From NCBI GenBank assembly GCA_963727525.1, contig CAVSGO010000007.1, forward strand, positions 1,189,393 to 1,253,392: 64,000 nt of DNA. The letters run 5' to 3'. The DNA is from an uncultured bacterium (GTDB lineage Bacteria; Krumholzibacteriota; Krumholzibacteriia; LZORAL124-64-63). Below the pieces are notes generated by a model. It was not told the origin of the DNA and did no database searches. It saw nothing but the letters and a program-made list of their open reading frames with translations. Below are positions 1 through 64,000 of the stretch, one piece after another. Position numbers and translations under genes: made by a program. Numbering within the stretch: the first letter of the stretch is position 1; every line of letters begins with the position of its first letter.

Positions 1-82
1 CTGAATGGGATCGGTCTACCCCGTCGCGACCGGGCGTTGGGCCGTTGTGTGCGCGGGGGGCGTTCCGTTGCGGAGGGATGAA

Positions 83-1264
83 GTGGATTCGATGTCTTTC
101 GAGATAACTCACTGGGATCGCCTCTGTTGGGCCCGCCTTGGCTTTCTGGTCCTCGGCGGTGTTCTGCTTGCCGCTGGACCCGCGATCGCCAGCACCATCG
201 CCGTTCCGGGCGGAGCCCCGACGATCGGCGCCGCGCTGGCGCAAGCCAGTTCCGGCGACATCATCCTCGTCGCCTGCGGCACCTACTACGAGCACGACCT
301 GCGCGTCCCCTCCGGCGTGTCGCTGTGGAGCGGCACCTTGCAGTCCGCCTGTGCCACGATCGACGCCGGCGGCCGTGGCCGCGTGCTCGTGTGCGAGGCG
401 GCCGATTCCACCACGGCCGTCGTCGGATTCACGCTCACCGGAGGCCGCGCGGAGGGACCGGGCGGCGCCGTGATATGCCGCAACGCCGCGGTGAAGCTCG
501 CCAACTGCACCTTGAGTGCCAACACGGCGACCGAGGGCGGCGCCCTCGCCGTGGTGGGCGCGGTGGGACCGACCGTGGAGAGCTGTCTTTTCGAGAACAA
601 CCAGGCCAGCAACGATGGCGGTGCCGTGTCCTGGCGCGCCGCTGGGCGTGGTGGCTTGCGCAATTGTGAACTGCGGGGCAACGCGGCCCTGCGCGGCGGT
701 GCCATATTCGGCGACGGGTGCGGTGGGTTGCGGCTCGTGAACGTCACCTGCGTCGGCAACGAGGCCGGCAACGCGGGCGGCGCCGCGTATATCAGCAATG
801 CGGCCGGGAGCCTCGAGGACTGCGTCCTCGCCGGCAACTGGGGCGGCATCGGCGGTGGCGCCCTGGTCCTGGCAGCGTCGTCCACCCGCGTCGTCGGGTG
901 CACGCTGGGCGGCAACGAAGCCGAGCCCGACGGCGGGGTCCTGCTCAGCCTGAAAGCCGCGGCCACGCTGGATCACTGCCTCGTGGCCTACAACTCGACG
1001 GCCTCCATCGCGGGCCAGGGTCCGCCTTGGCCGAGCCTCCTGGGTTGCGATCTCTTCGGCAACCGGGGCGGCGACTGGGCCGGCCCACTCGCCAGCATGC
1101 AGAACCAGGCGGGCAACTTTTCTCTCGATCCCCGCTTCTGCGGACAGAGCGAGGGCGACTACAGCCTCCAGGAATCGTCGCCGTGTCTGCCCGGTCGCGC
1201 GCCGCATCATGCGGATCGGCCCGTCGGCGCACGGTCCGTGGGCTGCGCCGACGGCGGGCGGTGA
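83..1264 (+). CDS. Secreted right-handed parallel beta-helix repeat protein (NosD / pectate-lyase-like fold)
   Basis: The ORF in the 5..1264 frame has GGAGGG at 72-77 with an in-frame GTG at 83 (5-nt spacer); an ATG at 92 is the alternative start. An N-terminal signal peptide (LGFLVLGGVLLAAGPAIAS) is followed by many Gly/Ala/Asn-rich repeats of the beta-helix type (...GGAV..N..G..A). Confidence 0.6.
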   Translation: MDSMSFEITHWDRLCWARLGFLVLGGVLLAAGPAIASTIAVPGGAPTIGAALAQASSGDIILVACGTYYEHDLRVPSGVSLWSGTLQSACATIDAGGRGRVLVCEAADSTTAVVGFTLTGGRAEGPGGAVICRNAAVKLANCTLSANTATEGGALAVVGAVGPTVESCLFENNQASNDGGAVSWRAAGRGGLRNCELRGNAALRGGAIFGDGCGGLRLVNVTCVGNEAGNAGGAAYISNAAGSLEDCVLAGNWGGIGGGALVLAASSTRVVGCTLGGNEAEPDGGVLLSLKAAATLDHCLVAYNSTASIAGQGPPWPSLLGCDLFGNRGGDWAGPLASMQNQAGNFSLDPRFCGQSEGDYSLQESSPCLPGRAPHHADRPVGARSVGCADGGR

Positions 1265-1296
1265 CCCACCGACCCGGCCAACCGGGGAGGGACGTC

Positions 1297-3780
1297 GTGC
1301 ATCAGGAGTCGGTCCTTGCGCGGGCCATGCGACGGTTCAGTGTCATGGTGCTGGCGCCACTGCTGTGTCTGCTGTCCATCCCCACTGCGGTGAGCACCAT
1401 CCAGAAGCCTGACCTCGGTCTGCGCATCCACAACCTCGAGGTCGCTGTCGTGGTACCGGGCGGTCCGGCCGATCGTGCCGGCGTGCGCGTGGGCGACCAC
1501 GTCCGTGCCCTCGACGGTCACGTGCTGGCGTTCACGACCGAGTTCTACGCCGTCCAGGCCGCCACCTACAGCCTGCAGCCGCGCATCCTCACGGTCGAAC
1601 GCGGCGGCGTGGTGCGCGACGTGGCACTCGTGCCGCGCCGCGTGTCGCAGCCGCGTCTGGTCTGGGGCCTGAGCATGTGGCTCGCTGGACTTGCGTTCCT
1701 GATGATCGGCTGGTGGGTGCTCACCCGCCGGCACGACGCCGTCGGGCGCAACTTCTTCGGCCTCTGCCTGGTCTTCGCGTTCTTCCTGCTCGACGTCCCG
1801 GATCTGCCCAACGCCACGTACATGACGGTGAAGGATTTCGTGCGCGAGGTCATGCAACTCCTGCTCCCCCTGTTCTTCCTGCGCTTCTTCCGGCTCTTCC
1901 CCACCACGCTGCCCGGTGCCCCCGCGCCGCGCAAGCCGCGGATCCTCATGTTGCCGCCGCTCGTCCTCTTCCTGCTCACCGTGGCGATGTACCTGACCCA
2001 CCAGCGCGAAACCTCGCCGGCTGTGCGCGTGCTGACAGGCATCACGCTGCTCTATTTCGTCGTCTATTTCGTGGCAGGCCTCGTCGCGTTCGCGCGCAAG
2101 GTGTGGCGACGCGACCGGCCCGTGCTGCACTCGAAGCTGCGCGTGATCTTGCTGGGTCTCGTCTGCGGCCTCGTGCCGTTCCTGACGGCTCACCTCATGG
2201 CCGGCCTGCCGGAGCCGCCGATCCCCCACACGGAGTACCTCGGTTTCTCCCTGCTGCTCGTGCCGGCCAGCTTCGCCCTCGCCATCATGCGCTACGGCGC
2301 GCTCGACACGGCCTTCGTCGTACGCATAGGCCTGGTCTACGGCCTCGTGACGCTGGCGATCGTGGCGGCATACGTCGTCGCGGTGGCTGGACTCGGGCAC
2401 CTCATCACACAGACATACGGGCTCGACGAGTTGCCGGTCATGGTGCTCGCCATCGCCGGTTGCAGCCTCGCGGTGCTGCCGCTGCGTCGGGCCATCCAGC
2501 GCTGGGTGGATTCGATGTTCTACCCGGCGCGCCGCGCCGATCGGGAAGCTCTCGCCCGACTCGCGCGAGAGCTGTCCGACCAGATGGATCAAACGGCGGC
2601 CCACGAACTGCTGCTCGCCCGCCTGCACGCACTCTACCGGCCCGGGCACGTCGCCCTCATGCTGGCCGAGAACGATTTCCCGGCGCCGCTGCGCTGCGTG
2701 CACGCCCTCGCTGGCGGCAAGGTGCGGCCGGTCGACTGCGCGCTCGCCCCGGATGGCGCGTTGCCCGGCTTCCTCAACCGCATCCGGCGACCTGTGTACC
2801 GGGAGGAGTACGAGGATGCGCTGCCCGCGCATTCGCACGACGACGAGACCCGCACCGTACTCGACGACCTTGGCGCCGTGCTGCTTGTCCCTCTCGTGAC
2901 GGGCAACGCCCTGCAGGGCATGATCGTGCTCGGGGCCAAGCGCAGCGGCGATCTCTACAGCCAGACCGATCTCACCAACCTCGGCCCCCTTGCCCTGCAG
3001 GCCGCGCCCGCGCTGCGCAGCTTGCGGCTGTATCGCGAGAGCCTGCGCCAGCGCCAGCTCGAGACCGAGCTGGGCGTGGCCCGCGAGATCCAGTCCCAGC
3101 TCCTGCCGACGGCCCCGCTCGACACGGCGCGATTCAGCATCGCCGGCCACATGGAACCGTGCACGGAGATCGGTGGCGACTACTTCGACTACTTCCTCCT
3201 GGACGACGGCACGCTGGGCCTGGCGATCGCCGATGTCGCCGGCAAGGGCATTCCGGCCTCGCTCCTCATGACGACGGTGCGCGTGACGTTCCGCGCCGAA
3301 GCCCTGCCCGGCCGCGCGCCCGACGCGGTGGTGGGGGCCCTGAACCGCAGCCTGTCGCAGCTACTGGCCAGTGACCAATTCGTGAGCTTCTTCTACGGCA
3401 TCTTCGACCCGGAGACCCGGCAGATCACGTACAGCAACGCGGGCATGGATCCGCCACTGCTCCTGCGTGCCGACGGGAGCCGGGAGGTCCTGCGCAAGGG
3501 CGGGCCCGTGCTTGGCGTGGCGCCCGACCACACCTACCGTCGAGGGACGGTCCGTCTGGAGCCCGGCGACCTGCTGCTCGCCTACACCGACGGCATCACC
3601 GAGCAGACGGCCCCCGACGGCGAATTCTTCGACCTGCCCCGCCTCGAGGCCCTCGCCAACCAGGCCCGGAACCTGTCGCCGCGAGATCTCTGTGTCAGGA
3701 TTTTTGGCGCTGTCGCCGCGTTCGGCGGGCCGGAGGCCTCCGACGATGAGACCGCCATGGTCTTGAAATTCCACGGATAA
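1297..3780 (+). CDS. PDZ domain / multi-TM sensor / PP2C-type (SpoIIE/RsbU-like) serine phosphatase
   Basis: GGGGAGGG at 1284-1291 with GTG at 1297 (an ATG at 1327 is also in frame). There is a signal/TM segment, a PDZ-like region (GLRIHNLEVAVVVPGGPADRAGVRVGDHVRALDG), about 8 TM helices and a C-terminal PP2C domain (IAGHMEPCTEIGGDYFDY...AIADVAGKGIPASL...AYTDGITE). The 718..1296 N-terminal extension in the ORF track is a high-GC artefact. Confidence 0.75.
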   Translation: MHQESVLARAMRRFSVMVLAPLLCLLSIPTAVSTIQKPDLGLRIHNLEVAVVVPGGPADRAGVRVGDHVRALDGHVLAFTTEFYAVQAATYSLQPRILTVERGGVVRDVALVPRRVSQPRLVWGLSMWLAGLAFLMIGWWVLTRRHDAVGRNFFGLCLVFAFFLLDVPDLPNATYMTVKDFVREVMQLLLPLFFLRFFRLFPTTLPGAPAPRKPRILMLPPLVLFLLTVAMYLTHQRETSPAVRVLTGITLLYFVVYFVAGLVAFARKVWRRDRPVLHSKLRVILLGLVCGLVPFLTAHLMAGLPEPPIPHTEYLGFSLLLVPASFALAIMRYGALDTAFVVRIGLVYGLVTLAIVAAYVVAVAGLGHLITQTYGLDELPVMVLAIAGCSLAVLPLRRAIQRWVDSMFYPARRADREALARLARELSDQMDQTAAHELLLARLHALYRPGHVALMLAENDFPAPLRCVHALAGGKVRPVDCALAPDGALPGFLNRIRRPVYREEYEDALPAHSHDDETRTVLDDLGAVLLVPLVTGNALQGMIVLGAKRSGDLYSQTDLTNLGPLALQAAPALRSLRLYRESLRQRQLETELGVAREIQSQLLPTAPLDTARFSIAGHMEPCTEIGGDYFDYFLLDDGTLGLAIADVAGKGIPASLLMTTVRVTFRAEALPGRAPDAVVGALNRSLSQLLASDQFVSFFYGIFDPETRQITYSNAGMDPPLLLRADGSREVLRKGGPVLGVAPDHTYRRGTVRLEPGDLLLAYTDGITEQTAPDGEFFDLPRLEALANQARNLSPRDLCVRIFGAVAAFGGPEASDDETAMVLKFHG

Positions 3781-3919
3781 GAACGGCTAAAGAAAAACCG
3801 GCCCCGGACTTGCTTCAGAATTGTCGGCCGTTCAGTCCGGGATCAAGTCCCGGCCCGGATTGCCGATGACATCGATACGTCCGAAACCGAGGACCCTAGC
3901 CCAGGAAAGGGGGAGAGAG

Positions 3920-3985
3920 ATGGACGGCGACACCATCGTGATCGTACTCATGCTCATCGATCTCTTCTGGTGGTTGAGACGATGA
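3920..3985 (+). CDS. Hypothetical 21-aa hydrophobic peptide (MDGDTIVIVLMLIDLFWWLRR)
   Basis: A strong SD-like run AGGAAAGGGGGAGAGAG lies immediately upstream of the ATG at 3920. The peptide is a single hydrophobic helix with a basic C-terminus and sits in a low-GC (about 52%) intergenic island. Too short to assess by composition. Confidence 0.25.
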   Translation: MDGDTIVIVLMLIDLFWWLRR

Positions 3986-4000
3986 TCCCAGCAGCCTGCT

Positions 4001-4047
4001 AGTCCCTAGTCGGGCCTCGCTCGCCGGCTAGGGACTTCCTCTGTTCC
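4001..4047 (+). terminator. Hairpin plus T/C-rich tail between convergent genes (putative terminator)
   Basis: Imperfect inverted repeat AGTCCCTAGtCGG (4001-4013) / CCGgCTAGGGACT (4024-4036) with a 10-nt loop, followed by TCCTCTGTTCC. It lies between the 3' ends of the phosphatase gene and the small ORF on the plus strand and tlpA on the minus strand. Confidence 0.35.
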
Positions 4048-4052
4048 GCCGC

Positions 4053-4592
4053 TCAGATTGCGAGCACCTGCTTCACTTCCTTCTCGTACGTCTCCTTCGC
4101 ATTCAATCCCACCCACGCCTTCACGACCGTACCCTGCGGATCGATGAGATACGTGGTCGGAATGCTCTGGACGTTGCCATACGCGGCCGCCACCTCGGGT
4201 CCGCGCGGATCGGCGAGCACCGTGAACGTGAGCCCCATCTTGTCGACGAAGGCCGGCACCACGGCGGCCGGATTCTGATCGAGGGACACGGCCAGGACGA
4301 CGAGCTTATCGGCGTACTCCTCGCTCAGATCCTGCAGATGCGGCATCGACGCCCGGCAGGGCGGACACCAGGTCGCCCAGAAGTCGACGATGACGGCCTT
4401 GCCGCGGTAGTCGCTCAGCGACACGGCCTTGCCCGCCACATCCTTGAGCGTGAAATCGGGCGCCAGCTTCCCGATGCCGAACCCGCCGGTGGCCGCCATC
4501 GCCTTGTCGGCGGTACCGGAGTCCTTCTCGCCGCCGCAGCCGGCGACGACGAGCAACGCGCAGAAGGCCAGCAGGGTGAACTTGCGGGTCAC
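4053..4592 (-). CDS. TlpA/ResA-like thiol-disulfide oxidoreductase lipoprotein (thioredoxin fold)
   Basis: WCPPC active site in the context FWATWCPPCRASMP. AAGGA RBS 7 nt upstream of GTG at 4592, giving an N-terminus VTRKFTLLAFCALLVVAGCGG with a lipobox. The ORF-track start at 4658 lacks an RBS. Confidence 0.8.
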   Translation of the reverse strand: MTRKFTLLAFCALLVVAGCGGEKDSGTADKAMAATGGFGIGKLAPDFTLKDVAGKAVSLSDYRGKAVIVDFWATWCPPCRASMPHLQDLSEEYADKLVVLAVSLDQNPAAVVPAFVDKMGLTFTVLADPRGPEVAAAYGNVQSIPTTYLIDPQGTVVKAWVGLNAKETYEKEVKQVLAI

Positions 4593-4751
4593 GATTCGGT
4601 CCTTTCCATCGGGGGTCCAGGGATTCGCCACGGGGCCGGAACTCTTGCCATACCACACAAGTTCATTTGGCCCGTCGTCCCTCTATGGTATACCTTGGCG
4701 CGAGCATCCGAAAGGTCTCGCTCGCAGTCCCCGCCGGAAAGGACAGCCCCG

Positions 4752-6542
4752 ATGCCCCCGCATCCGAAGCCTCGCTGGTCCCGAATCGCGATCCTCGGCC
4801 TGACCCTCCTCGCAGCTGTCGGATCCCGATCCGTCCTGGCCGCCGACCTCGATGTGACGCCTCGCGACGAGACGGTGATGATCGGGCAGGATCTCATCCT
4901 GGAATTCCGCCTTCCCGACGGGGCCGTGGTGCCGGCCACCGACCTCGAGATCGTGGTCTCGGGCGAGAACACCGATGATATCCTCGCCTCCGCCTATCCG
5001 GTGAAGGATCTTGGCGGCGGCCGCTACGAGTTCGCGTCGCCCACCATGGCCGACGCCGCTCCGGGCACGTACCCGCTGACGCTCACCGTCCGCTACCCGG
5101 GCAGCGACGGCCCGCAAGAGGCGAACTGGACCGGCGACGTGGTGCTCGACTTCGGCGGCAAGTGGACGAGCGCGCGCATCACGTGGTTCATCGCCAACAA
5201 GGGTCTGCCGCTGTTCTTGCTCGTGGTGTTCGGGTTCGGCGTGCTCATGAGCTTCACGCCCTGCATCTATCCGATGATCCCGATCACCCTCGCCGTCATC
5301 GGCGCGCAGAGTACCGACAAGGGCCTGGTCAAGGGCTTCCTGATCGCCCTCACCTACGGTCTGGGACTGGCCATCGTCTACGCGGTGATCGGCGCCGTCA
5401 GCGCCACGGTGTTCAGCGGCATCACCGCCTTCTTGCAGAGTCCCGTGGTGCTCATTCCCATCGCGGTGCTCATGATCACGCTCAGCTTCGCGATGTTCGG
5501 CGCCTACGAATTGCAGGCTCCGGCGTTCCTGCGCGATCGCCTCACCGGCCCCGGCGGCAACCGCGCCGGAGTGGCGGGCGCGTTCGTCATGGGCATGGTC
5601 GCCGGCCTCGTGGCCTCGCCCTGCGTGGGACCGTTCCTCGGCGCCCTGCTCCTGTGGGTGGGCACGACGGGCAGCGTGTTTCTGGGCTTCTGGACGCTCT
5701 TCGTCTTCGGCCTCGGTCTCAGCCTGCTGCTGGTGATGGTGGGCACCTTCCCCGCCGCTATGGGCTCGCTGCCGCAGAGCGGCGGCTGGATGGACACCGT
5801 CAAGAGAGGCATGGGACTGCTCCTGCTCTACATGGCGTTCTTCTTCCTGCGCCCGGGCATGGTGCTACCCGCCGGGATCTTCTACCCCCTGCTCGGCATC
5901 GTGACCATCATCGTCGCCACGTTCCTGGGTGCATTCGATCGCCTGGGCGAGACCAGCACCTGGTGGGACCGCACGCGCAAGGCCCTGGGTCTCGTGGCCC
6001 TCGCCGCCGGCATGTGGCTGCTCGTGGGATCCTGGATCCAGCACGGCTGGTTGCTGCCCCCGCTCAAGGGCGAGCCCGTCATCGTCACCGAGGCGGGCGA
6101 CGCCGGCCTCCGCGACGCGATGACCACCGCCCCACTGCGGACCACCGCGCCGGCCGCGATGGAGCCGGAGGTGCCCTTCCAGAAGGTCCAGACCGGTGAA
6201 CAGGTACAGGCCTTCCTCGACACACAGATCGCGGAAGCCAAGCGTACCGGCCAGCCCATCGTCATCGACTTCTGGGCCACGTGGTGCAAGATCTGCCACG
6301 AGCTGGACGAGAAGGTCTGGGTGGATCCCGCGGTGATCCAGGAGAGCCAGCGCTACCATTGCCTGAAGGTCGACTGCACCGACATGGACGACGAGATGGA
6401 AGCCATCTGGGACCGGTTCAACATTAGCGGACTGCCGACTGTCGCGTTCATCGACAGCCGTGGCGAGATCCTGCACGGCCGCACGGTACGGGGCTTCAAG
6501 TCGGCTCCCGACATGGCGGCGTTGATGGCGTCGATCCGCTGA
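4752..6542 (+). CDS. dsbD: Thiol:disulfide interchange protein DsbD (N-terminal domain, CcdA-like TM core, C-terminal thioredoxin)
   Basis: Signal peptide MPPHPKPRWSRIAILGLTLLAAVGS, an 8-TM CcdA-like core with conserved Cys (FTPCIYPMIPI, ASPCVGPF) and a C-terminal thioredoxin domain with WCKIC. GGAAAGGA RBS upstream of ATG at 4752. Divergent from tlpA. Confidence 0.85.
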   Translation: MPPHPKPRWSRIAILGLTLLAAVGSRSVLAADLDVTPRDETVMIGQDLILEFRLPDGAVVPATDLEIVVSGENTDDILASAYPVKDLGGGRYEFASPTMADAAPGTYPLTLTVRYPGSDGPQEANWTGDVVLDFGGKWTSARITWFIANKGLPLFLLVVFGFGVLMSFTPCIYPMIPITLAVIGAQSTDKGLVKGFLIALTYGLGLAIVYAVIGAVSATVFSGITAFLQSPVVLIPIAVLMITLSFAMFGAYELQAPAFLRDRLTGPGGNRAGVAGAFVMGMVAGLVASPCVGPFLGALLLWVGTTGSVFLGFWTLFVFGLGLSLLLVMVGTFPAAMGSLPQSGGWMDTVKRGMGLLLLYMAFFFLRPGMVLPAGIFYPLLGIVTIIVATFLGAFDRLGETSTWWDRTRKALGLVALAAGMWLLVGSWIQHGWLLPPLKGEPVIVTEAGDAGLRDAMTTAPLRTTAPAAMEPEVPFQKVQTGEQVQAFLDTQIAEAKRTGQPIVIDFWATWCKICHELDEKVWVDPAVIQESQRYHCLKVDCTDMDDEMEAIWDRFNISGLPTVAFIDSRGEILHGRTVRGFKSAPDMAALMASIR

Positions 6543-6550
6543 GCGCGCGG

Positions 6551-7345
6551 TTACTGGAAACGCTTCTCGTTGCGGTAGTCGATGTCGAAGACGCGTAGCG
6601 GCAGGCCGTCGCTCTCGGTGAGCACCTCGAGGATGCCGTCGCCATCGATGTCGAGCAGCTGCACGCGGTTGCCGAACGCCTCGTCTTCCCACTTCACGGC
6701 CCCCGAACCGGAGTCCAGGATCTGGCCGGTGTTCAGCACCAGTTCGGGGCGGCCGTCGCCGTCGACGTCGCCCACGACGAGGCGCGTGGCGTCGTAGTCC
6801 TGAAGGCTCGTCCAGTCGCGCGAGAAGCTCTGGCCGTCCACGTAATTCAGCTTGTGGTCGGCAAGCAGCACGATCTCCGCCTGCGGATCCTGGTCGACGT
6901 TGGCCACGGCGAACGCCTGGATCTGCTGGTAGTCGTTGGACAGCGATTCGAAGAGCAGCTGGAAACCGTCGAGCGACCACACGTAGAGTCGCCCACCCGA
7001 GGTGCGTGCCACGATCGCGTCGTCGAGGCCGTCGCCGCTGAGGTCGACGCAGAGCACCTCGTCGGCGTTGCCGGCGAGCTGGCGACTCTTCCACACCGGC
7101 TTGCTCTCGCCGTCGGGTTGCAGGGCGAACACGTCGACTTTGCCGTAGCGGTCGCCCACCACGATGTTCATGCCCGCTTCTCCGGACAGCGGCTCGAACA
7201 TGGCCACGTGCTTGAGCCGCGCCGACGTCTCGGCGATGGCGCGGTACTGATCGTAAGAGAGTTCGTCCTGCGCGGCGGCGAGCGAGGCCGCCATAAGCAG
7301 GACCGGGACCAGCAGGCGCCAGCAGTTGCAGCGAGTCGGGTTCAT
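6551..7345 (-). CDS. Secreted FG-GAP/VCBS repeat protein
   Basis: Signal peptide and repeated DxDGDG motifs (VDLSGDGLDD, VANVDQDPQAEI, VGDVDGDGRPEL, LLDIDGDGILEV) typical of FG-GAP beta-propeller blades. Confidence 0.7.
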   Translation of the reverse strand: MNPTRCNCWRLLVPVLLMAASLAAAQDELSYDQYRAIAETSARLKHVAMFEPLSGEAGMNIVVGDRYGKVDVFALQPDGESKPVWKSRQLAGNADEVLCVDLSGDGLDDAIVARTSGGRLYVWSLDGFQLLFESLSNDYQQIQAFAVANVDQDPQAEIVLLADHKLNYVDGQSFSRDWTSLQDYDATRLVVGDVDGDGRPELVLNTGQILDSGSGAVKWEDEAFGNRVQLLDIDGDGILEVLTESDGLPLRVFDIDYRNEKRFQ

Positions 7346-7461
7346 GTCTCTTCCTCACGGAGTCGGGACAGCGGTGCAGGGGATGCCCCTGACGATACTG
7401 CCGCCGGCCGGAATCGACCAGGACGTTGTCTCAGGCGCGTGGGATCGCTAAACTCCCACAG

Positions 7462-8085
7462 ATGGACGACGCCTACCTCACGCTCGCCGGGCCGGCCGAG
7501 GCCGAGATCCGTATCCAGCGCTCGCGGTTCCTCGCGCTGGCCGCGCCGGCCGCTGACGAGGCCACGGCCCGTGCCGCTGTCACCGCGATGCAGCAGCGCT
7601 ACCACGACTGCCGTCACGTCTGCCACGCCTGGCGGCTCGGCCGGGCCACCCATACCATCGAGGCCCGCCAGGACGCCGGAGAACCGGCGGGCACGGCCGG
7701 CGAGCCGATCCTCGTGGCGATCCGCCAGGCTGACCTGGTGGACACCGTCGTCGTGGTGGCGCGCTATTTCGGGGGCATCAAGCTGGGCACCGGCGGCCTC
7801 GCCCGCGCGTATGGCGACGCCGCCCAGGGTGCGCTCACGGCCGCACCACGCCGCGAGGTGCGCCTCGGCCGCATGGCCGCCCTGGCGTTCGGCTACGCCT
7901 GGCAACGCACGGTCGGACACGTCCTGGAGCAATGCGGCGGCCACTGCGTCGGCGAGGAATACGGGGCGGACGTCCGCTGGCGGGTATGGCTGCCCCTGGC
8001 CACGGTGGACGCATTCACGACCGCCGTGTGCGAAGCCACGGCCGGCGCCGTGGCCGCGGCCTGGCATGACGAAGGCCCCGCCTGA
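7462..8085 (+). CDS. yigZ: YigZ / IMPACT family protein (UPF0029)
   Basis: IMPACT N-domain signatures: IQRSRFLA, CHAWR, DDGEPAGTAGEPIL and VVVVARYFGGIKLGTGGLARAY. Confidence 0.8.
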   Translation: MDDAYLTLAGPAEAEIRIQRSRFLALAAPAADEATARAAVTAMQQRYHDCRHVCHAWRLGRATHTIEARQDAGEPAGTAGEPILVAIRQADLVDTVVVVARYFGGIKLGTGGLARAYGDAAQGALTAAPRREVRLGRMAALAFGYAWQRTVGHVLEQCGGHCVGEEYGADVRWRVWLPLATVDAFTTAVCEATAGAVAAAWHDEGPA

Positions 8086-8125
8086 GCGGGGCCCTCGCGC
8101 GACGCGGTCAAGAGGTGCGGGTGTC

Positions 8126-9007
8126 CTAGCTCGCTTCCGCGTAATCCTGCATGTACCGGAACGTCTTGCTCGACCGGATCTTCTCGAACGCCTCTTCCTT
8201 GATCTGACGGATCCGCTCGCGCGTCAGTCCCATGATCTGGCCGATCTCCTCGAGCGTCATCTCGCGCTCGCTGCCGAGGCCGTAGTACAGGCGCAGAACC
8301 TTCGCCTCGCGCTCCTTGAGGTCGCCGAGCATGCGGTGGATCGAGCTGTGCAGGTCGTCCTCCAGCACCTGGGCGTCGGGACCGGCGCTCGTGGTGTCCT
8401 CGAGGAAGTCGAGGTACGTACTGTCCTCGTCATTGCCGACGAAGTCGTCGAGGAAGAAGTTGTCCTGCATGAGCGGCAAGGTGTCCTTCACTTCGTCCAC
8501 CGAGAGCTTCAGCTCCGCCGCGATCTCCTCGGGCTCCGGCTTGCGGCGCAGGCGCTGCTGCAGCTCGCCGCTGACCTTCTTGATCTGGTTCAGCACGCGC
8601 GCGCGATTCAGGGGCATGCGCACGATCTTGCTGTGGTTCGCCAGTGCCGCGAGAATCGACTGGCGGATCCACCACACGGCGTAGCTGATGAACTTGTAGC
8701 CGCGCGTCTCGTCGAAGCGCTGGGCCGCCTTCAGCAATCCGAGGTTGCCCTCGTTGATCAGATCCTCCAGGGGCACGCCGTAGTGCGCGTATTCTTTCGC
8801 GATCGAGACCACGAAGCGCAGGTTCGCCTTCACCAATCTATGCAGCGCGGCCGCGTCGTTCCCGTGAATGCCGCGGGCGAGTTCGCACTCCTCCTCGCGG
8901 GTCAGCAACTGGTACGCCTTCACTTCCTGGAAGTAGAGGTCGAGGTTGCTCATCAGCTGGTTGGTGGCACCGCTTTGCTTCTCACTGAATTTCTTCACGT
9001 TGGCCAT
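8126..9007 (-). CDS. RNA polymerase sigma factor, sigma-70 family (RpoD/RpoS-like, no region 1.1)
   Basis: Region 2 (LRFVVSIAKEY...DLINEGNLGLLKAAQRFD...KFISYAVWWIRQSI), region 3 and region 4 HTH (TLEEIGQIMGLTRERIRQIKEEAFEKIR). The gene has noticeably lower GC than its neighbours. Confidence 0.85.
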   Translation of the reverse strand: MANVKKFSEKQSGATNQLMSNLDLYFQEVKAYQLLTREEECELARGIHGNDAAALHRLVKANLRFVVSIAKEYAHYGVPLEDLINEGNLGLLKAAQRFDETRGYKFISYAVWWIRQSILAALANHSKIVRMPLNRARVLNQIKKVSGELQQRLRRKPEPEEIAAELKLSVDEVKDTLPLMQDNFFLDDFVGNDEDSTYLDFLEDTTSAGPDAQVLEDDLHSSIHRMLGDLKEREAKVLRLYYGLGSEREMTLEEIGQIMGLTRERIRQIKEEAFEKIRSSKTFRYMQDYAEAS

Positions 9008-9299
9008 GGATCACCTCGTCAGCCCGGGGTCGCGTGGGGTTCATTGGGTCTTTGTTGTTTTCCTTACTAACAAGATCCGGACCACTTGGATGGGTTTCCG
9101 AGAACTCCAGGCGGAATTTGAAGCTGTTATTATTCAATGACTTACAACGTCGACCGAACACCTCTCGCCTGGCAATACATGAGATCAATCGTCCAGCTAT
9201 GCCATATTGTCAAAATGGCGTCAATTCGGGGGTCAGTTTGTCAAAGTGATCGCACCTTTCGCGCTGGTCTACGCCGGGCCCGATGACTAGACTTCCGGC

Positions 9300-11411
9300 A
9301 TGCCGCACCGACCGCCCGACACCTCTGGTTCGCCACCCGCCGCCGCCACCGCCGTGCGCGCCCTGACGTGGTTCGGCGTGCTCAGCATCCTGATTCTCGG
9401 GGCTGCGCTGGCCCACCACTCGCTGTCGGATCGAGACATATTCCTGCACGATCGCGCGGGGCGCGACATCCTGGCGGGCGAGGGCGTGCCGGCGACCAAC
9501 GCCTATTCGTTCACGGCGCCGGATCAGCGCTGGGTGGACCACGAGTGGCTGTTCCAGACGCTCGTCGCCGCCGTGGCGGGGGGCGCCGACCTCGTCGCGC
9601 GGGCGCCGGCCTGGAACGCGTTGCGCATCGCGCTCGCCGTCGCCCTCGTCACCGTGCTCGTGCTGGGCGATGCCTGGCGCCGGCGGCGTGCGCCAGCGGG
9701 CTGGCTGTTGCTGCCGGCGGCCGTCTCCCTGGGCATGCTGTGGACACGCCTCACGCTGCGTCCCGAGCTGCTGAGCTACCTCTTCCTCGTCCTGGTGTGG
9801 CACGCGGTGGAAGGCGCCACGGGCGCACCCGGCACCGCGCGCTGGCGCGACATGTTCGATCCGCGGCGCCCGGCCGGTCGTGCCGTGCTGCTCACACTGG
9901 TGTGGGCGCAGTGCCACGGCTTCTACGCGCTGGCGGCCCTCGTCTGGCTCCTCGTCGGACTCACGGCGCCACGCGCGGCAGCGGGCCGGATCTCGCCGCG
10001 CCGTCTCGCCCTCGCCGGTGGCGCCCTCGCGCTCCTGGCCGGACTCGCCACGCCGTCGCTCGTGCAGGGCCTGCTCTACCCGCTGCGGGCCCTGACCCAG
10101 TTCACGCGCCCCGGTCCGCAACTGACATCGCTCGTCAGCGAACTCGTGCCCCTGCTGCGCTCGCCGGACAGCCTCGCCTGGACGATCCGCGTCACGCTTT
10201 TCAGCTACGTCTGGGGTGCAATATGGGTGGTGGCCACGTGGGGCCGCGTGCCGCGCGGACGCGTGCTCTTCTGGCTGGTCGCCGCCGTCGCGGCGTGGCA
10301 GACGCAGCGCAACCTCGCGCTGTACGCAGTGGCCTTCATGCTGCTGCACACGGGACTCGACGGCCCTCCGGCGTGGTTCGCGCGACGGGTTCGTGCAACC
10401 TGGCGACCGGCCGCGGCGGCGGCGGCCGCGCTGCTCGCACTCGCCGTCGTCGGGCTCTGGTTGCCGGCCCTGACGAGCAACCGGTTCTACCTCGCGGAAG
10501 GCGTCGCGCGGCGCTGGGGCGGCGGCGTGACGCCGACCAATTACCCCTTCGCGCAGGCGGCACGGCTGGGCGGCGAGCTGCGCCTCGCCAACACCATCGA
10601 CGCCGCATCCACGCTCATCGACGCCACGGCCGGCCGCGTGTGCATCGACGGCCGCACCGAGGCCTATCCCGCGTCCGCGTGGCGCGACTACGCCACCCTC
10701 AAGGATGGCGGCGCCGATGCCCTCGCGCAGCTGCGAACGTGGCGCGCCGATCGCGTGGTCATCGCACATCGCAGCACCGCGGCCGACCGCCTGCTCCGCA
10801 CGTTGTTGCAAGCGCCAGACTGGCACCTCGTCGATGCCGACGACGCCGGCGTTCTCTTCGCCCCCGGCGCCGACGACACGAACGCGACAGCCGCGAACCG
10901 CGCGCTCCTGCGCGCGCGTAGCGACGCCTTCGCCGCCACGTTGCCCACCTCGGCGTCCGTGCGCGCCGCCGATCGCTGCGCAGCGTGGGCCGGTCTGCTC
11001 GACGCGGCGGATCTCGGCACCGAGGCAGCCGCTCTGCTACGGCGCGGCCAGGCGCTCGCACCCGACCACCCCGCCATCCTGCACAATCTCGGCAACCATC
11101 TGATGGCCGCGGGCGACCTCGGCGGGGCCCGCACCCTCTTCCTGCGCGCCGCGCGCATCAACCCGCGCGCGGCGGGCGCGCTGGTGAATGCCGGAGTGTG
11201 CGCATTCCGACTCGGCGACCAGCGCGGTGCGGCCACTACCCTGCGCAAGGCCACCCGCGTGGATCCGCGGCGCTTCGAGGCCTGGGCGAACCTGGCCGAG
11301 GTGCGGCGCGCGGTCGGCGACATCGGCGGCGCGGCCACCGCCTACAGGAAGGCCCTGGCGCTGCGCGATGATCCGCGTCTGCGCGCCAGGGCCCGGTCGC
11401 TTGGCCAGTGA
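9300..11411 (+). CDS. Polytopic membrane protein with C-terminal TPR repeats (possible GT-C-like glycosyltransferase)
   Basis: The N-terminal half (about 450 aa) has many TM helices and a first-loop acidic motif (SDRDIFLHDRAGRD...DHEWLFQ). The C-terminal roughly 200 aa carries TPR-like repeats (LLRRGQALAPDHPAILHNLGNHLMAAGDLGGARTLFLRAARINP...). Confidence 0.55.
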   Translation: MPHRPPDTSGSPPAAATAVRALTWFGVLSILILGAALAHHSLSDRDIFLHDRAGRDILAGEGVPATNAYSFTAPDQRWVDHEWLFQTLVAAVAGGADLVARAPAWNALRIALAVALVTVLVLGDAWRRRRAPAGWLLLPAAVSLGMLWTRLTLRPELLSYLFLVLVWHAVEGATGAPGTARWRDMFDPRRPAGRAVLLTLVWAQCHGFYALAALVWLLVGLTAPRAAAGRISPRRLALAGGALALLAGLATPSLVQGLLYPLRALTQFTRPGPQLTSLVSELVPLLRSPDSLAWTIRVTLFSYVWGAIWVVATWGRVPRGRVLFWLVAAVAAWQTQRNLALYAVAFMLLHTGLDGPPAWFARRVRATWRPAAAAAAALLALAVVGLWLPALTSNRFYLAEGVARRWGGGVTPTNYPFAQAARLGGELRLANTIDAASTLIDATAGRVCIDGRTEAYPASAWRDYATLKDGGADALAQLRTWRADRVVIAHRSTAADRLLRTLLQAPDWHLVDADDAGVLFAPGADDTNATAANRALLRARSDAFAATLPTSASVRAADRCAAWAGLLDAADLGTEAAALLRRGQALAPDHPAILHNLGNHLMAAGDLGGARTLFLRAARINPRAAGALVNAGVCAFRLGDQRGAATTLRKATRVDPRRFEAWANLAEVRRAVGDIGGAATAYRKALALRDDPRLRARARSLGQ

Positions 11412-11418
11412 TGCCCGG

Positions 11419-12837
11419 CTAGGAGGACACCTGCACCGTGTAGGTGACCGTCTTCTCGCCATCCTTCGGCACGTCGACGACGAACTCGAGCGCCTGCGCG
11501 CTGAGCTTCTGGAACGGCTGCGAACTCTCCAGCACCTCCCAATCGCCGCCCACCATCTCCTGCACGTGCACCGACACGGCCTCATCCTTGTGGTTGCGCA
11601 GGGTGATCGCGAACGTCGAACGGCTCACGGTGTCGGCGACCTTGCGAAAGTCCTTCTGCACACGCGTGGCCACCACGTCGAAGGCCTTGCCCACCTCGAG
11701 GTTCACACGCTCGTCCTTCGGCGTGTGGTCGATGCGGTCCTCGCCCAGAAGTTGACGGCTGCCGCTCTGCGCCTCGCCATAGACCCGCACGACGCCCGCC
11801 GGCATGGGCAGACCGAGGTGGTTGTCCTGGCGGTTCTCGAAGGCGTAGGTCACCGTCACGTCCTGCGGCATCTCGCCCCAGCCGCCGCGCCTGAAGAACT
11901 GCCCCTGCGCCCGCGTCGTGTATTGCTTGGTCACCGTCACGCCGTCCGCGTCGAAGAGCGACACCTGCTTGGTCTGGTTGTCCTTGAGCGTCGTGGGCCA
12001 GTTCACCGTGTAGAGGTGGTAGTCGTAGAGCGCCTCCTCGGTGACGGCGCGGGCCTCGTCAGCCATCGCGTACACCTGCCCCTTCATCGCGATGGGCGGC
12101 CGGGCGGCCTGATGGATGTCGCCGGCGACGAGCATGAGCTTGGCGTCGTCGTAGGTGGCGCCGCTGCGATTGTCGACCGACACCCACGCCTGCAGACTCG
12201 CCTGGTCGCCCTTCGGCGTGAGCTGCAGAATGTAGTCCGCGGCCCAGCTCAGGCCACCGGTGAGATAGGATGCATCGATCTCGGCATCGCCGGCGCGCTT
12301 GGCCTCCGCACGCCACACGAGGGTGGGGCGGGCGCGTAGATCCGCGGGCAGCGATGGCAGCACGATGCGGCCGGGCATGTCGAAGACGATCTCACCATTC
12401 ACCGCGTACACCGGCCCGTTGGCCATGCCCAGCAGCTTGCCCGTGATGCGACCGCCGGTCTCCTGCTGCCAGGCGACGTCATGGCCCACGTACTTCTCCA
12501 TGATCTTCTCGCGCGACATCAGATCGAACTCGTAGTTCTGCTCGAGCACGGACAAGCCCGTCTTGCCGCCGATCGCGAGCACCAGCGTCTTGGGTTGGAT
12601 CTGCGACGGCACGCCCTGGAACTCGAGAGCGACAGCGCCGGCGGGCACCGCGACCCGACGCACCTCGCGCACAAGCCCGAGGTTCTGGTTGTAGACTGTC
12701 AGCTCGAGCTGGGTGCGCTGCGTGGGTTCGGACACCACGGTGGCCGGTGCGTCACCAGCCGCGCCGGCGGGCGCATCGGCCGCCAGCATCGCCCCGGACA
12801 GCGCCGCAAGCGTGAGGATTCGCAAGCGGTTGGACAT
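11419..12837 (-). CDS. Secreted DUF4139-family protein
   Basis: Signal peptide MSNRLRILTLAALSGAMLAADAPAGA. Length and composition are consistent with the DUF4139 / TIGR02231-type conserved hypothetical proteins. Confidence 0.6.
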   Translation of the reverse strand: MSNRLRILTLAALSGAMLAADAPAGAAGDAPATVVSEPTQRTQLELTVYNQNLGLVREVRRVAVPAGAVALEFQGVPSQIQPKTLVLAIGGKTGLSVLEQNYEFDLMSREKIMEKYVGHDVAWQQETGGRITGKLLGMANGPVYAVNGEIVFDMPGRIVLPSLPADLRARPTLVWRAEAKRAGDAEIDASYLTGGLSWAADYILQLTPKGDQASLQAWVSVDNRSGATYDDAKLMLVAGDIHQAARPPIAMKGQVYAMADEARAVTEEALYDYHLYTVNWPTTLKDNQTKQVSLFDADGVTVTKQYTTRAQGQFFRRGGWGEMPQDVTVTYAFENRQDNHLGLPMPAGVVRVYGEAQSGSRQLLGEDRIDHTPKDERVNLEVGKAFDVVATRVQKDFRKVADTVSRSTFAITLRNHKDEAVSVHVQEMVGGDWEVLESSQPFQKLSAQALEFVVDVPKDGEKTVTYTVQVSS

Positions 12838-12949
12838 ATCGTCACTCCTTGTTCAGGTCATGCAGTCAACGCTAAAGAGGCGCCCCGGCGGGACGATCCC
12901 TCCCATAACACATCAGCGGGCCGGAAAGTGCCACGACGCGGAGGCATAC

Positions 12950-13333
12950 ATGCTGGGAACCGTCATCATCGCGGACGATGCACCTTTCATGCGGGCCATG
13001 TTGCGCGGGATCGTGACCGACCTCGGGCTGGAGGTCGCCGGCGAAGCCTCCGACGGCGCCGAGGCCGTGGCGCTCTACCGGCAACACGCCCCCACCCTCG
13101 CCCTGATCGATCTCACGATGCCCGGCGTCGATGGTGTCGAGGCCGTGCGACAGATCGTGGCTCATGACCCCGCCGCCGCACTCGTCATGGTGTCGGCGCT
13201 CGGACAGAAGGACGCCGTGCTCGCGGCGGTCAAGGCCGGCGCGCTCGACTTCATCATCAAGCCGTTCGAAGCCGACCGGGTCGAGGCCACCTTGCAGAAG
13301 ATCCTCGGTCGCTTGCCCGTGACCGTGGCCTAG
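12950..13333 (+). CDS. Single-domain response regulator (CheY-like receiver)
   Basis: GGAGG RBS then ATG at 12950. Receiver motifs: IIADDAPFMR (acidic pocket), LALIDLTMPGVDG (phospho-Asp) and the conserved Lys in FIIKPF. Its 3' end overlaps uppP by 4 nt (convergent). Confidence 0.8.
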   Translation: MLGTVIIADDAPFMRAMLRGIVTDLGLEVAGEASDGAEAVALYRQHAPTLALIDLTMPGVDGVEAVRQIVAHDPAAALVMVSALGQKDAVLAAVKAGALDFIIKPFEADRVEATLQKILGRLPVTVA

Positions 13334-14118
13334 CTCAGCAACACGAGCGCGACCACGCCCAGGGGCAGACAGTACAGCGCGAACTTCCAGAAGTGGCGCT
13401 GCACCACTGCCAGCGCCGTCCAGCGGATCGCGAGCAACCCCACGACGAACGCCGTGAAGGCGGCGAGTGCGAGCCCCGTCGCGCCCACGCGCGAGGTAAG
13501 GTTGCCGTCCATGAGTTGCAGCACCAGCGCCCCGGCAATCGCCGGCACGGCGAGCAGGAAGCTGAAGCGCGCCGCCTCCGCCCGGGCCAGACCCAGCCAC
13601 AGCGACGCCGCGATCGTGGATCCCGAGCGGCTCACGCCGGGACAGATGGCCACGGCCTGCGCACAACCCACGAGCAGCGCCCTGCCCAGGGTGGGCGGCC
13701 GCGGCTCCCAGATCCCCGCCAGCTCCGTGGCCTGATCCCGCGCGGCACGCGTGGACAGCAGCACCAGGCCGGTGAAGATGAGCCCTCCGGCCGCGAACAC
13801 CGGTGCGCCGAACAGCCCTTCGACCGTGTCCTTGAGTGCGAGCCCCACGATCACCGCCGGAACCGTGCCCACTGCCAGAGCCATGAGGTACTGGATGGCT
13901 GGACGGTCGAAGCGCAGCAAGCGCAGGATTTCGCGCCGGTACACCACGAGCACCGAGACCAGCGTGCCGCAGTGCAGCACCACGTCGAGAAAGAAATCGT
14001 CCGCCGATGCGCCGAACAAATGCTGCAAGAGCACGAGGTGTCCGGAACTGCTGACGGGAAGAAACTCGGTCAGACCCTGCACGATGGCGAGGATCAGCGA
14101 CTCCAGCAACGGGGACAT
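13330..14118 (-). CDS. uppP: Undecaprenyl-diphosphatase
   Basis: BacA/UppP signatures QGLTEFLPVSSSGH and PGVSRSG, with about 8 TM helices. Confidence 0.9.
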   Translation of the reverse strand: MSPLLESLILAIVQGLTEFLPVSSSGHLVLLQHLFGASADDFFLDVVLHCGTLVSVLVVYRREILRLLRFDRPAIQYLMALAVGTVPAVIVGLALKDTVEGLFGAPVFAAGGLIFTGLVLLSTRAARDQATELAGIWEPRPPTLGRALLVGCAQAVAICPGVSRSGSTIAASLWLGLARAEAARFSFLLAVPAIAGALVLQLMDGNLTSRVGATGLALAAFTAFVVGLLAIRWTALAVVQRHFWKFALYCLPLGVVALVLLS

Positions 14119-14135
14119 GGTTTCTCCTGGGACGC

Positions 14136-15017
14136 TCAGGCGTTCTCGCGCGCGAGGCGCGCGAGCCGGTAGTGGTGGCGCGCCTCAGGCGTGCTGCCGA
14201 GGGCGTCGTATGTGAGGGCGAGTTGATACTGCAGGCGGCTATCCTCGGGGAACGCCGCCTCGGCGGCCTGCAGCGCGGTGAGCGCTTCGGGAAAGCGCGT
14301 GAGCTTGTGCAGGCAGGTGCCGCGATAGAACTGGGCTCGCGTGAGCTGGGGCGCCTGCCGCAGCACACGATCGAAGCGTTCGAGGGCGTCGCCATAGCAG
14401 CCCTGACGTAGCAGACACATGCCCGCGTAATAGCTTCCGCGCGCGTCGGAAGGATCGGCGGCCACGGCCTTCTCGAAACAGTTGAGCGCCCGATCGAGCA
14501 TGCCGGCCCGCAGATGCACCATCCCGAGCCCGTGGTAGGCATCACGATCCGGCTTGCTCGCGATCGCGGCCTCGAACGCGCGCACCGCCTCGTCGGTGCG
14601 CCCTTCCTCCGCGTACAGCGCGCCGAGGTTGTAATACGTCTCCGCCGATGCATCCTCGTGGAAGATCGCCTTGCGGTAGGCGCGCACCGCGTCGTCGCTG
14701 CGTCCGCGACGGTCGAGGGTGACGCCAAGATTGGTCAACAACGCGCCGCTGGTGGGATTGACCGCGAGCCCGTCGCGGAACCAGCGCTCCGCGTCTTCGA
14801 GGTCGCCCGCCTTCAGGCACACGCAGCCGAGGCGGTAGTACCAGTCCCAGTGTCCGCTCTCCTGGACGACCGCGCGCCGGTAGGCGCGGACAGCCTCGGC
14901 CCAGTCGCGCTTCAGCTCGGCATCGCGACCGGCCTGGTACCACGCGGCGGCATCGGGTTGGGCTTCGGGTTGGGCGCACATGGGCGGTATGGTAGTCGAG
15001 GCGGGTCGGTCGGTCAA
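14136..15017 (-). CDS. TPR repeat protein, translationally coupled to the MglA-like GTPase
   Basis: At least 6 TPR units (WYQAGRDAELKRDWAEAVRAYRRAV..., YYNLGALYAEEGRTDEAVRAFEAAI...). TTG start at 15017 overlaps the stop of the upstream GTPase gene (TTGA). Confidence 0.65.
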   Translation of the reverse strand: MTDRPASTTIPPMCAQPEAQPDAAAWYQAGRDAELKRDWAEAVRAYRRAVVQESGHWDWYYRLGCVCLKAGDLEDAERWFRDGLAVNPTSGALLTNLGVTLDRRGRSDDAVRAYRKAIFHEDASAETYYNLGALYAEEGRTDEAVRAFEAAIASKPDRDAYHGLGMVHLRAGMLDRALNCFEKAVAADPSDARGSYYAGMCLLRQGCYGDALERFDRVLRQAPQLTRAQFYRGTCLHKLTRFPEALTALQAAEAAFPEDSRLQYQLALTYDALGSTPEARHHYRLARLARENA

Positions 15018-15835
15018 CGATCCTCGATGTGCACCTCGAGCAGGATCCGCGTCTCGCCGCTCGTTCCCAGGGCGCTACGCGGAATGCGGACCGGGACCAC
15101 CAGCGCCACCGGCGCATCGGACCGCGGGCCATCCTCGTGGTAGCCGGGCGTGTGCGGGGTTCCCGGCACGGGTGGCGAGGAGTCGAATCCGGCCGGGCTG
15201 CCGTCGGGGCCGGGAACCGGGCTCTGGGCGGCGAGCTGCTGCTGCAGGATCTGCCCGATGGTGAGGCTCAGGATGGCCTTGAGCGCCTCACGCACCCCCT
15301 CGCCGTTGGTCACGTCCGCCGGGAACGACAGCAAGCCCCACGGATTGAGCAGGCTCTCGAGGCGGTCCACCGGCAGCACCGCGGCGGCATCGCGGTTGTT
15401 GTACTGCAGCACCACCGGCACCGACATGAGATCGCGGTTCCAGGTATCGAGGAAGCCCTTCAGCGCCTCCATGGCACTGAGCGCCTGGTCGAGCTCGTCG
15501 GGGCCCGAACTGCAAGCGAAGACGATCCCATCGAAGGGCGGACGCTGTGTCGGCGCCAGCGCCAGGTTCTCGCGCCCCACGTCCACGGCCTGGACGAAGA
15601 CCTGCCAGTCGCCCTGCTGGCCATTGCGCAGCATGAAGGCGATCTGGCGACTCGAGTCCTCCGTGGCGACGGCCAGCCGGTGCTCCGGGGGGAGCGATTG
15701 CTGGATTCGCGCCAGGGTCTGTCGCTTTCCGACGCCTGCCGGACCATAGTACAGGATCCGGCAAGATCGTGTGGCCGTATGCTGGGCAGTGAGCACCTTG
15801 CGCCTCCGTCGCGAACCATCGCTTGTGAGCAACAC
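15014..15835 (-). CDS. MglA-like Ras-superfamily small GTPase with a Pro-rich C-terminal extension
   Basis: ILYYGPAGVGKRQTL matches MglA IVYYGPGLCGKTTNL (G1) and VLQYNNRD matches MglA VIQYNKRD (G4). FDGIVFACSSG aligns to MglA VDGVVFVADSQ. The P-loop is GKR rather than GK[ST]. GTG start at 15835. A roughly 90-aa proline-rich tail (SPVPGPDGSPAGFDSSPPVPGTPHTPGY...) follows. Confidence 0.65.
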   Translation of the reverse strand: MLLTSDGSRRRRKVLTAQHTATRSCRILYYGPAGVGKRQTLARIQQSLPPEHRLAVATEDSSRQIAFMLRNGQQGDWQVFVQAVDVGRENLALAPTQRPPFDGIVFACSSGPDELDQALSAMEALKGFLDTWNRDLMSVPVVLQYNNRDAAAVLPVDRLESLLNPWGLLSFPADVTNGEGVREALKAILSLTIGQILQQQLAAQSPVPGPDGSPAGFDSSPPVPGTPHTPGYHEDGPRSDAPVALVVPVRIPRSALGTSGETRILLEVHIEDR

Positions 15836-16108
15836 CTGGCAGCAACATCCGTGCCATTCGAATGGTCATTGAAGCGACTCCTGGGCAACGGGTTACGTCG
15901 TCCGCCGATACGGACCCGGCAAAATGCACCCTGGAGGCGCCCCGGCAGCGGGGACTTCGCCATGGCATTGCGGAAGGCCCCGCGGCGAGTTCCTGAAGTT
16001 TCTGCTCAGTCCCGATGGGTGAGGCAAGGATCTTGCTGTCCCACCGCGAGATCAGGCGGTACGCGCCGCCACCGCACCACGGGACGGACCCCCATACGGG
16101 AGCGAACG

Positions 16109-16549
16109 ATGGCCAGCAATACCCCGCAGATCCTCAAAACGATGTTCTCCCGGCTGCTGAACGTGGAGGTCGAACCGGCGCTCGCCGCCAAGCTGAGCGC
16201 GGTCATCGACAGCGTGACCGAGCGGGTGGGCAACAACTTCGACCTCGAGACGGTCCAGGGCCAGAACACGTTCCGGGCACTGCTGTGCTCGATGGTCGTT
16301 CACGGCTGGGGCAACGGGATGCATCCCTTCCACAACCCTGAGAACGACCTCGAAGGCCAGCCCATCGAGGTGCGGGTGAGTAAGGACATCCTGATGCAGA
16401 TGGCTGATCTGCAGTCGCTGCGGTACGTGAAGAAGGATGCGGAAGGGCGGGTCAGGAAGGCCCTCTTCGAACCCGATCAGAACACCCGGATCCGCCAGCA
16501 GATCGACGACATCCTCGGCGAGATCAGTGCGACCAAGTGGTCCGAATAG
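16109..16549 (+). CDS. Hypothetical protein (146 aa, soluble)
   Basis: GGGAG RBS 6 nt before ATG at 16109. Amino-acid composition is normal and not Arg/Ala/Pro-skewed like antisense artefacts. It is divergent from the MglA-like gene. The upstream 360 codons of the ORF-track entry 15029..16549 run antisense to that GTPase gene and are rejected. Confidence 0.5.
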   Translation: MASNTPQILKTMFSRLLNVEVEPALAAKLSAVIDSVTERVGNNFDLETVQGQNTFRALLCSMVVHGWGNGMHPFHNPENDLEGQPIEVRVSKDILMQMADLQSLRYVKKDAEGRVRKALFEPDQNTRIRQQIDDILGEISATKWSE

Positions 16550-16606
16550 GTCGCCCATGGACGACGCGCGACCAGGGGGCCCCCGATCGCGCGTCGTCTT
16601 GAAGAT

Positions 16607-17161
16607 CTAGAAGAGTTTCTGGCCCTCGGCGAGGATCTCGTTCAGCGCGTCCTTGAAGTACGTCGTGCCGCTGGCGGCCTCGGCCCCCACTTTCTCCTTG
16701 TACAGCTCCCACGATTTCTTGATCTCCGGCCCCAGGACCTCGAGCAGATTGCCGTCGGCCAGGGCGCGATCGCGCGCCTCGCGGTTGTACACGACGATAT
16801 CCGAGACGAGCGCCCGGGCGAGCATCTCGGTCTTGTCGCGACGCCGTCGGGCCGTCGACCGCGTAGGCGCTTCCGCCACGGCCACGGCCGGTTCGGTACG
16901 CGCTGCGGCGGGACGCGGCGCCGGTGTCGCCGGCGCGGTGGGCGCCTCGACGGGCGACGTGAAGTTCTCGAAGCTCTCGAGGCTCTCGAGCCCCGTCACG
17001 GCGGCTGCCGGACGCGGCGAGGGCGCAGCGGTCTCCGGCGCCGTACCATCGAGGGTGAAGACGGTCTTGCAGTTCGGACAGCGTACGCGCACCTTGCGCC
17101 GGGGCACCTTGTCGTCGTTCAGGCGGTACCGCACGCGGCAACCGGTGCAGGTGGTGATCAT
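16607..17161 (-). CDS. MJ0042-type zinc-ribbon protein with Pro/Ala-rich linker and conserved C-terminal domain
   Basis: N-terminus CTGCRVRYRLNDDKV...VRCPNCKTVF has the two CxxC pairs of a zinc ribbon. This is followed by a low-complexity P/A/T linker and a C-terminal about 75-aa helical domain. Confidence 0.6.
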   Translation of the reverse strand: MITTCTGCRVRYRLNDDKVPRRKVRVRCPNCKTVFTLDGTAPETAAPSPRPAAAVTGLESLESFENFTSPVEAPTAPATPAPRPAAARTEPAVAVAEAPTRSTARRRRDKTEMLARALVSDIVVYNREARDRALADGNLLEVLGPEIKKSWELYKEKVGAEAASGTTYFKDALNEILAEGQKLF

Positions 17162-17250
17162 GGCCAGAATCCTCTCCTCTCAGGTTCAGCGCTCCAGGAA
17201 CACGTGAGGATCTTCGGCCGCTACCTGTCGATCTTTAATCCTGAATAGCC

Positions 17251-19332
17251 TCACCCGGCCGCCACGGGCACCAGCTTGCCGTAAGCCAGCTGGAGCTGGC
17301 GATGCAGGGGCGCCACGGCGGGCGCCTCCAGATGGGGATCCCCGGCCAGCAGGGCGCGCGCATCCTCGGCGCAGGCGCGCGCGAGGTCGCCGTCGCGTAG
17401 CGGGTTGGCCAGGCGGAAGCCCGGCACGCCGTGCTGACGCTCGCCCCAGAGGTCGCCCGGACCACGCAGGCGCAGGTCCTCCTCGGCCAGTTCGAAGCCG
17501 TCGGTGGTGCGCGCGAAGAACTGCAGACGATGCCACGTGGCCTCGGCGAGGTGGTCGTCGGCCATGAGCCAGCACCACGACGCGCCGCCGCCGCGGCCGA
17601 TGCGCCCGCGCAGCTGGTGGAGCTGCGCCAGGCCGAAGCGCTCCGGATGGTGGATCACCATCCAGGCGGCGTTCGGCACATCGACCCCGACCTCCACCAC
17701 CGTGGTGGCCACCAGCACGTCGATCTCGTTGGCAGCGAAGGCGGTCATCGCCGCCTCCTTCTCGCGCGGCTTGAGCCGGCCGTGCACCAATCCCACGCGC
17801 TGGGATCGGAAGGCGCCGGACGCGAGGTTCGCGGCCTCGCTCACGGCGGCCTTGATGTCGAGCGTCTCGCTCTCCTCCACCACGGGATAGATCACGTAGC
17901 CCTGGCGCCCAGCCTGCACGAGGTCGCGGCACTGCGCGTACACGCGCGTTTCGGCTCCCGCGTTCACGACCTGCGTGTCCACGGGCTGGCGGCCGGCGGG
18001 CATCTCGTCGAGGAGCGAGAGATCGAGATCGCCGTACAGCGTGAGTGCGAGGCTACGCGGGATGGGAGTGGCGCTCATCACGAGCAGGTGCGCGGGCACC
18101 TCGCCGTCGCCGCGCGCCGTGCGCCCGCGCTGCCGTACGCCGAAACGATGCTGCTCGTCGACGATGGCCAGGCCCAGGTTCGGCAATTGCACCTGGTCCT
18201 GGATCACGGCGTGCGTACCCACGAGCAGATCCACCTCGCCCTGGTTCGCGGCGCGGATGCGGCGGCGGCGCTCGGCAGCGGGCAGGGAACCGGTGAGCAC
18301 CTCCACCGATACGTTCAGTGGCGCGGCCAGGCGCTGCAATGTGCGGCCGTGCTGCTGCGCAAGCACCTCGGTGGGCGCCATGAGCAGGGCCTGGTATCCC
18401 TGCTCGATCACGAAGAGCGCCGCGATGAGCGCCACCAGCGTCTTGCCCGACCCCACGTCGCCCTGCAGGAGACGGTGCATGGCGCGGCCCCGCCGCAGGT
18501 CAGCCAGGATCTCGGCCAGCACGCGACGCTGGCCGCCGGTGAGCGCGAAGGGCAGCGCTGCCACGAGACGCGTGGTGAGGTCGCCCGGCTTCTCCAGCGC
18601 GATGCCGGGCTGGTCGACCTGCGCGCCGCGCCGCAGAGCCATGATGAGCTGGATGGCGAGCAGCTCGTCGTACACCAGACGGCGGCGGGCGGCGTCGTGC
18701 TGGGCTTGGTCGTCGGGGAAGTGGATGCCGCGCAGTGCGGTGCGCAGATCCACGAAACCGCGCCGGCGGCGCAGGGCGTCGGGCAGGTGATCGACCACCT
18801 GGGGTGCAAGGTCGGTGAGCGTTTGGTGTACCAGGCGGCGCAGCCAGTGCTGACCGATGCCCGCGGTGAGCGGGTACACCGGCACCAGCCGACCGGTGTG
18901 GAGCTGCTCGTTCTCGGCCTCGAGCACCTCCCAATCGGGATGGGTGAGCTGGCGACGGCCGCCGTGCACCTGCACCAGGCCGCTGAGCATCACCTTCTGG
19001 CCGCTGCGCAGTTGCTTGAGGAGCTGGCGCTGGTTGAACCAGACGCAGAAGATCACCCCGCTGTCGTCGGCCACGGTGACCGTCTGCAGGCTGCCGCCGC
19101 GCCGCGTGCGCCGGTCCCCGCAGGTGAGCACTTCGCCCAGGATCGTGGCTTCCTCTCCCACGCGGAGACTGCGAATGGGGATGGCGGTCGTGCGGTCGAA
19201 GAACCGCCGCGGGTAGTGCCGGAGCACGTCGGCGGCCGTCTCCAGGCCCAGGCGCGCCAGGGCAACGGATCGCACTGGACCCACCGTGCGCAGGTACTGG
19301 ACCGGGCTGTCGAGGGAGAGCGGCGGTTTCAT
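17251..19332 (-). CDS. recG: ATP-dependent DNA helicase RecG
   Basis: Wedge/OB N-domain, Walker A GDVGSGKT, DExH (IVDEQHRFG) and helicase C motifs. Length is 693 aa. Confidence 0.9.
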
Positions 19333-19358
19333 GGGCCATCCGATTGCGGGAAAAGACC

Positions 19359-19386
19359 TTGCCGTCCAGGCGTCCGCATGTTAAAT
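19359..19386 (+). promoter_or_regulatory. Putative sigma70-type promoter for rpmB
   Basis: TTGCCG (19359-19364), 16-nt spacer ending in TG, then TTAAAT (19381-19386), about 38 nt upstream of the rpmB ATG. Confidence 0.4.
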
Positions 19387-19424
19387 TCCCCGGCCCTGGA
19401 ATTCAATGCCCATCGGAGGGTGTC

Positions 19425-19616
19425 ATGAGCCGCAAGTGCTCCGTCTGCGACAAGGGTCCACAGTACGGTAACCGGGTCAGCCACGCGCATAATCTGACCC
19501 GGCACCGCTGGATGCCGAACCTTCAGAAGATCAAGTTCGAGCAGGGCGGCAAGGTCGTCCGCGGGTACGTGTGCACACGATGCATCCGCGCCGGCACCGT
19601 CAAGAAGGTCGTCTGA
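19425..19616 (+). CDS. rpmB: 50S ribosomal protein L28
   Basis: 63 aa [32 protein letters not shown]... is a canonical L28. GGAGGG RBS upstream. Confidence 0.9.
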
Positions 19617-19626
19617 GTCCCCTGCG

Positions 19627-21066
19627 TCAGCGAACCCGCTTGAAGACGTGCGTCAGCCCTTTCGACTCCACGAGAGGGCTGGTGGCGCCGATATCGAGCT
19701 TGGCGATCGTCGAGCGCAGTGGCTCGACCATATCCTTCGGATTCACCCACCCGATATCGCCCCCCTGCGCCGCTGTCGGCCCTGTCGAGAAGCGCACGGC
19801 CAGCGAGCCGAAGTCGTCGCCGCGCGCGAGCGCGACCTTGAGGCTGTCGGCCGCCCGCGGGTCACCGGTGACGATATGCATGAGATGCACCTTGCCGGTC
19901 TCGCGTGCGCTGGCGACCTGCGCCCCTTCCGTCGTCAGTTCCCGGCGCCATTGCGCGAGCTCGCCCTGGCTCGATGGGTCGCGCCGGTCGAGTAGGCCGA
20001 CGACCTGCAGCGCATCGTCGTAGCGGCCGAGCTTCTCCAGGATCTGCCCCTTCACCACCAGACCCGACAGCTGTGACGAATCCTGCGCCACCGCGCGGTC
20101 GACCTCGGACAGGGCTTGCTCCAGCTCGCCGACACCCTCGAGGTGGATACCATAGTTGAGGTGGCCGATCGGATCGTCGGGCGCCAGGGTGACGTAGCGC
20201 GCGAATTGCTCGCCTGCCTCGTCGACGTGGCCCTGGATCTCGAGCACGTTGGCCAGGTTGAAGCGGTGCCGCGGCTCCTCGGGCGCCATCTTCACCGCCT
20301 GACGAAGTGCCGCGAGAGCCGAATCGGGCTTGTTGGCCGAGAACCACGCCTCGCCAAGGCCTCCGTAGGTTTCACCGCTGGGTTGCATCGCCACGGCGCG
20401 CTGGAAAATGCCCACAGCTTGCCTGGACTGGTGCGCCATGATCTTCAGTTCGCCCAGCGTCACCAGGTCCCCGGCATTCTCCCCCTCGACATCCATGGCG
20501 TCGCGGAGATGCTCCGCCGCCTGGCCCCAGAGCTGCTTGCGCTTGGCGAGATTCGCGAGCAGACGGTGCAGCCAGGGTTCGTCCATACCCTGGATCTGGA
20601 GCTGGTTGAGCAAGTTGTAGGCCTTGGCGTCCTGGCCCCGGTTCATCGCCAGACGCGCCAAACCCTCGAGAATGCCGGCGTGGCGCTGGTCGAGCGCAAG
20701 ACCCTTCTCCCACTCGGCCTCGGCGGAGTCGAGCTTGCCCGTGCCCAGAAGCGCACGGCCGTACCAGTAATGGGCGTCGGCATTGTCCGGCGCCAGCCGC
20801 GCCGCCTTCTCGCCGTAGTCCACGCCCGCCGCGTTGTCATCCTGCGACACCGCGATCACGGTGAGCGGCAGCAGTGCGTCCACGGAGTCGCCGGAGCGCT
20901 GCAAGCACTCCTTCAGTGCCGGCTTCGCCGCGGCGTAATCCTGAGCCTTGAAGAGCCGCACCCCCTCGCCGCACGGGTCGGCCAGGGGAGCCATGGGTTG
21001 TGCACGGGCGGCGGTGGCGGCGAGGCAGAGCGCAAGGAGCAGGACGGACAGACGGTTCACGGACAT
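19627..21066 (-). CDS. Periplasmic TPR-repeat protein with C-terminal PpiC/parvulin peptidyl-prolyl isomerase domain
   Basis: Signal peptide (MSVNRLSVLLLALCLAATAARA) from ATG at 21066; the TTG at 21099 in the ORF track is less likely. Multiple TPRs, then a parvulin domain (HLMHIV...DDFGSLAVRFSTGP.A.QGGDIGWV....MVEPL). Confidence 0.75.
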   Translation of the reverse strand: MSVNRLSVLLLALCLAATAARAQPMAPLADPCGEGVRLFKAQDYAAAKPALKECLQRSGDSVDALLPLTVIAVSQDDNAAGVDYGEKAARLAPDNADAHYWYGRALLGTGKLDSAEAEWEKGLALDQRHAGILEGLARLAMNRGQDAKAYNLLNQLQIQGMDEPWLHRLLANLAKRKQLWGQAAEHLRDAMDVEGENAGDLVTLGELKIMAHQSRQAVGIFQRAVAMQPSGETYGGLGEAWFSANKPDSALAALRQAVKMAPEEPRHRFNLANVLEIQGHVDEAGEQFARYVTLAPDDPIGHLNYGIHLEGVGELEQALSEVDRAVAQDSSQLSGLVVKGQILEKLGRYDDALQVVGLLDRRDPSSQGELAQWRRELTTEGAQVASARETGKVHLMHIVTGDPRAADSLKVALARGDDFGSLAVRFSTGPTAAQGGDIGWVNPKDMVEPLRSTIAKLDIGATSPLVESKGLTHVFKRVR

Positions 21067-21127
21067 CCTCTCGGGTTTCGCGACGGTGACGCGCTGCAAA
21101 CAACCCCGGATCCCGCTCCGGGTTCCC

Positions 21128-22783
21128 CTAAGCGATCCAGCGCCTCACCGGTCCGAGCCAGAATCCGCGGCTGGCCCACCACCAGCGCGGCTGATCGGGT
21201 CTCACCGCGCGGCGTGCCTCCACCAACCGTTCGGCGTCGGCGCCCCGGCCCTGGCGACGCCAGAGGCCGGCCAGCGGGACGATCCAGGCATCCGGCCACA
21301 CCGCGGCGGGCGGCGCCGCCGCGCTACCCGCGGCCGCCGCAGCCACGAGCCAGAGCGCTCCGGTCTCCTCGTCGGCCGTTCCCACGTCGATCAGCGACTG
21401 CGCCAGCGACAGGGCGGTGTCAGGTTGCCCATCGCGCAGCTCTCGATGAATGGCAAGCTGCTGCCAGGCCGCCGCTCCGGGCTGGTCCGCGGCCGCCTCC
21501 GGCGGAACCTCGTCCGGCGCCTCGGGCGCCAGCCCCATCCGCACGGCGAGTCGCGCGCGCAGCAGCAGCAGACGTTGGTCCTGCCCGGCACTGCCGGGCC
21601 AGTGCGCCACGCCGTGCTCCACACGATCGGTGAGGCCGAGCGTGAGCGCGTATGCCAGCGCGAGAAAGTGCAACTCCACGTCGCCGGTCCACAGCTCCAT
21701 CAGCTCGTCGAGACGCGCGAGGCAACGATCGGGACGTTCGTCGGCGTCGTCGCACGCGGCCAGTAGCAGGGCCGCGCGTGCGAAGTGATGCGGGAGATCG
21801 TCCCAGCCCGCGAGAAGCCTGCGGCTCGCGTCGACATCGCCGAGCAGGAACGCCACCACCGCGCGCAGATAGGCCAGGAAGATCTCCTCGTGCCGGCCCG
21901 CGGCGCCCTCGGTGCGCGGCATGGCGTCGGCGAGGAAGTCGTGCGCCGCCGCGACGTCGCCCTGATCGGCGAGGATCAGGCCTTTCAGGCACACGGCCGT
22001 GCGATAGCGACCATTGATGGCCAGCGACGCGTCCACCTCGCGCAAGGCGTCGTCATCGCGTCCGACCTGGAAGAGTGCCGCAGCGTGTTTGGCACGGATG
22101 TCCGGATACCGCGGGTGCTCGGCCGCGAGTTCGCCCAGCCGGGCGAGCCCCTGCTCCCACTCCCCCGCCTGGCAACGCGCCACGGCATCGGCGAGCCGAT
22201 CTTTCAGGGCGTCTCCTGCCACCTCCTGGCGCAGGAGTCGCGGCAGATCGTTGGGCAGAGTCGTGGCGTCGAATCCGCCATCGCGGGCGAGCACGTCGAG
22301 CAGGCGGTGCGGCACCCGCCGACCCGACTCCACCAGAGCGTCGAGGCTATTCGCGGACTCGCGCTCGCGGTGTTGCGCCTGCAGCGCCGTCGCCTCGAGC
22401 AAACGCGCCTCGCAGTAGTCGGGATTGCGACGCAGCGCCTCGCGCGCCGCCGTGAGCGCGAGCGACCAGTCGCCCGCCAGACCGGCGGCCGCGCCGCAGA
22501 AGAATTGCAGGTCGGGAAATTCGGGCCAGGCGTCAGCAGCAGCCCGCAGGTCGTCGAGCGCACGCGCCGGTTCGCCGGCGCGTAGCAGCCGGCGCCCCTC
22601 GGACATGAGCGCCTTGCGCAGATAGAAGCCCGCGAGGGACCCCCGCGGGCTGCGATCGTCGAGCGCCCCTGCCTCCCGCAGCCGCGTGGCCGCCTCGGCG
22701 TAACGCCCCCCCTCGAAGAGCGCGATGCCCTCCGCGTAGGGATCACCGCCCCGACCACCGAAGAGCTTGCTGAAGATGGTCAT
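21128..22783 (-). CDS. TPR repeat protein immediately downstream of ftsZ
   Basis: ATG at 22783 lies 1 nt after the ftsZ stop (TGAcATG). It encodes more than 10 TPR-like helical repeats. Confidence 0.65.
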   Translation of the reverse strand: MTIFSKLFGGRGGDPYAEGIALFEGGRYAEAATRLREAGALDDRSPRGSLAGFYLRKALMSEGRRLLRAGEPARALDDLRAAADAWPEFPDLQFFCGAAAGLAGDWSLALTAAREALRRNPDYCEARLLEATALQAQHRERESANSLDALVESGRRVPHRLLDVLARDGGFDATTLPNDLPRLLRQEVAGDALKDRLADAVARCQAGEWEQGLARLGELAAEHPRYPDIRAKHAAALFQVGRDDDALREVDASLAINGRYRTAVCLKGLILADQGDVAAAHDFLADAMPRTEGAAGRHEEIFLAYLRAVVAFLLGDVDASRRLLAGWDDLPHHFARAALLLAACDDADERPDRCLARLDELMELWTGDVELHFLALAYALTLGLTDRVEHGVAHWPGSAGQDQRLLLLRARLAVRMGLAPEAPDEVPPEAAADQPGAAAWQQLAIHRELRDGQPDTALSLAQSLIDVGTADEETGALWLVAAAAAGSAAAPPAAVWPDAWIVPLAGLWRRQGRGADAERLVEARRAVRPDQPRWWWASRGFWLGPVRRWIA

Positions 22784-22784
22784 C

Positions 22785-24113
22785 TCAGTCCATGTACTTG
22801 CGCGTGTATGCTGGCGCATTCAGGTCGTCCAGCAGAGCATCGCTGCGGAAACCGCCGCTCTTCGGCCGCGCAGGACGCAGTTCCTGCGCTTCGCCCACCG
22901 GCCTGAGGTACCGCTGCGACGTCTCGTTCGACGACTCCGTCGGCGCCTGCGGCATCACCACCTCGGGCTCGTCGCTGCCTCCGGCCGCGGCCATGGCCGC
23001 CATGGGCTCAGCTTCCTGCACAAGTTCAGGGTCCGGAGCGATCGCCGCAACCGGTTCGGGCACGACCTCGACGACAGGCTCGGGCTCCACCGATGCCAAC
23101 ACCACAGGCTCCGGCTCCGCCACGAACGGCCGACGGTACGCCGGCGTCGTCTGCGCGCTCGCCGGGAAGCCGGTGGCGATGACGGTGACCTGCAGCTCGT
23201 CGCCCAGGCTGTCGTCGTTGCCGTAGCCGAAGATGACGTGGGCTTGCGGGCCCGCCGCTTCCTGGATGTGCTGCATCGCACCCGAGGTGTCCATGAGCGT
23301 GACCTGCTTACCGACCAGATTCACGAGCACCGCCTGGGCGCCGTGGATGTCGACGTTCTCGAGCAGCGGCGAGGCCACGGCCGCGCGGGCGGCCTTGATC
23401 GCCCGCTCCTCGCCCGTCGCCGTGCCGGTACCCACGAGCGCCACGCCCATGCCCTGCATGACAGTGCGGACGTCGGCGAAGTCGAGGTTCACCACGGCCG
23501 GACGCGAGATGATCTCGTAGATGCCCCGCGTGGCCTGGTAGAGCACGTCGTCCGCGGTGCGGAACGCTTCCTGCATGGTGGCCGTGGGCGACACGACCTC
23601 GAGCAGCCGCTGGTTAGGAATGACGATGAGCGTGTCCACATGCTCGCGCAGAGCGGCGATGCCGGCCTCGGCCTGGCGCCGCCGCACGTCGCCCTCGAAG
23701 AGGAATGGCTTGGTGACGATCGCCACGGTCAGCGCGCCAGCCGCCTTCGCCACCTCTGCCACCACCGGCGCGGCCCCCGTGCCTGTGCCGCCACCCATGC
23801 CGGCGGTGACGAAGACCATGTCGGCCCCGTCGACGATGGACGCGAGGTGCTCGCGATCCTCCTCGGCCGCCTTGCGCCCGATCTCGGGATTCCCGCCCGC
23901 GCCGAGGCCTCGCGTCAAACGTGAACCGATAGCCGTAACCTGATGGGCTTTCGAGTCCTTCAGGACCTGCGCGTCGGTATTGATGGCGTGGAATTCGACA
24001 CCGGAGAGCCCAGCCTCGATCATACGATTGACGGCGTTGCCGCCTGCCCCGCCGATGCCGAGCACCTTGATATTAGCCAGCCGCTCGGGGTTGTCGGCAA
24101 ACTGGATATTCAT
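22785..24113 (-). CDS. ftsZ: Cell division protein FtsZ
   Basis: GGGAGNAVNRM tubulin signature and T7 loop. AGGAGGAGG RBS upstream of ATG at 24113 ([22 protein letters not shown]). The long Pro/Glu-rich C-terminal linker ends with a conserved C-terminal peptide ([14 protein letters not shown]). Confidence 0.95.
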
Positions 24114-24219
24114 ATTGGACCGCCTCCTCCTTGAGAAAGGTCCAGCCGCAGAGACTCCTTGTCTCATCTGATTGAATTAACACAAACGGAGCGATTGGCC
24201 AAGGGGATTCTGGGAATGC

Positions 24220-25437
24220 TCAGCGCTTCTTTCCACCCAGCCAGTTCTTCAACCGGTCGACGACGCGCGTCGAACGTTCCGGAACCGACGGCGCTTGCGG
24301 CTCCACCGCGCCGGCGCCCGCCCACAGCGCAAGCCCCAGCGCGGTGGCCCACTGGCCCTCGCCAAGGTGCTCGGCGCCCGGCAGATCATCGGGCAGGAAC
24401 CGCGGCTGCACGCTCATGCCGAAGACCTCCTCGCACAGCGGCACGCTGCCGTCGCAGCGGCTGCCGCCGCCGGTGAGGATGAGGCCGGCGGCGAGGTCGG
24501 TGAGAGGGCGATCGCTGCCGAGGTCGGACTTGACGAGGGTGAGGATCTCCTCGAGGCGGGGTTCGAGGATGGCGGCCACCAGCCCTGGCGTCTCCTGCGG
24601 GCGATCGTCATCGAACAGCACATCCAGCGATGCCGACTCCACCAGACTGCGCAGCGCGACGCCGCGGGCGCACTTGAGGCGCTCGGCCGCGTCGAGTTCC
24701 ACGCGCAGGCCATGCGAGAGGTCGCGCGTCAGGTGCATGCCACCCCACGGCACGCTACCCACGCCCACGAGGCGGCCGGCGCGCAGCATGGCCCAGTGTG
24801 TCGCCAGACCGCCAATGTCCACGAGCAGCACGCCCGCATCCTTCTCGGCCTCGGAAACGAGGCAAGCGGCGGCCGCGAGCACGTCGACCGCATGGCCGGC
24901 GGCCGTGTAACCCGCCGCGTCGATAGCCTGCTCGACATTGCGCACCACCGAGCGCGAGCCCGTGATGAGGTGCGCCTGCACCTCGAGCTGGCTGCCGGTA
25001 CGGCCGCGCGGATCCACGATGTTGCCGACGCGATCCACCGTGTAGGACACAGGATTCACGGCAAGGATCTGGTGGTCGAACGGGATGGCGAGGCTGCGGG
25101 CCTTGGCGATGACGGCCTCGATGTCGCGGTCGCGGATCGCGCGGGGCGCCGAGCCCACCTGCACCTGGCCGCGCGCCCACACCGAGCGCAGGTGCGGACC
25201 GGCGACGTTGTGGAAGAACGCCTCCACCTCCAGTTCGGCGGCCGACTCGAGGGCGCGCAGCGTGCGCTGGATGGCGCGGCTGCCGGCGCGCAGATCCACG
25301 AAGTCGCCGTCCTGAAACCCCGCGGCCCGTTCGCTTGCGGCGCCGAGCACGGCCAGCCGACCATCGTCGAGCACCTCGACGGCCACCGCACGAAAGACGG
25401 TGGTGCCGAAGTCGCAGGCGACGATGACGTGGCCCAT
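24220..25437 (-). CDS. ftsA: Cell division protein FtsA
   Basis: Actin-fold FtsA with MGHVIVACDFGTT phosphate-1 motif and a C-terminal amphipathic helix. Confidence 0.9.
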   Translation of the reverse strand: MGHVIVACDFGTTVFRAVAVEVLDDGRLAVLGAASERAAGFQDGDFVDLRAGSRAIQRTLRALESAAELEVEAFFHNVAGPHLRSVWARGQVQVGSAPRAIRDRDIEAVIAKARSLAIPFDHQILAVNPVSYTVDRVGNIVDPRGRTGSQLEVQAHLITGSRSVVRNVEQAIDAAGYTAAGHAVDVLAAAACLVSEAEKDAGVLLVDIGGLATHWAMLRAGRLVGVGSVPWGGMHLTRDLSHGLRVELDAAERLKCARGVALRSLVESASLDVLFDDDRPQETPGLVAAILEPRLEEILTLVKSDLGSDRPLTDLAAGLILTGGGSRCDGSVPLCEEVFGMSVQPRFLPDDLPGAEHLGEGQWATALGLALWAGAGAVEPQAPSVPERSTRVVDRLKNWLGGKKR

Positions 25438-25440
25438 GAT

Positions 25441-26250
25441 CTACCTCGCGTCGGCGACCGGGGGTACGAAGGTGATACGATCGGAGAAGCGCAGGTCGAC
25501 GTCGCTTCCGGCGGGCACCTGCGCCTGCGCCATGATATAGCGGTCGAGGCGCGCGCGGTAGTCCTCGCGGCCGACGCGCAGGCTACCGCGTCCGTCCTGG
25601 AGCACGATCGCGAAGCCCTCGCGCCGGCAGAGCACGAAGTCGACCGGCGCCACCGCCTCGAGGCCGGTGGCGGCGAGCGCGTCGACGAGGGCGAGCACGT
25701 CGCTCACCGCCGGCTCCTGCAGCATCCCGTCGCTCGCGAGCCGCGCGTCGACGAGCACGGGCAGGCCCGGCGCCTCGAGGTGCGCCGGTACCGGGAGCAC
25801 GCGGCCGTTCTCCAGCAGCAAGCGCGGTCGGCCTCCCGTCTTGGCGGCGGGTAACTCGAGGACGGGGCGCCACTCCCGGAAATCGACGACCACCGTGCCG
25901 GGCAGCCGCCGCCGTACGCGCAGGTCGCGCACCCAGGGCAGAGCCTGGAGCTGCGCCGCGACCTCGTCGGTGGAGAGGCGGAAGATGTTGTGGTGCAGGC
26001 AGCCTGCGAGGGCGCGCTGGAGCGCCGCCTCTTCGGTGTAGCGATAAGGTCCCGACTCCAGGCGCGTGACCGCGAAGAGGGGTGCCGTGAGCAGCCACCA
26101 CACGGCGACGCCGAGGGCCGCCGCGACCAGGACGGCGGCTGCCCCACGCCCCAGCAGGCGCCGGCGCGAGGCACCGCGCTTCTTGCGGCGCGCCATGCCA
26201 CGCGTCCTCGTATCGGCGAATTCGCCGATGATGAGCGCCGGTCCTCTCAT
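25441..26250 (-). CDS. ftsQ: Cell division protein FtsQ
   Basis: Basic N-terminus, single TM (AAVLVAAALGVAVWWLL) and POTRA-like periplasmic domain. ATG at 26250 overlaps the murC stop (ATGA). Confidence 0.75.
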   Translation of the reverse strand: MRGPALIIGEFADTRTRGMARRKKRGASRRRLLGRGAAAVLVAAALGVAVWWLLTAPLFAVTRLESGPYRYTEEAALQRALAGCLHHNIFRLSTDEVAAQLQALPWVRDLRVRRRLPGTVVVDFREWRPVLELPAAKTGGRPRLLLENGRVLPVPAHLEAPGLPVLVDARLASDGMLQEPAVSDVLALVDALAATGLEAVAPVDFVLCRREGFAIVLQDGRGSLRVGREDYRARLDRYIMAQAQVPAGSDVDLRFSDRITFVPPVADAR

Positions 26251-27611
26251 GGCGTGGCCCGCTCGTCGAGATGCGAGGTGATCGTGTCCACGAGGCGACC
26301 GATGTCGCCCGCGCCGAGAGTGAGTAGCAGATCGCCAGACTGCACCTGATCGTCGAGCCACGCCGGCACGTCGCGCGGGCTCGCGAGGACGGTGACGACG
26401 CCGGCGTCCTTCTCGCGCAGGCCGTCGGCGATGAGATCGCTGGTCACGTCGCCTGGGTCGACTTCGCTCGCCGCATACACCGGCAGCAGGGCCACGGTGT
26501 CCGCACCGGCAAGGGAATCGGCGAACTCGCGCTGAAACCGCCGCGTGCGCGAGTAACGATGGGGCTGAAAGAGCACGGCCACGCGCCGGTCGAAGCTGCG
26601 CGCCACTTCCATGGTGGCCTGGATCTCGGTGGGGTGGTGCCCGTAGTCGTCGAGCACGAGCACGTCGCCGTGCACGCCGCGATTCTCGCAGCGGCGACCC
26701 ACGCCGCGAAACCCGGACAGTCCGCGCGCGATGGACGCGAAATCCACGCCCAGCTCCAGTCCCACGGCCACAGCCGCGAGCGCATTGCGCAGATTATGGC
26801 TTCCGCGCACCGGTAGCTCGATCGTCCCCAGTTCCTCGCCGAAGGCATGCACCACGGTGCGTTGCGCCGTGACCTCGGCGCGGACCTGCGCCTCGGTCGT
26901 CAGTCCGTACGTGAGGACCTTGCGATCCAGGCGCGCGGCGAGGGCGCGGACCTCGGCGTCGTCGTGACAGAGCACGGCGGTGCCGTAGAACGGCACGCGC
27001 GCGAGGAAGGCGGAGAAGGCCTCGCGCAGATGGTCGAGATCGGGATAGAAGTCGACATGCTCGAGGTCGATGTTCGTGACCACCGCGATGGTGGGGCTCA
27101 GGCGCAGAAAGGTACCGTCGCTCTCGTCGGCCTCGGCCACCAGGTACTCGCCCTTGCCGAGCTGCGCGTTGGTGCCCGTGGCCAGCACCTTGCCGCCCAC
27201 GATCACCGTGGGGTCGATCCCCCCCTCGCCCAGCACCGCCGCCACCATGCTCGTGGTGGTGGTCTTGCCATGCGAACCGGCGATGGCCACGCCGTACTTC
27301 AGACGCATCAGCTCGGCCAGCATGTCGGCGCGGCGGATCACGGGGATGCGGCGATTGCGCGCCGCGCGGATCTCGGGGTTGGCATCGGTGACGGCGGACG
27401 AGTAGACGACGACATCCGCCCCCGTGACACGGTCGGCGCCGTGACCGACGAACACGCGCGCGCCGAGCTCGCTCAGGCGCCGGGTGGTGGCGGTCTCGTG
27501 CAGATCACTGCCGCTCACGCGGAATCCAAGGTTGAGCAGGATCTCGGCGATGCCGCTCATCCCGACGCCGCCGATGGCTACCAGGTGGATGTGACGGGTG
27601 TTGCGAAACAT
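26247..27611 (-). CDS. murC: UDP-N-acetylmuramate--L-alanine ligase
   Basis: MFRNTRHIHLVAIGGVGMSGIAE... with Mur ligase motifs. ATG at 27611 has a GGAGG RBS. The ORF-track 5' extension to 27848 is rejected. Confidence 0.9.
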   Translation of the reverse strand: MFRNTRHIHLVAIGGVGMSGIAEILLNLGFRVSGSDLHETATTRRLSELGARVFVGHGADRVTGADVVVYSSAVTDANPEIRAARNRRIPVIRRADMLAELMRLKYGVAIAGSHGKTTTTSMVAAVLGEGGIDPTVIVGGKVLATGTNAQLGKGEYLVAEADESDGTFLRLSPTIAVVTNIDLEHVDFYPDLDHLREAFSAFLARVPFYGTAVLCHDDAEVRALAARLDRKVLTYGLTTEAQVRAEVTAQRTVVHAFGEELGTIELPVRGSHNLRNALAAVAVGLELGVDFASIARGLSGFRGVGRRCENRGVHGDVLVLDDYGHHPTEIQATMEVARSFDRRVAVLFQPHRYSRTRRFQREFADSLAGADTVALLPVYAASEVDPGDVTSDLIADGLREKDAGVVTVLASPRDVPAWLDDQVQSGDLLLTLGAGDIGRLVDTITSHLDERATP

Positions 27612-27633
27612 GATGCCTCCGTGCCCCTCGATC

Positions 27634-28737
27634 CTACGCCGCCGGCGCTCCCGATGCCAGCCGCAAAACGTCGGCGGCAATATCGGCGGCCGCGCGCGGC
27701 CGCGCCAGGCTGGCGGCGGCCGTCGCCATCGCGGCCAGGCGGGCGCGATCGCCGACGATGGCCTCGACCATGGGCGCCAGCGTGTCCGCGCGGCAATCGC
27801 GGTCCTCCAGCACGACGGCGGCGCCGGCCGCCTCGCGGGCGCGGGCATTGCGGAGCTGGTGATCGTCGGTCGCGTGCGGGAAGGGCACCAGTACCGCCGG
27901 ACGGCCGGTCACGGCCAGCTCGGCCAGCGTCATCGCGCCAGCCCGACACACCACGAGGTCGGCCCAGCGCAGCCCGGGCGCCATGGCATCGATGTAGGGC
28001 ATCACGCGTACCCGCGCCGGCGACCAGGCGGCGAATGCCGCCGCCACCTCCGCATGGGCGGTGGGGCCCGTCTGCACGACGAGCGCGAGGTCGCCTCGTT
28101 GCCGCCACCGCGGCGCGATCGCCGCCAGGGTTTCATTGAGCGTGCGGGCGCCGCCGCTGCCGCCGACGACGAGCACGCGCACATCGCCCTGCGGCAGATC
28201 AGGCGCCGTCGCCGTACCCGCGCTGAAGGCCGCGCGCACGGGATTGCCGGTCAGCACGCAACGTGCGGCCGGCAGCCAGCGCCGCGCCGCCTCCTCCCCC
28301 AGATAGATGCGCTGCGCCCATCGCGCGGCGAGTCGGTTGGCCGATCCGGGCACCGCATTCTGCTCCTGGATCGCGCAGGCGATGCCGCGCGCACGCGCCG
28401 CCGCCATCACCGGGCCGGTGACGTAGCCGCCGGTGCCGAGCACCACCTGCGGACGCCAGCGGCCGAGCAGCACCCACGCCGCGAGCGCCCCGCGGCCGAA
28501 GTTTCCCAGGAACCGCGTGCGAGCCACCGCACCGAGGCCGCGAAAGCCCGAAGCCGGCACCGCATGGAATGGCAGACCGGCGTCGGTGGCGAGGCGGCGC
28601 TCGATACCCCCCGGCGTGCCCGCGAAACGGATCTCGATGGTCGGCGCCTGTGCGCGCAGCGCCTCTGCGATGGCCAGCGCGGGGTAGACGTGCCCCCCCG
28701 TACCACCACCGGTGAGCAGCACGCGCGGCGCGGTCAC
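27634..28737 (-). CDS. murG: UDP-GlcNAc:undecaprenyl-PP-MurNAc-pentapeptide GlcNAc transferase
   Basis: LLTGGGTGGHVYPALAIAEAL N-terminal motif. GTG at 28737 overlaps the ftsW stop (GTGA). Confidence 0.9.
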   Translation of the reverse strand: MTAPRVLLTGGGTGGHVYPALAIAEALRAQAPTIEIRFAGTPGGIERRLATDAGLPFHAVPASGFRGLGAVARTRFLGNFGRGALAAWVLLGRWRPQVVLGTGGYVTGPVMAAARARGIACAIQEQNAVPGSANRLAARWAQRIYLGEEAARRWLPAARCVLTGNPVRAAFSAGTATAPDLPQGDVRVLVVGGSGGARTLNETLAAIAPRWRQRGDLALVVQTGPTAHAEVAAAFAAWSPARVRVMPYIDAMAPGLRWADLVVCRAGAMTLAELAVTGRPAVLVPFPHATDDHQLRNARAREAAGAAVVLEDRDCRADTLAPMVEAIVGDRARLAAMATAAASLARPRAAADIAADVLRLASGAPAA

Positions 28738-29906
28738 GACCGGCCCGGCAACCAGTTCTGGCGCCACTGCTGGTAGCTGCGTCCCTGGCGCTCGATGCTC
28801 AGGATGATGCCCACGGCCGCGAGGTTGGACACCAGCGCCGACCCGCCGTAGCTGACGAACGGCAGCGGCACGCCCATCACCGGGATCATGCCCGTCACCA
28901 TGCCGATGTTCGTGAAGCCGTAGACGGCAATCATGGCACTCAGGCCCGCGGCGACGAGGCGTCCGAAGGTGTCCTGCGCGCGCTGCGCGATGCCCAGGCC
29001 GCGCCACGCGAAGATCAGCAGCGCCACCACCACGATGACGGTGCCGATGAGACCCAGTTCCTCGCCGAGGTAGCTGAATGCGAAGTCGGTGTGCTGCTCC
29101 GGCAAGAAGGAGAACTTGTTGTGGCTGTTGCCCGGACCCAGCCCGTGCCAGCCGCCGGCGCCCAGGCCGATGAGCGACTGGTGCACCTGGTAGCCGAAAG
29201 GCGGCTCGTCGCCGCGGCCCTCGCCGAGCCAGCCGAGGCGCCAGGCGTCGATGCGCGTGTGCAGCTTGGACACGGCGAGGTAGCCTGCAGTGGTGCACAG
29301 CACCGCCGCCGGCGGCACCAGCGCGAGGAGACGCCAGGAGAGACCCGCCAGCAAGACCACGAGCAGAGTGCTGATCGCCACCACCACCACGTTGCCGAAA
29401 TTGGGCTGCAGGATGAGGATCACCATGAGTACGCCCGGTCCCGCCGCGAGGGTGCGCAGCAGGTTGCGCCAGGCCAGGGGCTCGGTGACGGCTGGCGCGC
29501 CGAGCCGCGCGGCGAGGAAAATCACCACGGCGATCTTCGCCACCTCGAGCGGCTGCACGGGGAAGAGTCCGAAGAAGGAAAACCAGCGCTCGATGCCCGC
29601 CTGCTTGCCGATCACCGGGATAGCCGTGAGCAAAAGCCCCACCGCCAGCACGCTCCAGTACACGAAAGGCCGCCGCAGGAACCCGAGGTCGAGGCTCGCG
29701 AGCACCACCAGCGCCACCAGACCCAGCGCCAGGCGCACGAGCTGCTTGACGAGGTAGTAATATTGCCCGAGCGAACCCGCCTGAGCCTCGGGCCGGAAGC
29801 TCCCGGCGCCGTATACGGCGAGGGTGCCGAGGATGCAGAGCGCAAGCACGGCGAAGAGCAGCATGCGATCGCCGTCGCGGAAGATGCGCAGCAAGCGTCC
29901 GCCCAC
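28734..29906 (-). CDS. ftsW: SEDS-family peptidoglycan glycosyltransferase FtsW
   Basis: 10-TM SEDS protein, placed between murD and murG as in dcw clusters. GTG at 29906. Confidence 0.85.
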   Translation of the reverse strand: MGGRLLRIFRDGDRMLLFAVLALCILGTLAVYGAGSFRPEAQAGSLGQYYYLVKQLVRLALGLVALVVLASLDLGFLRRPFVYWSVLAVGLLLTAIPVIGKQAGIERWFSFFGLFPVQPLEVAKIAVVIFLAARLGAPAVTEPLAWRNLLRTLAAGPGVLMVILILQPNFGNVVVVAISTLLVVLLAGLSWRLLALVPPAAVLCTTAGYLAVSKLHTRIDAWRLGWLGEGRGDEPPFGYQVHQSLIGLGAGGWHGLGPGNSHNKFSFLPEQHTDFAFSYLGEELGLIGTVIVVVALLIFAWRGLGIAQRAQDTFGRLVAAGLSAMIAVYGFTNIGMVTGMIPVMGVPLPFVSYGGSALVSNLAAVGIILSIERQGRSYQQWRQNWLPGRS

Positions 29907-29907
29907 G

Positions 29908-31260
29908 TCAGTCTCCCTTCGCGCCGAGGGCGCGCGCCGCCGCGGCGAAGGCCTCGCCGCGGTGGCGGTAGTCGCGAAACATGTCGAAGCTCGCGCACGC
30001 CGGGCTCAGCAGCACCGTCGCCTCCGGCGCGGCGAGCAGGGCAGCCAGGCGCACCGCCTCCTCCATGCTCGTGGTCGGATGCGTGGGCACCAGATCGCCG
30101 ACGGCGGCCGCAATGGCGGGCCCCTCCTCGCCGATCGTGACGACGGCCCGCACCTGGGCCATGGCGTCGCGCAGGGGCGTATAGTCCTCGCCCTTGCCCC
30201 GCCCGCCGGCGATGAGGACCACGTCGCCAGGGTAGTCGCGCAGGCCGGCGCACACCGCATGCACGTTGGTGGCCTTGGTATCGTCCACGAAGCGCACGCC
30301 GCCGAGCCGACCGACCGGCTGGTGGCGATGCGCCAGACCACGGAACGACCGCAGCCCCTCGGCGATGACGTCGGGCGCCAGGCCCAGCGGCAGGACCGCC
30401 GCCGCGCTGGCCAGCGCGTTGAGTACGTTGGGTGGCGACGGCAACGCGAGTTCGGACACGGCGAGCAGGCGTACGTCTTCGAGGAAGAGGTCGTCGCCGC
30501 GGCGATGCACGGTCGCACCGGCGTCGCGTGCGCCGAAGAGCACGCGCCGTCCTCGGTGCGACCAGGCCAGCGCCTCCGGGCAAGCCGTCCAGGTGACGAA
30601 GGCGCCGTCATCGGCCACGTGCTCGACGAGCCGCCGCTTCGCCGCGAAGTAGGCGGCGAGATCGGCGTAGCGGTCGAGGTGGTCGGGAGCTAGGTTCAGC
30701 ACCACGGCGACGGTCGGGCGGTAGGTGGCGATGGTCTCGAGCTGGAAGCTGCTGCACTCGATCACGGGGATCGCCTCGGGCGGGAGCGTATCGGCGACCA
30801 TGGCGAGGGGCTTGCCGAGGTTGCCGAGCCCCTCGGACACGAAGCCGGCCGTACACAGCAGGTGGGCGATCCAGGCCGTCGTCGTGGACTTGCCGTTGGT
30901 GCCGGTGACGGCCACGCTGCGGCCGCCGAAGACGCGGGCCGACCACTCCAGCTCGCCGTGCACGGGCACGCCCCGGGCGACCAGCTGCTGCAGACGCGGA
31001 TGCGCGAGGGAGACGCCCGGGCTGAGCACGACCGCGTCGATACTCGCGCGCAGCGCACCGTCCCAGTCGCCGCCCGTGTGCAGCGCGTCGAAGGCGTCGC
31101 CCGCGAGGTCGTCGGCCTGCCAGCGCGCGTCGACCCTGTCCTGCGGGGCGTCGTCCACACCCACGATGCGCGCACCGTGCCGGCGCAGCATGGCCGCCGC
31201 GGCGCAACCGCTGCGGGCCAGGCCCACCACCAGGATCGTCTTGCCGCGCACGTCGATCAC
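29908..31260 (-). CDS. murD: UDP-N-acetylmuramoylalanine--D-glutamate ligase
   Basis: MurD N-terminal Rossmann motif (ILVVGLARSG) and Mur ligase central GTNGKST. Confidence 0.9.
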   Translation of the reverse strand: MIDVRGKTILVVGLARSGCAAAAMLRRHGARIVGVDDAPQDRVDARWQADDLAGDAFDALHTGGDWDGALRASIDAVVLSPGVSLAHPRLQQLVARGVPVHGELEWSARVFGGRSVAVTGTNGKSTTTAWIAHLLCTAGFVSEGLGNLGKPLAMVADTLPPEAIPVIECSSFQLETIATYRPTVAVVLNLAPDHLDRYADLAAYFAAKRRLVEHVADDGAFVTWTACPEALAWSHRGRRVLFGARDAGATVHRRGDDLFLEDVRLLAVSELALPSPPNVLNALASAAAVLPLGLAPDVIAEGLRSFRGLAHRHQPVGRLGGVRFVDDTKATNVHAVCAGLRDYPGDVVLIAGGRGKGEDYTPLRDAMAQVRAVVTIGEEGPAIAAAVGDLVPTHPTTSMEEAVRLAALLAAPEATVLLSPACASFDMFRDYRHRGEAFAAAARALGAKGD

Positions 31261-31269
31261 GCCACGCTC

Positions 31270-32355
31270 CTACTGCAACTTGATGGTGCTCATGCTCAAC
31301 AGCGCGAGCAGGATGCCCACGATCCAGAAACGTACCACCACCTGCGTCTCCGACCAGCCGCTCAGCTCGAAGTGATGGTGCAGCGGTGCCATGCGGAAGA
31401 GACGCCGGCCCTTCGTCCAGCGGAAGAAGCTCACCTGGCAGATCACAGAGACCGCCTCGATCACGAACATACCGCCCACGATGACGAGCAGCAGCTCCTT
31501 CTTCACGAGAATGGCCACCGTGCCGAGCGCGCCGCCCAGCGCGAGGCTGCCGGTGTCGCCCATGAACACGCGCGCGGGATGCGCGTTGAACCAGAGGAAT
31601 CCCAGGGATGCGCCCACGACCGAGGCGCAGTACACCGTAAGCTCGCCGGCGCCGGGCAGGTAGAGGATGTTGAGATAGTCGGCGAAAACCTTGTTGCCCG
31701 ACAGGTACGACACGGCAGCGAAGGCCGCGAACGACAGCGCGCTCAGCCCGATGGCCAGGCCGTCGAGTCCGTCGGACAGGTTCACCGCGTTGCTCGTGCC
31801 GCTGACCACGAGCACGATGAGGGGGATATAGAACCAGCCCCAGTTGATGAGCAGATCCTTGAAGAACGGCACCGACGTCTTCGTGAGCACGGCGCTGCCG
31901 TCGCTCGTGATCAGGATGATGCCGAGCACCAGGCCGAAGCCCACCTGACCCGCCATCTTCACGCGGCCGACCATGCCCTTGGGCCGCTTCTTCACCACTT
32001 TCAGGTAGTCGTCGACAAAGCCCAGCGCCCCCATCCACACCGTGGCCAGCAACGCGAGCCGCACGTAGGTGCTATCGAGCCGCGCCCACAGCGCCGTGGG
32101 CACGACGATGGCGGTGAGGATCAGCAGCCCGCCCATCGTGGGCGTTCCCGCCTTGGCCTTGTGGTGGGCCGGCCCGTCCTCGCGGATGGTCTCGCCGAGT
32201 TGCATCGTGGCGAGCTTGCGGATGAGCCAGTCACCGAAGATGAAGGCGATGAGCAACGCCGTGATGGTGGCATAGGCGGCGCGGAAGGTGATGTACTGGA
32301 AGACGTTGAACACCGACCACTGGGTGTGTAGCGGATAGAGCAGGTGATAGAACAT
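31270..32355 (-). CDS. mraY: Phospho-N-acetylmuramoyl-pentapeptide transferase
   Basis: MraY signatures (KxGTPTMGG, DDx[20 protein letters not shown]). Confidence 0.95.
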
Positions 32356-32361
32356 CGGCCG

Positions 32362-33783
32362 TCACTCCGGGGCGTCGGGGCCAGGCCAGCGCCGCGCCAG
32401 TTCGTCGATGAGTTTCTCCATGGCCGACGAGCGCGAACCCTTGACGAGGATGCGATCGCCCGGCGATGTCGCGGCGGCCAGTACGTCGGCCGCCCGGGCA
32501 TGCGTCGCGCAATACTCGGCGATCCCGCCGCCCTCGTCAAACCCCGCGACGAGCGGCCGCGCCGCTTCGCCCACGGCCACCAGGCGGGCGATGCCGAGCG
32601 CCGCGAGGGCGTGTCCGGTCTCGTGGTGCAGTATCGCGCTCCGGTCGCCCAGCTCGCCCATCGCGCCCACGGCCGCCCAGGCGACGCCGCCCTGCAGGGT
32701 GAGGAGCGCCGCGGCGGCTCCGCGTAGACTCTCCGGGTTGGCATTGTAACAGTCATCGAGCAGCACGCGCCCGCCCAGGCGCCGCACATGGCCCCGGTGC
32801 GGCGACGGCGCGAAGGACGCCAGGCCGCGGGCGATCGCGGCGTCGTCGACGCCGGCGGCGCGCGCCGCGAGCACGGCGGCGGCGAGGTTGGCGGCGTTGT
32901 GCTCGCCCGGCAGCGGCACCGCCCAGGTGGTGTCGTCAAGGTGCAGCCAGCCGGCCGGTTCGCCGGCGCCCGGTTCCCAGCGCCAGCGATGATCGCCGCC
33001 GTCGCGGCCGAAGGTCACGACCGGCCCATGCGCCCGCTCCTGCCAGTCGGAAAAACCCGGACTGTCGTGGTTGAGGATGGCCACGCCGTCCGGCGGCAGC
33101 ACGTCGAGCATCTCCCCCTTGCCGCGGATCACTCCGGCGAGGGAGCCGAAACCGGCCAGGTGCGCCGCCGCGGCGTTGGTGATGATGCCGATCGCCGGCT
33201 GCGCCAGGGCGCCGAGCGCAGCGATCTCGCCCACGGCGGACGCGCCCATCTCGACCACGGCGTAGCGGTGGGTGGCATTCAGGCCAAGGAGCGTGAGGGG
33301 CACCCCGAGATCGTTGTTCAGGTTGCGGGCCGTCGCGTGCACGGGCCCCGCCGCCGACAGGCAGGCAACGAGCAGATCCTTGGTCGTGGTCTTGCCGTTG
33401 GTGCCGGTGACGCCGATCACGTGCACCGTCGTCTGACGCGCGCGCCAGCACGCGGCCAGGCGGGCCAGCGCGGCGCGTGGCCGCGGGCTCACGAGCACGG
33501 TGCCGTGGTCGGGCAGCGTGGTGGGGTCGACCTCGTCCGAGAGCGCGCAGGCACCCGCCGCGAGCGCGCTCGCGATGAACGCGCGCCCGTCGACGTGCTC
33601 GCCCGGCAGCGCCACGAAGAGCACGTCGGTCGTGACCTGGCGCGAGTCGAGGACCGCGCCGGCGAAGGCTCCGCACAGCGCCGCGGCGTGCACCTCGCGA
33701 CCACCGGCGAGGGCCCGCGACAGGAGCCCGGCTGCGGCCAGTTCGGTCGCGGCCTCTCGCAGGCGGTAGCGTGTCTCAGGCAT
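32362..33783 (-). CDS. murF: UDP-MurNAc-tripeptide--D-Ala-D-Ala ligase
   Basis: MurF with GVTGTNGKTTTK. ATG at 33783 overlaps the murE 3' end by 8 nt. The ORF-track N-terminal extension is an artefact. Confidence 0.85.
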   Translation of the reverse strand: MPETRYRLREAATELAAAGLLSRALAGGREVHAAALCGAFAGAVLDSRQVTTDVLFVALPGEHVDGRAFIASALAAGACALSDEVDPTTLPDHGTVLVSPRPRAALARLAACWRARQTTVHVIGVTGTNGKTTTKDLLVACLSAAGPVHATARNLNNDLGVPLTLLGLNATHRYAVVEMGASAVGEIAALGALAQPAIGIITNAAAAHLAGFGSLAGVIRGKGEMLDVLPPDGVAILNHDSPGFSDWQERAHGPVVTFGRDGGDHRWRWEPGAGEPAGWLHLDDTTWAVPLPGEHNAANLAAAVLAARAAGVDDAAIARGLASFAPSPHRGHVRRLGGRVLLDDCYNANPESLRGAAAALLTLQGGVAWAAVGAMGELGDRSAILHHETGHALAALGIARLVAVGEAARPLVAGFDEGGGIAEYCATHARAADVLAAATSPGDRILVKGSRSSAMEKLIDELARRWPGPDAPE

Positions 33784-35287
33784 GATTCTCGATCCAATCG
33801 GAGACGACCTCGCGATCGTCCAGGTGCAGGCGGCGCGACGCGATGAGCTGGTAGTCCTCGTGGCCCTTGCCCGCGATGACGACGATGTCGTCCGCTGCCG
33901 CCGCCGCGAGGGCGGCCGCGATCGCGCTACGCCGGTCCAGTTCCACGACCCGTCCGCGCGCACGTGTCGATGACGCCGCATCGAAACCGGCGACGATCTC
34001 GGCCGCGATGGCGGCCGGATCCTCGCTGCGCGGATTATCGGACGTGATCCAGACAAGATCGGCGAGTTCGGCGGCAACGCCGCCCATCAGCGGCCGCTTG
34101 CCGCGGTCGCGATCGCCCCCGCAGCCGAAGACCACGAGCAGCCGGCCGCGCGTCAGCTCGCGGCAGGTGGTGAGCACGGCCGCCAGCGCGTCGTGGGTGT
34201 GCGCGTAATCGACCACCGCGAGCCCGCCGGCGGGCAGGACGAAGCGTTCGAGCCGACCGGGCACCTGCGGCATGTCGGCGAGGGCGTCGACGCAGGCGTC
34301 GGGCGCGTGGCCGAGCGCGAGTCCGGCGGCGAGGGCCGCGGCGAGATTTTCCACGTTGAACCGGCCGACCAGCGGGCTGCGCAGCGCGAGAGCCCGGCCA
34401 CGCCAGTCGAGGCGCAGGGCGATGCCGCCGGCGTCCAGCCGGGCGTCGGTGACGCGCAGATCGGCGTCCACGTGGGAGCCGGTCGCGAAACGCACGACCT
34501 CGAGCCCTGTGGTGTCGAGAGCCGCGAACGCCGGGTCACCGGCGTTGATCACGGCCATGCCCGTTGCCTTGCCACGCCGCGGACCGTCGCGCAATAGTTC
34601 GAGGATCCGCGCTTTCGCCGCGAGGTAGCTCGCGAGGTCGTGGTGATAGTCGAGGTGGTCGCGACCGAGGTTCGTGAAGACCGCCACGTCGAGGGCCAGC
34701 TCGCCGGTGCGCTCCTGGTCGAGGGCGTGCGACGACACCTCCATCGCCGCGGCGCGGCAGCCGCCGGCGACCATGCGCCCGAGCCAGTGGAAGAGCACCG
34801 GGCCTCCCGGCGTGGTGAGCGGCGCAGGAAGCTGCGTGTGCCCATCATCGTAACGGATGGTGCCGAGCAGGCCGCACGGTCCCACCAGACTGGCCAGCAT
34901 GTCTCGCATGAGGAACGCCACGGTGGTCTTGCCGTTCGTACCGGTGACACCGGCGACAGTGAGCCGGGAGTCCGGTCGTCCCTCGCACTCGCGCGCCAGG
35001 CGGGCAGGCAACCCATGGGTGCTGGGGGCCACCACCCAGGCGGCGGGTTCGCGGTCGGTCAGGGACGACCGGACCTCCTCGTGACGGGCGGCGTCGATCG
35101 CCACGGCGGCCGCGCCCTGGGCAAGCGCAGCGTCCACGAAGCGATGACCGTCCCGTACTGCCACGAAGAGCGAGTCAGGACCTGCCTGACGGGAATCTTC
35201 GGTGACGCGGGCGATGGCCTCATCGGCTCGCCCGAAGATCTCGAGGTCTGGCCAGGGCGCGCACAGCGCATTCAACGCGCTGCCCAC
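33776..35287 (-). CDS. murE: UDP-MurNAc-L-Ala-D-Glu--2,6-diaminopimelate ligase
   Basis: GVTGTNGKTT, DNPR and other MurE motifs. The N-terminus LNALCAPW aligns with E. coli MurE LRDLLAPW, so GTG at 35287 is chosen; the start is uncertain to within about 15 nt. Confidence 0.85.
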   Translation of the reverse strand: MGSALNALCAPWPDLEIFGRADEAIARVTEDSRQAGPDSLFVAVRDGHRFVDAALAQGAAAVAIDAARHEEVRSSLTDREPAAWVVAPSTHGLPARLARECEGRPDSRLTVAGVTGTNGKTTVAFLMRDMLASLVGPCGLLGTIRYDDGHTQLPAPLTTPGGPVLFHWLGRMVAGGCRAAAMEVSSHALDQERTGELALDVAVFTNLGRDHLDYHHDLASYLAAKARILELLRDGPRRGKATGMAVINAGDPAFAALDTTGLEVVRFATGSHVDADLRVTDARLDAGGIALRLDWRGRALALRSPLVGRFNVENLAAALAAGLALGHAPDACVDALADMPQVPGRLERFVLPAGGLAVVDYAHTHDALAAVLTTCRELTRGRLLVVFGCGGDRDRGKRPLMGGVAAELADLVWITSDNPRSEDPAAIAAEIVAGFDAASSTRARGRVVELDRRSAIAAALAAAAADDIVVIAGKGHEDYQLIASRRLHLDDREVVSDWIENHA

Positions 35288-37377
35288 GTCGACTCCATCG
35301 TCACGACCAGTCCGTCGGACGGCAGCGGTTCGCCCGCAGCCGGCGCCTGCGACACCACGTAGCCCACGCCGTCGATGCGCACGGCGATGCCGAGTCGCGC
35401 GGCGAGGGCCTGCACCTGGCGGTTGCTCAGTCCGCCGAGATCGGGGCACACGGCCGCCGTCTGGGGCGCCACGGTCGTGCCGCGCACCGTCAGCACCACG
35501 GTGCTGCCGGTTGCGATGCGGGTGCCCGGTGCTGGAACCTGCTGCAGGACGATGCCGTTCTTGTCGGCGCCGTCCACCAGCAGGCCGGCGGCGACGAGCC
35601 GCGCCGTGGCGACCGGGCTACTCAGATAGAGCACGTCGGGGACGGTGAGCCGCGCGCCAGGCGGATCCATGGCCAGGCGGACGCTCCCACGGTCGAGATC
35701 GGTGAGCCAATCGGTGCTGCGGCGGATCTCCTGCACCACCTGGCCGAAGAGCGGCACGGCGCTCTGGGCCGCGTAGTGATGCCAGCCCCGCGGCTCGTCC
35801 AGCACGGTGAGGATCACGAGACGGGGGGCGTCCCATGGCACGATTCCCGCGAACGTGGCCACGTACTTGTTCGGCGCGTAGCCGCGGCCGTCGACGCTCT
35901 TCTGCGCCGTGCCCGTCTTGCCGCCGAGGGCGATCCAGTCCCGTTGCGCGGCCACGCCGGTGCCCGACGACACGACGCGCGCCATCGCCGTGCGCAGCGT
36001 GCGTGCCAGTGCCGGCGGCATCACCATGCGCAGCGGCGTGGGCGGACAATGGCGCACGAGACTGCCGTCCTGATCGCGAATCTCGCGCACGAGGCGTGGC
36101 GCGAAGAGCGTGCCTCCGTTCGCCACCGCCGCCACGGCCAGGCCGAGTTGCAGGGGCGTGACGGCCACCTCCTGACCGATCGCCATCGTCGCCTGCGACC
36201 GTCCCGACCACTGCGCAGGCGCATGCAGCAGCCCGGCCGGTTCGACCGGGTAGGGCGCGTTCGTGCGCTGGCCGAACCCGAAGGTCTGCAGGTCGCGGTA
36301 GAACTCGCGTGGTGTGAGGTTGGCCACGGCCCGTGCGAAGAACACGTTGCTCGACTTCGCAAAGGCGTCCATGAAGCTGGTGCGACCGAACTCGTGGCCA
36401 TCCGCCTCGCGGATGACGAAGCGGTCGAAGTGGCCGTCGGCGCAGTCGATCGTGGTGGCCGTGTCGATGGCGCCTGCTCCGAGCAGCGAGGCGGCGGTGA
36501 AGATCTTGAAGACCGAGCCCGGCTCGTACTGGAAGCTGAAGTTGCGGTTGTTCCACATCGCCGCATCCGTCACGCGTGCGGTGCGGTCGGCCAGGGTGGG
36601 CCAACTCGCTGCGGCCAGCACGTCGCCGCAGCTCGGATCGATGATGAGCACCGAACCACCGGCTGCGCCGTACTCGCTGACCGCGCGGGTGAGCTGCGAC
36701 TCGCAGATCTCCTGCAGGTCCGCATCGATCGTCAGCTCGACGTCGTGACCGTGTACCGCCGGCGTGACCACCACGTCACCGAGGTTGCGGCGCGGATCGG
36801 CTGAACGCAGACGGATCGCGCGTCCGGGTTGACCGGCCAGCAGCGCGTCGAGGCCGCACTCGAGGCCAGCGGTGCGCTCGTCGCCCCGGGAATCCTGGTG
36901 GTAGAAGCCGATGAGAGACGCCCCGACACCATCCAGCGGATACACGCGCGCGCTGCCCTCGTCGATGGTGATCGCGGGAAAGCGGCGCAACGCCTCCTGC
37001 TGCGCAGGCTCGAGGAACGCATCGCGCCGCAGCGGCAAGAACGCGCCATGCGCCTTCGTGATACGCCGCGCGAGCGCCGCCGGATCCATCCCGACCACAG
37101 GGCCGAGCACCCTGGCGAGCGGCAGCGGATCCTCCACTCGACTCGTGGCGACGCCCAGGGTCGTGGCCGTGACCGACAGCGCGAGGGGCCGCCCGTGGCG
37201 ATCGAAGATGTCGCCGCGGCGCGGCGCCAGCGTGTGGGCCTTCACCCACTGCGCATCGGCCAGCTCGCGGTAGTTCGTGTGTTCGAGGACCTGGACCTGG
37301 ATGAGGCGCGCCACGAGGAGGAGCCCGCCGAGCAGCACGAGTCCGCGGGCCACGCCGAATCGCGCGCGTGTGGTCAT
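35272..37377 (-). CDS. ftsI: Peptidoglycan D,D-transpeptidase FtsI (class B PBP) with two C-terminal PASTA domains
   Basis: N-terminal TM, dimerisation domain, transpeptidase motifs (SxxK: SVFK; SxN; KTG: GKTGTA) and two C-terminal PASTA-like repeats (VPDVLYLSSPVATARLVAAGL...; CPDLGGLSNRQVQALAARLGI...). Confidence 0.85.
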   Translation of the reverse strand: MTTRARFGVARGLVLLGGLLLVARLIQVQVLEHTNYRELADAQWVKAHTLAPRRGDIFDRHGRPLALSVTATTLGVATSRVEDPLPLARVLGPVVGMDPAALARRITKAHGAFLPLRRDAFLEPAQQEALRRFPAITIDEGSARVYPLDGVGASLIGFYHQDSRGDERTAGLECGLDALLAGQPGRAIRLRSADPRRNLGDVVVTPAVHGHDVELTIDADLQEICESQLTRAVSEYGAAGGSVLIIDPSCGDVLAAASWPTLADRTARVTDAAMWNNRNFSFQYEPGSVFKIFTAASLLGAGAIDTATTIDCADGHFDRFVIREADGHEFGRTSFMDAFAKSSNVFFARAVANLTPREFYRDLQTFGFGQRTNAPYPVEPAGLLHAPAQWSGRSQATMAIGQEVAVTPLQLGLAVAAVANGGTLFAPRLVREIRDQDGSLVRHCPPTPLRMVMPPALARTLRTAMARVVSSGTGVAAQRDWIALGGKTGTAQKSVDGRGYAPNKYVATFAGIVPWDAPRLVILTVLDEPRGWHHYAAQSAVPLFGQVVQEIRRSTDWLTDLDRGSVRLAMDPPGARLTVPDVLYLSSPVATARLVAAGLLVDGADKNGIVLQQVPAPGTRIATGSTVVLTVRGTTVAPQTAAVCPDLGGLSNRQVQALAARLGIAVRIDGVGYVVSQAPAAGEPLPSDGLVVTMESTWAAR

Positions 37378-37826
37378 GGCCGCTCCACCCCTGCGGTGGC
37401 GGCCGCGACAGCATCACCGCCGCCGACGTTGCGCAGTACGCGTCGCCACAGATGACCACCACCATGGTGGTTAGGCGTGACCATGACCAGGACCTGCCCC
37501 GGGTCGTCGGGATTGATCATACCCAGCTCGCGGCACGCACGGTCGACCACGACGAGGCGCGACGATGTCTCGTTCCAGCGCGCGGTGAGCACCGCATGCC
37601 GGGTGATGAGCGCGGTACGCTCGCGGGTGAGCGCGCCGATCTCGCTGCGCGCGCGCGTGACCTGGTTGCCGAGAAAGATCGCCGCGGCGAGACCGGCCAC
37701 GACGAGCATCCCGGCGATGACGCCGCACATCACGGGGCGGCCGAGGGTGGCCCGTCGCCGCGCCATCGTGCGCGGGATCTGGCGGGTGGCACCGGTGAAG
37801 AGCCCGGCGACGGTCTGGGTGGTCAC
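37374..37826 (-). CDS. ftsL: Cell division protein FtsL
   Basis: Small bitopic protein (TM GVIAGMLVVAGLAAAIFLG, then coiled-coil) sitting between rsmH and ftsI. GTG at 37826 overlaps the rsmH stop (GTGA). An ATG at 37766 is the alternative start. Confidence 0.55.
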   Translation of the reverse strand: MTTQTVAGLFTGATRQIPRTMARRRATLGRPVMCGVIAGMLVVAGLAAAIFLGNQVTRARSEIGALTRERTALITRHAVLTARWNETSSRLVVVDRACRELGMINPDDPGQVLVMVTPNHHGGGHLWRRVLRNVGGGDAVAAATAGVERP

Positions 37827-38767
37827 GGCGAGCTCCTTGCGGCCGGGGCCAGAACGCGAACCGCGCGCAGCTTGGCGCTGCGCGCGCGTGGATTTTCGGC
37901 GATCTCCGCCGCACCGGGTGTCACGGGGCGGCGCGTGAGCGGCTCGAGCGTGCGCGTGTGTCCGCAGATGCACACCGGCACCGACGGTGGGCACAGACAG
38001 TCGCGCCGCTCGCGATCGATCCAGCGCTTGACGATGCGATCCTCGAGCGAGTGGTAGGCGATGACGACGACGCGCGCGCCGCCGCCAAGCAGCGCGGGCA
38101 GGGCATCGAGGGTGTCGGCGAGGGCCCCCAGCTCGTCGTTGACGGCGATGCGCAGGGCCTGGAACACGCGGCTGAGCACGGCGTTGACGGGCGCCCCCCT
38201 GGGGAGCGCCGTGGTCACGACCTCGCGCAACTGCGCCGTGGTGCGGATCGGCTCCGTCCGACCCGCACCCTTGATGGCCCTTGCCAGTGGCCGCGCTCCG
38301 CGCTCCTCTCCGTATTCTTGCAGGATCCTGGTGAGTGCCATCTCGTCCAGTTCCTCGAGCAGAGCGTGAGCGGGCTGGCCTCGATGCTGGTGGAAGCGCA
38401 AGTCCAGCGGGCCGTCGGCGCGATACGTGAACCCCTTCGTGGGATCGTCGAGCTGCCGCGAGCTGACACCCAGATCCAGCAACAGACCATCCGCACCCTG
38501 CCAGTGCGTATCCGCCAGCGCCTGCGCGATCTGGCGGAAACTCCCATGCCAGCAGTTCAGCCCGGAGCGGTCGGCCGAGATCCGTCTGCATGACGCGACC
38601 GCTTCCTCGTCGAGGTCCAGTCCCAGGACGGTGGCTCCGGCGTCCAGCAGCGCCTGGCTGTGCCCGCCGAATCCGAAGGTCCCGTCGACGATCCGCTTGC
38701 CCGGTCCCGGCTCGAGCCAGCCGAGGACCTCATCCGTGAGCACCGGGACATGCAGCGGCTCGTTCAT
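37823..38767 (-). CDS. rsmH: 16S rRNA (cytosine1402-N4)-methyltransferase RsmH (MraW)
   Basis: MNEPLHVPVLTDEVL...DGTFGFGGHS...DLGVSS motifs. ATG at 38767 overlaps the stop of the upstream STAS-like gene (ATGA). Confidence 0.9.
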   Translation of the reverse strand: MNEPLHVPVLTDEVLGWLEPGPGKRIVDGTFGFGGHSQALLDAGATVLGLDLDEEAVASCRRISADRSGLNCWHGSFRQIAQALADTHWQGADGLLLDLGVSSRQLDDPTKGFTYRADGPLDLRFHQHRGQPAHALLEELDEMALTRILQEYGEERGARPLARAIKGAGRTEPIRTTAQLREVVTTALPRGAPVNAVLSRVFQALRIAVNDELGALADTLDALPALLGGGARVVVIAYHSLEDRIVKRWIDRERRDCLCPPSVPVCICGHTRTLEPLTRRPVTPGAAEIAENPRARSAKLRAVRVLAPAARSSP

Positions 38768-39168
38768 GCCGACTGGACGGGCTGAGTGCCTGCCACCACC
38801 TTCCAACCTTGCGGCAACCACGTGCCGCGCTCGAGTTCGCGATCCCAGTCCTCCATGGCCAGGATCGCATCGAGATACGCGCTCCAACCGACGAGCCGCA
38901 GGCAGTGGCCGAAGGACCGGAGGCCCCGGCTCCAGCGGATCAGCGGCGAGACGCAGCGGTAGTCCATGTGCAGGAGACGCCGGCCGTCAAACACGAGCTG
39001 GCAGCTGCGCGCTGGCAACGCCAGGCTCACCTGGCGCATCAATTCCTGACAACCGTCACGATCGAGGATGCCGGCGAGGGAAACCCGGACCAGGTCGCCA
39101 CGCTGATTGATGCGAAACACGAGAGCCCCTGCCTTCGCAGCGGCCGGCCGGATCTCACCTCGCGGCAT
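38764..39168 (-). CDS. STAS-domain-like small protein (anti-sigma-factor-antagonist-like), inserted between mraZ and rsmH
   Basis: AAGGAG RBS 5 nt upstream of ATG at 39168. The 134-aa product has STAS-like topology (…LVFRINQRGDLVRVSLAGILD…SCQLVFDGRRLLHMDYRCVSPLIRWSRGLRSFGHCLRLVGWSAYLDAIL). The position aligned to the phospho-Ser of DSSG is Tyr/Arg. The upstream roughly 170 codons of ORF-track 38764..39675 are rejected as a high-GC artefact. Confidence 0.5.
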   Translation of the reverse strand: MPRGEIRPAAAKAGALVFRINQRGDLVRVSLAGILDRDGCQELMRQVSLALPARSCQLVFDGRRLLHMDYRCVSPLIRWSRGLRSFGHCLRLVGWSAYLDAILAMEDWDRELERGTWLPQGWKVVAGTQPVQSA

Positions 39169-39206
39169 GTGGGCTCCTTCCCATGACGTCACCCCTCCAT
39201 GGGCGA

Positions 39207-39656
39207 TCAACCGAAGAACGTATCCAGGTGCGCGGACGCCGGCGCGCCCAGCGTGGCCTCGACGATGGCGTAGCGCTCCGGATCCCAGAGCTCGATGTAG
39301 TGCCCCATGCCGATGCACAGGACGCGGCCCGTCACGCCGACGGTCTGCAACAACTCGTTGGGCACCGCCACGCGCCCCTGGCTGTCGGGCACGATCAGCT
39401 GGCTCACCTTGCTGAGTCCGCGCAGCACCATGCGCTTGTCGCGTCCCGCCTCGCCCGTCTGCGCCACCTTGTCGAAGGCCGCGACGAAGGCATCCCGGGG
39501 CATGAGATTCAGCGATCCATCGGGTCCCTTGGTGATCACGAATCCGTCGTCCTTTGCGGCCTTCGCACCCCGGCGCAGCTTGAACGGCAGGTTGAACCGC
39601 CCCTTGGGGTCCACCGCGCGCTCGTAGGAGCCGAAGTATGTGGATTCGCTCATCAT
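39207..39656 (-). CDS. mraZ: Transcriptional regulator MraZ
   Basis: Two SpoVT/AbrB-like halves with DxxxR motifs (DPKGRFNLP..., DSQGRVAVP...). It is the first gene of the dcw cluster. Confidence 0.85.
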   Translation of the reverse strand: MMSESTYFGSYERAVDPKGRFNLPFKLRRGAKAAKDDGFVITKGPDGSLNLMPRDAFVAAFDKVAQTGEAGRDKRMVLRGLSKVSQLIVPDSQGRVAVPNELLQTVGVTGRVLCIGMGHYIELWDPERYAIVEATLGAPASAHLDTFFG

Positions 39657-39670
39657 CGAAACCTGTTTTC

Positions 39671-39737
39671 ACCAATCTTCACCATAAGACCCCACTGCCA
39701 ACCACTGGACTGTAGTTCTTCCCCACCACAAAGTCAA
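39671..39737 (-). promoter_or_regulatory. mraZ promoter (-35 TTGACT / -10 TACAGT) followed by four 10-bp-phased GTGGN repeats (putative MraZ operator)
   Basis: On the minus strand: TTGACT (39737-39732), 17-nt spacer, TACAGT (39714-39709). Downstream of this come GTGGT/GTGGG/ATGGT/TTGGT at exact 10-bp spacing (plus-strand ACCAA 39671, ACCAT 39681, CCCAC 39691, ACCAC 39701), overlapping the predicted TSS to +35. This resembles the direct-repeat MraZ boxes of other bacteria. Confidence 0.45.
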
Positions 39738-39746
39738 TAGGCTCGC

Positions 39747-39780
39747 GCAAAAAAAAGTGCGGTCCCTGTCCAGGGACCGC
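39747..39780 (-). terminator. Rho-independent terminator ending the glycan-gene operon
   Basis: Minus strand GCGGTCCCTG-GA-CAGGGACCGC (perfect 10-bp stem) followed by ACTTTTTTTTGC. It lies 40 nt after the flippase gene stop and directly upstream of the mraZ promoter. Confidence 0.6.
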
Positions 39781-39820
39781 GATTCCGTCGCAAGATATTG
39801 TCCGATAACGAATTATAACG

Positions 39821-41107
39821 TCAGAGCTTCAGGTCCCCCATCCGTGGTACCAGCAGATCGCGCCATGGCGCTTGCGTCACCGACCGGAAACGCACCAGCA
39901 TGATCGTGCTACCGACGGCGTAGGCCACGCTCGACGCCCAGGCGGCCCCCACGGCGCCATGGGTCGGGATCCAGGCCAGACAGAGGGCAACGTTGGCCGC
40001 CACCGTCGCGGCGCTGGCCTGGGTATTCCAGCCCGACCGGCCGCGGCCGATGAAATCGCCCGCCAGCACCGCCCCCGGGGCGAAGCAGACGATGCCAGGC
40101 AGCAATGCGCGCAGAGGCGCGGCCGACGCCGCGTAACTGCCACGAAAGAGCCACCCGAACACGGGTCCAGCGAGCAACGCCACGAACACCGCCCCCACGG
40201 CCGTGAGCGTCAAGCCCAGGCGCACCGCGCGCGCGGCCGTGGCGTCGCGCACGTGCGGATCGCCGACGTCGGCCGAGGAATGCACGAGGAACGGATTGAG
40301 CGCCTCGGGCAGCATCCAGAGCATCTCCCCCGCCCACACCGCCACGCTATAGATCCCCACCGCCGCCGCGCCGTGATCGAACTCGAGGAAGCCCTGGTCC
40401 ACGCGCAGGAGCAGGAGATACGCCACCGCCGAAAGCTGACCGAGCCAGCCGTGGCGCAGACACCAGCCCACGAGGCGCGGGATCGACGGCGCCGACGCGA
40501 ACTCCGCACGCCCGGACAGCGCGCGTACGGCGAGGATCGCGAGGGCGACCGCCGCCCCCACCTGCACCGCGGCGTACACGCCGATCGCCCCCCGCAGGTT
40601 GAGCGAACCGACGAGGACGAGGACCGCCACACCAGCGAGCTGGGCGATGGCGCGGCCGGCGTTCACGATGGTGCCGGTCACGAGCCGACCGGTGGCCAGC
40701 AGGTCGTAGGTATGGATATCGAAGGCCACCAGTGCCAGCGTGGCCGCGGCCGTGGCGACGAGGCCGAAGCGATCCCACCCCAGGTGCCGCGTGATCCCGG
40801 ACCAGGCGTGCCCCCGCTGCACGGCGAGCACGACCGCGGCGAGCACGAGTGCCAGCAGTCCGAGCCAGCACGCCTGCGCCACGAGCAGGCGCCGCGCGGG
40901 AAGCGTGCGCTGGCGTAGCGGCGGCACGGCGGCCAGGCCCATGCCGCCGTTGAGCAGGGCGGCGACGACCATGGCCACCATCATCGTGAGGCTGAAGTAT
41001 CCCTGCCCCGCGGGACCGAGATGGCCCGCGAGCAGAACCACGACGAGTGCGCCCGCCGCCTTCTGCACGATGCGCCAGACGACGATGCGCGAACCCGTGC
41101 CGACCAT
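39821..41107 (-). CDS. MOP-superfamily polysaccharide flippase (Wzx/MurJ-like)
   Basis: About 12-14 TM helices across 429 aa. It is the last gene of the glycan operon. ATG at 41107 lies 2 nt after the upstream stop. Confidence 0.7.
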   Translation of the reverse strand: MVGTGSRIVVWRIVQKAAGALVVVLLAGHLGPAGQGYFSLTMMVAMVVAALLNGGMGLAAVPPLRQRTLPARRLLVAQACWLGLLALVLAAVVLAVQRGHAWSGITRHLGWDRFGLVATAAATLALVAFDIHTYDLLATGRLVTGTIVNAGRAIAQLAGVAVLVLVGSLNLRGAIGVYAAVQVGAAVALAILAVRALSGRAEFASAPSIPRLVGWCLRHGWLGQLSAVAYLLLLRVDQGFLEFDHGAAAVGIYSVAVWAGEMLWMLPEALNPFLVHSSADVGDPHVRDATAARAVRLGLTLTAVGAVFVALLAGPVFGWLFRGSYAASAAPLRALLPGIVCFAPGAVLAGDFIGRGRSGWNTQASAATVAANVALCLAWIPTHGAVGAAWASSVAYAVGSTIMLVRFRSVTQAPWRDLLVPRMGDLKL

Positions 41108-41109
41108 TG

Positions 41110-42114
41110 TCACGGCCCACCCCGCAGCGTCCGCCGCATCGCCGCCGCCACGGTCCACAGCGGATGCGAGCGGCGGAGCTGGCAACGCACCTCCTCGGCC
41201 GCCCCCATCAGGCGCTTGAACTGCCGCAGGCCGGTGCGCCCCGCGTAGCCGCCGAAGTCAAGGACCCGCGCGCCGCGTGCACATCCCTCGACGATGTCCT
41301 GCCAGTAGAGCAGGGTCGAGGGAAAGACCTCGCGCGCCAGATCCGGACGGCTCGCGCCGTAGAGCGCCGCGACGCGGTCGCGCCAGGCGATGCAGAAATG
41401 GCCGCCGACGATCACTCCCCGCCGCCGCACCAGGGCGAAGAACGCGTGCTGTGAACGCTCGCGCAACAGGGCCTGCATGAACTCGAGCGGCACCGGCGCC
41501 TGCGCCCAGCTGGCGGCCACGTCCAGATAGATGGCATACCAGGCGGCGACGTCGTCGGGATCGGTGCTCGTGTGCAGTGTGCAGCCGCGTTTCAGCCCGC
41601 GATTGCGTTCGTTGCGGCGGTTATTCGAGAGCACGGTGCGCTCGATGTGGGCGAGGCCGCCCGAGAGATCGATCACGGCGGTAGCCACGTCTTCCCGTTG
41701 CCAGCCGGACGCCGCCGGCACGAGCGCCGACTGCGCCGCACTCAGCGTCACCGCGGCGGTGATCGTGCGGCCGCGCACACTCGCGCCGCAGGCGTCGAGA
41801 AGGGCCCCGGCCACGCGCCTCCGTTCGGCCGGCGTCAGGTCGTCGCTCACCTGGGGGCCGGCCGGACTGCCCTCGAGGCCGCTCTCGAGCCGATCGAAAC
41901 CGTGGCGACGGCGGCTGAGCGCCACCAGCCCGCCCACGAGAGCGCCCTCGCGGTGGGCCGCCCACCAGCGCTGCGCGGCATGCGGGTAGTACCGGGCCGC
42001 GGCGTCGTTCCACCATGCGGACGCGGCGAAGTCGGTCGCCGCGACACCGTCGAGCCACGCATCCCAGCCCGCGGGCGCCGTACCGCCGCTCGTGACCGTG
42101 ATCACCGCAGGCAT
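41110..42114 (-). CDS. FemAB-like / BioF2-like GNAT-fold acyl- or peptidyl-transferase
   Basis: Its length, position in a glycan cluster and composition match the GNAT-fold FemAB-like proteins commonly encoded in EPS/O-antigen loci; the assignment is by family resemblance only. Confidence 0.5.
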   Translation of the reverse strand: MPAVITVTSGGTAPAGWDAWLDGVAATDFAASAWWNDAAARYYPHAAQRWWAAHREGALVGGLVALSRRRHGFDRLESGLEGSPAGPQVSDDLTPAERRRVAGALLDACGASVRGRTITAAVTLSAAQSALVPAASGWQREDVATAVIDLSGGLAHIERTVLSNNRRNERNRGLKRGCTLHTSTDPDDVAAWYAIYLDVAASWAQAPVPLEFMQALLRERSQHAFFALVRRRGVIVGGHFCIAWRDRVAALYGASRPDLAREVFPSTLLYWQDIVEGCARGARVLDFGGYAGRTGLRQFKRLMGAAEEVRCQLRRSHPLWTVAAAMRRTLRGGP

Positions 42115-43529
42115 GGTCGCTCGAGCAACGTGGCCAGAGCATCACGGACCCCGCGCCGGTCGCCCAGCGCCGCGAGGTCGAGTAGGTGCGGCATCAGGCG
42201 GGCCGCCGCGTCGGGATCACCGGTGCGGCAACGCGCCTGGTTGATCAGCGGGTTGGCGCTGGTCTCGAGCACCTCGCCGGGATCCAGCAACGACTCGTGG
42301 CACTTCTCGCCGGGCCGCAGGCCCACGATCTCGATCCCGGGTCCGAGATCGTCGTTCTCCACGTCGAATCCCGACAGCGCGAGCAGCGTGCGCGCCAGTT
42401 CCAGGATCGACACCGGGTCGCCCATTTCGAGGATGTACGTAGCACCCGCCTCGCCCAGGACCATGGCCTCGAGGACCAGAAGCGCCGCTTCCTTGATGGT
42501 CATGAAGTAACGCGTCATCTGCGGGTCCGTGATCGGCAACGGCAAGCCCTGAGCGATGCGCCGCTGGAAGAACGGCACCACCGAGCCGCGGCTGCCGAGC
42601 ACATTGCCAAAGCGCACCGTCATGAAGCGCGTCGACCCGGGACCGGCCTGGGCATGCCGTACGAGAAGCTCTGCGAGCTTCTTCGTGGCGCCCATGATGC
42701 TCTGCGGCGCGACCGCCTTGTCGGTGCTCACCATCACGAAGCGCTCGGCGACGACCTCCCGCGCGAACGCGATGAGATTGGCCGTGCCGCCGCCGTTGAC
42801 GACCACGGCCTCCTCGGGATTCGCCTCCATCAGGGGCACGTGCTTGTGGGCCGCGGCGTGCAGAATGAGCTGCGGGCGGTGCCGCTGCGCGAGCACAGTG
42901 AGACGGGCCGCGTCGCGCACGTCGCACACCACCGTCGTGAGCCGGGTCTTGCCGGCGCGCGGCGCCAGCTCGCCGTGGATCTCGAAGAGGCTGTTTTCGC
43001 CGCGGCCGAGCAAGATGAGTTCCTGCGGCTGCAGTGTCAGGAGCTGGCGGCACAGCTCGCCACCGATCGATCCGCCAGCACCGGTCACGAGTACGGTGCG
43101 CCCCTCCACAACGTCGCGCGCCGGACCGGTCTGGAAGGTCACCGTCTCGCGGCCGAGCAGATCCTCGGGCGCGATGGGGCGCACCTGCTGGAAGCTGACG
43201 TCGCCCTCGATGATGGCGCGCAGGCCAGGCACGATGCGAAAGGGCAGCTTCGCGCGCCGGCACAGCATGAGCAAGCGGCGGATGAGCGCCCCGCGCGCAC
43301 TCGGGATGGCCAGCAGGATCTCCTGCGCGCTGACCGCGCGGGCCGCGTCCACCAGGTGGGTCGTATCGCCGACCACCGGCAGCCCGACCACTTCCTTCCC
43401 CAGCAGGGCGGCATCGTCGTCGACGAAACCGACCGGCTCGACGGCCAGATCCTGTTCGCGGATCTGCCGCACCAGCGAGCGTCCGGCCTCGCCGGCGCCG
43501 ACGATGAGCAAGCGCGCCTTGGTGGTCAA
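42102..43529 (-). CDS. CapD/PglF/WbpM-like NDP-sugar 4,6-dehydratase (soluble form lacking the TM region)
   Basis: Rossmann motifs LIVGAGEAG and VLVTGAGGSIGGEL plus a catalytic MVSTDKAV...Y...K region. TTG at 43529 (GGAAAGGA RBS, TTGA overlap with the upstream stop) is preferred over the ORF-track start at 43730. Confidence 0.75.
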   Translation of the reverse strand: MTTKARLLIVGAGEAGRSLVRQIREQDLAVEPVGFVDDDAALLGKEVVGLPVVGDTTHLVDAARAVSAQEILLAIPSARGALIRRLLMLCRRAKLPFRIVPGLRAIIEGDVSFQQVRPIAPEDLLGRETVTFQTGPARDVVEGRTVLVTGAGGSIGGELCRQLLTLQPQELILLGRGENSLFEIHGELAPRAGKTRLTTVVCDVRDAARLTVLAQRHRPQLILHAAAHKHVPLMEANPEEAVVVNGGGTANLIAFAREVVAERFVMVSTDKAVAPQSIMGATKKLAELLVRHAQAGPGSTRFMTVRFGNVLGSRGSVVPFFQRRIAQGLPLPITDPQMTRYFMTIKEAALLVLEAMVLGEAGATYILEMGDPVSILELARTLLALSGFDVENDDLGPGIEIVGLRPGEKCHESLLDPGEVLETSANPLINQARCRTGDPDAAARLMPHLLDLAALGDRRGVRDALATLLERPCLR

Positions 43530-45499
43530 CGAGCGTCCTTTCCCGATTCGCGACTGCCGCCGGGCTGGAACCAGAGCGTCCGCCAGGTAGATCCGCGTCC
43601 GCCCGCCCAGGCGCCGGTGAGTCCCGGCGGCGCCGAGATCGCGTTCCAGAACGGATCGGCGTCCCAGGCGTTCGGCCGCGGCCCCACGAGGGACACGTGC
43701 CCCCGCAACAGTGCGACGACCAGCGGCCACTGCCTCCAGAGGGGCAAGATGCGCCCATCCCGGCCGGTCGCAATCGTGACCCGGAGATTATGCCCGCCCG
43801 CGCCGCGCCAGTCGATGATTTCCCGCCCCGAATGACCGCGCGACCAGACCGCCACCACCGCCAGGGCCGCCCCCACGACCAGCCCCAGCACCCTCAGGCC
43901 GGCGCGACGCAGAGTCTGTCCATCGTCCGGGTCGAGCACGCCGCTCACGTCCGCACCGAAAGTCTCCGCCCGGGCCCCGGCCTCGAGCATCCAGGCTTCG
44001 TCGATGCGCCAACGCAGTCGGATGCGCGCGCGGCGCAGCTGCGCGAGCTCGGCCGCATCGCCCCGGGGAGCCTGCCAGAACACGACCTGGGACACCCGCA
44101 GCCGCTCGACGAGTGCCGGCAGCTCCTGCACCGGCCCGAGCCACGGGATCTCCAGCTCCTGGTCCGTGACGGGCGCATCGGTCACGTAGCCCACGGGATC
44201 GATCCCCTCGCGGCGCGGGTCCGGACAGCCGCCCAACCACTGCTGGAGCTGCGCGGGCGTGGCCACGAGCAACGTGCGCTCCAGGGAGAAGTAGCCGCGC
44301 TCCATGCGACGCCGCAGGCGGGTGAAGATCTGTTCACCCAGGATGGTCAGCCCGGTGAACAGCGCCAGGAAGAGCACGAGCACCGCGCGACTCACGACGT
44401 CCTGTCGACCGAGGTACGGCGTCGCCAGCAGGAGCAGCCCCACGAGGCCCTGCTGCCGCACATACTCGCCCAGTCGCGTGAGTCGGCGCAGCCGCTCGCC
44501 CCGGTACCGCCCCAGGAGCAGGAACGTCACCGTCACGAGCAGGGCGGCGTACGCCAGGAAGCCGCGATACCAGGACAGCGGGAAGAGGGTCTCGGGAAAC
44601 AATGGCTGGAACGCACGCCGCACCCCGTACGCAGTGAGGAAGGCGACGAGAAGCAGCACCATGTCCAGCAGCCAGAGCCCGATCTGGTCGAGCGGTTGCC
44701 GCCACTTCTTGAGCAGGTAGACGAGCACGCCCCACTTCTCGTAGAACGACATCAGGCTCGTCAGGTGCAGCCAGTAGCTGCGCGTCAGCGGGCCGCGCGC
44801 ACTGGCGCGCCGGTGGCGGTGCACGAAACGCGCAGCGGGCGTGTAGACGACCTCATACCCGCAGCGCCACATGCGGTAGCACCAGTCGACGTCCTCGAAG
44901 TACAGGAAGAAGCGCTCGTCCATCGGTCCGCACCGCGCCAGCGCGTCGCGCCGCACCAGGAGGCAGCCGCCCAGCACCCAGTCCACCGGACGTTCGCTCA
45001 AATGGTCGAAGTCGCGCATGAGATGGCGACTCACCGTGCGGCTGCGGGGAACGACGCGTCCCAGCGGCGTCCGCCGCAGCAGCAGCGTGCGCAGGGTGTA
45101 GAAGCGCCGACACGACTCCTGCACGCTGCCGTCGTCGTTGAGCAGTTGCGGACCGATGATGCCGGCGCGCGGCCGTGCGGCGGCGAAGGCCACGAGCGCG
45201 TCGAGCGAGCCCGGCAGCACCACGATGTCGGGATTCAGGATGAGGTAATAGTCGGCCGCCACCTGCGCGAGTCCCTGGTTGCACCCGCGCGCGTAGCCCC
45301 GGTTCTCGGTGTTCATGAGCCAGTGGCAGGCCGGAAAACGATCGCGCACACGATCGAGATCGGGGGCGGTGCTCGCGTTGTCCACGACGACGATCTCGTG
45401 GGCACACGCCGGCGCTTGCTCGTGCAGCGAGGCCAGGCATCGCTCGAGATCGTCGGGCGTGTTGTAATGAATGATCACGATGCCGAGCGTCACCGACAT
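43526..45499 (-). CDS. Bifunctional GT2 glycosyltransferase fused to a bacterial sugar-transferase (phosphoglycosyl transferase, PF02397-like) domain
   Basis: N-terminal GT2 (IVIIHYNTPDDLERCL...VVDNAST, DxD in the FEDVDW region), central TM helices, and a C-terminal LRGHVSLVGPRP...PGLTGAW that matches the ...MSLVGPRP...KPGITG motif of priming sugar transferases. ATG at 45499 shares 1 nt with the upstream stop. Confidence 0.7.
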   Translation of the reverse strand: MSVTLGIVIIHYNTPDDLERCLASLHEQAPACAHEIVVVDNASTAPDLDRVRDRFPACHWLMNTENRGYARGCNQGLAQVAADYYLILNPDIVVLPGSLDALVAFAAARPRAGIIGPQLLNDDGSVQESCRRFYTLRTLLLRRTPLGRVVPRSRTVSRHLMRDFDHLSERPVDWVLGGCLLVRRDALARCGPMDERFFLYFEDVDWCYRMWRCGYEVVYTPAARFVHRHRRASARGPLTRSYWLHLTSLMSFYEKWGVLVYLLKKWRQPLDQIGLWLLDMVLLLVAFLTAYGVRRAFQPLFPETLFPLSWYRGFLAYAALLVTVTFLLLGRYRGERLRRLTRLGEYVRQQGLVGLLLLATPYLGRQDVVSRAVLVLFLALFTGLTILGEQIFTRLRRRMERGYFSLERTLLVATPAQLQQWLGGCPDPRREGIDPVGYVTDAPVTDQELEIPWLGPVQELPALVERLRVSQVVFWQAPRGDAAELAQLRRARIRLRWRIDEAWMLEAGARAETFGADVSGVLDPDDGQTLRRAGLRVLGLVVGAALAVVAVWSRGHSGREIIDWRGAGGHNLRVTIATGRDGRILPLWRQWPLVVALLRGHVSLVGPRPNAWDADPFWNAISAPPGLTGAWAGGRGSTWRTLWFQPGGSRESGKDAR

Positions 45500-46215
45500 C
45501 ACGGAATCTTCTTCAGCCGCAGGGCCCACACCACCCACGCCGCTTCCAAGATGATCCGTCGCGACATCTTGCTCATGCCGACCTGCCGATCGACGAAGAG
45601 TATCGGAATCTCCTTGATGCGCATCCCGCGTTTCCACACGTGGTACGTCACCTCGATCTGGAAACTGTAGCCGTCGCTCTTGATCCGGTCGAGGGGCAGC
45701 GCCGCGAGGGTCGAGCGGCGGAAGCACTTGAAGCCGCCCGTGCAATCGCTGACCGGCAGGCCCGTGATCAAGCGCGCGTAGTGATTGGCGCCCACGCTGA
45801 GGATGAGCCGGCTCAGCGGCCAGTTCACCACCGTGATGCCATGCAGATAGCGGCTACCGAGCACGAGATCGTGGTCGGCGATCTCGCGCAGGAATTGGGG
45901 CAGCGCCGTGGGGTCGTGGCTATGATCGGCATCCATCTCGAAGATCACGTCGCATTCGGTGTTGGCCAGCACCCACTGGAAGCCGGCGATGTAGGCCTGT
46001 CCCAGGCCGGCCTTGCTGGGCCGCAGCAGTAGATGCAGCCGCGTGCCGAAGCCGGGCAGACCGCGCACCACGTCGGCCGTGCCATCGGGCGAGCTGTCGT
46101 CCACGACCAGCACGGCGAGCCGGGGATCCTGCGCGAGGATCTCGGGTACGATGCGCGCGATGTTCTCCGCCTCGTTGTAGGTCGGTACCACCACGATGGG
46201 CCGCATCTCACTCAT
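45499..46215 (-). CDS. GT2 polyprenyl-phosphate sugar synthase (Dpm1/Ppm1-like, e.g. polyprenol-P-mannose synthase)
   Basis: IVVVPTYNEAENI...VVDDSSPDGT...EMDADHSHDP...GFKCFRR motifs are typical of the dolichyl/polyprenyl-phosphate mannosyl/glucosyl transferase family. There is no C-terminal TM. GGAGG RBS. Confidence 0.75.
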   Translation of the reverse strand: MSEMRPIVVVPTYNEAENIARIVPEILAQDPRLAVLVVDDSSPDGTADVVRGLPGFGTRLHLLLRPSKAGLGQAYIAGFQWVLANTECDVIFEMDADHSHDPTALPQFLREIADHDLVLGSRYLHGITVVNWPLSRLILSVGANHYARLITGLPVSDCTGGFKCFRRSTLAALPLDRIKSDGYSFQIEVTYHVWKRGMRIKEIPILFVDRQVGMSKMSRRIILEAAWVVWALRLKKIP

Positions 46216-48643
46216 GTCGCCTCCACCCCACCACCAGCAGTACGACGATGCCTAAAAGTCCGATCAGGCTGGCGACGAATCCCGCGCGCAGACCAGGCGT
46301 GTGGTAGGCGAACCGCACCTCGTGTTTTCCCGCCGGCAACGCCACGGCCCGCAACGCGTGGTCGGCCGTCAGCAACGGCTGTGCCGCGCCGTCCACGTGG
46401 ACGATCCAGCCCGGAGCGGCGAGGTCGGCAAGCACGAGCACCGCGGGCGACGGCGCCTCGGTCGCCAGCACGATCTCGTCGGGACCGTCCTTCACGAACG
46501 TCGGGCGCGGCAGTGGTGCCTCGGCGGGCACGGGCGGCGGTTCCGGGACCTGGTCGAGCACGACGGCCGCGCTCGCGTCGTGACGACCGGCGACGATCGC
46601 ATCGAGGAATGGACCGAGCGAATCGTTCGCCGCGATTGTGAAGCGGTCGACCAGCCGGGCCCGCGGCAAGGCGGCGCGATTGTGGTAGAGCCACATGTTC
46701 CCGACAGTCTGCGGCGTGGGTTCGAGGTCGAGCCCGACCTGGCGCAGCACGTCGAACGCCTCGGCCGGCAGCGCGCGCGCGAAGGTGACCGTCGTCGCTC
46801 CGAGCCAGTTCGCGAGGTGGCCGCTGGGCATCTGCCCGAAGAGCCGCTGGCGCAGTTCCTCGGCCACCGCCGGCTTGGCCGGGTAGTAGCCGCCGAGCGA
46901 CCGCACACCCACGGTCATGTAGGCATTGCTCTGGCTGTCGCGCGCCAGCGGGTACACGCGCTCGTGCCCCACCCCGGCCTGAAGCGCGGCGGCCAGAGCC
47001 GGATCGACGAGCGGGGCGCGCTGGCGACGATAGGGATGCTCGAGCCGGGCGGCGGCCAGGAGGCGCCCGCGTCCCTGCGAGTCGGCCACGACCTGCTGCA
47101 GGGCTGTCTGCGGTGCCGTCACCAGCCTCGCCACGGAACCCAGGTCCACGCACAGGAGCAGCGCGAGCACCCACACCAGCGCCCGCGCCCGGAAGACCGC
47201 GTGCCGCGTGGCCAGGAAGATCGCCCCGGCGGCCGCGAGCAGCACCAGGCCGTCGCGCACGAGGAAACTCTTCTGGAGAGCCCAGGCGCCGTCGAGCAGC
47301 ACGTCGACCGCCTGCTTGCCCGTGCCCGCGGCGACGTCCCGCAGATGGCTGCGGAACGCGCCGGCCGTGGCGCCGGACGCGCCGGCGACGAGCGTGAGCG
47401 CGCCGAGCGCCGCGAGCACGATGAGCACGATGCGCCGTTGCCGGTCACGTCCGGGGGCATCCTCGGCCAGCGCCGCCGCCCCCTGGCCCGCCAGGACCGC
47501 TGCCACGAAGGCCAGTAGCACCAGGATCATCGAGGGCACGCGGAACTTGTCGAAATACGGCAGTGCGGCATACATCGCCTGGTACAGGCCCGGACTGCGG
47601 CCTCCCAGGGCTACCAGCAGCGCCAGCACACCGGCGACCGCGCAGCAGAGCACCAGGCTGCGCCGCCGCGTCCACCAGGCCGCGCCGGCCAGCACCAGCC
47701 ATAGCCAGCCGAGGTAATTGGGATAGTCGGTGAAGGGCATCGGTCCCATGTACGTGGCCTTGCCGAAGCCCATGGCGCCGGGCTGCACCAGCGTCGGGAT
47801 CTCCTGCGGTCCGAGGCTCCAGGCCGTGGCGTAGTCGAAGCCCACACCGCCTCCCGCTCCGCTCCCGCCGCGGGTCGAGATGGCCGCGTAGTCGTGCACC
47901 GGAAGCAGCATCACGGCGCCCACCAGGAACGCGAGCGCCAGGGCAACGGCCACCAGTCCGGCGCGCCGCAACCGCGCGCCGATCGGCACGACGTCACCCA
48001 GGGGCCAGGCGACGTGCCACACGACGATGAATCCGAGCAGCAGAAGCGTGTAGTACGTGATCTGCACGTGCCCGCGCAGGAATTGCAGTCCGAGCAGCAA
48101 TGCCAGCCAGCCCACAGAACGCAGGCGCCCGCGCGTGAGCACGTCGAAGGTCAACCCCACCAGCCAGGGCAGGTACATCGCCGCGCCCAGCTTGCTGCCG
48201 TGTCCGTACACGCTCCACGCCACGATGCGCGCGAACATGAGCCAGCCCACGGCGCCCACGACCCGCGCCGCCAGCGGCAGGCGCCAGCGGCCCAGCAGCC
48301 ACACCATGCCCAGACCGCCGAAGACGAGATGGGCAAGCAGCCACGTCAGCGGCGGGAAATGGAGCTGGCGCTGGAGGAACTCGAGGATCAGGCCCGGCGG
48401 ATAGAGCCCTGGTGTGTAGGCTAGCGAACCGAAGGTGGGCATGCCGATGAAGATGAACGGAGTCCACTGGGGATAGCCGCCCGCCGCGTCGCCGGCCAGC
48501 CGGAACGCGTCGGAGCTCTCGGCGTCGGCGCTCTGGAACACGTGGCCGCGGAACATGGCCCCCGGATAGAGCCATGCCAGTATCAGGACCACGGCCAGGG
48601 CGGGCGCCCAGGCGCGCAGTCGGGACAGCGGCGGCATGGTCAC
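46208..48643 (-). CDS. YfhO-family polytopic membrane protein (GT-C fold glycosyltransferase using polyprenyl-P-sugar donors)
   Basis: 811 aa with at least 13 TM helices and a C-terminal extracytoplasmic domain plus a terminal TM, which is the YfhO architecture. GTG at 48643 has an AAGGAGG RBS (5-nt spacer). Confidence 0.7.
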   Translation of the reverse strand: MTMPPLSRLRAWAPALAVVLILAWLYPGAMFRGHVFQSADAESSDAFRLAGDAAGGYPQWTPFIFIGMPTFGSLAYTPGLYPPGLILEFLQRQLHFPPLTWLLAHLVFGGLGMVWLLGRWRLPLAARVVGAVGWLMFARIVAWSVYGHGSKLGAAMYLPWLVGLTFDVLTRGRLRSVGWLALLLGLQFLRGHVQITYYTLLLLGFIVVWHVAWPLGDVVPIGARLRRAGLVAVALALAFLVGAVMLLPVHDYAAISTRGGSGAGGGVGFDYATAWSLGPQEIPTLVQPGAMGFGKATYMGPMPFTDYPNYLGWLWLVLAGAAWWTRRRSLVLCCAVAGVLALLVALGGRSPGLYQAMYAALPYFDKFRVPSMILVLLAFVAAVLAGQGAAALAEDAPGRDRQRRIVLIVLAALGALTLVAGASGATAGAFRSHLRDVAAGTGKQAVDVLLDGAWALQKSFLVRDGLVLLAAAGAIFLATRHAVFRARALVWVLALLLCVDLGSVARLVTAPQTALQQVVADSQGRGRLLAAARLEHPYRRQRAPLVDPALAAALQAGVGHERVYPLARDSQSNAYMTVGVRSLGGYYPAKPAVAEELRQRLFGQMPSGHLANWLGATTVTFARALPAEAFDVLRQVGLDLEPTPQTVGNMWLYHNRAALPRARLVDRFTIAANDSLGPFLDAIVAGRHDASAAVVLDQVPEPPPVPAEAPLPRPTFVKDGPDEIVLATEAPSPAVLVLADLAAPGWIVHVDGAAQPLLTADHALRAVALPAGKHEVRFAYHTPGLRAGFVASLIGLLGIVVLLVVGWRRHE

Positions 48644-48661
48644 ACGGCCCTCCTTCGCGAT

Positions 48662-49591
48662 TCAGGTTAGCATTCCCGGCGCAGGATTGTCCACCGGCGC
48701 CGCCCGCAGCTCGTCGAGGGCACCTTGTACCAGGGCCAGGGCCGTCGCCCAGCGGCCGTGCCACAGATGCCACACGTAGTGGCCGCCGAAGTAGGCGAGC
48801 TGGCCCAGGGCGAGCGCGGGCCAGTCGCGGACCGGCCAGTGGCGGCGCAGCAGCTTGATGTGGCTGCGGCTGCGCAGGTACGCCTTCCGCGGACTGCCGA
48901 CGCCGAGGCTGGCGCTCACACGGTGCAGGATGAGCGCGCGTGGCACGTGCAGGATCTCGCCGCCCCGCTCGCGCATGCGCAGGCTGTAGTCGGCATCCTC
49001 GCCGTAGAAGTAGAAATCGGTGTCGAGCAGACCGAGCCGCTGAAGGTTCTCACGCGCGAGCAGCAAGGCGCACCCCGTGCCGTAGTCGACGAAACGCTGC
49101 TCGAGGGAGAGCTTGCCGGTGAGCTTGCGGATCCCCTCGTGGCTCACCCAGCCGCTCCAGCGGCCCACACGCCCACCGTCGTACCAGGCGCGCGCGGGGT
49201 CGTCGAAGTAGCAGATGCGCGGCGTGGCCGCCCAGGCGCGCGGCTCGGCCGCGAGCGCGGTGGTGAGCCGTTCGAGGCTGCCCTGGGGCACGCTCGTGTC
49301 GTTGTTCAGCAGGAGCACCTGGTCCTGCGGCAGCCCTTCCTCGAGCAGGCGTTGCAGGGCGAGGTTGTTGCCCGCCGCCCACCGCAGGTTGCGGTCCGAC
49401 TCGATGATCTCGACCTCGGGATGGTGCTTGCGCACGAAGGCCAGCGAGCTGTCCGTGGACGCGTTGTCGACGAGAAGCACTCGCAGATCGGGATAGCCCG
49501 CGTCCCGGAGGGAGCGCAGGCAGTCCGGCAGGACCTCGCGGCCGTTCCAGTTCACCACCACGACCACCAGGCTCGGCAGGGTATCAGACAC
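48662..49591 (-). CDS. GT2 family glycosyltransferase
   Basis: LVVVVVNWNGREVLPDCL...LLVDNASTDSS and DxD motifs. Overlaps the upstream GT2 by 8 nt. Confidence 0.8.
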   Translation of the reverse strand: MSDTLPSLVVVVVNWNGREVLPDCLRSLRDAGYPDLRVLLVDNASTDSSLAFVRKHHPEVEIIESDRNLRWAAGNNLALQRLLEEGLPQDQVLLLNNDTSVPQGSLERLTTALAAEPRAWAATPRICYFDDPARAWYDGGRVGRWSGWVSHEGIRKLTGKLSLEQRFVDYGTGCALLLARENLQRLGLLDTDFYFYGEDADYSLRMRERGGEILHVPRALILHRVSASLGVGSPRKAYLRSRSHIKLLRRHWPVRDWPALALGQLAYFGGHYVWHLWHGRWATALALVQGALDELRAAPVDNPAPGMLT

Positions 49592-50507
49592 GATCGCGCA
49601 CCCGGAACGCCTCGGTCGGCCGGCGCTGGCTGACGATCAGTTCCGCGATCAGCCCCAGGCTGATGAACTGGATGGCCATGATGACGAGCACGAGTCCGAG
49701 CACCAGCATCGGGCGCACGCGCAGCGCGTGTCCCACGAGCCAGGTGACGAGGAAGTACAGGCAGATCGCCAACCCCGCCGTCCCCGTGCCCACGCCGAGC
49801 CGGCCGAAGAAATGCAGCGGCGAGGTGCCGCGCGCGTGCAGGAACGACACGGTGAGCAGATCGAGGAAGCCGTGCAGAAAACGGTCGAGGCCATACTTGG
49901 TGACGCCGTACTTCCGCCGGTGGTGGCGCACCGGGATCTCCGTGACACGGAAGCCATCGAGATGCGCGAGCGCCGGCACGTAGCGGTGCATCTCGCCATA
50001 GAGCGGCAGCCGCTGGGTGACTTCGCGGCGGTACGCCTTGAGCCCGCAATTGAAGTCGTGCAGGGCGAGTCCGCACATCCGGCTCGTGGCCCAATTGTAA
50101 ATCTTGGAGGTGTTGTTCTTGACCCACGTGTCCTTGCGATCCTGCTTCCAGCCCGAGACGAGGTCCCAGCCCTCGTCGAGGGTGGCGAGCAAGCGCGGGA
50201 TCTCGACAGGATCGTCCTGCAGGTCGGCGTCCATGGTGACGACGATGCGCCCCTGCGCGGCAGCGAAACCCGCCGCTAGCGCCGCCGCCTTGCCATAGTT
50301 GCGCGCCAGGCGGATGCCGTGCACGTGGGAGTCGGCCGCAGCCTGGGCCTGGATCGCTTCCCAGGTGCTATCGCGCGAGCCGTCGTCAATGATCCACATC
50401 TCCCAGGCGAGGCCGGCGGCCGCCGCCACGTCGCGCACCTGCGCCACCAGTTCGGGGAGCGATTCGGCCTCGTTGAACGCGGGCACCACGATGGCGACAT
50501 CAACCAC
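49584..50507 (-). CDS. GT2 polyprenyl-phosphate glycosyltransferase (ArnC/GtrB/CsbB-like) with two C-terminal TM helices
   Basis: VAIVVPAFNEAESL...IDDGSRDST...TMDADLQDDP and a C-terminal pair of TM helices, as in Und-P-sugar synthases. Confidence 0.8.
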   Translation of the reverse strand: MVDVAIVVPAFNEAESLPELVAQVRDVAAAAGLAWEMWIIDDGSRDSTWEAIQAQAAADSHVHGIRLARNYGKAAALAAGFAAAQGRIVVTMDADLQDDPVEIPRLLATLDEGWDLVSGWKQDRKDTWVKNNTSKIYNWATSRMCGLALHDFNCGLKAYRREVTQRLPLYGEMHRYVPALAHLDGFRVTEIPVRHHRRKYGVTKYGLDRFLHGFLDLLTVSFLHARGTSPLHFFGRLGVGTGTAGLAICLYFLVTWLVGHALRVRPMLVLGLVLVIMAIQFISLGLIAELIVSQRRPTEAFRVRDRV

Positions 50508-51558
50508 CCTGACGCCTCCTGGCCACGGTCCACATGACCTCGCGTGCGATCCCCTCGGCGAACGGCACTTGCGGCGCGTATCCGATGAGCGCCTCGCCGT
50601 GCGAGCGGTCGGCGTAGGTGTGGCGGACGTCGCCCTTGGCCGTCTCGGTGTAGGCGATCTGCGCCTGGGTGTGCGGCGCGGTCTTGCGCAGAAGCGCCGC
50701 GATCAGCTCGAGCGCGTCGGCCAGCACGATGCGTGAGCCGCCGCCCACGTTGAACACCGGCCCGCCCGCCGGCGCCGCCACGCTCAGCAGATTGGCGCGC
50801 ACGGCGTCGGTGACGTAGGTGAAATCGCGCGTCTGCCGGCCATCGCCATACACGCGGAAGGGCCGTCCGTCGAGCGCCGCCTCGCAGAACTTGCGGAAGG
50901 CCATGTCGGGCCGTTGCCGCGGGCCGTACACCGTGAAGTATCGCAGACTCGCCGTCGGAACCTGGAAACCCTCGGCGTACAGCACGCAGAGATGCTCGGC
51001 CGCCAGCTTGCTCACGCCGTAAGGGGAGCGCGGCATGGGCAGCATGTCCTCCGTCACAGGATACTGCGGCTGGTCGCCGTACACGGAACTGGAGCTTGAG
51101 TAGACGAGGCGCGCGAGGTCGCCGCCCACACGCGGATCGCGGCAAGCTTCGAGTAGCCGCTGGGTCGCCAGCACGTTCCAGTCGAGGTAGTGAGTGAACT
51201 CGCGTCCCCAGCTCGCCCTCACGCCCGCCTGCGCGGCCAGATGGAAACAGGCGCGAGCGCCGGCCAGGAGGTCGACCGCATCGAGGTCGTTCAGATCGCG
51301 TTCCAGGAACGTGAACCGCGGATGGGCCTGGGCCGTGCCCAGGTTCTCGCGCTTGAGGGCCGGATCGTAGTAGTCGGTAAGCCGGTCGACGCCCACCACG
51401 TCGCATTCCAGCGCGAGGAGGGCCTCCGTGAGGTGGCTGCCGATGAAGCCCGCGCACCCCGTGACGACCACGCGGGCGCCCGGCGCAAGGATATCGCGCA
51501 CGGCCGCGGGCAAGTCGGCCGTGAGGGCTGACCAGTCATGCTCCCAGGCCGCGCTCAC
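50500..51558 (-). CDS. NAD-dependent epimerase/dehydratase (UDP-sugar 4-epimerase-like)
   Basis: VVVTGCAGFIGSHL Rossmann motif and SSSSVYG...YGVSK (YxxxK) catalytic motifs. GTG at 51558 overlaps the DUF2723 gene stop (GTGA). Confidence 0.8.
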   Translation of the reverse strand: MSAAWEHDWSALTADLPAAVRDILAPGARVVVTGCAGFIGSHLTEALLALECDVVGVDRLTDYYDPALKRENLGTAQAHPRFTFLERDLNDLDAVDLLAGARACFHLAAQAGVRASWGREFTHYLDWNVLATQRLLEACRDPRVGGDLARLVYSSSSSVYGDQPQYPVTEDMLPMPRSPYGVSKLAAEHLCVLYAEGFQVPTASLRYFTVYGPRQRPDMAFRKFCEAALDGRPFRVYGDGRQTRDFTYVTDAVRANLLSVAAPAGGPVFNVGGGSRIVLADALELIAALLRKTAPHTQAQIAYTETAKGDVRHTYADRSHGEALIGYAPQVPFAEGIAREVMWTVARRRQGG

Positions 51559-54500
51559 TGACCGCCTCCCTGGATGGTCTCCTTCATGCGGCTGTTCTCC
51601 TGATCGCGCGCCTTCGCGTCGAGCTTCTGCATGCGGTCGCGCAGCGTGGGATCGGGCTTGCCGGTCGCCGTCTCGTACCGCGTCACGAGGTCGCGGCATT
51701 TGCCGACCTCGCCTGCCGACTCGTACACGCGAAAGAGCAGATCATAGGCGAACGTCCACTGCGGTGCACGGTCGATCTGCTGTTCGAGCCAGGCGGCTGC
51801 CTGGTCGGCGCGGTCAAGGCCGAGCAGACCGCGCACGCCCGCCAGGATGGCCTGCTCCTCGATGGCCGGATCGATGCGGCCGTGCAGCGACTCGAGGAAC
51901 GCGAGCGCCTTGGCGATCTGGCCATGTTCCATCAGCAACGCCGGGTAATAGCCGGTGGCGACGAGCGCGTTGGTCGGATCGAAGCGTAACGCCAGTTCGT
52001 AGCAGGTCAGGGCGCGGTCCGTGAGGTGGTCGTACGCCGTGGTATCGGCCGCGGCGAGATCGCCGTTGCTGGTACGCAGCTCCTCTGAATCCCGCAGGTA
52101 ATCGAAGCCGGCGCGTGCGATCGAGACCGGGTAGTTGCCCAGGAGGTTCAACGTATTGGCGTCGCGATAGACGTCGGTGCGGTCGTGACCGACCAGCTCC
52201 AGGACCGGCGCGAGGTCGAGCCGCGTCGGCAGGCCGTACTTCTCCAGGTTCAGCGCCGGCGGCGTATCGCTCTGCCAGCCGACAGCCTCGGCGAAGCGCT
52301 GGTGCCGGGGTGCGTCGTCACCCGTGAGCAGTGCGCTCAGCTCGTACGCGCCCAGGACGTTGGCGAGCAGGCGCTCGCCATCGGTGGTGGGCAGGTTGTC
52401 CGGCGACTTGGTCTCGAGGAGCCGGTACGCCAGCCCTTCCATCTGCAGGAAGGGGAAGTAGGTGGCCATGTTCTCGCGCGGGATGGTCACGGCGAAGAAC
52501 ACGGGCCGTGGGTGCGCCGACCTGCGATTCGTGTCGACCACGTCCTGGACCACGTAGTCGCGCACGTAGACATAGGTGATGTTGCCGGTGTCCGCGTCGC
52601 GCAAGGCACGTGGCCGCAGCGCCTCGACCTGCGCCTTGGTGAAGCTGAGCGGGATACCGGGATTCCTGCCGCGGAGCTGCTCCACGTACCACGGCAGGTT
52701 GACCAGCGAGAGGTTCACCACGGTCACGTCGCGCCGGAAGTGCTCCACCTCCTGCAGGTACCAGATCGGGAAGGTGTCGTTGTCGCCGTTGGTGAAGACG
52801 ATCGCGTTCTCGTCGAGGCCGGCCAGGATGTTGTACGCGTACTGGTAGGGGATGCGGTTCTCGTGCCGGTCGTGCTCGAACCACTTCACATGGTGCGGCT
52901 GGATGAGCGGCAGCGCGGCAATGAGCACGAGCAAGGCGGCCGCCACCTTCGCCAGCACTCCAGTGGGCACGGCACGCACGGCCGCCACGGGCGCCAGGCG
53001 CCGCGGCATGCCCCGTTGCTCGCCATAGGCGAGCAACGCGCCGCCGAGCACCGCCCCGTAGCACACCATGACGAAGAGCCGATCTTGCCCCGCGGCGAAG
53101 AGCGAGAGCATGAGCCCTCCGACCACCATCAACGCGATGAACATGAGTCCGAGTCCGAGCCGCGCGCCCCAGGAGCGCGCATTCCAGGCCGCCGGCGGCG
53201 GGGCGGCCGCGCGACCTCGCGCCGGTTCGCCAGGCCGGTCGATGAAGCGGCAGAGAAAAAGTCCCAGGAACGGGCCGCCGAAGAGGATGAATGGCAGCAC
53301 GCCCGGACGCGCGCCGGCGGGCGTGAAGACGAGCAGCACCATCGCCACGATGAACGCCGCACCCCAGCGCAACAGGAATCCCCGCGGCAGGAACGGACGC
53401 GCCGGCGGCGGCGGGTTGGCCTCGCGCTCGAGCTGGCCCAGGCTCGGTCCCTCGGGACCGGCGGTGAAACGCAGCAGGGCGGCCACCCCCAGTCCGATGA
53501 ATACCGCGTAATACATGAAGGCCGCGAAGTAGAAATAGTCGCGTGCGCGGACCTCGTGGTCCGTGAAGTTGAGGTACAGCGTCAACAGATCGGCGTTCAC
53601 GAGATACAGCGCCACCAGCATCCACAGCACGGGGCGCGCACGACGCACGCCGTTGACCAGCCCCAGGAGCCCCAGCGCGATGGGCCCGATGAGGGTGCCC
53701 AGGAACGCCGCCATCCCGTGCTTCTGCGACAGGAAGACGAACTGCTGCATGAGGAAGTCGTAGTAGTAGCGGAACTGGAAGCTCAGCGGCGCCTGGCGCT
53801 GGAGCGGATTGAGCGCCGGGTACTGCTCGCGGCGCAGCACCGAGAGCAGGGTCTTGAAGTTGTCCGGCGTCGTCTGGTTGATCGCCGGCTCGGGATGCGC
53901 TCCGGCGCGGATGATCATCATCAGGTGCACCGACAGGCCCGCCACGAAGAGCAGCAGGGCGAGCAGCGCCAGCGGCCGCCGAGCCATGGCCCGCGCGACA
54001 CACGCCAGCGTGTAGACGATGATCAGCGCCAGCAGGATGCCACCATTCGTGACGAAGGTGGTCGAGGCCAGGAACAGCGCCAGCCCCACCGACACGAGCA
54101 TGAGGTCGAGGACCGGAAGCTGACGATCAGTGGTCATCCAGATCAGCAAGAAGATGCCCGGGTAGGCCAGCAACGACCCCAGGTGGAAACCGACGCCGAG
54201 GCCGAAGAGGTAGATGAGCAGCAGCAGCAGCCAGTTGCTACGCTCCTCCGTTCGGGTCTCGTACCAGCGCAGTCCGAGCCAGGTGAGCAGCGCCATCATG
54301 AAGCCGGCGAGACCATAGACCTCGGCCTCGATGGCATTGTTCCAGAACGTTTCCGAGAACGTCAGGAAGAGCGCCCCTACCACGCCGCCGGCGATGGCGA
54401 TCCAGCCGCTGTCGGGATCGACCCGCCGCGCCAAGCGCACGATCACGAGGTAGCTCAGCATCACGGCGAGCGCGCTGAAGAACGCACTCATCCAGTTCAC

Positions 54501-54755
54501 CGCGGCGGCGGTACGCGTGGACGCTGTCGTGGTGTCGGCTTGCCCCAGGACGCAATCAAATACGCGGCCCACAAGCACGTAGAGCGGCGTGCCCGGCTGG
54601 TGCGGGATGCCGACGATATGGCTAGTCGTGATGTACTCGGCGCAATCCCAGAAGCTGATGGTCGGCGCCATGGTGGCGGTGTAGACACCCAGGGCAAGCA
54701 GGAAGACGCCGCCCGCCACGAGGTTCCCCGGGCGCAGGTACCACTTGCGGTCCAA
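51555..54755 (-). CDS. DUF2723 / TMEM260-like GT-C membrane glycosyltransferase with C-terminal TPR repeats (1066 aa)
   Basis: The N-terminal hallmark SFWDCAEYITTSHIVGIPHQPGTPLYVL matches the DUF2723 WDsGEf...GiPHpPGyPL motif. At least 12 TM helices are followed by a large C-terminal soluble region with TPR-like repeats (…YYPALLMEHGQIAKALAFLESL…). TTG start at 54755. Confidence 0.75.
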   Translation of the reverse strand: MDRKWYLRPGNLVAGGVFLLALGVYTATMAPTISFWDCAEYITTSHIVGIPHQPGTPLYVLVGRVFDCVLGQADTTTASTRTAAAVNWMSAFFSALAVMLSYLVIVRLARRVDPDSGWIAIAGGVVGALFLTFSETFWNNAIEAEVYGLAGFMMALLTWLGLRWYETRTEERSNWLLLLLIYLFGLGVGFHLGSLLAYPGIFLLIWMTTDRQLPVLDLMLVSVGLALFLASTTFVTNGGILLALIIVYTLACVARAMARRPLALLALLLFVAGLSVHLMMIIRAGAHPEPAINQTTPDNFKTLLSVLRREQYPALNPLQRQAPLSFQFRYYYDFLMQQFVFLSQKHGMAAFLGTLIGPIALGLLGLVNGVRRARPVLWMLVALYLVNADLLTLYLNFTDHEVRARDYFYFAAFMYYAVFIGLGVAALLRFTAGPEGPSLGQLEREANPPPPARPFLPRGFLLRWGAAFIVAMVLLVFTPAGARPGVLPFILFGGPFLGLFLCRFIDRPGEPARGRAAAPPPAAWNARSWGARLGLGLMFIALMVVGGLMLSLFAAGQDRLFVMVCYGAVLGGALLAYGEQRGMPRRLAPVAAVRAVPTGVLAKVAAALLVLIAALPLIQPHHVKWFEHDRHENRIPYQYAYNILAGLDENAIVFTNGDNDTFPIWYLQEVEHFRRDVTVVNLSLVNLPWYVEQLRGRNPGIPLSFTKAQVEALRPRALRDADTGNITYVYVRDYVVQDVVDTNRRSAHPRPVFFAVTIPRENMATYFPFLQMEGLAYRLLETKSPDNLPTTDGERLLANVLGAYELSALLTGDDAPRHQRFAEAVGWQSDTPPALNLEKYGLPTRLDLAPVLELVGHDRTDVYRDANTLNLLGNYPVSIARAGFDYLRDSEELRTSNGDLAAADTTAYDHLTDRALTCYELALRFDPTNALVATGYYPALLMEHGQIAKALAFLESLHGRIDPAIEEQAILAGVRGLLGLDRADQAAAWLEQQIDRAPQWTFAYDLLFRVYESAGEVGKCRDLVTRYETATGKPDPTLRDRMQKLDAKARDQENSRMKETIQGGGQ

Positions 54756-54835
54756 ACTGTCCCCTTACGTAAGCGGAATGAATACGCGCACTTCAGGCCG
54801 CAGAAGGTAACACACGGTCAAATGGGCGACAACCC

Positions 54836-55804
54836 TCAACCCCTGACGGTGGCGTCGGTTCCCGCCGGGCGGCGGCTCCAGAACACGACCCCTCCCACGA
54901 GGCTGAACGCCACCATCACCAGGAAGGCCATCATCTCCATGGCCACCACGGCGCGCGGTTCGAGCCCCGACCAGGGCAACAGGTAGGCCGACACGGTCTC
55001 GCGCAGCCCGATACCATTGATCGTCACCGGCAGTGTGAGGCTGATGGCCAGCATCGGCACCAGAACGAAGAGCTGCAGCACCTGAGCGCCCGCGAGCGAC
55101 AGATGGAGGCCCCAGGCCACGGCCAGGTGCGTGACGATGCGCAGGGCCTGCACGACCAGGCTGTAGGCAAAGAGCCGCGCGAGGAGGCGCGGGCGCCGGC
55201 GGAAGGCCTGGAAATCGGCCACCACCATCGCCAGTTGCTCGGCCAGCGTGGGCATCCGCAACCGCCGGAGCCAGCCGGGCAACCGCGTACCCAGACGCCG
55301 CGACAGCAGGGCGGCGACCGCGCCACCCAGGACCAGCAGCACCCCGCCGAGCAGCCACGTCACCGGCGGCAACGGGATCCCGGCCCCCACGGCGACCGCG
55401 ACGGCGACCACCGCCACCATCGTCAGGGCGCTCAGGCCGAGCAGCCGATCCAGGAGCGTGGCGGCGAAGACCTTCGCCGCATCCTGCTCCCGGCGACCGA
55501 GATCGACGACCTTGTAGATGTCGCCGCCCACGTTGGCAGGCAGGAAGTTGTTGAAGAACAGCCCCACCAGGTACAGCCGCACACACACGCGCATGCGGGT
55601 GCCGAGGCCGGCGGCATGCAGCAACCAGCCCCATTGCAGCGCGCCCCCGATCGCGGAGAGCCCGTAGACCGCGAGAGCCACCGCCAGCCACCCCCACATC
55701 GGCTGGCGCAGCGCGGCCTGGATCTCGGCCAGCGGCTGGCGCGAGAGCAACCAGGCCAGCAGGGCGAGACTGACGACGATCTTCGCCAGCTGCTTCGCGG
55801 TCAC
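54836..55804 (-). CDS. LPG-synthase-TM-like / flippase-like membrane protein (UPF0104)
   Basis: 8-TM protein with GLFFNNFLPANVGGD motif typical of the lysyl-PG-synthase TM/flippase-like family. GTG at 55804 overlaps the GT4 stop (GTGA). Confidence 0.6.
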   Translation of the reverse strand: MTAKQLAKIVVSLALLAWLLSRQPLAEIQAALRQPMWGWLAVALAVYGLSAIGGALQWGWLLHAAGLGTRMRVCVRLYLVGLFFNNFLPANVGGDIYKVVDLGRREQDAAKVFAATLLDRLLGLSALTMVAVVAVAVAVGAGIPLPPVTWLLGGVLLVLGGAVAALLSRRLGTRLPGWLRRLRMPTLAEQLAMVVADFQAFRRRPRLLARLFAYSLVVQALRIVTHLAVAWGLHLSLAGAQVLQLFVLVPMLAISLTLPVTINGIGLRETVSAYLLPWSGLEPRAVVAMEMMAFLVMVAFSLVGGVVFWSRRPAGTDATVRG

Positions 55805-56922
55805 CGTTGCGCTCCGATCGCCACCCGCGCGAAGAGGTCGAGCGATTCACGCACGCACGTCGGCCACGCGAAGCTCGCAGCCCATACCCGCGCGGCGTCG
55901 CTGTAGCAGGCCCAGAGGTCGCGATCGTGCAGCAGGCTCAGCGCAGCGTGAGCCATGGCCTCGGCATCGCCGTAGGGCACGAGGATCCCGGTCTGCCCGT
56001 CGCGCACGGAGTCGCGCAGGCCGGGCCGGTCGCTCGCCACCACGGGCAAGCCGCACTGGTTGGCCTCCACCACCGTCAATCCCCACCCCTCCTTGGGGCT
56101 GGGGTTCAGGCACACGTGAGCCCGGTGCAGGGTGCGCACCAGCTCGTCCCAGGGCAGGTGGCCGGTGAAGGTGACGGCATCGGTCAGGCCGACCCGCGCC
56201 ACGAGCCGGCGCAGCCGCGGCTCGTCCGGTCCGCGCCCCATGACGATCAGGTTCGCTTCCGGCAGCTCTTCTCGGATGTGCGCGAAGGCACGGATCGCCA
56301 CGTCGTTGCTCTTGTAGCGTCGCAGCCGCGACCAGCACACCACCAGCGGCGTCTCGGTGCGCGGCGGCGGGTCGTCGAGGGCAAAGCGCTCGTGCGCGAG
56401 ACCGCAGTGGATCACGGCGATGCGCTCGCGCGCGACGCCGCGCCGCGCGAGATCGTCGGCAGTGGACTGACTGATGACCTCGAATGTCGCGTGCCGGTAG
56501 ACCAGCGGAATCGGCCACTCGCCGGCCCACACGTAGGTGGCAACCAGGGGGTTGGTCTCGCGGTACACCGTCCGCCCGAAGAGGTGCGGCACGATGACCA
56601 GCACCGGTACCTTGCCCGCATAGAGCGGCGTGTAGAACGGGATCTTGTTGATGTCCTCGACGACGAGATCCCAGCTCTCCTCGCGCAGGCGCCGACGCAC
56701 TACGGCCGGCAGCAGGATATTCGCGAAGCGCCAGTCGCCGTGGCGCCGCACCCGGACGCCGTCGAGCATATCGGTGGCCGGCGCGCCGGCATAGGCCGCG
56801 CAAATAAGTTCCACCTCGTGACCGTGGGCTGCCGCACCGCTGAGCAGGTGGTGCAGATGCTGCTCCGCGCCACCGCCGAGAGGGTCGCCGATGTCGCGCC
56901 AGTTCACCGCGAGGATCCTCAC
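55801..56922 (-). CDS. GT4 family glycosyltransferase (Glycos_transf_1)
   Basis: VRILAVNW...GGAEQHLHHLL N-domain and C-terminal EGWGLTVVEANQCGLPVVASD (EX7E-type). GTG at 56922 overlaps the methyltransferase stop (GTGA). Confidence 0.8.
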   Translation of the reverse strand: MRILAVNWRDIGDPLGGGAEQHLHHLLSGAAAHGHEVELICAAYAGAPATDMLDGVRVRRHGDWRFANILLPAVVRRRLREESWDLVVEDINKIPFYTPLYAGKVPVLVIVPHLFGRTVYRETNPLVATYVWAGEWPIPLVYRHATFEVISQSTADDLARRGVARERIAVIHCGLAHERFALDDPPPRTETPLVVCWSRLRRYKSNDVAIRAFAHIREELPEANLIVMGRGPDEPRLRRLVARVGLTDAVTFTGHLPWDELVRTLHRAHVCLNPSPKEGWGLTVVEANQCGLPVVASDRPGLRDSVRDGQTGILVPYGDAEAMAHAALSLLHDRDLWACYSDAARVWAASFAWPTCVRESLDLFARVAIGAQR

Positions 56923-57680
56923 GGCTTGCGCCCCACGACGCCGATGGTGGGGGTGGTATACAGCGCCAGGCGACGTCGGCCGAACCAGTCGCGCCAGCCC
57001 TGGCCCAGGGTACCGAAGGGGCGCATGGGGAGCCGGGCGCCCGTGCGCGTGAGCACGACCTTTCGCAACGCGCGGTACCAGAGCCCCGGGACCATCCAGT
57101 CGCCGTAGCTTCGCTGCGGCACCAGGCCGGCCTGGCGCACCAGAGACTCCAGCTCGTCGATCGTGAACTGCGTCTCCCAGCCCGCAAACCACTTGCCCAG
57201 GGCGATGAGGACCTGCTTGCCCACGGTGTAGTAGTGGAACGTCTGCGGCACGTCCACCACGAGCACGCCGCCATCGCGCAGGACCCGCACGTTCTCGCGC
57301 AACAGCGGCAAGGGGTCGCGAAAGTGCTCGAGCAGGCCCTGATGGAAGACCACGTCGAAGGTGCCGTCGGGAAAGGGCATGGCCAGGCCGTCGCCACACA
57401 CCGGCGCCACGGGTGCCGACGCCGTCCGGGCCGCCTGCTGGGTCAAAAGTAGCGAGCCAGGCACGTAATCGAGGGTGATGATCTCGGCGCCGGCGGCTGC
57501 CAGGGTGACGGCGTCGCGCCCCGTACCCGCGCCGACCTCGAGCACGCGCTTGCCGCGCAGGTCGCCCAGCGCGGTGATCTCGCGCACGAGGCGACCGTCG
57601 TTGCCGTAGACGTCGTCCAGGCCGTGCGCATCGGCTTGCTCCCAGAACTGCTGCCAGTGCCGCGGCGTCGATTCCCTCAC
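56919..57680 (-). CDS. Class I SAM-dependent methyltransferase
   Basis: Motif I VLEVGAGTGRD and post-I/II motifs (DVVFHQGLLEH...LRDGGVLVV). GTG at 57680 overlaps the nusB stop (GTGA). Confidence 0.75.
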   Translation of the reverse strand: MRESTPRHWQQFWEQADAHGLDDVYGNDGRLVREITALGDLRGKRVLEVGAGTGRDAVTLAAAGAEIITLDYVPGSLLLTQQAARTASAPVAPVCGDGLAMPFPDGTFDVVFHQGLLEHFRDPLPLLRENVRVLRDGGVLVVDVPQTFHYYTVGKQVLIALGKWFAGWETQFTIDELESLVRQAGLVPQRSYGDWMVPGLWYRALRKVVLTRTGARLPMRPFGTLGQGWRDWFGRRRLALYTTPTIGVVGRKP

Positions 57681-58090
57681 GGCTTCAGCCCCGCCGCCGC
57701 CCGGTCGAGCACGCCGTTCACGAACCCCACCGCGTGCTCGTCGCAGAACAAGCGTGCAAGCTCGCAAGCCTCGTTGATGGCCACCTTGTACGGCACCTCG
57801 GGGCTGTGATGCAGCTCCGTGATGGCCAGCGTGAGGATGAGCCGTTCAAGCAGCCCGACCCGTTCGAGGTCCCAGTTCGCGAGCAACGGCGCGATCTCGC
57901 GCTCGTGGGCCGCGCCGTGATTGATGACCTTGCGCACGAGCTCGCGGGCGAAGTCGCTGGTCTCGTCGTTCGATTCGCGGCGGTCCAGCTGATCATCGAG
58001 GCACTGGAGCAGCCCCCCGCCGCTCACGCGGGAGGCGTACATGGCCTGCAGAACGATCGCGCGCCCCTTGCTGCGTTTGCCCACGGTCAC
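57677..58090 (-). CDS. nusB: Transcription antitermination factor NusB
   Basis: RSKGRAIVLQAMYA...W...R....ERLIL..A..EL all-helical NusB signature. GTG at 58090 overlaps the ribH stop (GTGA). Confidence 0.85.
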   Translation of the reverse strand: MTVGKRSKGRAIVLQAMYASRVSGGGLLQCLDDQLDRRESNDETSDFARELVRKVINHGAAHEREIAPLLANWDLERVGLLERLILTLAITELHHSPEVPYKVAINEACELARLFCDEHAVGFVNGVLDRAAAGLKP

Positions 58091-58560
58091 CCCTTGTCGA
58101 TGGTGGCGTAGAGATCGATCATCTCGAGGGCGGTCATGGCCGCATCGAACCCCTTGTTGCCCGCCTTGGTTCCGGCCCGCTCGATCGCCTGGTCGAGAGT
58201 CTCGGCGGTGACGACACCGTAGACGACCGGGATGCTCGCTTCCAACCCCACCTGCGCGACGCCCTTCGTCAGCTCGTTGCTGATGTAGTGCCAATGGGGC
58301 GTGTCGCCCTGGATGACGCAACCCACGCAGATGACCGCCGCATACCGGCCGCTGCCGGCGAAGCGTTTGGCCACCGGCGGGATCTCGAAACCTCCAGGCA
58401 CCCACGCCAGGTCCACCTGGTCGTCGCTCACACCGTGGCGGCGCAGGCAGTCGCGCGCGCCGTCCACCAGCTCGCTGGTGAAGAAATCGTTGAAGCGGCT
58501 GGCGACGATGGCGATCTTCTGCCCACGCGCATCGAAGCGTCCCTCGTACGTCTTGCCCAT
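58087..58560 (-). CDS. ribH: 6,7-dimethyl-8-ribityllumazine synthase
   Basis: KIAIVASRFN...GGFEIP...AVI.LG.VI.G.T.H lumazine synthase motifs. Confidence 0.95.
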   Translation of the reverse strand: MGKTYEGRFDARGQKIAIVASRFNDFFTSELVDGARDCLRRHGVSDDQVDLAWVPGGFEIPPVAKRFAGSGRYAAVICVGCVIQGDTPHWHYISNELTKGVAQVGLEASIPVVYGVVTAETLDQAIERAGTKAGNKGFDAAMTALEMIDLYATIDKG

Positions 58561-58576
58561 GTCTCCTCCTGTGCGA

Positions 58577-59779
58577 TTACAGATGATCCAGCAGGTGGCC
58601 GAGGCGCGCCTTCTTGGTCTTCAGGTACTCGAGGTTGCGCAGATTCGGTCGGATCTCCAGCGGTACCCGATCGACGATGTGCAGACCGTAGCTGTCGAGC
58701 CCGACGATCTTGCGCGGATTGTTCGTCATCAGCCGCATCTCGCGCACGCCCAGATCGCGCAGCATCTGGGCGCCGAGTCCATACTCGCGCAGATCGGCCG
58801 GAAAGCCCAGGCGGTGGTTGGCCTCGACGGTGTCCAGGCCCGCGTCCTGCAGATCATAGGCCTTGAGCTTGTTCAGCAGGCCGATGCCGCGCCCTTCCTG
58901 CCGCATGTACAGCAGCACGCCGCGCCCCTCGGCCTCGATGGCCGTGAGCGCCGCCTCGAGCTGCTCGCCACAGTCGCAGCGGAGACTGTGGAAGAGGTCA
59001 CCGGTGAGGCACTCGCTGTGCACCCGCACCAGGGTGGGCTCCTCGGTCACGATGTCGCCCTTGACCAGCGCCAGGTGCACGAGGCTGTCGACGCTGGTGG
59101 TGTAGGCGATCATGCGGAAGTTGCCGTGCCGCGCGGGCATGGCCACGTCGGCCGCGCGTGTGACGAGCTGCTCATGGCCACGCCGCCAGCGGATGAGGTC
59201 GGCGATGGAGATGAGCCTAAGGTCGTGCTCCCGTGCAAGCTCCAGCAGGCGCGGCAGACGCGCCATGCTGCCGTCGTCGTCCATGATCTCGCAGAGGATG
59301 CCCGCCGGGGTGAGCCCGGCCGCCCTGCAGAGATCGACCACGGCCTCCGTATGCCCGGCCCGCCGCAGCACGCCGCCGTTCACCGCCTCCAGCGGAAAGA
59401 CATGCCCGGGTCGCGCCAGATCCTGCGACCGCGTCTGCGGGTCGATGAACACTTGCACCGTACGCGCACGGTCGTGCGCGCTGATGCCCGTCGTGGTGCC
59501 GGTGGCGGCGTCCACGCTCACGGTGAACTGCGTACCAAGACTGGCCGTATTGCGCGCCACCATGGGCTGCAGCTCCAGCTCACGCATACGTTCGCCGGTG
59601 GCGGCCAGGCACACGAGACCGCGCCCGTGCTTGGCGACGAAGTTGATCGCCTGGGGCGTCACCTTGTCGGCGGCCATGACGAAATCGCCCTCGTTCTCGC
59701 GGTCCTCATCGTCGACCACGATGATGAGCTCGCCGCGCTTCAACGCTTCGAGAGCGGAATCGATGGTGTCGAGGGTCAT
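58577..59779 (-). CDS. ribBA: Bifunctional DHBP synthase / GTP cyclohydrolase II
   Basis: RibB half ([15 protein letters not shown]) and RibA half (ECLTGD...CDCG, RDxxxK). ATG at 59779 overlaps the ribE stop (ATGA). Confidence 0.95.
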
Positions 59780-60441
59780 GATCTCTCCCCTGAGTCGCGG
59801 CTCCAGCCGCGCGCGAGGATGAAGCCGAGGTCGGGCACCTGGGCCGCGACCTCCGCCCGCCGCCCCGTGCGGGCGGCCTTGACAAGCACATCCATCTCCA
59901 GATTCACGCGCCGCCCCCGCCGGGCCTGCGCGAACGTCGTCCAGCGAAGCGTGTGCGGGATGAGGTTCAAGGTGAAGCGGTCGACATGCGGACCGGCATC
60001 CACCGTGAGGCTGACACCGTCCACTGCGACCGACCCCTTGGGCATGAGCCACTGGACGAGATCCGCGCCGCATGCCACCGTCATCAAGAAGCTGGCGCCT
60101 TGCGGCCTGATGGCCGCGATGGTGCCCGTGCCGTCCACGTGACCCTGCACGAGGTGCCCGTCCAGCGCCTGACCGGCCTGCAGCGCGGGTTCGAGATGGA
60201 GACGATCGCCGGCGCGCCAGCCTGCCAGCGTGGTGACCCGCAGCGTCTCGGCCGCGGCTTCCACGGTGACGGCGTCGCGCGCATGATCCGTGACGGTGAG
60301 GCAGATGCCATTGACGGCAAGCGAGTCGCCGGCCTTCAGCGCCGGCGCCGTCCGGGGCGCGCCGATTGTCAGACGCGCGAGCTGCCGCGTCGTGTGCATG
60401 GCGCGCAGGGTGCCGATCTCGCGGATGAGGCCCGTGAACAC
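59776..60441 (-). CDS. ribE: Riboflavin synthase alpha subunit
   Basis: [12 protein letters not shown]... N-terminus and duplicated lumazine-binding halves ([13 protein letters not shown] / [12 protein letters not shown]). GTG at 60441 has a GGGAGGGGAG RBS. Confidence 0.85.
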
Positions 60442-60442
60442 G

Positions 60443-61528
60443 TCACTCCCCTCCCGCAAGCTGGCGACGCGTGGCCGCGAAGTCGGTGTGGTCCCAGACG
60501 GCGCACAGATCGTTGCCCACCTGGTCGGTGCGTGTGAGAGAGAACGCCTCGACCGGGCCGCTCGTGCTCGACGGCCACGACGGGCCGTCGCCGAGCACGA
60601 CCGGCGCCGTGTATTGCACCCAGCGATCCACGAGCCCGGCCGCAAGGAAGCTCGCCGCCAGCCGCGGCCCGCCCTCCAGCAGCACCGTGTGCACGTGCCG
60701 CGACGACGACGCCTCGAGCAGCGCGGTCGGATGGATCCCGTTGCGCCCCGCCGGGCAGCGCAGCACGTCGAAACCCGCAGGCGGCGTGCCGTTGGCCGTG
60801 TGCGCACAGAACACGAGACCGCTCTCGCGCCGTAGCCCACTCTCGAGTTCGAGCCGCGTGTCGACGTAGCCGACCAGCGGCAGCGCCTGCGGACAGCACG
60901 CGTCGTCGACCACGAGCCGCGTGTCGAGGCGCGGACGGTCGGCCTCCGCCGTACCGCGCCCCACGAGCACGAGGTCGAGCCATCGGCGCCTCTCGTGCAC
61001 GCGCCGGCGCGCCGACTCGCTGGTGAGGTAGACCGGCCCGGCCGCGAGCTTGGCCGCCGGCGCGAAGCGCCCGTCGAGACTCTGCGCCGTCTTCAGTTCC
61101 ACGTAGGGCCGGGCGAAGCCCTCGGTGACGACGAATGGCCACACCAGTTCGAGGCAGGCATCGGCTTCGACGCCGAGCATGACCTCCACGCCCTCGCCCA
61201 CCAGCCGCGCCAGTCCCCCGCCCTTGACGGTGGGATTGGGGTCCCGCACTCCGCATACGACGCGCGTGATGCCCGCCTGCAGGATCGCCTCGGTGCACGG
61301 CGGCGTGCGCCCGTGGTGATTGCAGGGCTCGAGGGTGCAGAACAAGGTGGCGCCGCGCGCGCGCGCGCCGGCCTCGCCAAGGGCCACGCGCTCGGCGTGA
61401 GGTCGGCCGGGCCCGTGGTGGGCTCCACGCCCGACGACCTCGCCGTCGCTTACGACGAGTGTGCCCACCGGCGGGTTCGGCCACGTCCGTCGCGGCAACC
61501 GCCCCGCCAGTTGCAAAGCCTCGTTCAT
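60443..61528 (-). CDS. ribD: Bifunctional riboflavin biosynthesis deaminase/reductase RibD
   Basis: CMP/dCMP deaminase zinc motif (HAERVAL...TLEPCNHHGRTPPC) followed by an RibD_C reductase domain. ATG at 61528 (MNEALQLAG). Confidence 0.9.
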   Translation of the reverse strand: MNEALQLAGRLPRRTWPNPPVGTLVVSDGEVVGRGAHHGPGRPHAERVALGEAGARARGATLFCTLEPCNHHGRTPPCTEAILQAGITRVVCGVRDPNPTVKGGGLARLVGEGVEVMLGVEADACLELVWPFVVTEGFARPYVELKTAQSLDGRFAPAAKLAAGPVYLTSESARRRVHERRRWLDLVLVGRGTAEADRPRLDTRLVVDDACCPQALPLVGYVDTRLELESGLRRESGLVFCAHTANGTPPAGFDVLRCPAGRNGIHPTALLEASSSRHVHTVLLEGGPRLAASFLAAGLVDRWVQYTAPVVLGDGPSWPSSTSGPVEAFSLTRTDQVGNDLCAVWDHTDFAATRRQLAGGE

Positions 61529-61599
61529 ATACTGCGCATCGCGCAAGACGGTAGACCCTTCGTCCGTGCCGGCACGAAGGGAGAGGCGGGGGTCTGGCC

Positions 61600-61714
61600 C
61601 CAACTTCTCCCATCCGGACTGTGACCGTCGGCTCCGGAATCTCACCGGATCGTGCCCTTGCGGGCTCGCGGGCTTTCACCGCCGGTGGGGACTTCCACCC
61701 CGCCCTGAAGTTGG
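61600..61714 (-). promoter_or_regulatory. FMN riboswitch (RFN element) in the ribD leader
   Basis: Minus strand CCAACTTCAGGGCGGGGTGGAAGTCCCCACCGGCGGTGAAAGCCCGCGAGCCCGCAAGGGCACGATCCGGTGAGATTCCGGAGCCGACGGTCACAGTCCGGATGGGAGAAGTTGG. It carries the conserved GGG(C)GGGGTGaAAgTCCC...ACCGGCGGT...AGCCCGCGAGC...GGATGGGAGAAG blocks and an 8-bp P1 (CCAACTTC/GAAGTTGG). A downstream 8-bp hairpin (61556-61581) is a possible expression platform. Confidence 0.85.
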
Positions 61715-61727
61715 ATCTGGCTGCCCC

Positions 61728-61756
61728 AAAATAGCTGGCAGTGTTCGAGCGGTCAA
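61728..61756 (-). promoter_or_regulatory. Putative sigma70-type promoter driving the FMN riboswitch and rib operon
   Basis: Minus strand TTGACC (61756-61751), 17-nt spacer, TATTTT (61733-61728), placing the TSS about 7-10 nt before the riboswitch P1. Confidence 0.4.
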
Positions 61757-61968
61757 GCCGACTGCTCGTGCCCGAATCGGTGACAGCGACTGCACACCGC
61801 GATCGGATTGCTCGGGTCGCCCACCACGGCGCTGGCGGATTCCCCGCGGATCAATGCCTACGACCCGGTTGCGCACCACGTCCGTGCCGCCCGTATCTCA
61901 CCGTCGGCAACGCCGGCGCGACGCGGACGACGAGGTATATGGCCATCGTCCCCCGCAACGCAACGCCC

Positions 61969-63000
61969 CTACTCCCGCACCTCCTCTTCGGGCACCATCT
62001 CCGACACCAGCGCCACGCTGAACGCATCCGCGTCGAACACCGCGAGGTCGTCGACCGTCTCCCCCATGCCGACGTACTTCACGGGTAGCCCGATCGACTC
62101 GGCGATGGCGACCACGATTCCGCCCTTGGCGGTGCCGTCGAGCTTGGTCAAGAAGAGCCCCTCCACCGGGATCGTCTCCGCGAAGATCTTTGCCTGCTGC
62201 AGGCCATTCTGCCCGGTGTTCGCATCGACCACCAGCAACGTCTCGGGATCGCGGCCCGTGCGCTTGCGAATCACGCGAGCGACCTTGGCGAGCTCATCCA
62301 TGAGGTTGGTCTTGGTGTGCAATCGCCCCGCCGTGTCGACGATCACCACGTCGCAACCGCGCGCCGCGGCCGCGTTCAGAGCGTCGTACACGACGGCCGC
62401 GGGGTCGGCGCCGTGCCCCTGGGACACGCAGGGCACGCCCACGCGGTCGGCCCAGACCTGGAGCTGCTCGACGGCAGCAGCGCGGAACGTGTCGCCCGCG
62501 GCCAGCAGCACCGAACGACCCTCGTCCTTGTACAGCTTGGCGAGCTTGGCGATGGAGGTCGTCTTGCCGGTACCGTTCACGCCGACCACGAAGATGACCT
62601 GCAACGCAGCCGCCGCCGCGTCGACGGCGGGCGCCTCCGCGGCGGCAGCGTCGCGCTTCTTCTTCGACTTCTTGCCGCCACTGTCCAGCGCATCCTCCCA
62701 CCGCGGCGGATGCACCTTGGGTTTCGCCTCGGTGAGGATCTTGCGCACGTCGCCGCGGATGATGCCCACCACCGAGGCCAGCGTGGCCTCGCCCTTCTCT
62801 TCGCGCACGCGCTTCTCGATGTTGCGCGTGATGGCGACGGCCGACTGCACGCCCATGTCGGCGGAGATGAGCAGTTCCTCGAGCTGGTCGAGGGTGTCCT
62901 CGTCGAGCTTCACGCCGCCGCGGAAGAGCTTCTGCAGCCCACCCACCATGTTGTCGCGGGTCTTGGTCATACCCTGCTTGAAGCGATCGAACAGCCCCAT
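61969..63000 (-). CDS. ftsY: Signal recognition particle receptor FtsY
   Basis: N-terminal acidic/helical region then NG domain (GVNGTGKTTSIAKLA, DTAGR, TKLDGTAKGG). Confidence 0.9.
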   Translation of the reverse strand: MGLFDRFKQGMTKTRDNMVGGLQKLFRGGVKLDEDTLDQLEELLISADMGVQSAVAITRNIEKRVREEKGEATLASVVGIIRGDVRKILTEAKPKVHPPRWEDALDSGGKKSKKKRDAAAAEAPAVDAAAAALQVIFVVGVNGTGKTTSIAKLAKLYKDEGRSVLLAAGDTFRAAAVEQLQVWADRVGVPCVSQGHGADPAAVVYDALNAAAARGCDVVIVDTAGRLHTKTNLMDELAKVARVIRKRTGRDPETLLVVDANTGQNGLQQAKIFAETIPVEGLFLTKLDGTAKGGIVVAIAESIGLPVKYVGMGETVDDLAVFDADAFSVALVSEMVPEEEVRE

Positions 63001-64000
63001 CAGCCGGTGGCCTCCCCAGTCTCGGGTTCCGCGGTCGCCATCTCGTCGTCGGACTCGTCGGCGGCCGGCGCCTTCGCGTCCTCCGTCCGGTCGATGTCCT
63101 GTCGCCGCGAGGCGATCGCGCCCGCCAGTTCGGCGTCGCTCTGCGTCTGCGCCACGTCCTTGAACGACACCGACACGACGCTGGAGACGCCCTGCTCCAT
63201 CATGGTGACGCCGTAGAGATGGTTGGCCGTTTCCATGGTGAGTTTGTTGTGCGTGATCACGAGGAACTGCGTGTTCTTCGAAAACTCGCGCAGCATGGTG
63301 ACGAAGCGGCCGATGTTCGTGTCATCGAGGGGCGCGTCGGCCTCGTCGAGCATGCAGAAGGGCGACGGCTTCACGAGGTACACGGCGAAGAGGATCGACA
63401 GGGCTGTGAGGCAACGCTCGCCGCCCGAGAGCAGCGACACGTGGTCGATCACCTTGCCCGTGGGCTGGGCCACGATCTGGATCTCGCTTTCCAGCGGGTC
63501 GTCGGTCTTCTGCAGGATGAGGTCGGCACGCCCGCCGCGGAAGAGCGTCTGGAACACCGCGACGTAGTTGCGGCGCACCTCCTCGAAGGTATCCGCGAAG
63601 AGCTTGCGCGCCGTGCGGTTGATCTCGCCGATCGCCTTCTCGAGATCGGCCCGGGCCTTGGACACGTCCGTCTGCTGGCCGGTGAGGAATTCGAGGCGCA
63701 CCTTCTTGGTGTCATACTCCTCGAGGGCGAGGTGGTTGATCGGCCCCAGCGATGCGAGCTGCTGCTTCTTGTCGTTCAGCAGCGATTCGGCCTGGCTGAA
63801 CTGGAAGACGCCCTCCTCGCGTTCCAGCTCTCGCGGCAGGTGCTCGGGATCCACCTGGGCGACCAGCTCGGCAAACCCGCCAGTGTACTGCTCCTCGATC
63901 CTCTCCTCGAGGTTGTTGCGGCGCAGGTCGAGGGTGGCGAGCTCGGTCTCGAGCTGGTGGATCTGATCGCGGCAGCCGGTGCGCTGGTCCTCGATGGCCT
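63000..64000 (-). CDS. smc: Chromosome segregation protein SMC (C-terminal part; 5' end outside the window)
   Basis: C-terminal coiled coil and ABC head with signature LSGGERCLTALSILFAVY and Walker B FCMLDEADAPLDD. The reading frame continues upstream without a stop to position 64000; the ORF-track M at 63854 is an internal GTG. Confidence 0.85.
   Translation of the reverse strand, partial: AIEDQRTGCRDQIHQLETELATLDLRRNNLEERIEEQYTGGFAELVAQVDPEHLPRELEREEGVFQFSQAESLLNDKKQQLASLGPINHLALEEYDTKKVRLEFLTGQQTDVSKARADLEKAIGEINRTARKLFADTFEEVRRNYVAVFQTLFRGGRADLILQKTDDPLESEIQIVAQPTGKVIDHVSLLSGGERCLTALSILFAVYLVKPSPFCMLDEADAPLDDTNIGRFVTMLREFSKNTQFLVITHNKLTMETANHLYGVTMMEQGVSSVVSVSFKDVAQTQSDAELAGAIASRRQDIDRTEDAKAPAADESDDEMATAEPETGEATG

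Follow-up and report, generated by a model that had tools for sequence, protein, structure and literature searches.

A conserved Krumholzibacteria operon around a TMEM260-family glycosyltransferase and its possible role in glycosylation of the cell envelope

To our knowledge, the human protein TMEM260 is the only characterised member of glycosyltransferase family GT117, and no bacterial GT117 has been characterised. In TMEM260 the residues D52, H67 and D441 are essential; their roles are described in a cryo-EM preprint, which places the catalytic Asp in a luminal domain that forms a peptide groove (10.64898/2026.03.17.711096). Bacterial systems in which an epimerase and a GtrB-type GT2 serve a GT-C enzyme are described from streptococci, where PgfS/PgfE/PgfM1 and GtrB/PgtC2 O-glycosylate proteins (PMC12041528), and this three-component logic, including flippases other than GtrA, has been set out (PMC11127046). 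Glycolipid operons combine a GT4 enzyme with a UPF0104/PF03706 flippase: gpgSDF of P. aeruginosa makes GlcN-phosphatidylglycerol, with flipping proposed, and hexSDF of C. difficile is analogous (PMC12713373). PF03706, the lipid-flippase domain of MprF, frequently occurs in fusions with GT-A or GT-B domains (10.1101/2022.03.11.483950).

The stretch of DNA analysed here (the window, 64,000 nucleotides) comes from an uncultured Krumholzibacteria-like bacterium. Positions 39821-57767, on the minus strand, form one conserved operon of 13 genes and about 18 kb, see Table 1. Like the streptococcal PgfS/PgfE/PgfM1 system, it combines an epimerase, a GtrB-type GT2 and GT-C enzymes. We suggest, tentatively, that the operon glycosylates the cell envelope outside the cytoplasm, with proteins and a lipid-anchored glycan both as candidate acceptors.

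Table 1. Genes of the operon in the window, from the nusB side to the mraZ side.
Feature	Coordinates	Strand	Evidence and remarks
SAM-dependent methyltransferase, first after nusB	56919..57767	-	Methyltransf_11 72.8 bits; start uncertain, orthologs ~262 aa
Cytoplasmic GT4 (GT-B) glycosyltransferase	55801..56925	-	Glycos_transf_1 128 bits; overlaps methyltransferase by 7 nt and flippase-like gene by 4 nt
PF03706 (LPG_synthase_TM / UPF0104 / PplT) membrane protein, candidate lipid or lipid-linked-sugar flippase	54836..55804	-	PF03706 113 bits, full length; at least 6 TM helices
GT117 / TMEM260-family GT-C glycosyltransferase	51555..54755	-	1066 aa; 15 predicted TM helices, periplasmic alpha/beta domain, TPR-like tail
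SDR nucleotide-sugar epimerase, UDP-glucuronate 4-epimerase-like	50500..51561	-	PF01370 183 bits; overlaps GT117 by 7 nt and ArnC-like GT2 by 8 nt
ArnC/GtrB-type GT2, candidate undecaprenyl-phosphate sugar synthase	49584..50507	-	PF00535 114 bits; TM helices 244-262, 269-287
Soluble GT2 (rhamnosyltransferase/MftF-like)	48662..49591	-	PF00535 64 bits; weak NCBIfam matches to MftF and rhamnosyltransferase; no TM helix
YfhO-family GT-C glycosyltransferase	46208..48643	-	811 aa; beta-rich periplasmic domain, C-terminal TM helix
Soluble DPMS/Dpm1-like GT2, candidate polyprenyl-phosphate hexose synthase	45499..46215	-	238 aa; PF00535 98 bits
Fusion of a GT2 with four TM helices and a degenerate, phosphoglycosyltransferase-like C-terminal part	43526..45502	-	GT2, CoA_binding_3, weak Bac_transf
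PglF/CapD-type nucleotide-sugar 4,6-dehydratase	42102..43730	-	Polysacc_synt_2 335 bits; ortholog at the same relative position in L086
FemAB-like GNAT (Acetyltransf_6)	41110..42114	-	PF13480 61 bits; ortholog in L086
Polytopic membrane protein, weakly MOP/Wzx-like, candidate second flippase, last before mraZ	39821..41185	-	at least 8 TM helices

Position and gene order of the operon

The operon is flanked by nusB on one side and by mraZ and the dcw cluster on the other. Of the first nine junctions, eight are either overlaps of 4-8 nt or an 18-nt gap; the ninth, just before the GT117 gene, is a gap of 80 nt. Overlaps link the GT117 gene to the epimerase gene and the latter to the gene for the ArnC-like GT2, and the genes for the YfhO-like protein and the DPMS-like GT2 overlap by 8 nt. 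Relatives keep the order nusB-MT-GT4-PF03706-GT117-epimerase-GT2-GT2-YfhO-GT2-GT2 down to about 50% identity. The order is conserved across the Krumholzibacteria, parts of it still adjoin GT117 genes in other phyla, and the GC content of the locus is the same as that of its surroundings. The locus is a conserved chromosomal operon at a fixed housekeeping position, unlike the variable islands for exopolysaccharides (EPS) and surface polysaccharides, and this agrees with the first-pass annotation, which had argued against a conventional EPS pathway.

That annotation had named four genes in 45499-54755, the two GT-C enzymes and two GT2 synthases. All four are present where it placed them, and their codon usage is that expected of genuine genes (GC3 0.85-0.89), but its span covers only part of a unit that extends from about 39821 to 57767. 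Genes that did not appear in it are the flippase-like gene beside GT117, the epimerase, the methyltransferase-GT4 pair, the further GT2s, the PglF-like dehydratase and the MOP-like flippase. The open reading frame at 54765-55850, which overlaps the PF03706 gene, was rejected as lying in the wrong frame.

Two GT-C glycosyltransferases

The product of 51555-54755 carries the motif FWDCAEY...GIPHQPGTPLY and matches the TMEM260-like family PF11028 well above the cut-off (158 against 24 bits); PF28495 is present on the database protein identical to it. Human TMEM260 is its best PDB match in both sequence searches, at low identity and with only about 270 residues aligned. In this alignment D52, H67 and D441 of the human enzyme fall on D37, H52 and D658 (the last within TNGDNDTFP), and none of the three varies among 42 homologs of 49-68% identity. 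Three further TMEM260 residues, R264, Y267 and R355 of the donor loop and TMH10, could not be mapped onto this protein. The AlphaFold2 model (pLDDT 82) has a GT-C fold. Judged by sequence, the protein is a true TMEM260-family GT-C enzyme (CAZy GT117), as had been proposed under the name DUF2723. The proposed check for an acidic motif in the first loop and for a GT-C fold finds the motif present, with D37 invariant, and the fold predicted, and comparison with TMEM260 adds that the catalytic Asp of the luminal domain is also kept.

The extramembrane part of the protein (~620-1066) consists of an alpha/beta domain (~650-780), linker helices and TPR-like helices (902-1062). As the number of TM helices is odd, this C-terminal lobe is predicted to be periplasmic. 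A long C-terminal TPR region had been described earlier; a TPR-like tail is there, but it spans only about 160 residues, and the protein has no Pfam TPR match at E <= 0.1. TPR_14 is matched in 7 of the 42 homologs, a profile comparison matches designed TPR proteins (E 4e-4), and Foldseek relates the tail to TPR proteins with a probability of 1.0. The tail is the least conserved portion of GT117; for most family members the alignment extends no further than the alpha/beta domain. Polysaccharide export machinery also contains TPR domains.

The second GT-C enzyme, at 46208-48643, matches PF09586 (YfhO) above the cut-off (32.3 against 28.5 bits), only over its last 49 residues. The same family is matched by all 42 homologs tested, and a GT-C fold is predicted for the protein, so the YfhO assignment made earlier holds. 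The CsbB/YfhO glycosylation of teichoic acids, with which an analogy had been drawn, is not the sole precedent, as members of the YfhO family also act on proteins (PMC12041528).

Donor synthases and the neighbours of GT117

The GT2 encoded at 49584-50507, with its two C-terminal TM helices, is most similar among solved structures to ArnC (204 bits, GtrB 104 bits, both full length), and in NCBIfam it reaches 199 bits with the ArnC model (cut-off 529) and 126 bits with PgfS. The GT2 at 45499-46215 is closest to the Dol-P-Man synthase of Pyrococcus furiosus (5mlz, E 1e-22), and its best NCBIfam matches, far below their cut-offs, are without exception polyprenyl-P-sugar synthases (AglJ, PpgS, Dol-P-hexose transferase). 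Both results bear out the first-pass assignments. Neither protein attains an NCBIfam equivalog cut-off, so the sugars of both are guesses. The epimerase, whose gene lies between those for GT117 and the ArnC-like GT2, has its best PDB matches in the UDP-GlcA 4-epimerase of B. cereus (6zl6/6zld, 250 bits) and in MoeE5 (215 bits), with lower scores for WbpP (151) and GalE (~130). These adjacent genes suggest a hexuronate, and mannose is therefore not the sole candidate. The donor predicted earlier was lipid-mannose or lipid-hexose; the DPMS-like GT2 is still a candidate hexose synthase, but the sugar could be one other than mannose. The pairing of the Dpm1-like GT2 with DUF2723 and of the GtrB-like GT2 with YfhO is not the one that adjacency suggests, as the overlaps instead join GT117, epimerase and ArnC-like GT2, and YfhO and DPMS-like GT2.

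Partner genes were counted within 10 kb of GT117 in 80 species-level loci. An ortholog of the ArnC-like or the DPMS-like GT2 is found in 25 of these, in several phyla and always on the same strand, which supports the proposed association of GT117 with polyprenyl-phosphate-sugar-synthase-like GT2s that is seen in this operon. The DPMS-like type is near GT117 in 16 loci, and outside this lineage each of the two types is found paired with GT117. An ortholog of the PF03706 gene lies beside GT117 in 21 loci (median gap 258 bp), and in 40 of the 80 none of the partner genes is nearby. The most widespread neighbours are the GT4 gene, which adjoins GT117 in 27 loci across phyla, and the methyltransferase gene (22 loci), which holds the same position in relatives of the operon. 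In Bacteroidota, Ignavibacteria and KSB1 these two are kept beside GT117 with no synthase nearby.

Candidate acceptors

The best overall explanation, which we hold with less than even confidence, is periplasmic glycosylation of the envelope, with Ser/Thr of exported proteins as the most likely acceptor of GT117. In such a scheme the GT2s would make undecaprenyl-phosphate sugars at the cytoplasmic face: the ArnC-like enzyme, supplied by the adjacent epimerase, probably a hexuronate donor, and the DPMS-like enzyme probably a hexose donor. The flippase-like proteins (PF03706/MprF-type and weakly MOP-like) would carry these donors to the periplasmic face, where the two GT-C enzymes would pass single sugars to periplasmic acceptors. 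In GT117 the donor sugar would be bound by D37 and H52, in the first periplasmic loop, as by D52 and H67 in the human enzyme, and the general base would be D658 of the periplasmic alpha/beta domain, the counterpart of D441. Ser/Thr in extended segments of Sec-exported proteins would be gripped by the alpha/beta-plus-TPR lobe. Protein O-glycosylation is the leading reading and a cautious one, drawn from homology. Observations that run against it are that the GT4 and the methyltransferase are left without a role, that GT117 adjoins lpxA in Chlorobiaceae, and that the TPR-like tail is the least conserved part of the protein. The glycolipid-type layout of GT4 and PF03706, the low identity to the human enzyme and the 40 loci with no partner gene nearby also weigh against it.

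Possibly, the operon instead builds a lipid-anchored glycan (a glycolipid or lipoglycan), although we consider this somewhat doubtful. The GT4, the methyltransferase and the soluble GT2s would then glycosylate a membrane lipid, the PF03706 protein would flip it, and once in the periplasm it would be extended or decorated by GT117 and the YfhO-like enzyme, with polyprenyl-phosphate sugars as donors. Mycobacterial PIM/LM/LAM synthesis (PimA/PimB', Ppm1, PimE/Mpt/Aft) and lipoteichoic-acid glycosylation follow the same logic. This scheme accounts for more genes of the operon than a protein acceptor does, and it explains the GT4 and flippase neighbours equally well: the GT4 gene, whose product has no predicted TM helix, overlaps the PF03706 gene directly upstream of GT117, and with the methyltransferase it is the neighbour most widely kept, even where no synthase is nearby. 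The GT4 and PF03706 layout is that of gpgSDF and hexSDF (PMC12713373), and the flippase domain is that of MprF (10.1101/2022.03.11.483950). An active initiating phosphoglycosyltransferase is missing from the operon, and this speaks against an ordinary Und-PP-linked repeat unit; the sole candidate segment, in the product of 43526-45502, has WRQW at the position of the catalytic Asp-Glu dyad, and its GPRP motif decays in orthologs. However, the GT4 scores only 42-43 bits with glycolipid-synthase models (cut-offs 400-480), and GT117 keeps its TPR-like tail and a catalytic Asp in the domain equivalent to the peptide-groove domain of TMEM260. Moreover, the sole characterised GT117 acts on protein, and we know of no lipoglycan from these phyla.

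It is unlikely that GT117 takes a charged sugar from an undecaprenyl-phosphate donor and adds it to lipid A or the LPS core, as in ArnC/ArnT (Ara4N) or Rhizobium RgtE/RgtA-D (galacturonate). Rhizobium does have polyprenyl-P-GalA-dependent GT-C transferases for LPS, the GT2 next to GT117 is nearest to ArnC, the product of the UDP-GlcA 4-epimerase-like enzyme between them would be UDP-GalA, and GT117 lies directly upstream of lpxA in seven Chlorobiaceae loci. However, the adjacency to lpxA is restricted to this one family, the GT2 falls far short of the ArnC equivalog cut-off, no match to the ArnA, ArnB, ArnD or ArnT families is found among the operon genes, and ArnT-type enzymes are without the 450-residue alpha/beta-plus-TPR lobe that bears the catalytic Asp.

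Very improbable is an ordinary Wzx/Wzy-type exopolysaccharide or O-antigen cluster, with the GT-C proteins as polymerase, ligase or en-bloc oligosaccharyltransferase acting on an Und-PP-linked repeat unit: several cytoplasmic glycosyltransferases, a PglF-like dehydratase, a GNAT and a weakly MOP-like membrane protein are present, but the operon genes include no phosphoglycosyltransferase with its dyad intact and no Wzy, Wzz, Wza or ABC-transporter family, the relatives of GT117 and YfhO with known function use single sugars linked to a monophosphate, and the fixed nusB-mraZ site, phylum-wide order and unremarkable GC content do not resemble a variable island.

The MOP-like protein itself matches Polysacc_synt at E 0.03, and its ortholog in L086 matches MatE (E 3e-4) and MurJ (E 9e-4). 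The start of the dehydratase gene is uncertain, as the listed reading frame overlaps the previous gene by 205 nt.

The GT117 enzyme and human TMEM260

The GT117 enzyme carries the FWDCAEY...GIPHQPGTPLY signature described in the first-pass annotation and scores 158.1 bits on PF11028 (DUF2723, "TMEM260-like"; cut-off 24.2) over residues 37-210. PF11028 also matches all of the 42 homologs tested, and precomputed PF28495 (TMEM260_2) annotations cover the identical database protein (P0001) as well as all 120 homologs among the matches listed. The closest solved structure by sequence is human TMEM260 (9rql), both for the single sequence (E 8e-16) and for a 42-sequence profile (E 3e-22). The nearest named homologs are from Candidatus Krumholzibacteria metagenome bins, and one Krumholzibacteria homolog is already labelled "glycosyltransferase family 117 protein" by NCBI.

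Human TMEM260 (CAZy GT117) is the ER protein O-mannosyltransferase for IPT domains (PMC10214176). According to its cryo-EM preprint, two residues of the first luminal loop, D52 and H67, hold the donor mannose, and D52A as well as substitutions of H67 abolish activity. R264/Y267 in the donor-loading loop and R355 in TMH10 also bind the donor. The catalytic base is D441, within the luminal Rossmann-like domain, and the acceptor peptide is gripped in extended form by a TPR domain of five helices (10.64898/2026.03.17.711096).

The phmmer alignment to 9rql covers only about 270 residues, but it includes the three mapped residues. D37 and H52 align to human D52 and H67, and in a second stretch (query 613-705, human 396-488) D658, within TNGDNDTFP, aligns to human D441. 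D37, H52 and D658 are invariant across the 42 homologs (49-68% identity), as is the entire segment T655-P663. R309-x-x-Y312 and R403/R405 are invariant too, and are plausible counterparts of R264/Y267 and R355; when residues 285-435 were searched by themselves, no alignment to TMEM260 resulted for that region.

The AlphaFold2 model (pLDDT 82, pTM 0.82) shows a GT-C transmembrane fold with 15 TM helices, followed by a periplasmic alpha/beta domain (about 650-780) and a TPR-like tail of about 160 residues, formed by eight paired helices (902-1062). The first-pass annotation had stated beforehand that the lack of a GT-C fold and acidic motif would speak against its proposal; the model contains the fold and the sequence the motif. 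Its "long C-terminal TPR region" holds for the kind of tail, not for the length, as the rest is the alpha/beta domain, and Pfam gives no TPR match in the protein itself.

The same two Pfam families and the same three parts, GT-C core, luminal or periplasmic alpha/beta domain and TPR-like tail, are found in human TMEM260, and the donor implied for the bacterial enzyme is a polyprenyl-monophosphate sugar too. However, the two differ in length (1066 against 707 residues) and in TM helices (15 predicted against 11). Four of the helices come from a lineage-specific insertion at about 430-600 (~170 residues, with Pro/Ala-rich linkers), which is missing in 900-residue relatives and in other phyla, where tblastn matches skip those residues. 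Unlike that of human TMEM260, the donor sugar is probably not dolichol-P-mannose, and the bacterial gene lies in a 13-gene operon with its own candidate donor synthases and flippase candidates.

The operon and its candidate donor enzymes

The window is an ordinary stretch of chromosome, in which, read along the minus strand, smc, ftsY, ribD, ribE, ribBA, ribH and nusB precede the operon, and mraZ and the division/cell-wall cluster (ftsI, Mur-ligase genes, mraY, murD, ftsW, murC, ftsA, ftsZ) follow it. The G+C content is ~70% throughout, and therefore long spurious ORFs are common. The four ORFs of the first-pass annotation have a third-position GC bias of 0.85-0.89, as in real genes, while an ORF at 54765-55850, upstream of GT117, was rejected, as it is in the wrong frame and has no Pfam match; the real gene is that of the PF03706 protein.

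Genes of the operon, in order of transcription
Product	Position	Strand	Remarks
SAM methyltransferase	56919-57767	-	first gene
GT4	55801-56925	-
PF03706 (LPG_synthase_TM) protein	54836-55804	-	113 bits; GC3 0.90
GT117	51555-54755	-
SDR epimerase	50500-51561	-
ArnC-like GT2	49584-50507	-
Soluble GT2	48662-49591	-
YfhO-like protein	46208-48643	-
DPMS-like GT2	45499-46215	-
GT2 fused to degenerate phosphoglycosyltransferase-like tail	43526-45502	-
PglF-like dehydratase	42102-43730	-
FemAB-like GNAT	41110-42114	-
Weakly MOP-like membrane protein	39821-41185	-	last gene

Among the first nine junctions, eight are overlaps of 4-8 nt or an 18-nt gap, and the remaining one is an 80-nt gap ahead of GT117. 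The YfhO-like gene shares 8 nt with the DPMS-like GT2 gene and has the ArnC-like GT2 two genes upstream. The first-pass annotation had paired a Dpm1-like synthase with the DUF2723 protein and a GtrB-like one with YfhO. Adjacency in this lineage is the opposite, as it links the epimerase and an ArnC-like GT2 to GT117, and the DPMS-like GT2 to YfhO. In other phyla GT117 is accompanied by either type, so either pairing may apply. The family assignments themselves stand. Both GT2 matches are clear, and the YfhO-like protein passes the PF09586 gathering score (32.3 bits, cut-off 28.5), though only over its last 49 residues (742-790); PF09586 also matches all 42 of its homologs.

Against solved structures the ArnC-like GT2, which carries two C-terminal TM helices, gives 204 bits with ArnC over the full length and 104 bits with GtrB. 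As in the ArnC/ArnT system, it is encoded beside a UDP-uronate-modifying SDR and a GT-C transferase. However, it reaches 198.7 bits on the ArnC NCBIfam equivalog, far below the cut-off of 529, and no ArnA, ArnB, ArnD or ArnT (GT83) match was found among the operon genes. We therefore rejected it as the Und-P-Ara4FN synthase; the GT-C enzyme likewise belongs to a different family from ArnT and has a large periplasmic lobe. The layout of ArnC-like GT2, SDR and GT-C can also be likened to that of Rhizobium RgtE/RgtA-D, which galacturonosylate LPS. For the DPMS-like GT2 (238 residues, without TM helix) the closest match is Pyrococcus dolichol-phosphate mannose synthase, in the catalytic domain of that enzyme (E 1e-22).

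The epimerase is closest to the Bacillus cereus UDP-glucuronate 4-epimerase (250 bits; 6ZLD, PMC11519531), followed by MoeE5 (215 bits), with UDP-GlcNAc/UDP-Glc epimerases well behind. This match hints at undecaprenyl-phosphate hexuronate, and not mannose, as one of the donors. Flippase candidates are the PF03706 protein and the weakly MOP-like protein, while no GtrA or SMR flippase was found in the operon. The substrate of the PF03706 protein could, however, be a glycolipid instead of the lipid-linked donor.

In the fused GT2 protein a GT2 domain is joined to four TM helices and a C-terminal tail resembling phosphoglycosyltransferases. This tail retains "SLVGPRP...PGLTG", the catalytic Asp-Glu position reads WRQW, and GPRP has decayed in orthologs too. 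It looks like a conserved, probably inactive, remnant, and a role as initiating phosphoglycosyltransferase for an Und-PP-linked repeat unit was rejected because of the missing Asp-Glu dyad and the decaying GPRP.

Directly after mraZ, at the head of the division cluster, lies a STAS_2-domain ORF (38764-39675(-)), found in the same place in L086 (22411-22583; L numbers denote loci of relatives in other genomes). The window ORF as listed overlaps mraZ by ~470 nt, which leaves its start uncertain. The ORF tested at the expected position of rsmH (37374-38591) has no Pfam match. Elsewhere in the window, a 1020-residue protein with PDZ, GAF and SpoIIE-type PP2C phosphatase domains (718-3780(+)) may be a partner-switching regulator, to be compared with the STAS_2 gene.

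Conservation and distribution

The order nusB, methyltransferase, GT4, PF03706, GT117, epimerase, GT2, GT2, YfhO, GT2, GT2 is retained in relatives down to ~50% identity, and one relative has the full run, ending with PglF, GNAT, membrane protein and mraZ. In several relatives (L086:15421-17856; L001, L003, L004, L005) the 700-residue GT2 and the PglF-like gene flank a gene for an 811-residue secreted protein, with weak matches to beta-propellers and, at the C-terminus, to FlgD_ig/CHU_C (type IX secretion-like). By tblastn no trace of it was found anywhere in the window (expected site 43526-43730), and because of this it was rejected as an obligate, encoded substrate; possibly it is a substrate or partner which this genome has lost or moved.

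In a scan with one genome per species, relatives turned up in at least 598 genomes, from Krumholzibacteria, Latescibacterota, Eisenbacteria, KSB1, Zixibacteria, Cloacimonadota, Calditrichota, Gemmatimonadota, Chlorobiaceae, Ignavibacteria and Bacteroidota. When 1.84 billion cluster representatives were searched with a profile, 8,292 (50%-identity clusters) matched at E <= 1e-10; the majority of them align via the GT-C and alpha/beta domains and not via the tail.

Neighbours were counted in the best 80 loci as orthologs of window genes on the same strand within 10 kb of GT117. The most frequent are GT4 (27 loci), the methyltransferase (22) and PF03706 (21, with a median gap of 258 bp). The DPMS-like GT2 is found in 16 loci and the ArnC-like GT2 in 15, and one or the other in 25; the epimerase is present in 12 and the YfhO-like gene in 6. 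Half of the loci (40) have none of methyltransferase, GT4, PF03706 or either GT2.

In Chlorobiaceae the order is a hemN-like radical SAM gene, GT117, lpxA and a ROK kinase (L042:8825-14389; also L029, L037, L039, L048 and L075, with L056 truncated within lpxA). Carriers of the GT117-lpxA order include the cultured Prosthecochloris ethylica and Chlorobaculum sp., and the hemN-like neighbour is retained also in Bacteroidota and Ignavibacteria loci. Two full-length GT117 genes stand in tandem in L013, L017 and L084 (~10001-14860), from KSB1 and Cytophagia-like genomes, and in L058 (611-5375), an unclassified MAG. Behind each pair comes a PF03706 gene, and all but L013 also have a DPMS-like GT2 a few kb on.

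Mechanism, acceptor and significance

We are highly confident that the general mechanism of the operon is a three-step extracytoplasmic glycosylation, following the three-component logic reviewed in PMC11127046. The GT2 enzymes would load sugars onto undecaprenyl phosphate, the flippase-like proteins would carry these outward, and the two GT-C enzymes would transfer the lipid-linked sugars in the periplasm. Three-component systems (GtrA/GtrB/Gtr* and GT136 pentofuranose systems; PMC11127046), like CsbB/YfhO, co-encode a polyprenyl-P-sugar synthase, a flippase and a GT-C enzyme; in the window the GT-C enzymes are encoded with the ArnC-like and DPMS-like proteins as predicted synthases and with candidate flippases. 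The flippase family varies among three-component systems (SMR, GtrA, MATE; PMC11127046), but the PF03706/MprF type of our candidate has not been described for them. Further, their GT-C enzymes have a carbohydrate-binding module where ours has an alpha/beta-plus-TPR lobe, and in the window two such systems appear nested in one operon. The first-pass annotation had compared the GtrB-like and YfhO pair to CsbB/YfhO; teichoic acid is, however, not expected in this Gram-negative-type lineage.

Our tentative first choice for the acceptor of the GT117 enzyme is a protein. The sole characterised member of the family, human TMEM260, acts on protein, and the window enzyme keeps the catalytic Asp of the peptide-binding lobe and the TPR-like tail. 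A protein is also favoured by the precedent of streptococcal Pgf (PgfS/PgfE/PgfM1) and GtrB/PgtC2, which O-glycosylate exported proteins (PMC12041528). These systems, like the window, combine an epimerase, a GtrB/ArnC-type GT2 and a YfhO-family GT-C in one operon (PMC5856776, PMC12041528) and share the proposed extracytoplasmic transfer from an Und-P-sugar. The ArnC-like GT2 scores 126 bits on the PgfS model, and the YfhO-like protein matches PgfM1/PgfM2 over ~60 C-terminal residues only, far below the cut-offs. However, both systems are Gram-positive, act on Ser/Thr-rich disordered tails (PMC5856776, PMC12041528), and have neither a GT117 partner nor the GT4/PF03706 module.

A lipid-anchored glycan is a somewhat less likely acceptor. 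It would account for the commonest conserved neighbours of GT117, the cytoplasmic GT4 and methyltransferase, which have no role in periplasmic protein glycosylation. PF03706 is the MprF lipid-flippase domain, and the combination of GT4, flippase, DPMS-like GT2 and GT-C recalls the mycobacterial assembly of PIM/LM/LAM. The layout of GT4 and PF03706 flippase is that of glycolipid operons; gpgSDF of P. aeruginosa and hexSDF of C. difficile also consist of a cytoplasmic GT4, a small modifying enzyme and a UPF0104/PF03706 flippase-like protein in adjacent overlapping genes (PMC12713373). However, an operon of the gpgSDF type was rejected, as the window GT4 is not a GpgS ortholog (43 bits against a cut-off of 480 on the GlcNAc-PG synthase model) and the modifying enzyme is a methyltransferase instead of a deacetylase. 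Also, unlike in these operons, the module continues into two GT-C enzymes.

LPS or lipid A is an unlikely acceptor; the ArnC-like GT2 and the epimerase speak weakly for it, and GT117 adjoins lpxA in the seven Chlorobiaceae loci. That the locus is an ordinary Wzx/Wzy polysaccharide cluster is very improbable, as an active initiating transferase is missing and the locus has a fixed housekeeping position.

With a protein as acceptor, we can propose, though with considerable doubt, that bacterial GT117 enzymes form a widespread, unstudied O-glycosylation system that adds single sugars, possibly hexuronate, to unfolded Sec-exported proteins using Und-P donors and an MprF-type flippase. Its carriers would be the Fibrobacterota-Chlorobiota-Bacteroidota group and, as allied phyla, Krumholzibacteria, Latescibacteria, Eisenbacteria, KSB1, Zixibacteria and Gemmatimonadota. 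If this is true, the mechanism of human TMEM260, with its split active site, was invented by bacteria before there were eukaryotes.

The protein families of the operon are already known and annotated. TMEM260 was recognised as a protein O-mannosyltransferase in 2023 (PMC10214176) and its structure followed in 2026 (10.64898/2026.03.17.711096), but bacterial relatives have so far been mentioned merely as "distant homologs", and our literature search on bacterial DUF2723/GT117 returned human TMEM260 papers only. What is new is that the split active site is conserved across a very large bacterial family, with the three mapped essential human residues retained, among them the catalytic base, which is unusual in lying outside the membrane domain. 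The conserved operon around GT117 is also new, as is its link to PF03706 and GT4/methyltransferase genes. GT117 travels with donor-synthase- and flippase-like genes in several phyla. The analysis also suggests a new job for PF03706/MprF-type flippase domains. It raises the question whether TMEM260-type O-glycosylation is bacterial in origin or whether the family first acted on lipid-anchored glycans, for which Chlorobaculum and Prosthecochloris are culturable carriers. Whichever holds, the answer would describe a core component of the envelope in several little-known phyla.

Our literature search gave no source identifying the O-oligosaccharyltransferase of Bacteroidota, where TPR proteins and PPIases are among the commonest O-glycoproteins (PMC10897501). 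Just downstream of ftsZ, the window encodes two adjoining TPR-rich proteins (19627-22819(-)), one with a C-terminal PPIase (rotamase) domain, and by analogy these may be regarded, as a loose lead, as candidate acceptors.

Follow-up and report, generated by a model that had tools for sequence, protein, structure and literature searches.

A predicted FMN riboswitch with the ribD Shine-Dalgarno sequence in its hairpin heads a rib-nusB-glycan gene array in a Krumholzibacteria-like bacterium

In Escherichia coli, the FMN riboswitch of ribB reportedly combines translational control with Rho-dependent termination (Hollands et al. 2012). It controls the monocistronic ribB, and the ribE(ribH)-nusB unit lies outside riboswitch control. 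The ribD (ribDG) riboswitch of Bacillus subtilis, a member of the RF00050 family, heads the ribD-ribE-ribBA-ribH operon and is an OFF switch composed of P1, an anti-terminator and a terminator (the mechanism is given as summarised in PMC6298564, together with general knowledge). For ribM of Corynebacterium glutamicum, regulation by the FMN riboswitch occurs at both the mRNA and the protein level, via Rho and RNase E/G (PMC4288175). Linkage between rib genes and nusB is widespread, and a survey of predicted operons led to the proposal that operons shared with nusB or nrdR avoid riboswitch control (PMC5312566).

We analyzed the leader of the rib genes in the window, that is, the whole stretch of 64,000 nucleotides. 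Like the B. subtilis ribD riboswitch, it belongs to RF00050, heads rib genes and shows a similar arrangement of P1, anti-terminator and terminator-like hairpin. It differs from that system in that the hairpin has no U-tract and holds the Shine-Dalgarno (SD) sequence, and in that ribH is joined downstream to nusB and glycan genes. As at E. coli ribB, the ribosome-binding site would be hidden by FMN, a strong intrinsic terminator is missing, and Rho polarity is a possible secondary effect; unlike ribB, the riboswitch of the window heads an operon containing nusB. A high-GC host and the lack of a canonical terminator are shared with C. glutamicum ribM (PMC4288175), whereas ribM is a transporter gene and a clear anti-SD/SD hairpin is found in the window. 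The likely co-transcription of ribH-nusB with unrelated genes has a parallel in nrdR-ribD-ribE-ribA-ribH-nusB of Vibrio cholerae, but this main riboflavin operon has no FMN riboswitch (PMC5312566).

A reading made from the sequence alone (the sequence-only reading) had called a regulatory link from flavin to nusB and glycosylation genes unexpected. The putative link is unusual, but nusB had already been catalogued in 5 of 651 predicted FMN-riboswitch units (PMC5312566). The window belongs to this minority, which is rare but not new.

Promoter, aptamer and start codon of ribD

The features of the leader and of ribD are as follows.

61751..61756, minus strand: -35 hexamer TTGACC (motif scan and relatives)
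61728..61733, minus strand: -10 hexamer TATTTT (motif scan and relatives)
61598..61716, minus strand: FMN riboswitch aptamer, or RFN element (RF00050)
61556..61561, minus strand: ribD SD sequence GAAGGG, in the 3' arm of the hairpin (anti-SD pairing)
60443..61546, minus strand: ribD, with a TTG start at 61546 (MRDAQYMNEAL; Pfam)

Rfam cmscan aligned positions 61716..61598 with RF00050 at 112.8 bits (E 1.8e-25), far above the gathering score of 66.2. The alignment covered model positions 1-138, which is the full model without truncation, and the aptamer was the sole gathering-level Rfam match in the 64-kb window. P1 consists of 8 bp between CCAACUUC (61714..61707) and GAAGUUGG (61607..61600) and closes the six-stem junction. 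The G-rich junction blocks AGGGC, CCGGCGGU, CCGACGG and GGAUGGGAGAAG agree with the RF00050 consensus in the cmscan alignment, and the junction G's that contact the ribityl-phosphate are conserved. ribD, ribE, ribBA and ribH follow directly downstream. The covariance search thus bore out the RFN element with an 8-bp P1 and conserved blocks that had been read from the sequence, and by these matches the element is classed as a canonical FMN (RFN) riboswitch. Rare altered-specificity variants of FMN riboswitches carry G-to-A changes in the ribityl-phosphate pocket and stand in transporter or efflux gene contexts (PMC6298564). Since the junction blocks of the window aptamer agree with the consensus, it is not such a variant. 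The leader would be expected to respond to FMN.

Useful relatives were obtained by protein database and contig look-ups; a scan of metagenome contigs yielded few close ones. The identity of RibD to that of the nearest genomes, which are Candidatus Krumholzibacteria MAGs, was 63% and 52%, and judged from these matches the host of the riboswitch is Krumholzibacteria-like. An FMN aptamer was found upstream of ribD in all 12 relatives for which the sequence there was retrieved, and the aptamer of the window scored as high as theirs. Eight of the 12 share its promoter layout and a CCCUUCG/CG(A/G)AGGG hairpin.

L035, L036, L037, L043: same layout, RibD identity 68-73%
L039, L040, L045, L046: same layout, RibD identity 58-60%

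Furthermore, an independently assembled sequence (L042, Logan ERR11594398) was identical to the leader of the window where it covered it; the covered part begins within the aptamer and includes the start of ribD.

The promoter scans considered sigma-70-like motifs only. TTGACC-N17-TATTTT (61756..61728) was the only such match within 60500-62500, against a shuffle mean of 0.2. In all eight relatives of the same layout, a -35 TTGAC(C/T), a 17-nt spacer and a TAnnTT -10 were kept, the -10 at the homologous position being TACCTT, TAGGTT or TAGATT. The proposal that the riboswitch has its own -35/-10 promoter directly upstream is supported by this conservation of position. Transcription would start near 61721, 6-8 nt ahead of P1.

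GAAGGG closes the 3' arm of the hairpin as its final six bases, lies 9 nt before the TTG (61546..61544) and pairs with CCCUUC. The deposited RibD (P0001, 367 aa), recorded from a 2.37-Mb contig, agrees with the TTG start. An in-frame start codon (TTG, GTG or ATG) was found 7-9 nt after GAAGGG or GGAGGG in 9/9 genomes. GGAGGG occurs in L046, where the pairing of the stem is preserved by a U-G wobble. Since GAAGGG lies in the 3' arm of the hairpin and the start geometry is as described, the hairpin contains the ribosome-binding site of ribD.

We also considered the ATG at 61528 as the start of ribD. It was rejected because it has no SD sequence (anti-SD pairing +0.3 kcal/mol, versus -5.1 kcal/mol for the TTG) and because the start codon adjacent to the hairpin is conserved in position in all nine genomes. 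Gene callers for L035-L037 picked a downstream ATG, and annotation alone does not settle the start codon. The weak SD, with its -5.1 kcal/mol, and the TTG start codon are caveats on the initiation of ribD.

The gene array and a probable internal promoter

The genes downstream of ribD, and one promoter-like motif among them, are as follows.

59776..60441, minus strand: ribE (riboflavin synthase), 1-nt gap after ribD (Pfam)
58577..59779, minus strand: ribBA, ATGA overlap with ribE (Pfam)
58087..58560, minus strand: ribH (lumazine synthase), 16-nt gap after ribBA (Pfam)
57677..58084, minus strand: nusB, GTG start 2 nt past the ribH stop (Pfam)
57680..56919, minus strand: SAM methyltransferase, GTGA overlap with the preceding gene (Pfam)
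56922..55801, minus strand: GT4 glycosyltransferase, GTGA overlap with the preceding gene (Pfam)
55804..54836, minus strand: LPG_synthase_TM protein, GTGA overlap with the preceding gene (Pfam)
54804..54832, minus strand: internal promoter-like motif, TTGTCG-N17-TACCTT; TGTGT precedes the -10 (five-genome alignment)
43526..54755, minus strand: seven distal glycan genes, from the TMEM260-like gene to the GT2-sugar transferase gene (Pfam, ORF translation)

The start of nusB was placed by homology at the GTG at 58084. The distal genes encode, in order, a TMEM260-like/DUF2723 protein (Pfam TMEM260-like), an epimerase, two GT2 proteins, a large membrane protein, a GT2 protein and a GT2-sugar transferase; those past the TMEM260-like gene were identified by ORF translation. 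From ribD onward, the junctions are 1, -4, 16, 2, -4, -4, -4, 80, -4, -8, -8, 18, -8 and -4 nt. Most genes of the array carry clear SD sequences of the GGGAGG, AGGAGG and AAGGGG types, and initiation with an SD is general in this genome. The same strand and the short or overlapping junctions expected of a single operon extend from ribD to the last glycan gene. However, a single operon would have no internal promoter, and a conserved motif lies before the TMEM260-like gene.

Eight genes from ribD to the LPG_synthase_TM gene are separated by only -4 to +16 nt, and no conserved internal promoter was found among them. The order ribD-ribE-ribBA-ribH-nusB-methyltransferase-GT4-LPG_synthase_TM-TMEM260-epimerase is kept in L035, L036 and the P0004 contig. 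L039 and L040 have a gap of 126-132 nt between ribH and nusB, which holds TTGCGG or TTGCGT-N17-CATAAT. At the same junction, L041 has two inserted genes and a 131-nt gap with TTGCTT-N17-TACCTT. Thus, in these three more distant genomes, nusB and the methyltransferase, GT4 and LPG_synthase_TM genes appear to form a module with its own promoter. The promoter-bearing gap of ~130 nt is absent in the window, L035 and L036. Among these three, no positionally conserved promoter-like motif was found up to 1.4 kb upstream of nusB, also when the -10 was relaxed. Since both the gap and a conserved nusB promoter are missing, co-transcription of the nusB-to-LPG_synthase_TM module with the rib genes is likely in the window.

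One candidate promoter of nusB, TTGGAA-18-TACGGT inside ribH (58245), was rejected, as L035 and L036 both lack it and chance alone would give ~1.2 relaxed matches across the array as a whole.

We compared five genomes at the 80-nt gap that precedes the TMEM260-like gene. TTGTCG was invariant in 5/5 and was followed at a fixed spacing by TGTGyTAmCkT, whereas the surrounding spacer varied. Along the 18.4-kb array, the coding strand matched TTGnnn-N16-18-TAnnnT three times, at the rib promoter, at the site before the TMEM260-like gene and at the non-conserved site in ribH. L035, L036, L039 and L040 had exactly two relaxed matches each, both homologous to the rib and TMEM260 sites of the window. 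From this conserved motif, the seven distal genes probably have their own promoter and would then probably be independent of the riboswitch leader. The transcript from the rib promoter would probably comprise ribD-ribE-ribBA-ribH-nusB-methyltransferase-GT4-LPG_synthase_TM, with boundaries placed from gene spacing and promoter motifs. Over nusB and the glycosylation genes, any flavin control is probably weak, and it ends before the internal promoter.

The sequence-only reading had described a rib-nusB-glycan operon headed by the leader, with glycosylation genes translationally coupled behind nusB and potentially modulated by FMN. The tight packing was confirmed where ribH and nusB lie 2 nt apart and where nusB and the methyltransferase, GT4 and LPG_synthase_TM genes overlap by GTGA. 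The distal seven genes probably fall outside this arrangement because of their own promoter motif: an internal promoter is what that reading itself had named as evidence against it, and the motif before the TMEM260-like gene is present in five genomes.

The hairpin, its competing helix and its tail

Three elements lie between the aptamer and the ribD start.

61579..61611, minus strand: anti-sequestor/anti-terminator helix (local folds)
61556..61581, minus strand: sequestor hairpin CCCUUCGU-GCCGGCACGG-ACGAAGGG (folding and relatives)
61547..61555, minus strand: spacer UCUACCGUC in place of the U-tract of the relatives (relatives compared; L042 confirms the sequence)

The hairpin (61581..61556) folds as 8+3 bp with -15.5 kcal/mol and has the GC-rich stem of an intrinsic terminator. 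The stem is kept in the eight relatives, and the version in the window is longer than theirs. By this comparison, the hairpin is orthologous to the predicted terminator/sequestor of the relatives, and the palindrome pointed out from the sequence is a real hairpin with a conserved stem.

An alternative helix is formed by GGGAGAAGUUGGGG (61611..61598), which comprises J6/1 and the 3' strand of P1, and CCCCCGCCUCUCCC (61592..61579), with a CCAGA loop. Written out, GGGAGA.AG.UUGGGG (61611..61598) pairs with CCCC.CGCC.UCUCCC (61592..61579). The folding energy of this helix was -20.5 kcal/mol when the isolated segment, extending through CCCUUC, was folded, against -15.5 kcal/mol for the hairpin. It excludes P1 and the three closing pairs of the hairpin. 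We then folded the stretch that begins with GGAUGGGAGAAG and ends with the hairpin, its first 16 nt being either free or blocked, the latter as a mimic of the FMN-bound state. With the 3' segment of the aptamer free, the three C-G pairs that close the hairpin were lost, and the SD had its GGG unpaired. With the first 16 nt blocked, the full hairpin formed. In these local folds, the structure of the expression platform is thus mutually exclusive with P1, and an exchange between antiterminator and hairpin took place. The modelled layout of P1, anti-terminator and terminator is the classical one.

The same exchange was predicted in L035, L036, L039 and L040, and in the latter two the alternative helix reaches further into the arm of the hairpin. 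In L037, no exchange was observed: GAUCCC replaces UCUCCC, and the hairpin was fully formed in both local folds.

The overlap between anti-sequestor and hairpin is just 3-6 nt. Whole-leader folds by MFE and partition function were dropped, because long-range pairings dominate (z-score -0.44) and the two states were not separated. In these equilibrium folds the SD was largely paired in either state (P(unpaired) 0.00 vs 0.11), and the local fold frees its GGG only. Since equilibrium folding separates the states poorly, the switch would have to rely on co-transcriptional kinetics. Kinetic switching is usual for riboswitches.

The sequence after the stem was compared among the nine genomes.

L035, L036: tail TTTTTTTC, start GTG
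L043: tail TTTTTTC, start GTG
L037: tail ATTTTTTC, start GTG
L039, L045: tail CTTTTTC, start ATG
L040, L046: tail TGTTTTC, start ATG
Window: tail TCTACCGTC, start TTG

In 8/8 relatives with the same hairpin, 4-7 U's directly follow the stem and are followed by the start codon. L035, L036, L037 and L043 share the B. subtilis-like design of a hairpin with six to seven U's. The tail of the window, UCUACCGU, has 3 U's among 8 nt and no run, and the window was the sole genome of the nine without a U-tract. The T-tail score was 1.50 for the window and 2.33-4.85 for the relatives; of the d'Aubenton-Carafa discriminant, computed with modern energy parameters, this score and the raw sequences were used, not the d values. 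A terminator scan of the window found none. Since the scan was limited to loops of 3-8 nt and also misses the U7 terminators of L035 and L036, this negative is weak alone, and the direct comparison of tails was used instead.

Because U4-U7 and then the start codon follow the hairpin in all eight relatives, the hairpin there is predicted to sequester the SD and, at the same time, to be a canonical intrinsic terminator, and the U-tract doubles as the spacer between SD and start codon. The window has no U-tract, and control here is thus most likely translational. Its lineage has lost the U-tract, and on the simplest reading the control of ribD shifted from a dual to a mainly translational one. 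The palindrome had been offered as a terminator or a sequestering hairpin. The second option is favoured by the ribD SD inside it, and the first is disfavoured by the T-score and the missing U-tract. For the same reasons, the premise of transcriptional attenuation is the weaker option in the window, although it holds for the relatives.

We propose, with a probability of roughly 0.6, that the leader of the window is an FMN OFF switch that hides the ribD SD and acts in a translational mode, with limited effects downstream. The sigma-70-type promoter TTGACC-17-TATTTT would transcribe the leader. When FMN is bound, P1 would close and keep GGGAGAAGUUGGGG inside the aptamer; the hairpin 61581..61556 would be complete, and GAAGGG would be buried 9 nt before the TTG at 61546. 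When FMN is absent, GGGAGAAGUUGGGG would pair with CCCCCGCCUCUCCC (61592..61579), the hairpin would be without the three C-G pairs that close it, and the GGG of the SD would be free. Control in the window would be exerted at the initiation of ribD translation, and the downstream genes would be affected only via translational coupling or via secondary polarity and mRNA decay. If this translational reading is true, FMN should cause termination at the U7 of L035 and little or none in the leader of the window, and UUUUUUUC put back into the window leader is expected to bring termination back.

Against this reading, a hairpin of this strength could still give pausing, or factor-assisted or Rho-dependent termination.

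Effects of the leader beyond ribD

When the SD is sequestered and ribD is untranslated, Rho and/or RNases might lower the whole mRNA from ribD to the LPG_synthase_TM gene, and nusB and the proximal glycan genes would fall at high FMN. The control of ribM mRNA by Rho and RNase E/G via an FMN riboswitch is a high-GC precedent for this (PMC4288175). In the leader itself, the C-rich GGCCAGACCCCCGCCUCUCCC is largely unpaired in the FMN-bound mimic, and 14 C but 6 G are counted in the 27 nt of 61600..61574. However, a search by C/G composition from the leader into ribD gave no convincing rut-like tract: an extended C-rich, G-poor tract was not found, the C/G ratio over 78 nt was at most 1.23 in the leader, and it peaked at 1.55 only ~190 nt into ribD. 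Moreover, the SD sequences of the downstream genes could shield the mRNA. We consider such polarity unlikely as the main effect of the leader.

Alternatively, the hairpin may terminate transcription in the window too, so that FMN attenuates transcription of the whole array, nusB and every glycosylation gene included. This would fit its orthology to clear terminators in eight relatives, its at least equal stability (-15.5 kcal/mol), the packing of the genes by overlapping stops and starts, and the lack of a conserved nusB promoter. L035 and L036 combine U7 terminators with nusB fused to ribH, and attenuation is plausible there down to the LPG_synthase_TM gene. In the window, however, the tail UCUACCGUC has no T run and a T-score of 1.50, and the terminator scan was negative; mycobacterial RNA polymerase, although from a high-GC lineage, is reported to need a U-tract for intrinsic termination (PMC3993855). 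Furthermore, the promoter motif before the TMEM260-like gene, present in 5/5 genomes, makes it unlikely that the distal seven genes depend on the leader. Attenuation of the whole array thus appears quite improbable.

That loss of the U-tract left a decaying, non-regulatory riboswitch and a constitutive operon with nusB free of flavin control would suit the singular position of the window among nine genomes and the survey's argument that FMN riboswitches are avoided where nusB is in a rib operon (PMC5312566), but it is highly implausible, since the aptamer scores as high as those of the relatives (112.8 bits) and nothing is broken in the longer hairpin (8+3 bp), in the complementarity of the anti-sequestor or in the SD/start geometry, a pattern that fits continued selection.

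The translational reading may be extended to the subclade of the window, L035, L036 and the P0004 contig, which has no ancestral promoter gap before nusB. There, nusB and the methyltransferase, GT4 and LPG_synthase_TM-like genes would have come under the FMN-controlled rib promoter, and the loss of the U-tract in the window would be a secondary adaptation by which FMN acts only on the translation of ribD, with nusB relieved. This scenario is speculative, and we think it doubtful. If true, flavin status would co-regulate an antitermination factor and part of the envelope or protein glycosylation, and the window would be a natural case in which a riboswitch gave up transcriptional for translational control and so uncoupled passenger genes.

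The element itself is routine; it was found by an Rfam scan and represents textbook riboflavin control. Its value is comparative. Across nine related genomes, the same hairpin serves as terminator and sequestor, and one lineage keeps the sequestor without the U-tract. In the same genome set, nusB and the glycan genes either have their own promoter or are fused behind ribH. These genomes form a natural series for asking how the expression platforms of riboswitches pass from the transcriptional to the translational mode or back, and whether the avoidance of FMN riboswitches in nusB-containing rib operons is a real constraint. In L035 and L036, nusB is fused to ribH and yet the leaders carry strong U7 terminators; thus, the avoidance idea is not obviously obeyed in this clade.

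Leader architecture in the window and its relatives

In all eight relatives that share the window's promoter layout and hairpin, the loop of the anti-terminator helix is enlarged by an additional stem-loop of roughly 55-70 nt, which lies between GGGGCC and AGACCCC (in L035 at 8877-8945, and at the corresponding positions elsewhere). The loop of this helix in the window is only 5 nt, CCAGA (window 61593-61597). The window thereby shows the platform in its minimal form.

At the ribD start, a small hairpin, UGCGC-GAU-GCGCA (window 61533-61545), overlaps the TTG start codon by its final two bases and extends over the first codons of the gene; this hairpin was not present in the relatives. Since it is combined in the window with a weak SD and with TTG as the start codon, low basal translation of ribD is suggested.

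The dual layout was also observed, with a different sequence, in L018, whose RibD is more distantly related (42% identity). At L018:497-700, CCCTGG..CCAGGG is followed by TTTTTCT and then ATG. Thus, the hairpin, the U-run and the adjacent start codon recur beyond the immediate clade.

Two aptamers in L035, and the upstream neighbourhood

Two FMN aptamers, with scores of 104.7 and 109.1 bits, were detected in the relative L035 (L035:7683-8876). In copy 1, the aptamer and inserted stem are preserved along with the promoter region (-35 TTAACC), but the terminator/sequestor is missing; 3′ of this copy lies a toxin-antitoxin-like pair of DUF6364 and PIN_3 genes. Copy 2 heads ribD. This arrangement looks as though a toxin-antitoxin module had inserted into the leader, about 230 nt being duplicated.

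The smc-ftsY neighbourhood 5′ of the riboswitch is located as follows:
window 61969-63854
L039:1461-6430
L040:1585-6314

This region is common to the window and the more distant relatives L039 and L040, whereas the closer relatives L035, L036 and L037 instead possess DUF4342, pirin or peptidase genes upstream. Therefore, the gene region 5′ of the riboswitch has been rearranged within the clade.

The nusB-led glycan module

The nusB-methyltransferase-GT4-LPG_synthase_TM module and the gap 5′ of the TMEM260-like gene are located as follows:
window 54836-58084, module (relatives L035, L036, L039, L040, L041 and L044)
window 54756-54835, gap
L035:15789-15877, gap
L039:14040-14142, gap

The order nusB, SAM methyltransferase and GT4 is kept, with the genes adjacent, in these six relatives, and the methyltransferase also comes after nusB on the P0004 contig. 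Five of these relatives continue with LPG_synthase_TM, and four with the TMEM260-like gene. The module has its own promoter in L039, L040 and L041. By analogy, a transcription factor gene, here nusB, at the head of a glycan cluster recalls the polysaccharide operons led by NusG paralogs in Bacteroides (PMC11685472).

In the gap before the TMEM260-like gene, a promoter-like motif, TTGTCG-N17-TAnCnT with TGTG 5′ of the -10, is strongly conserved. In the leader that follows, the GGGG core of the SD is invariant (AAGGGG in 4/5 genomes), and the leaders of L039 and L040 additionally contain a short hairpin, CCTGAAG..CTTCAGG.
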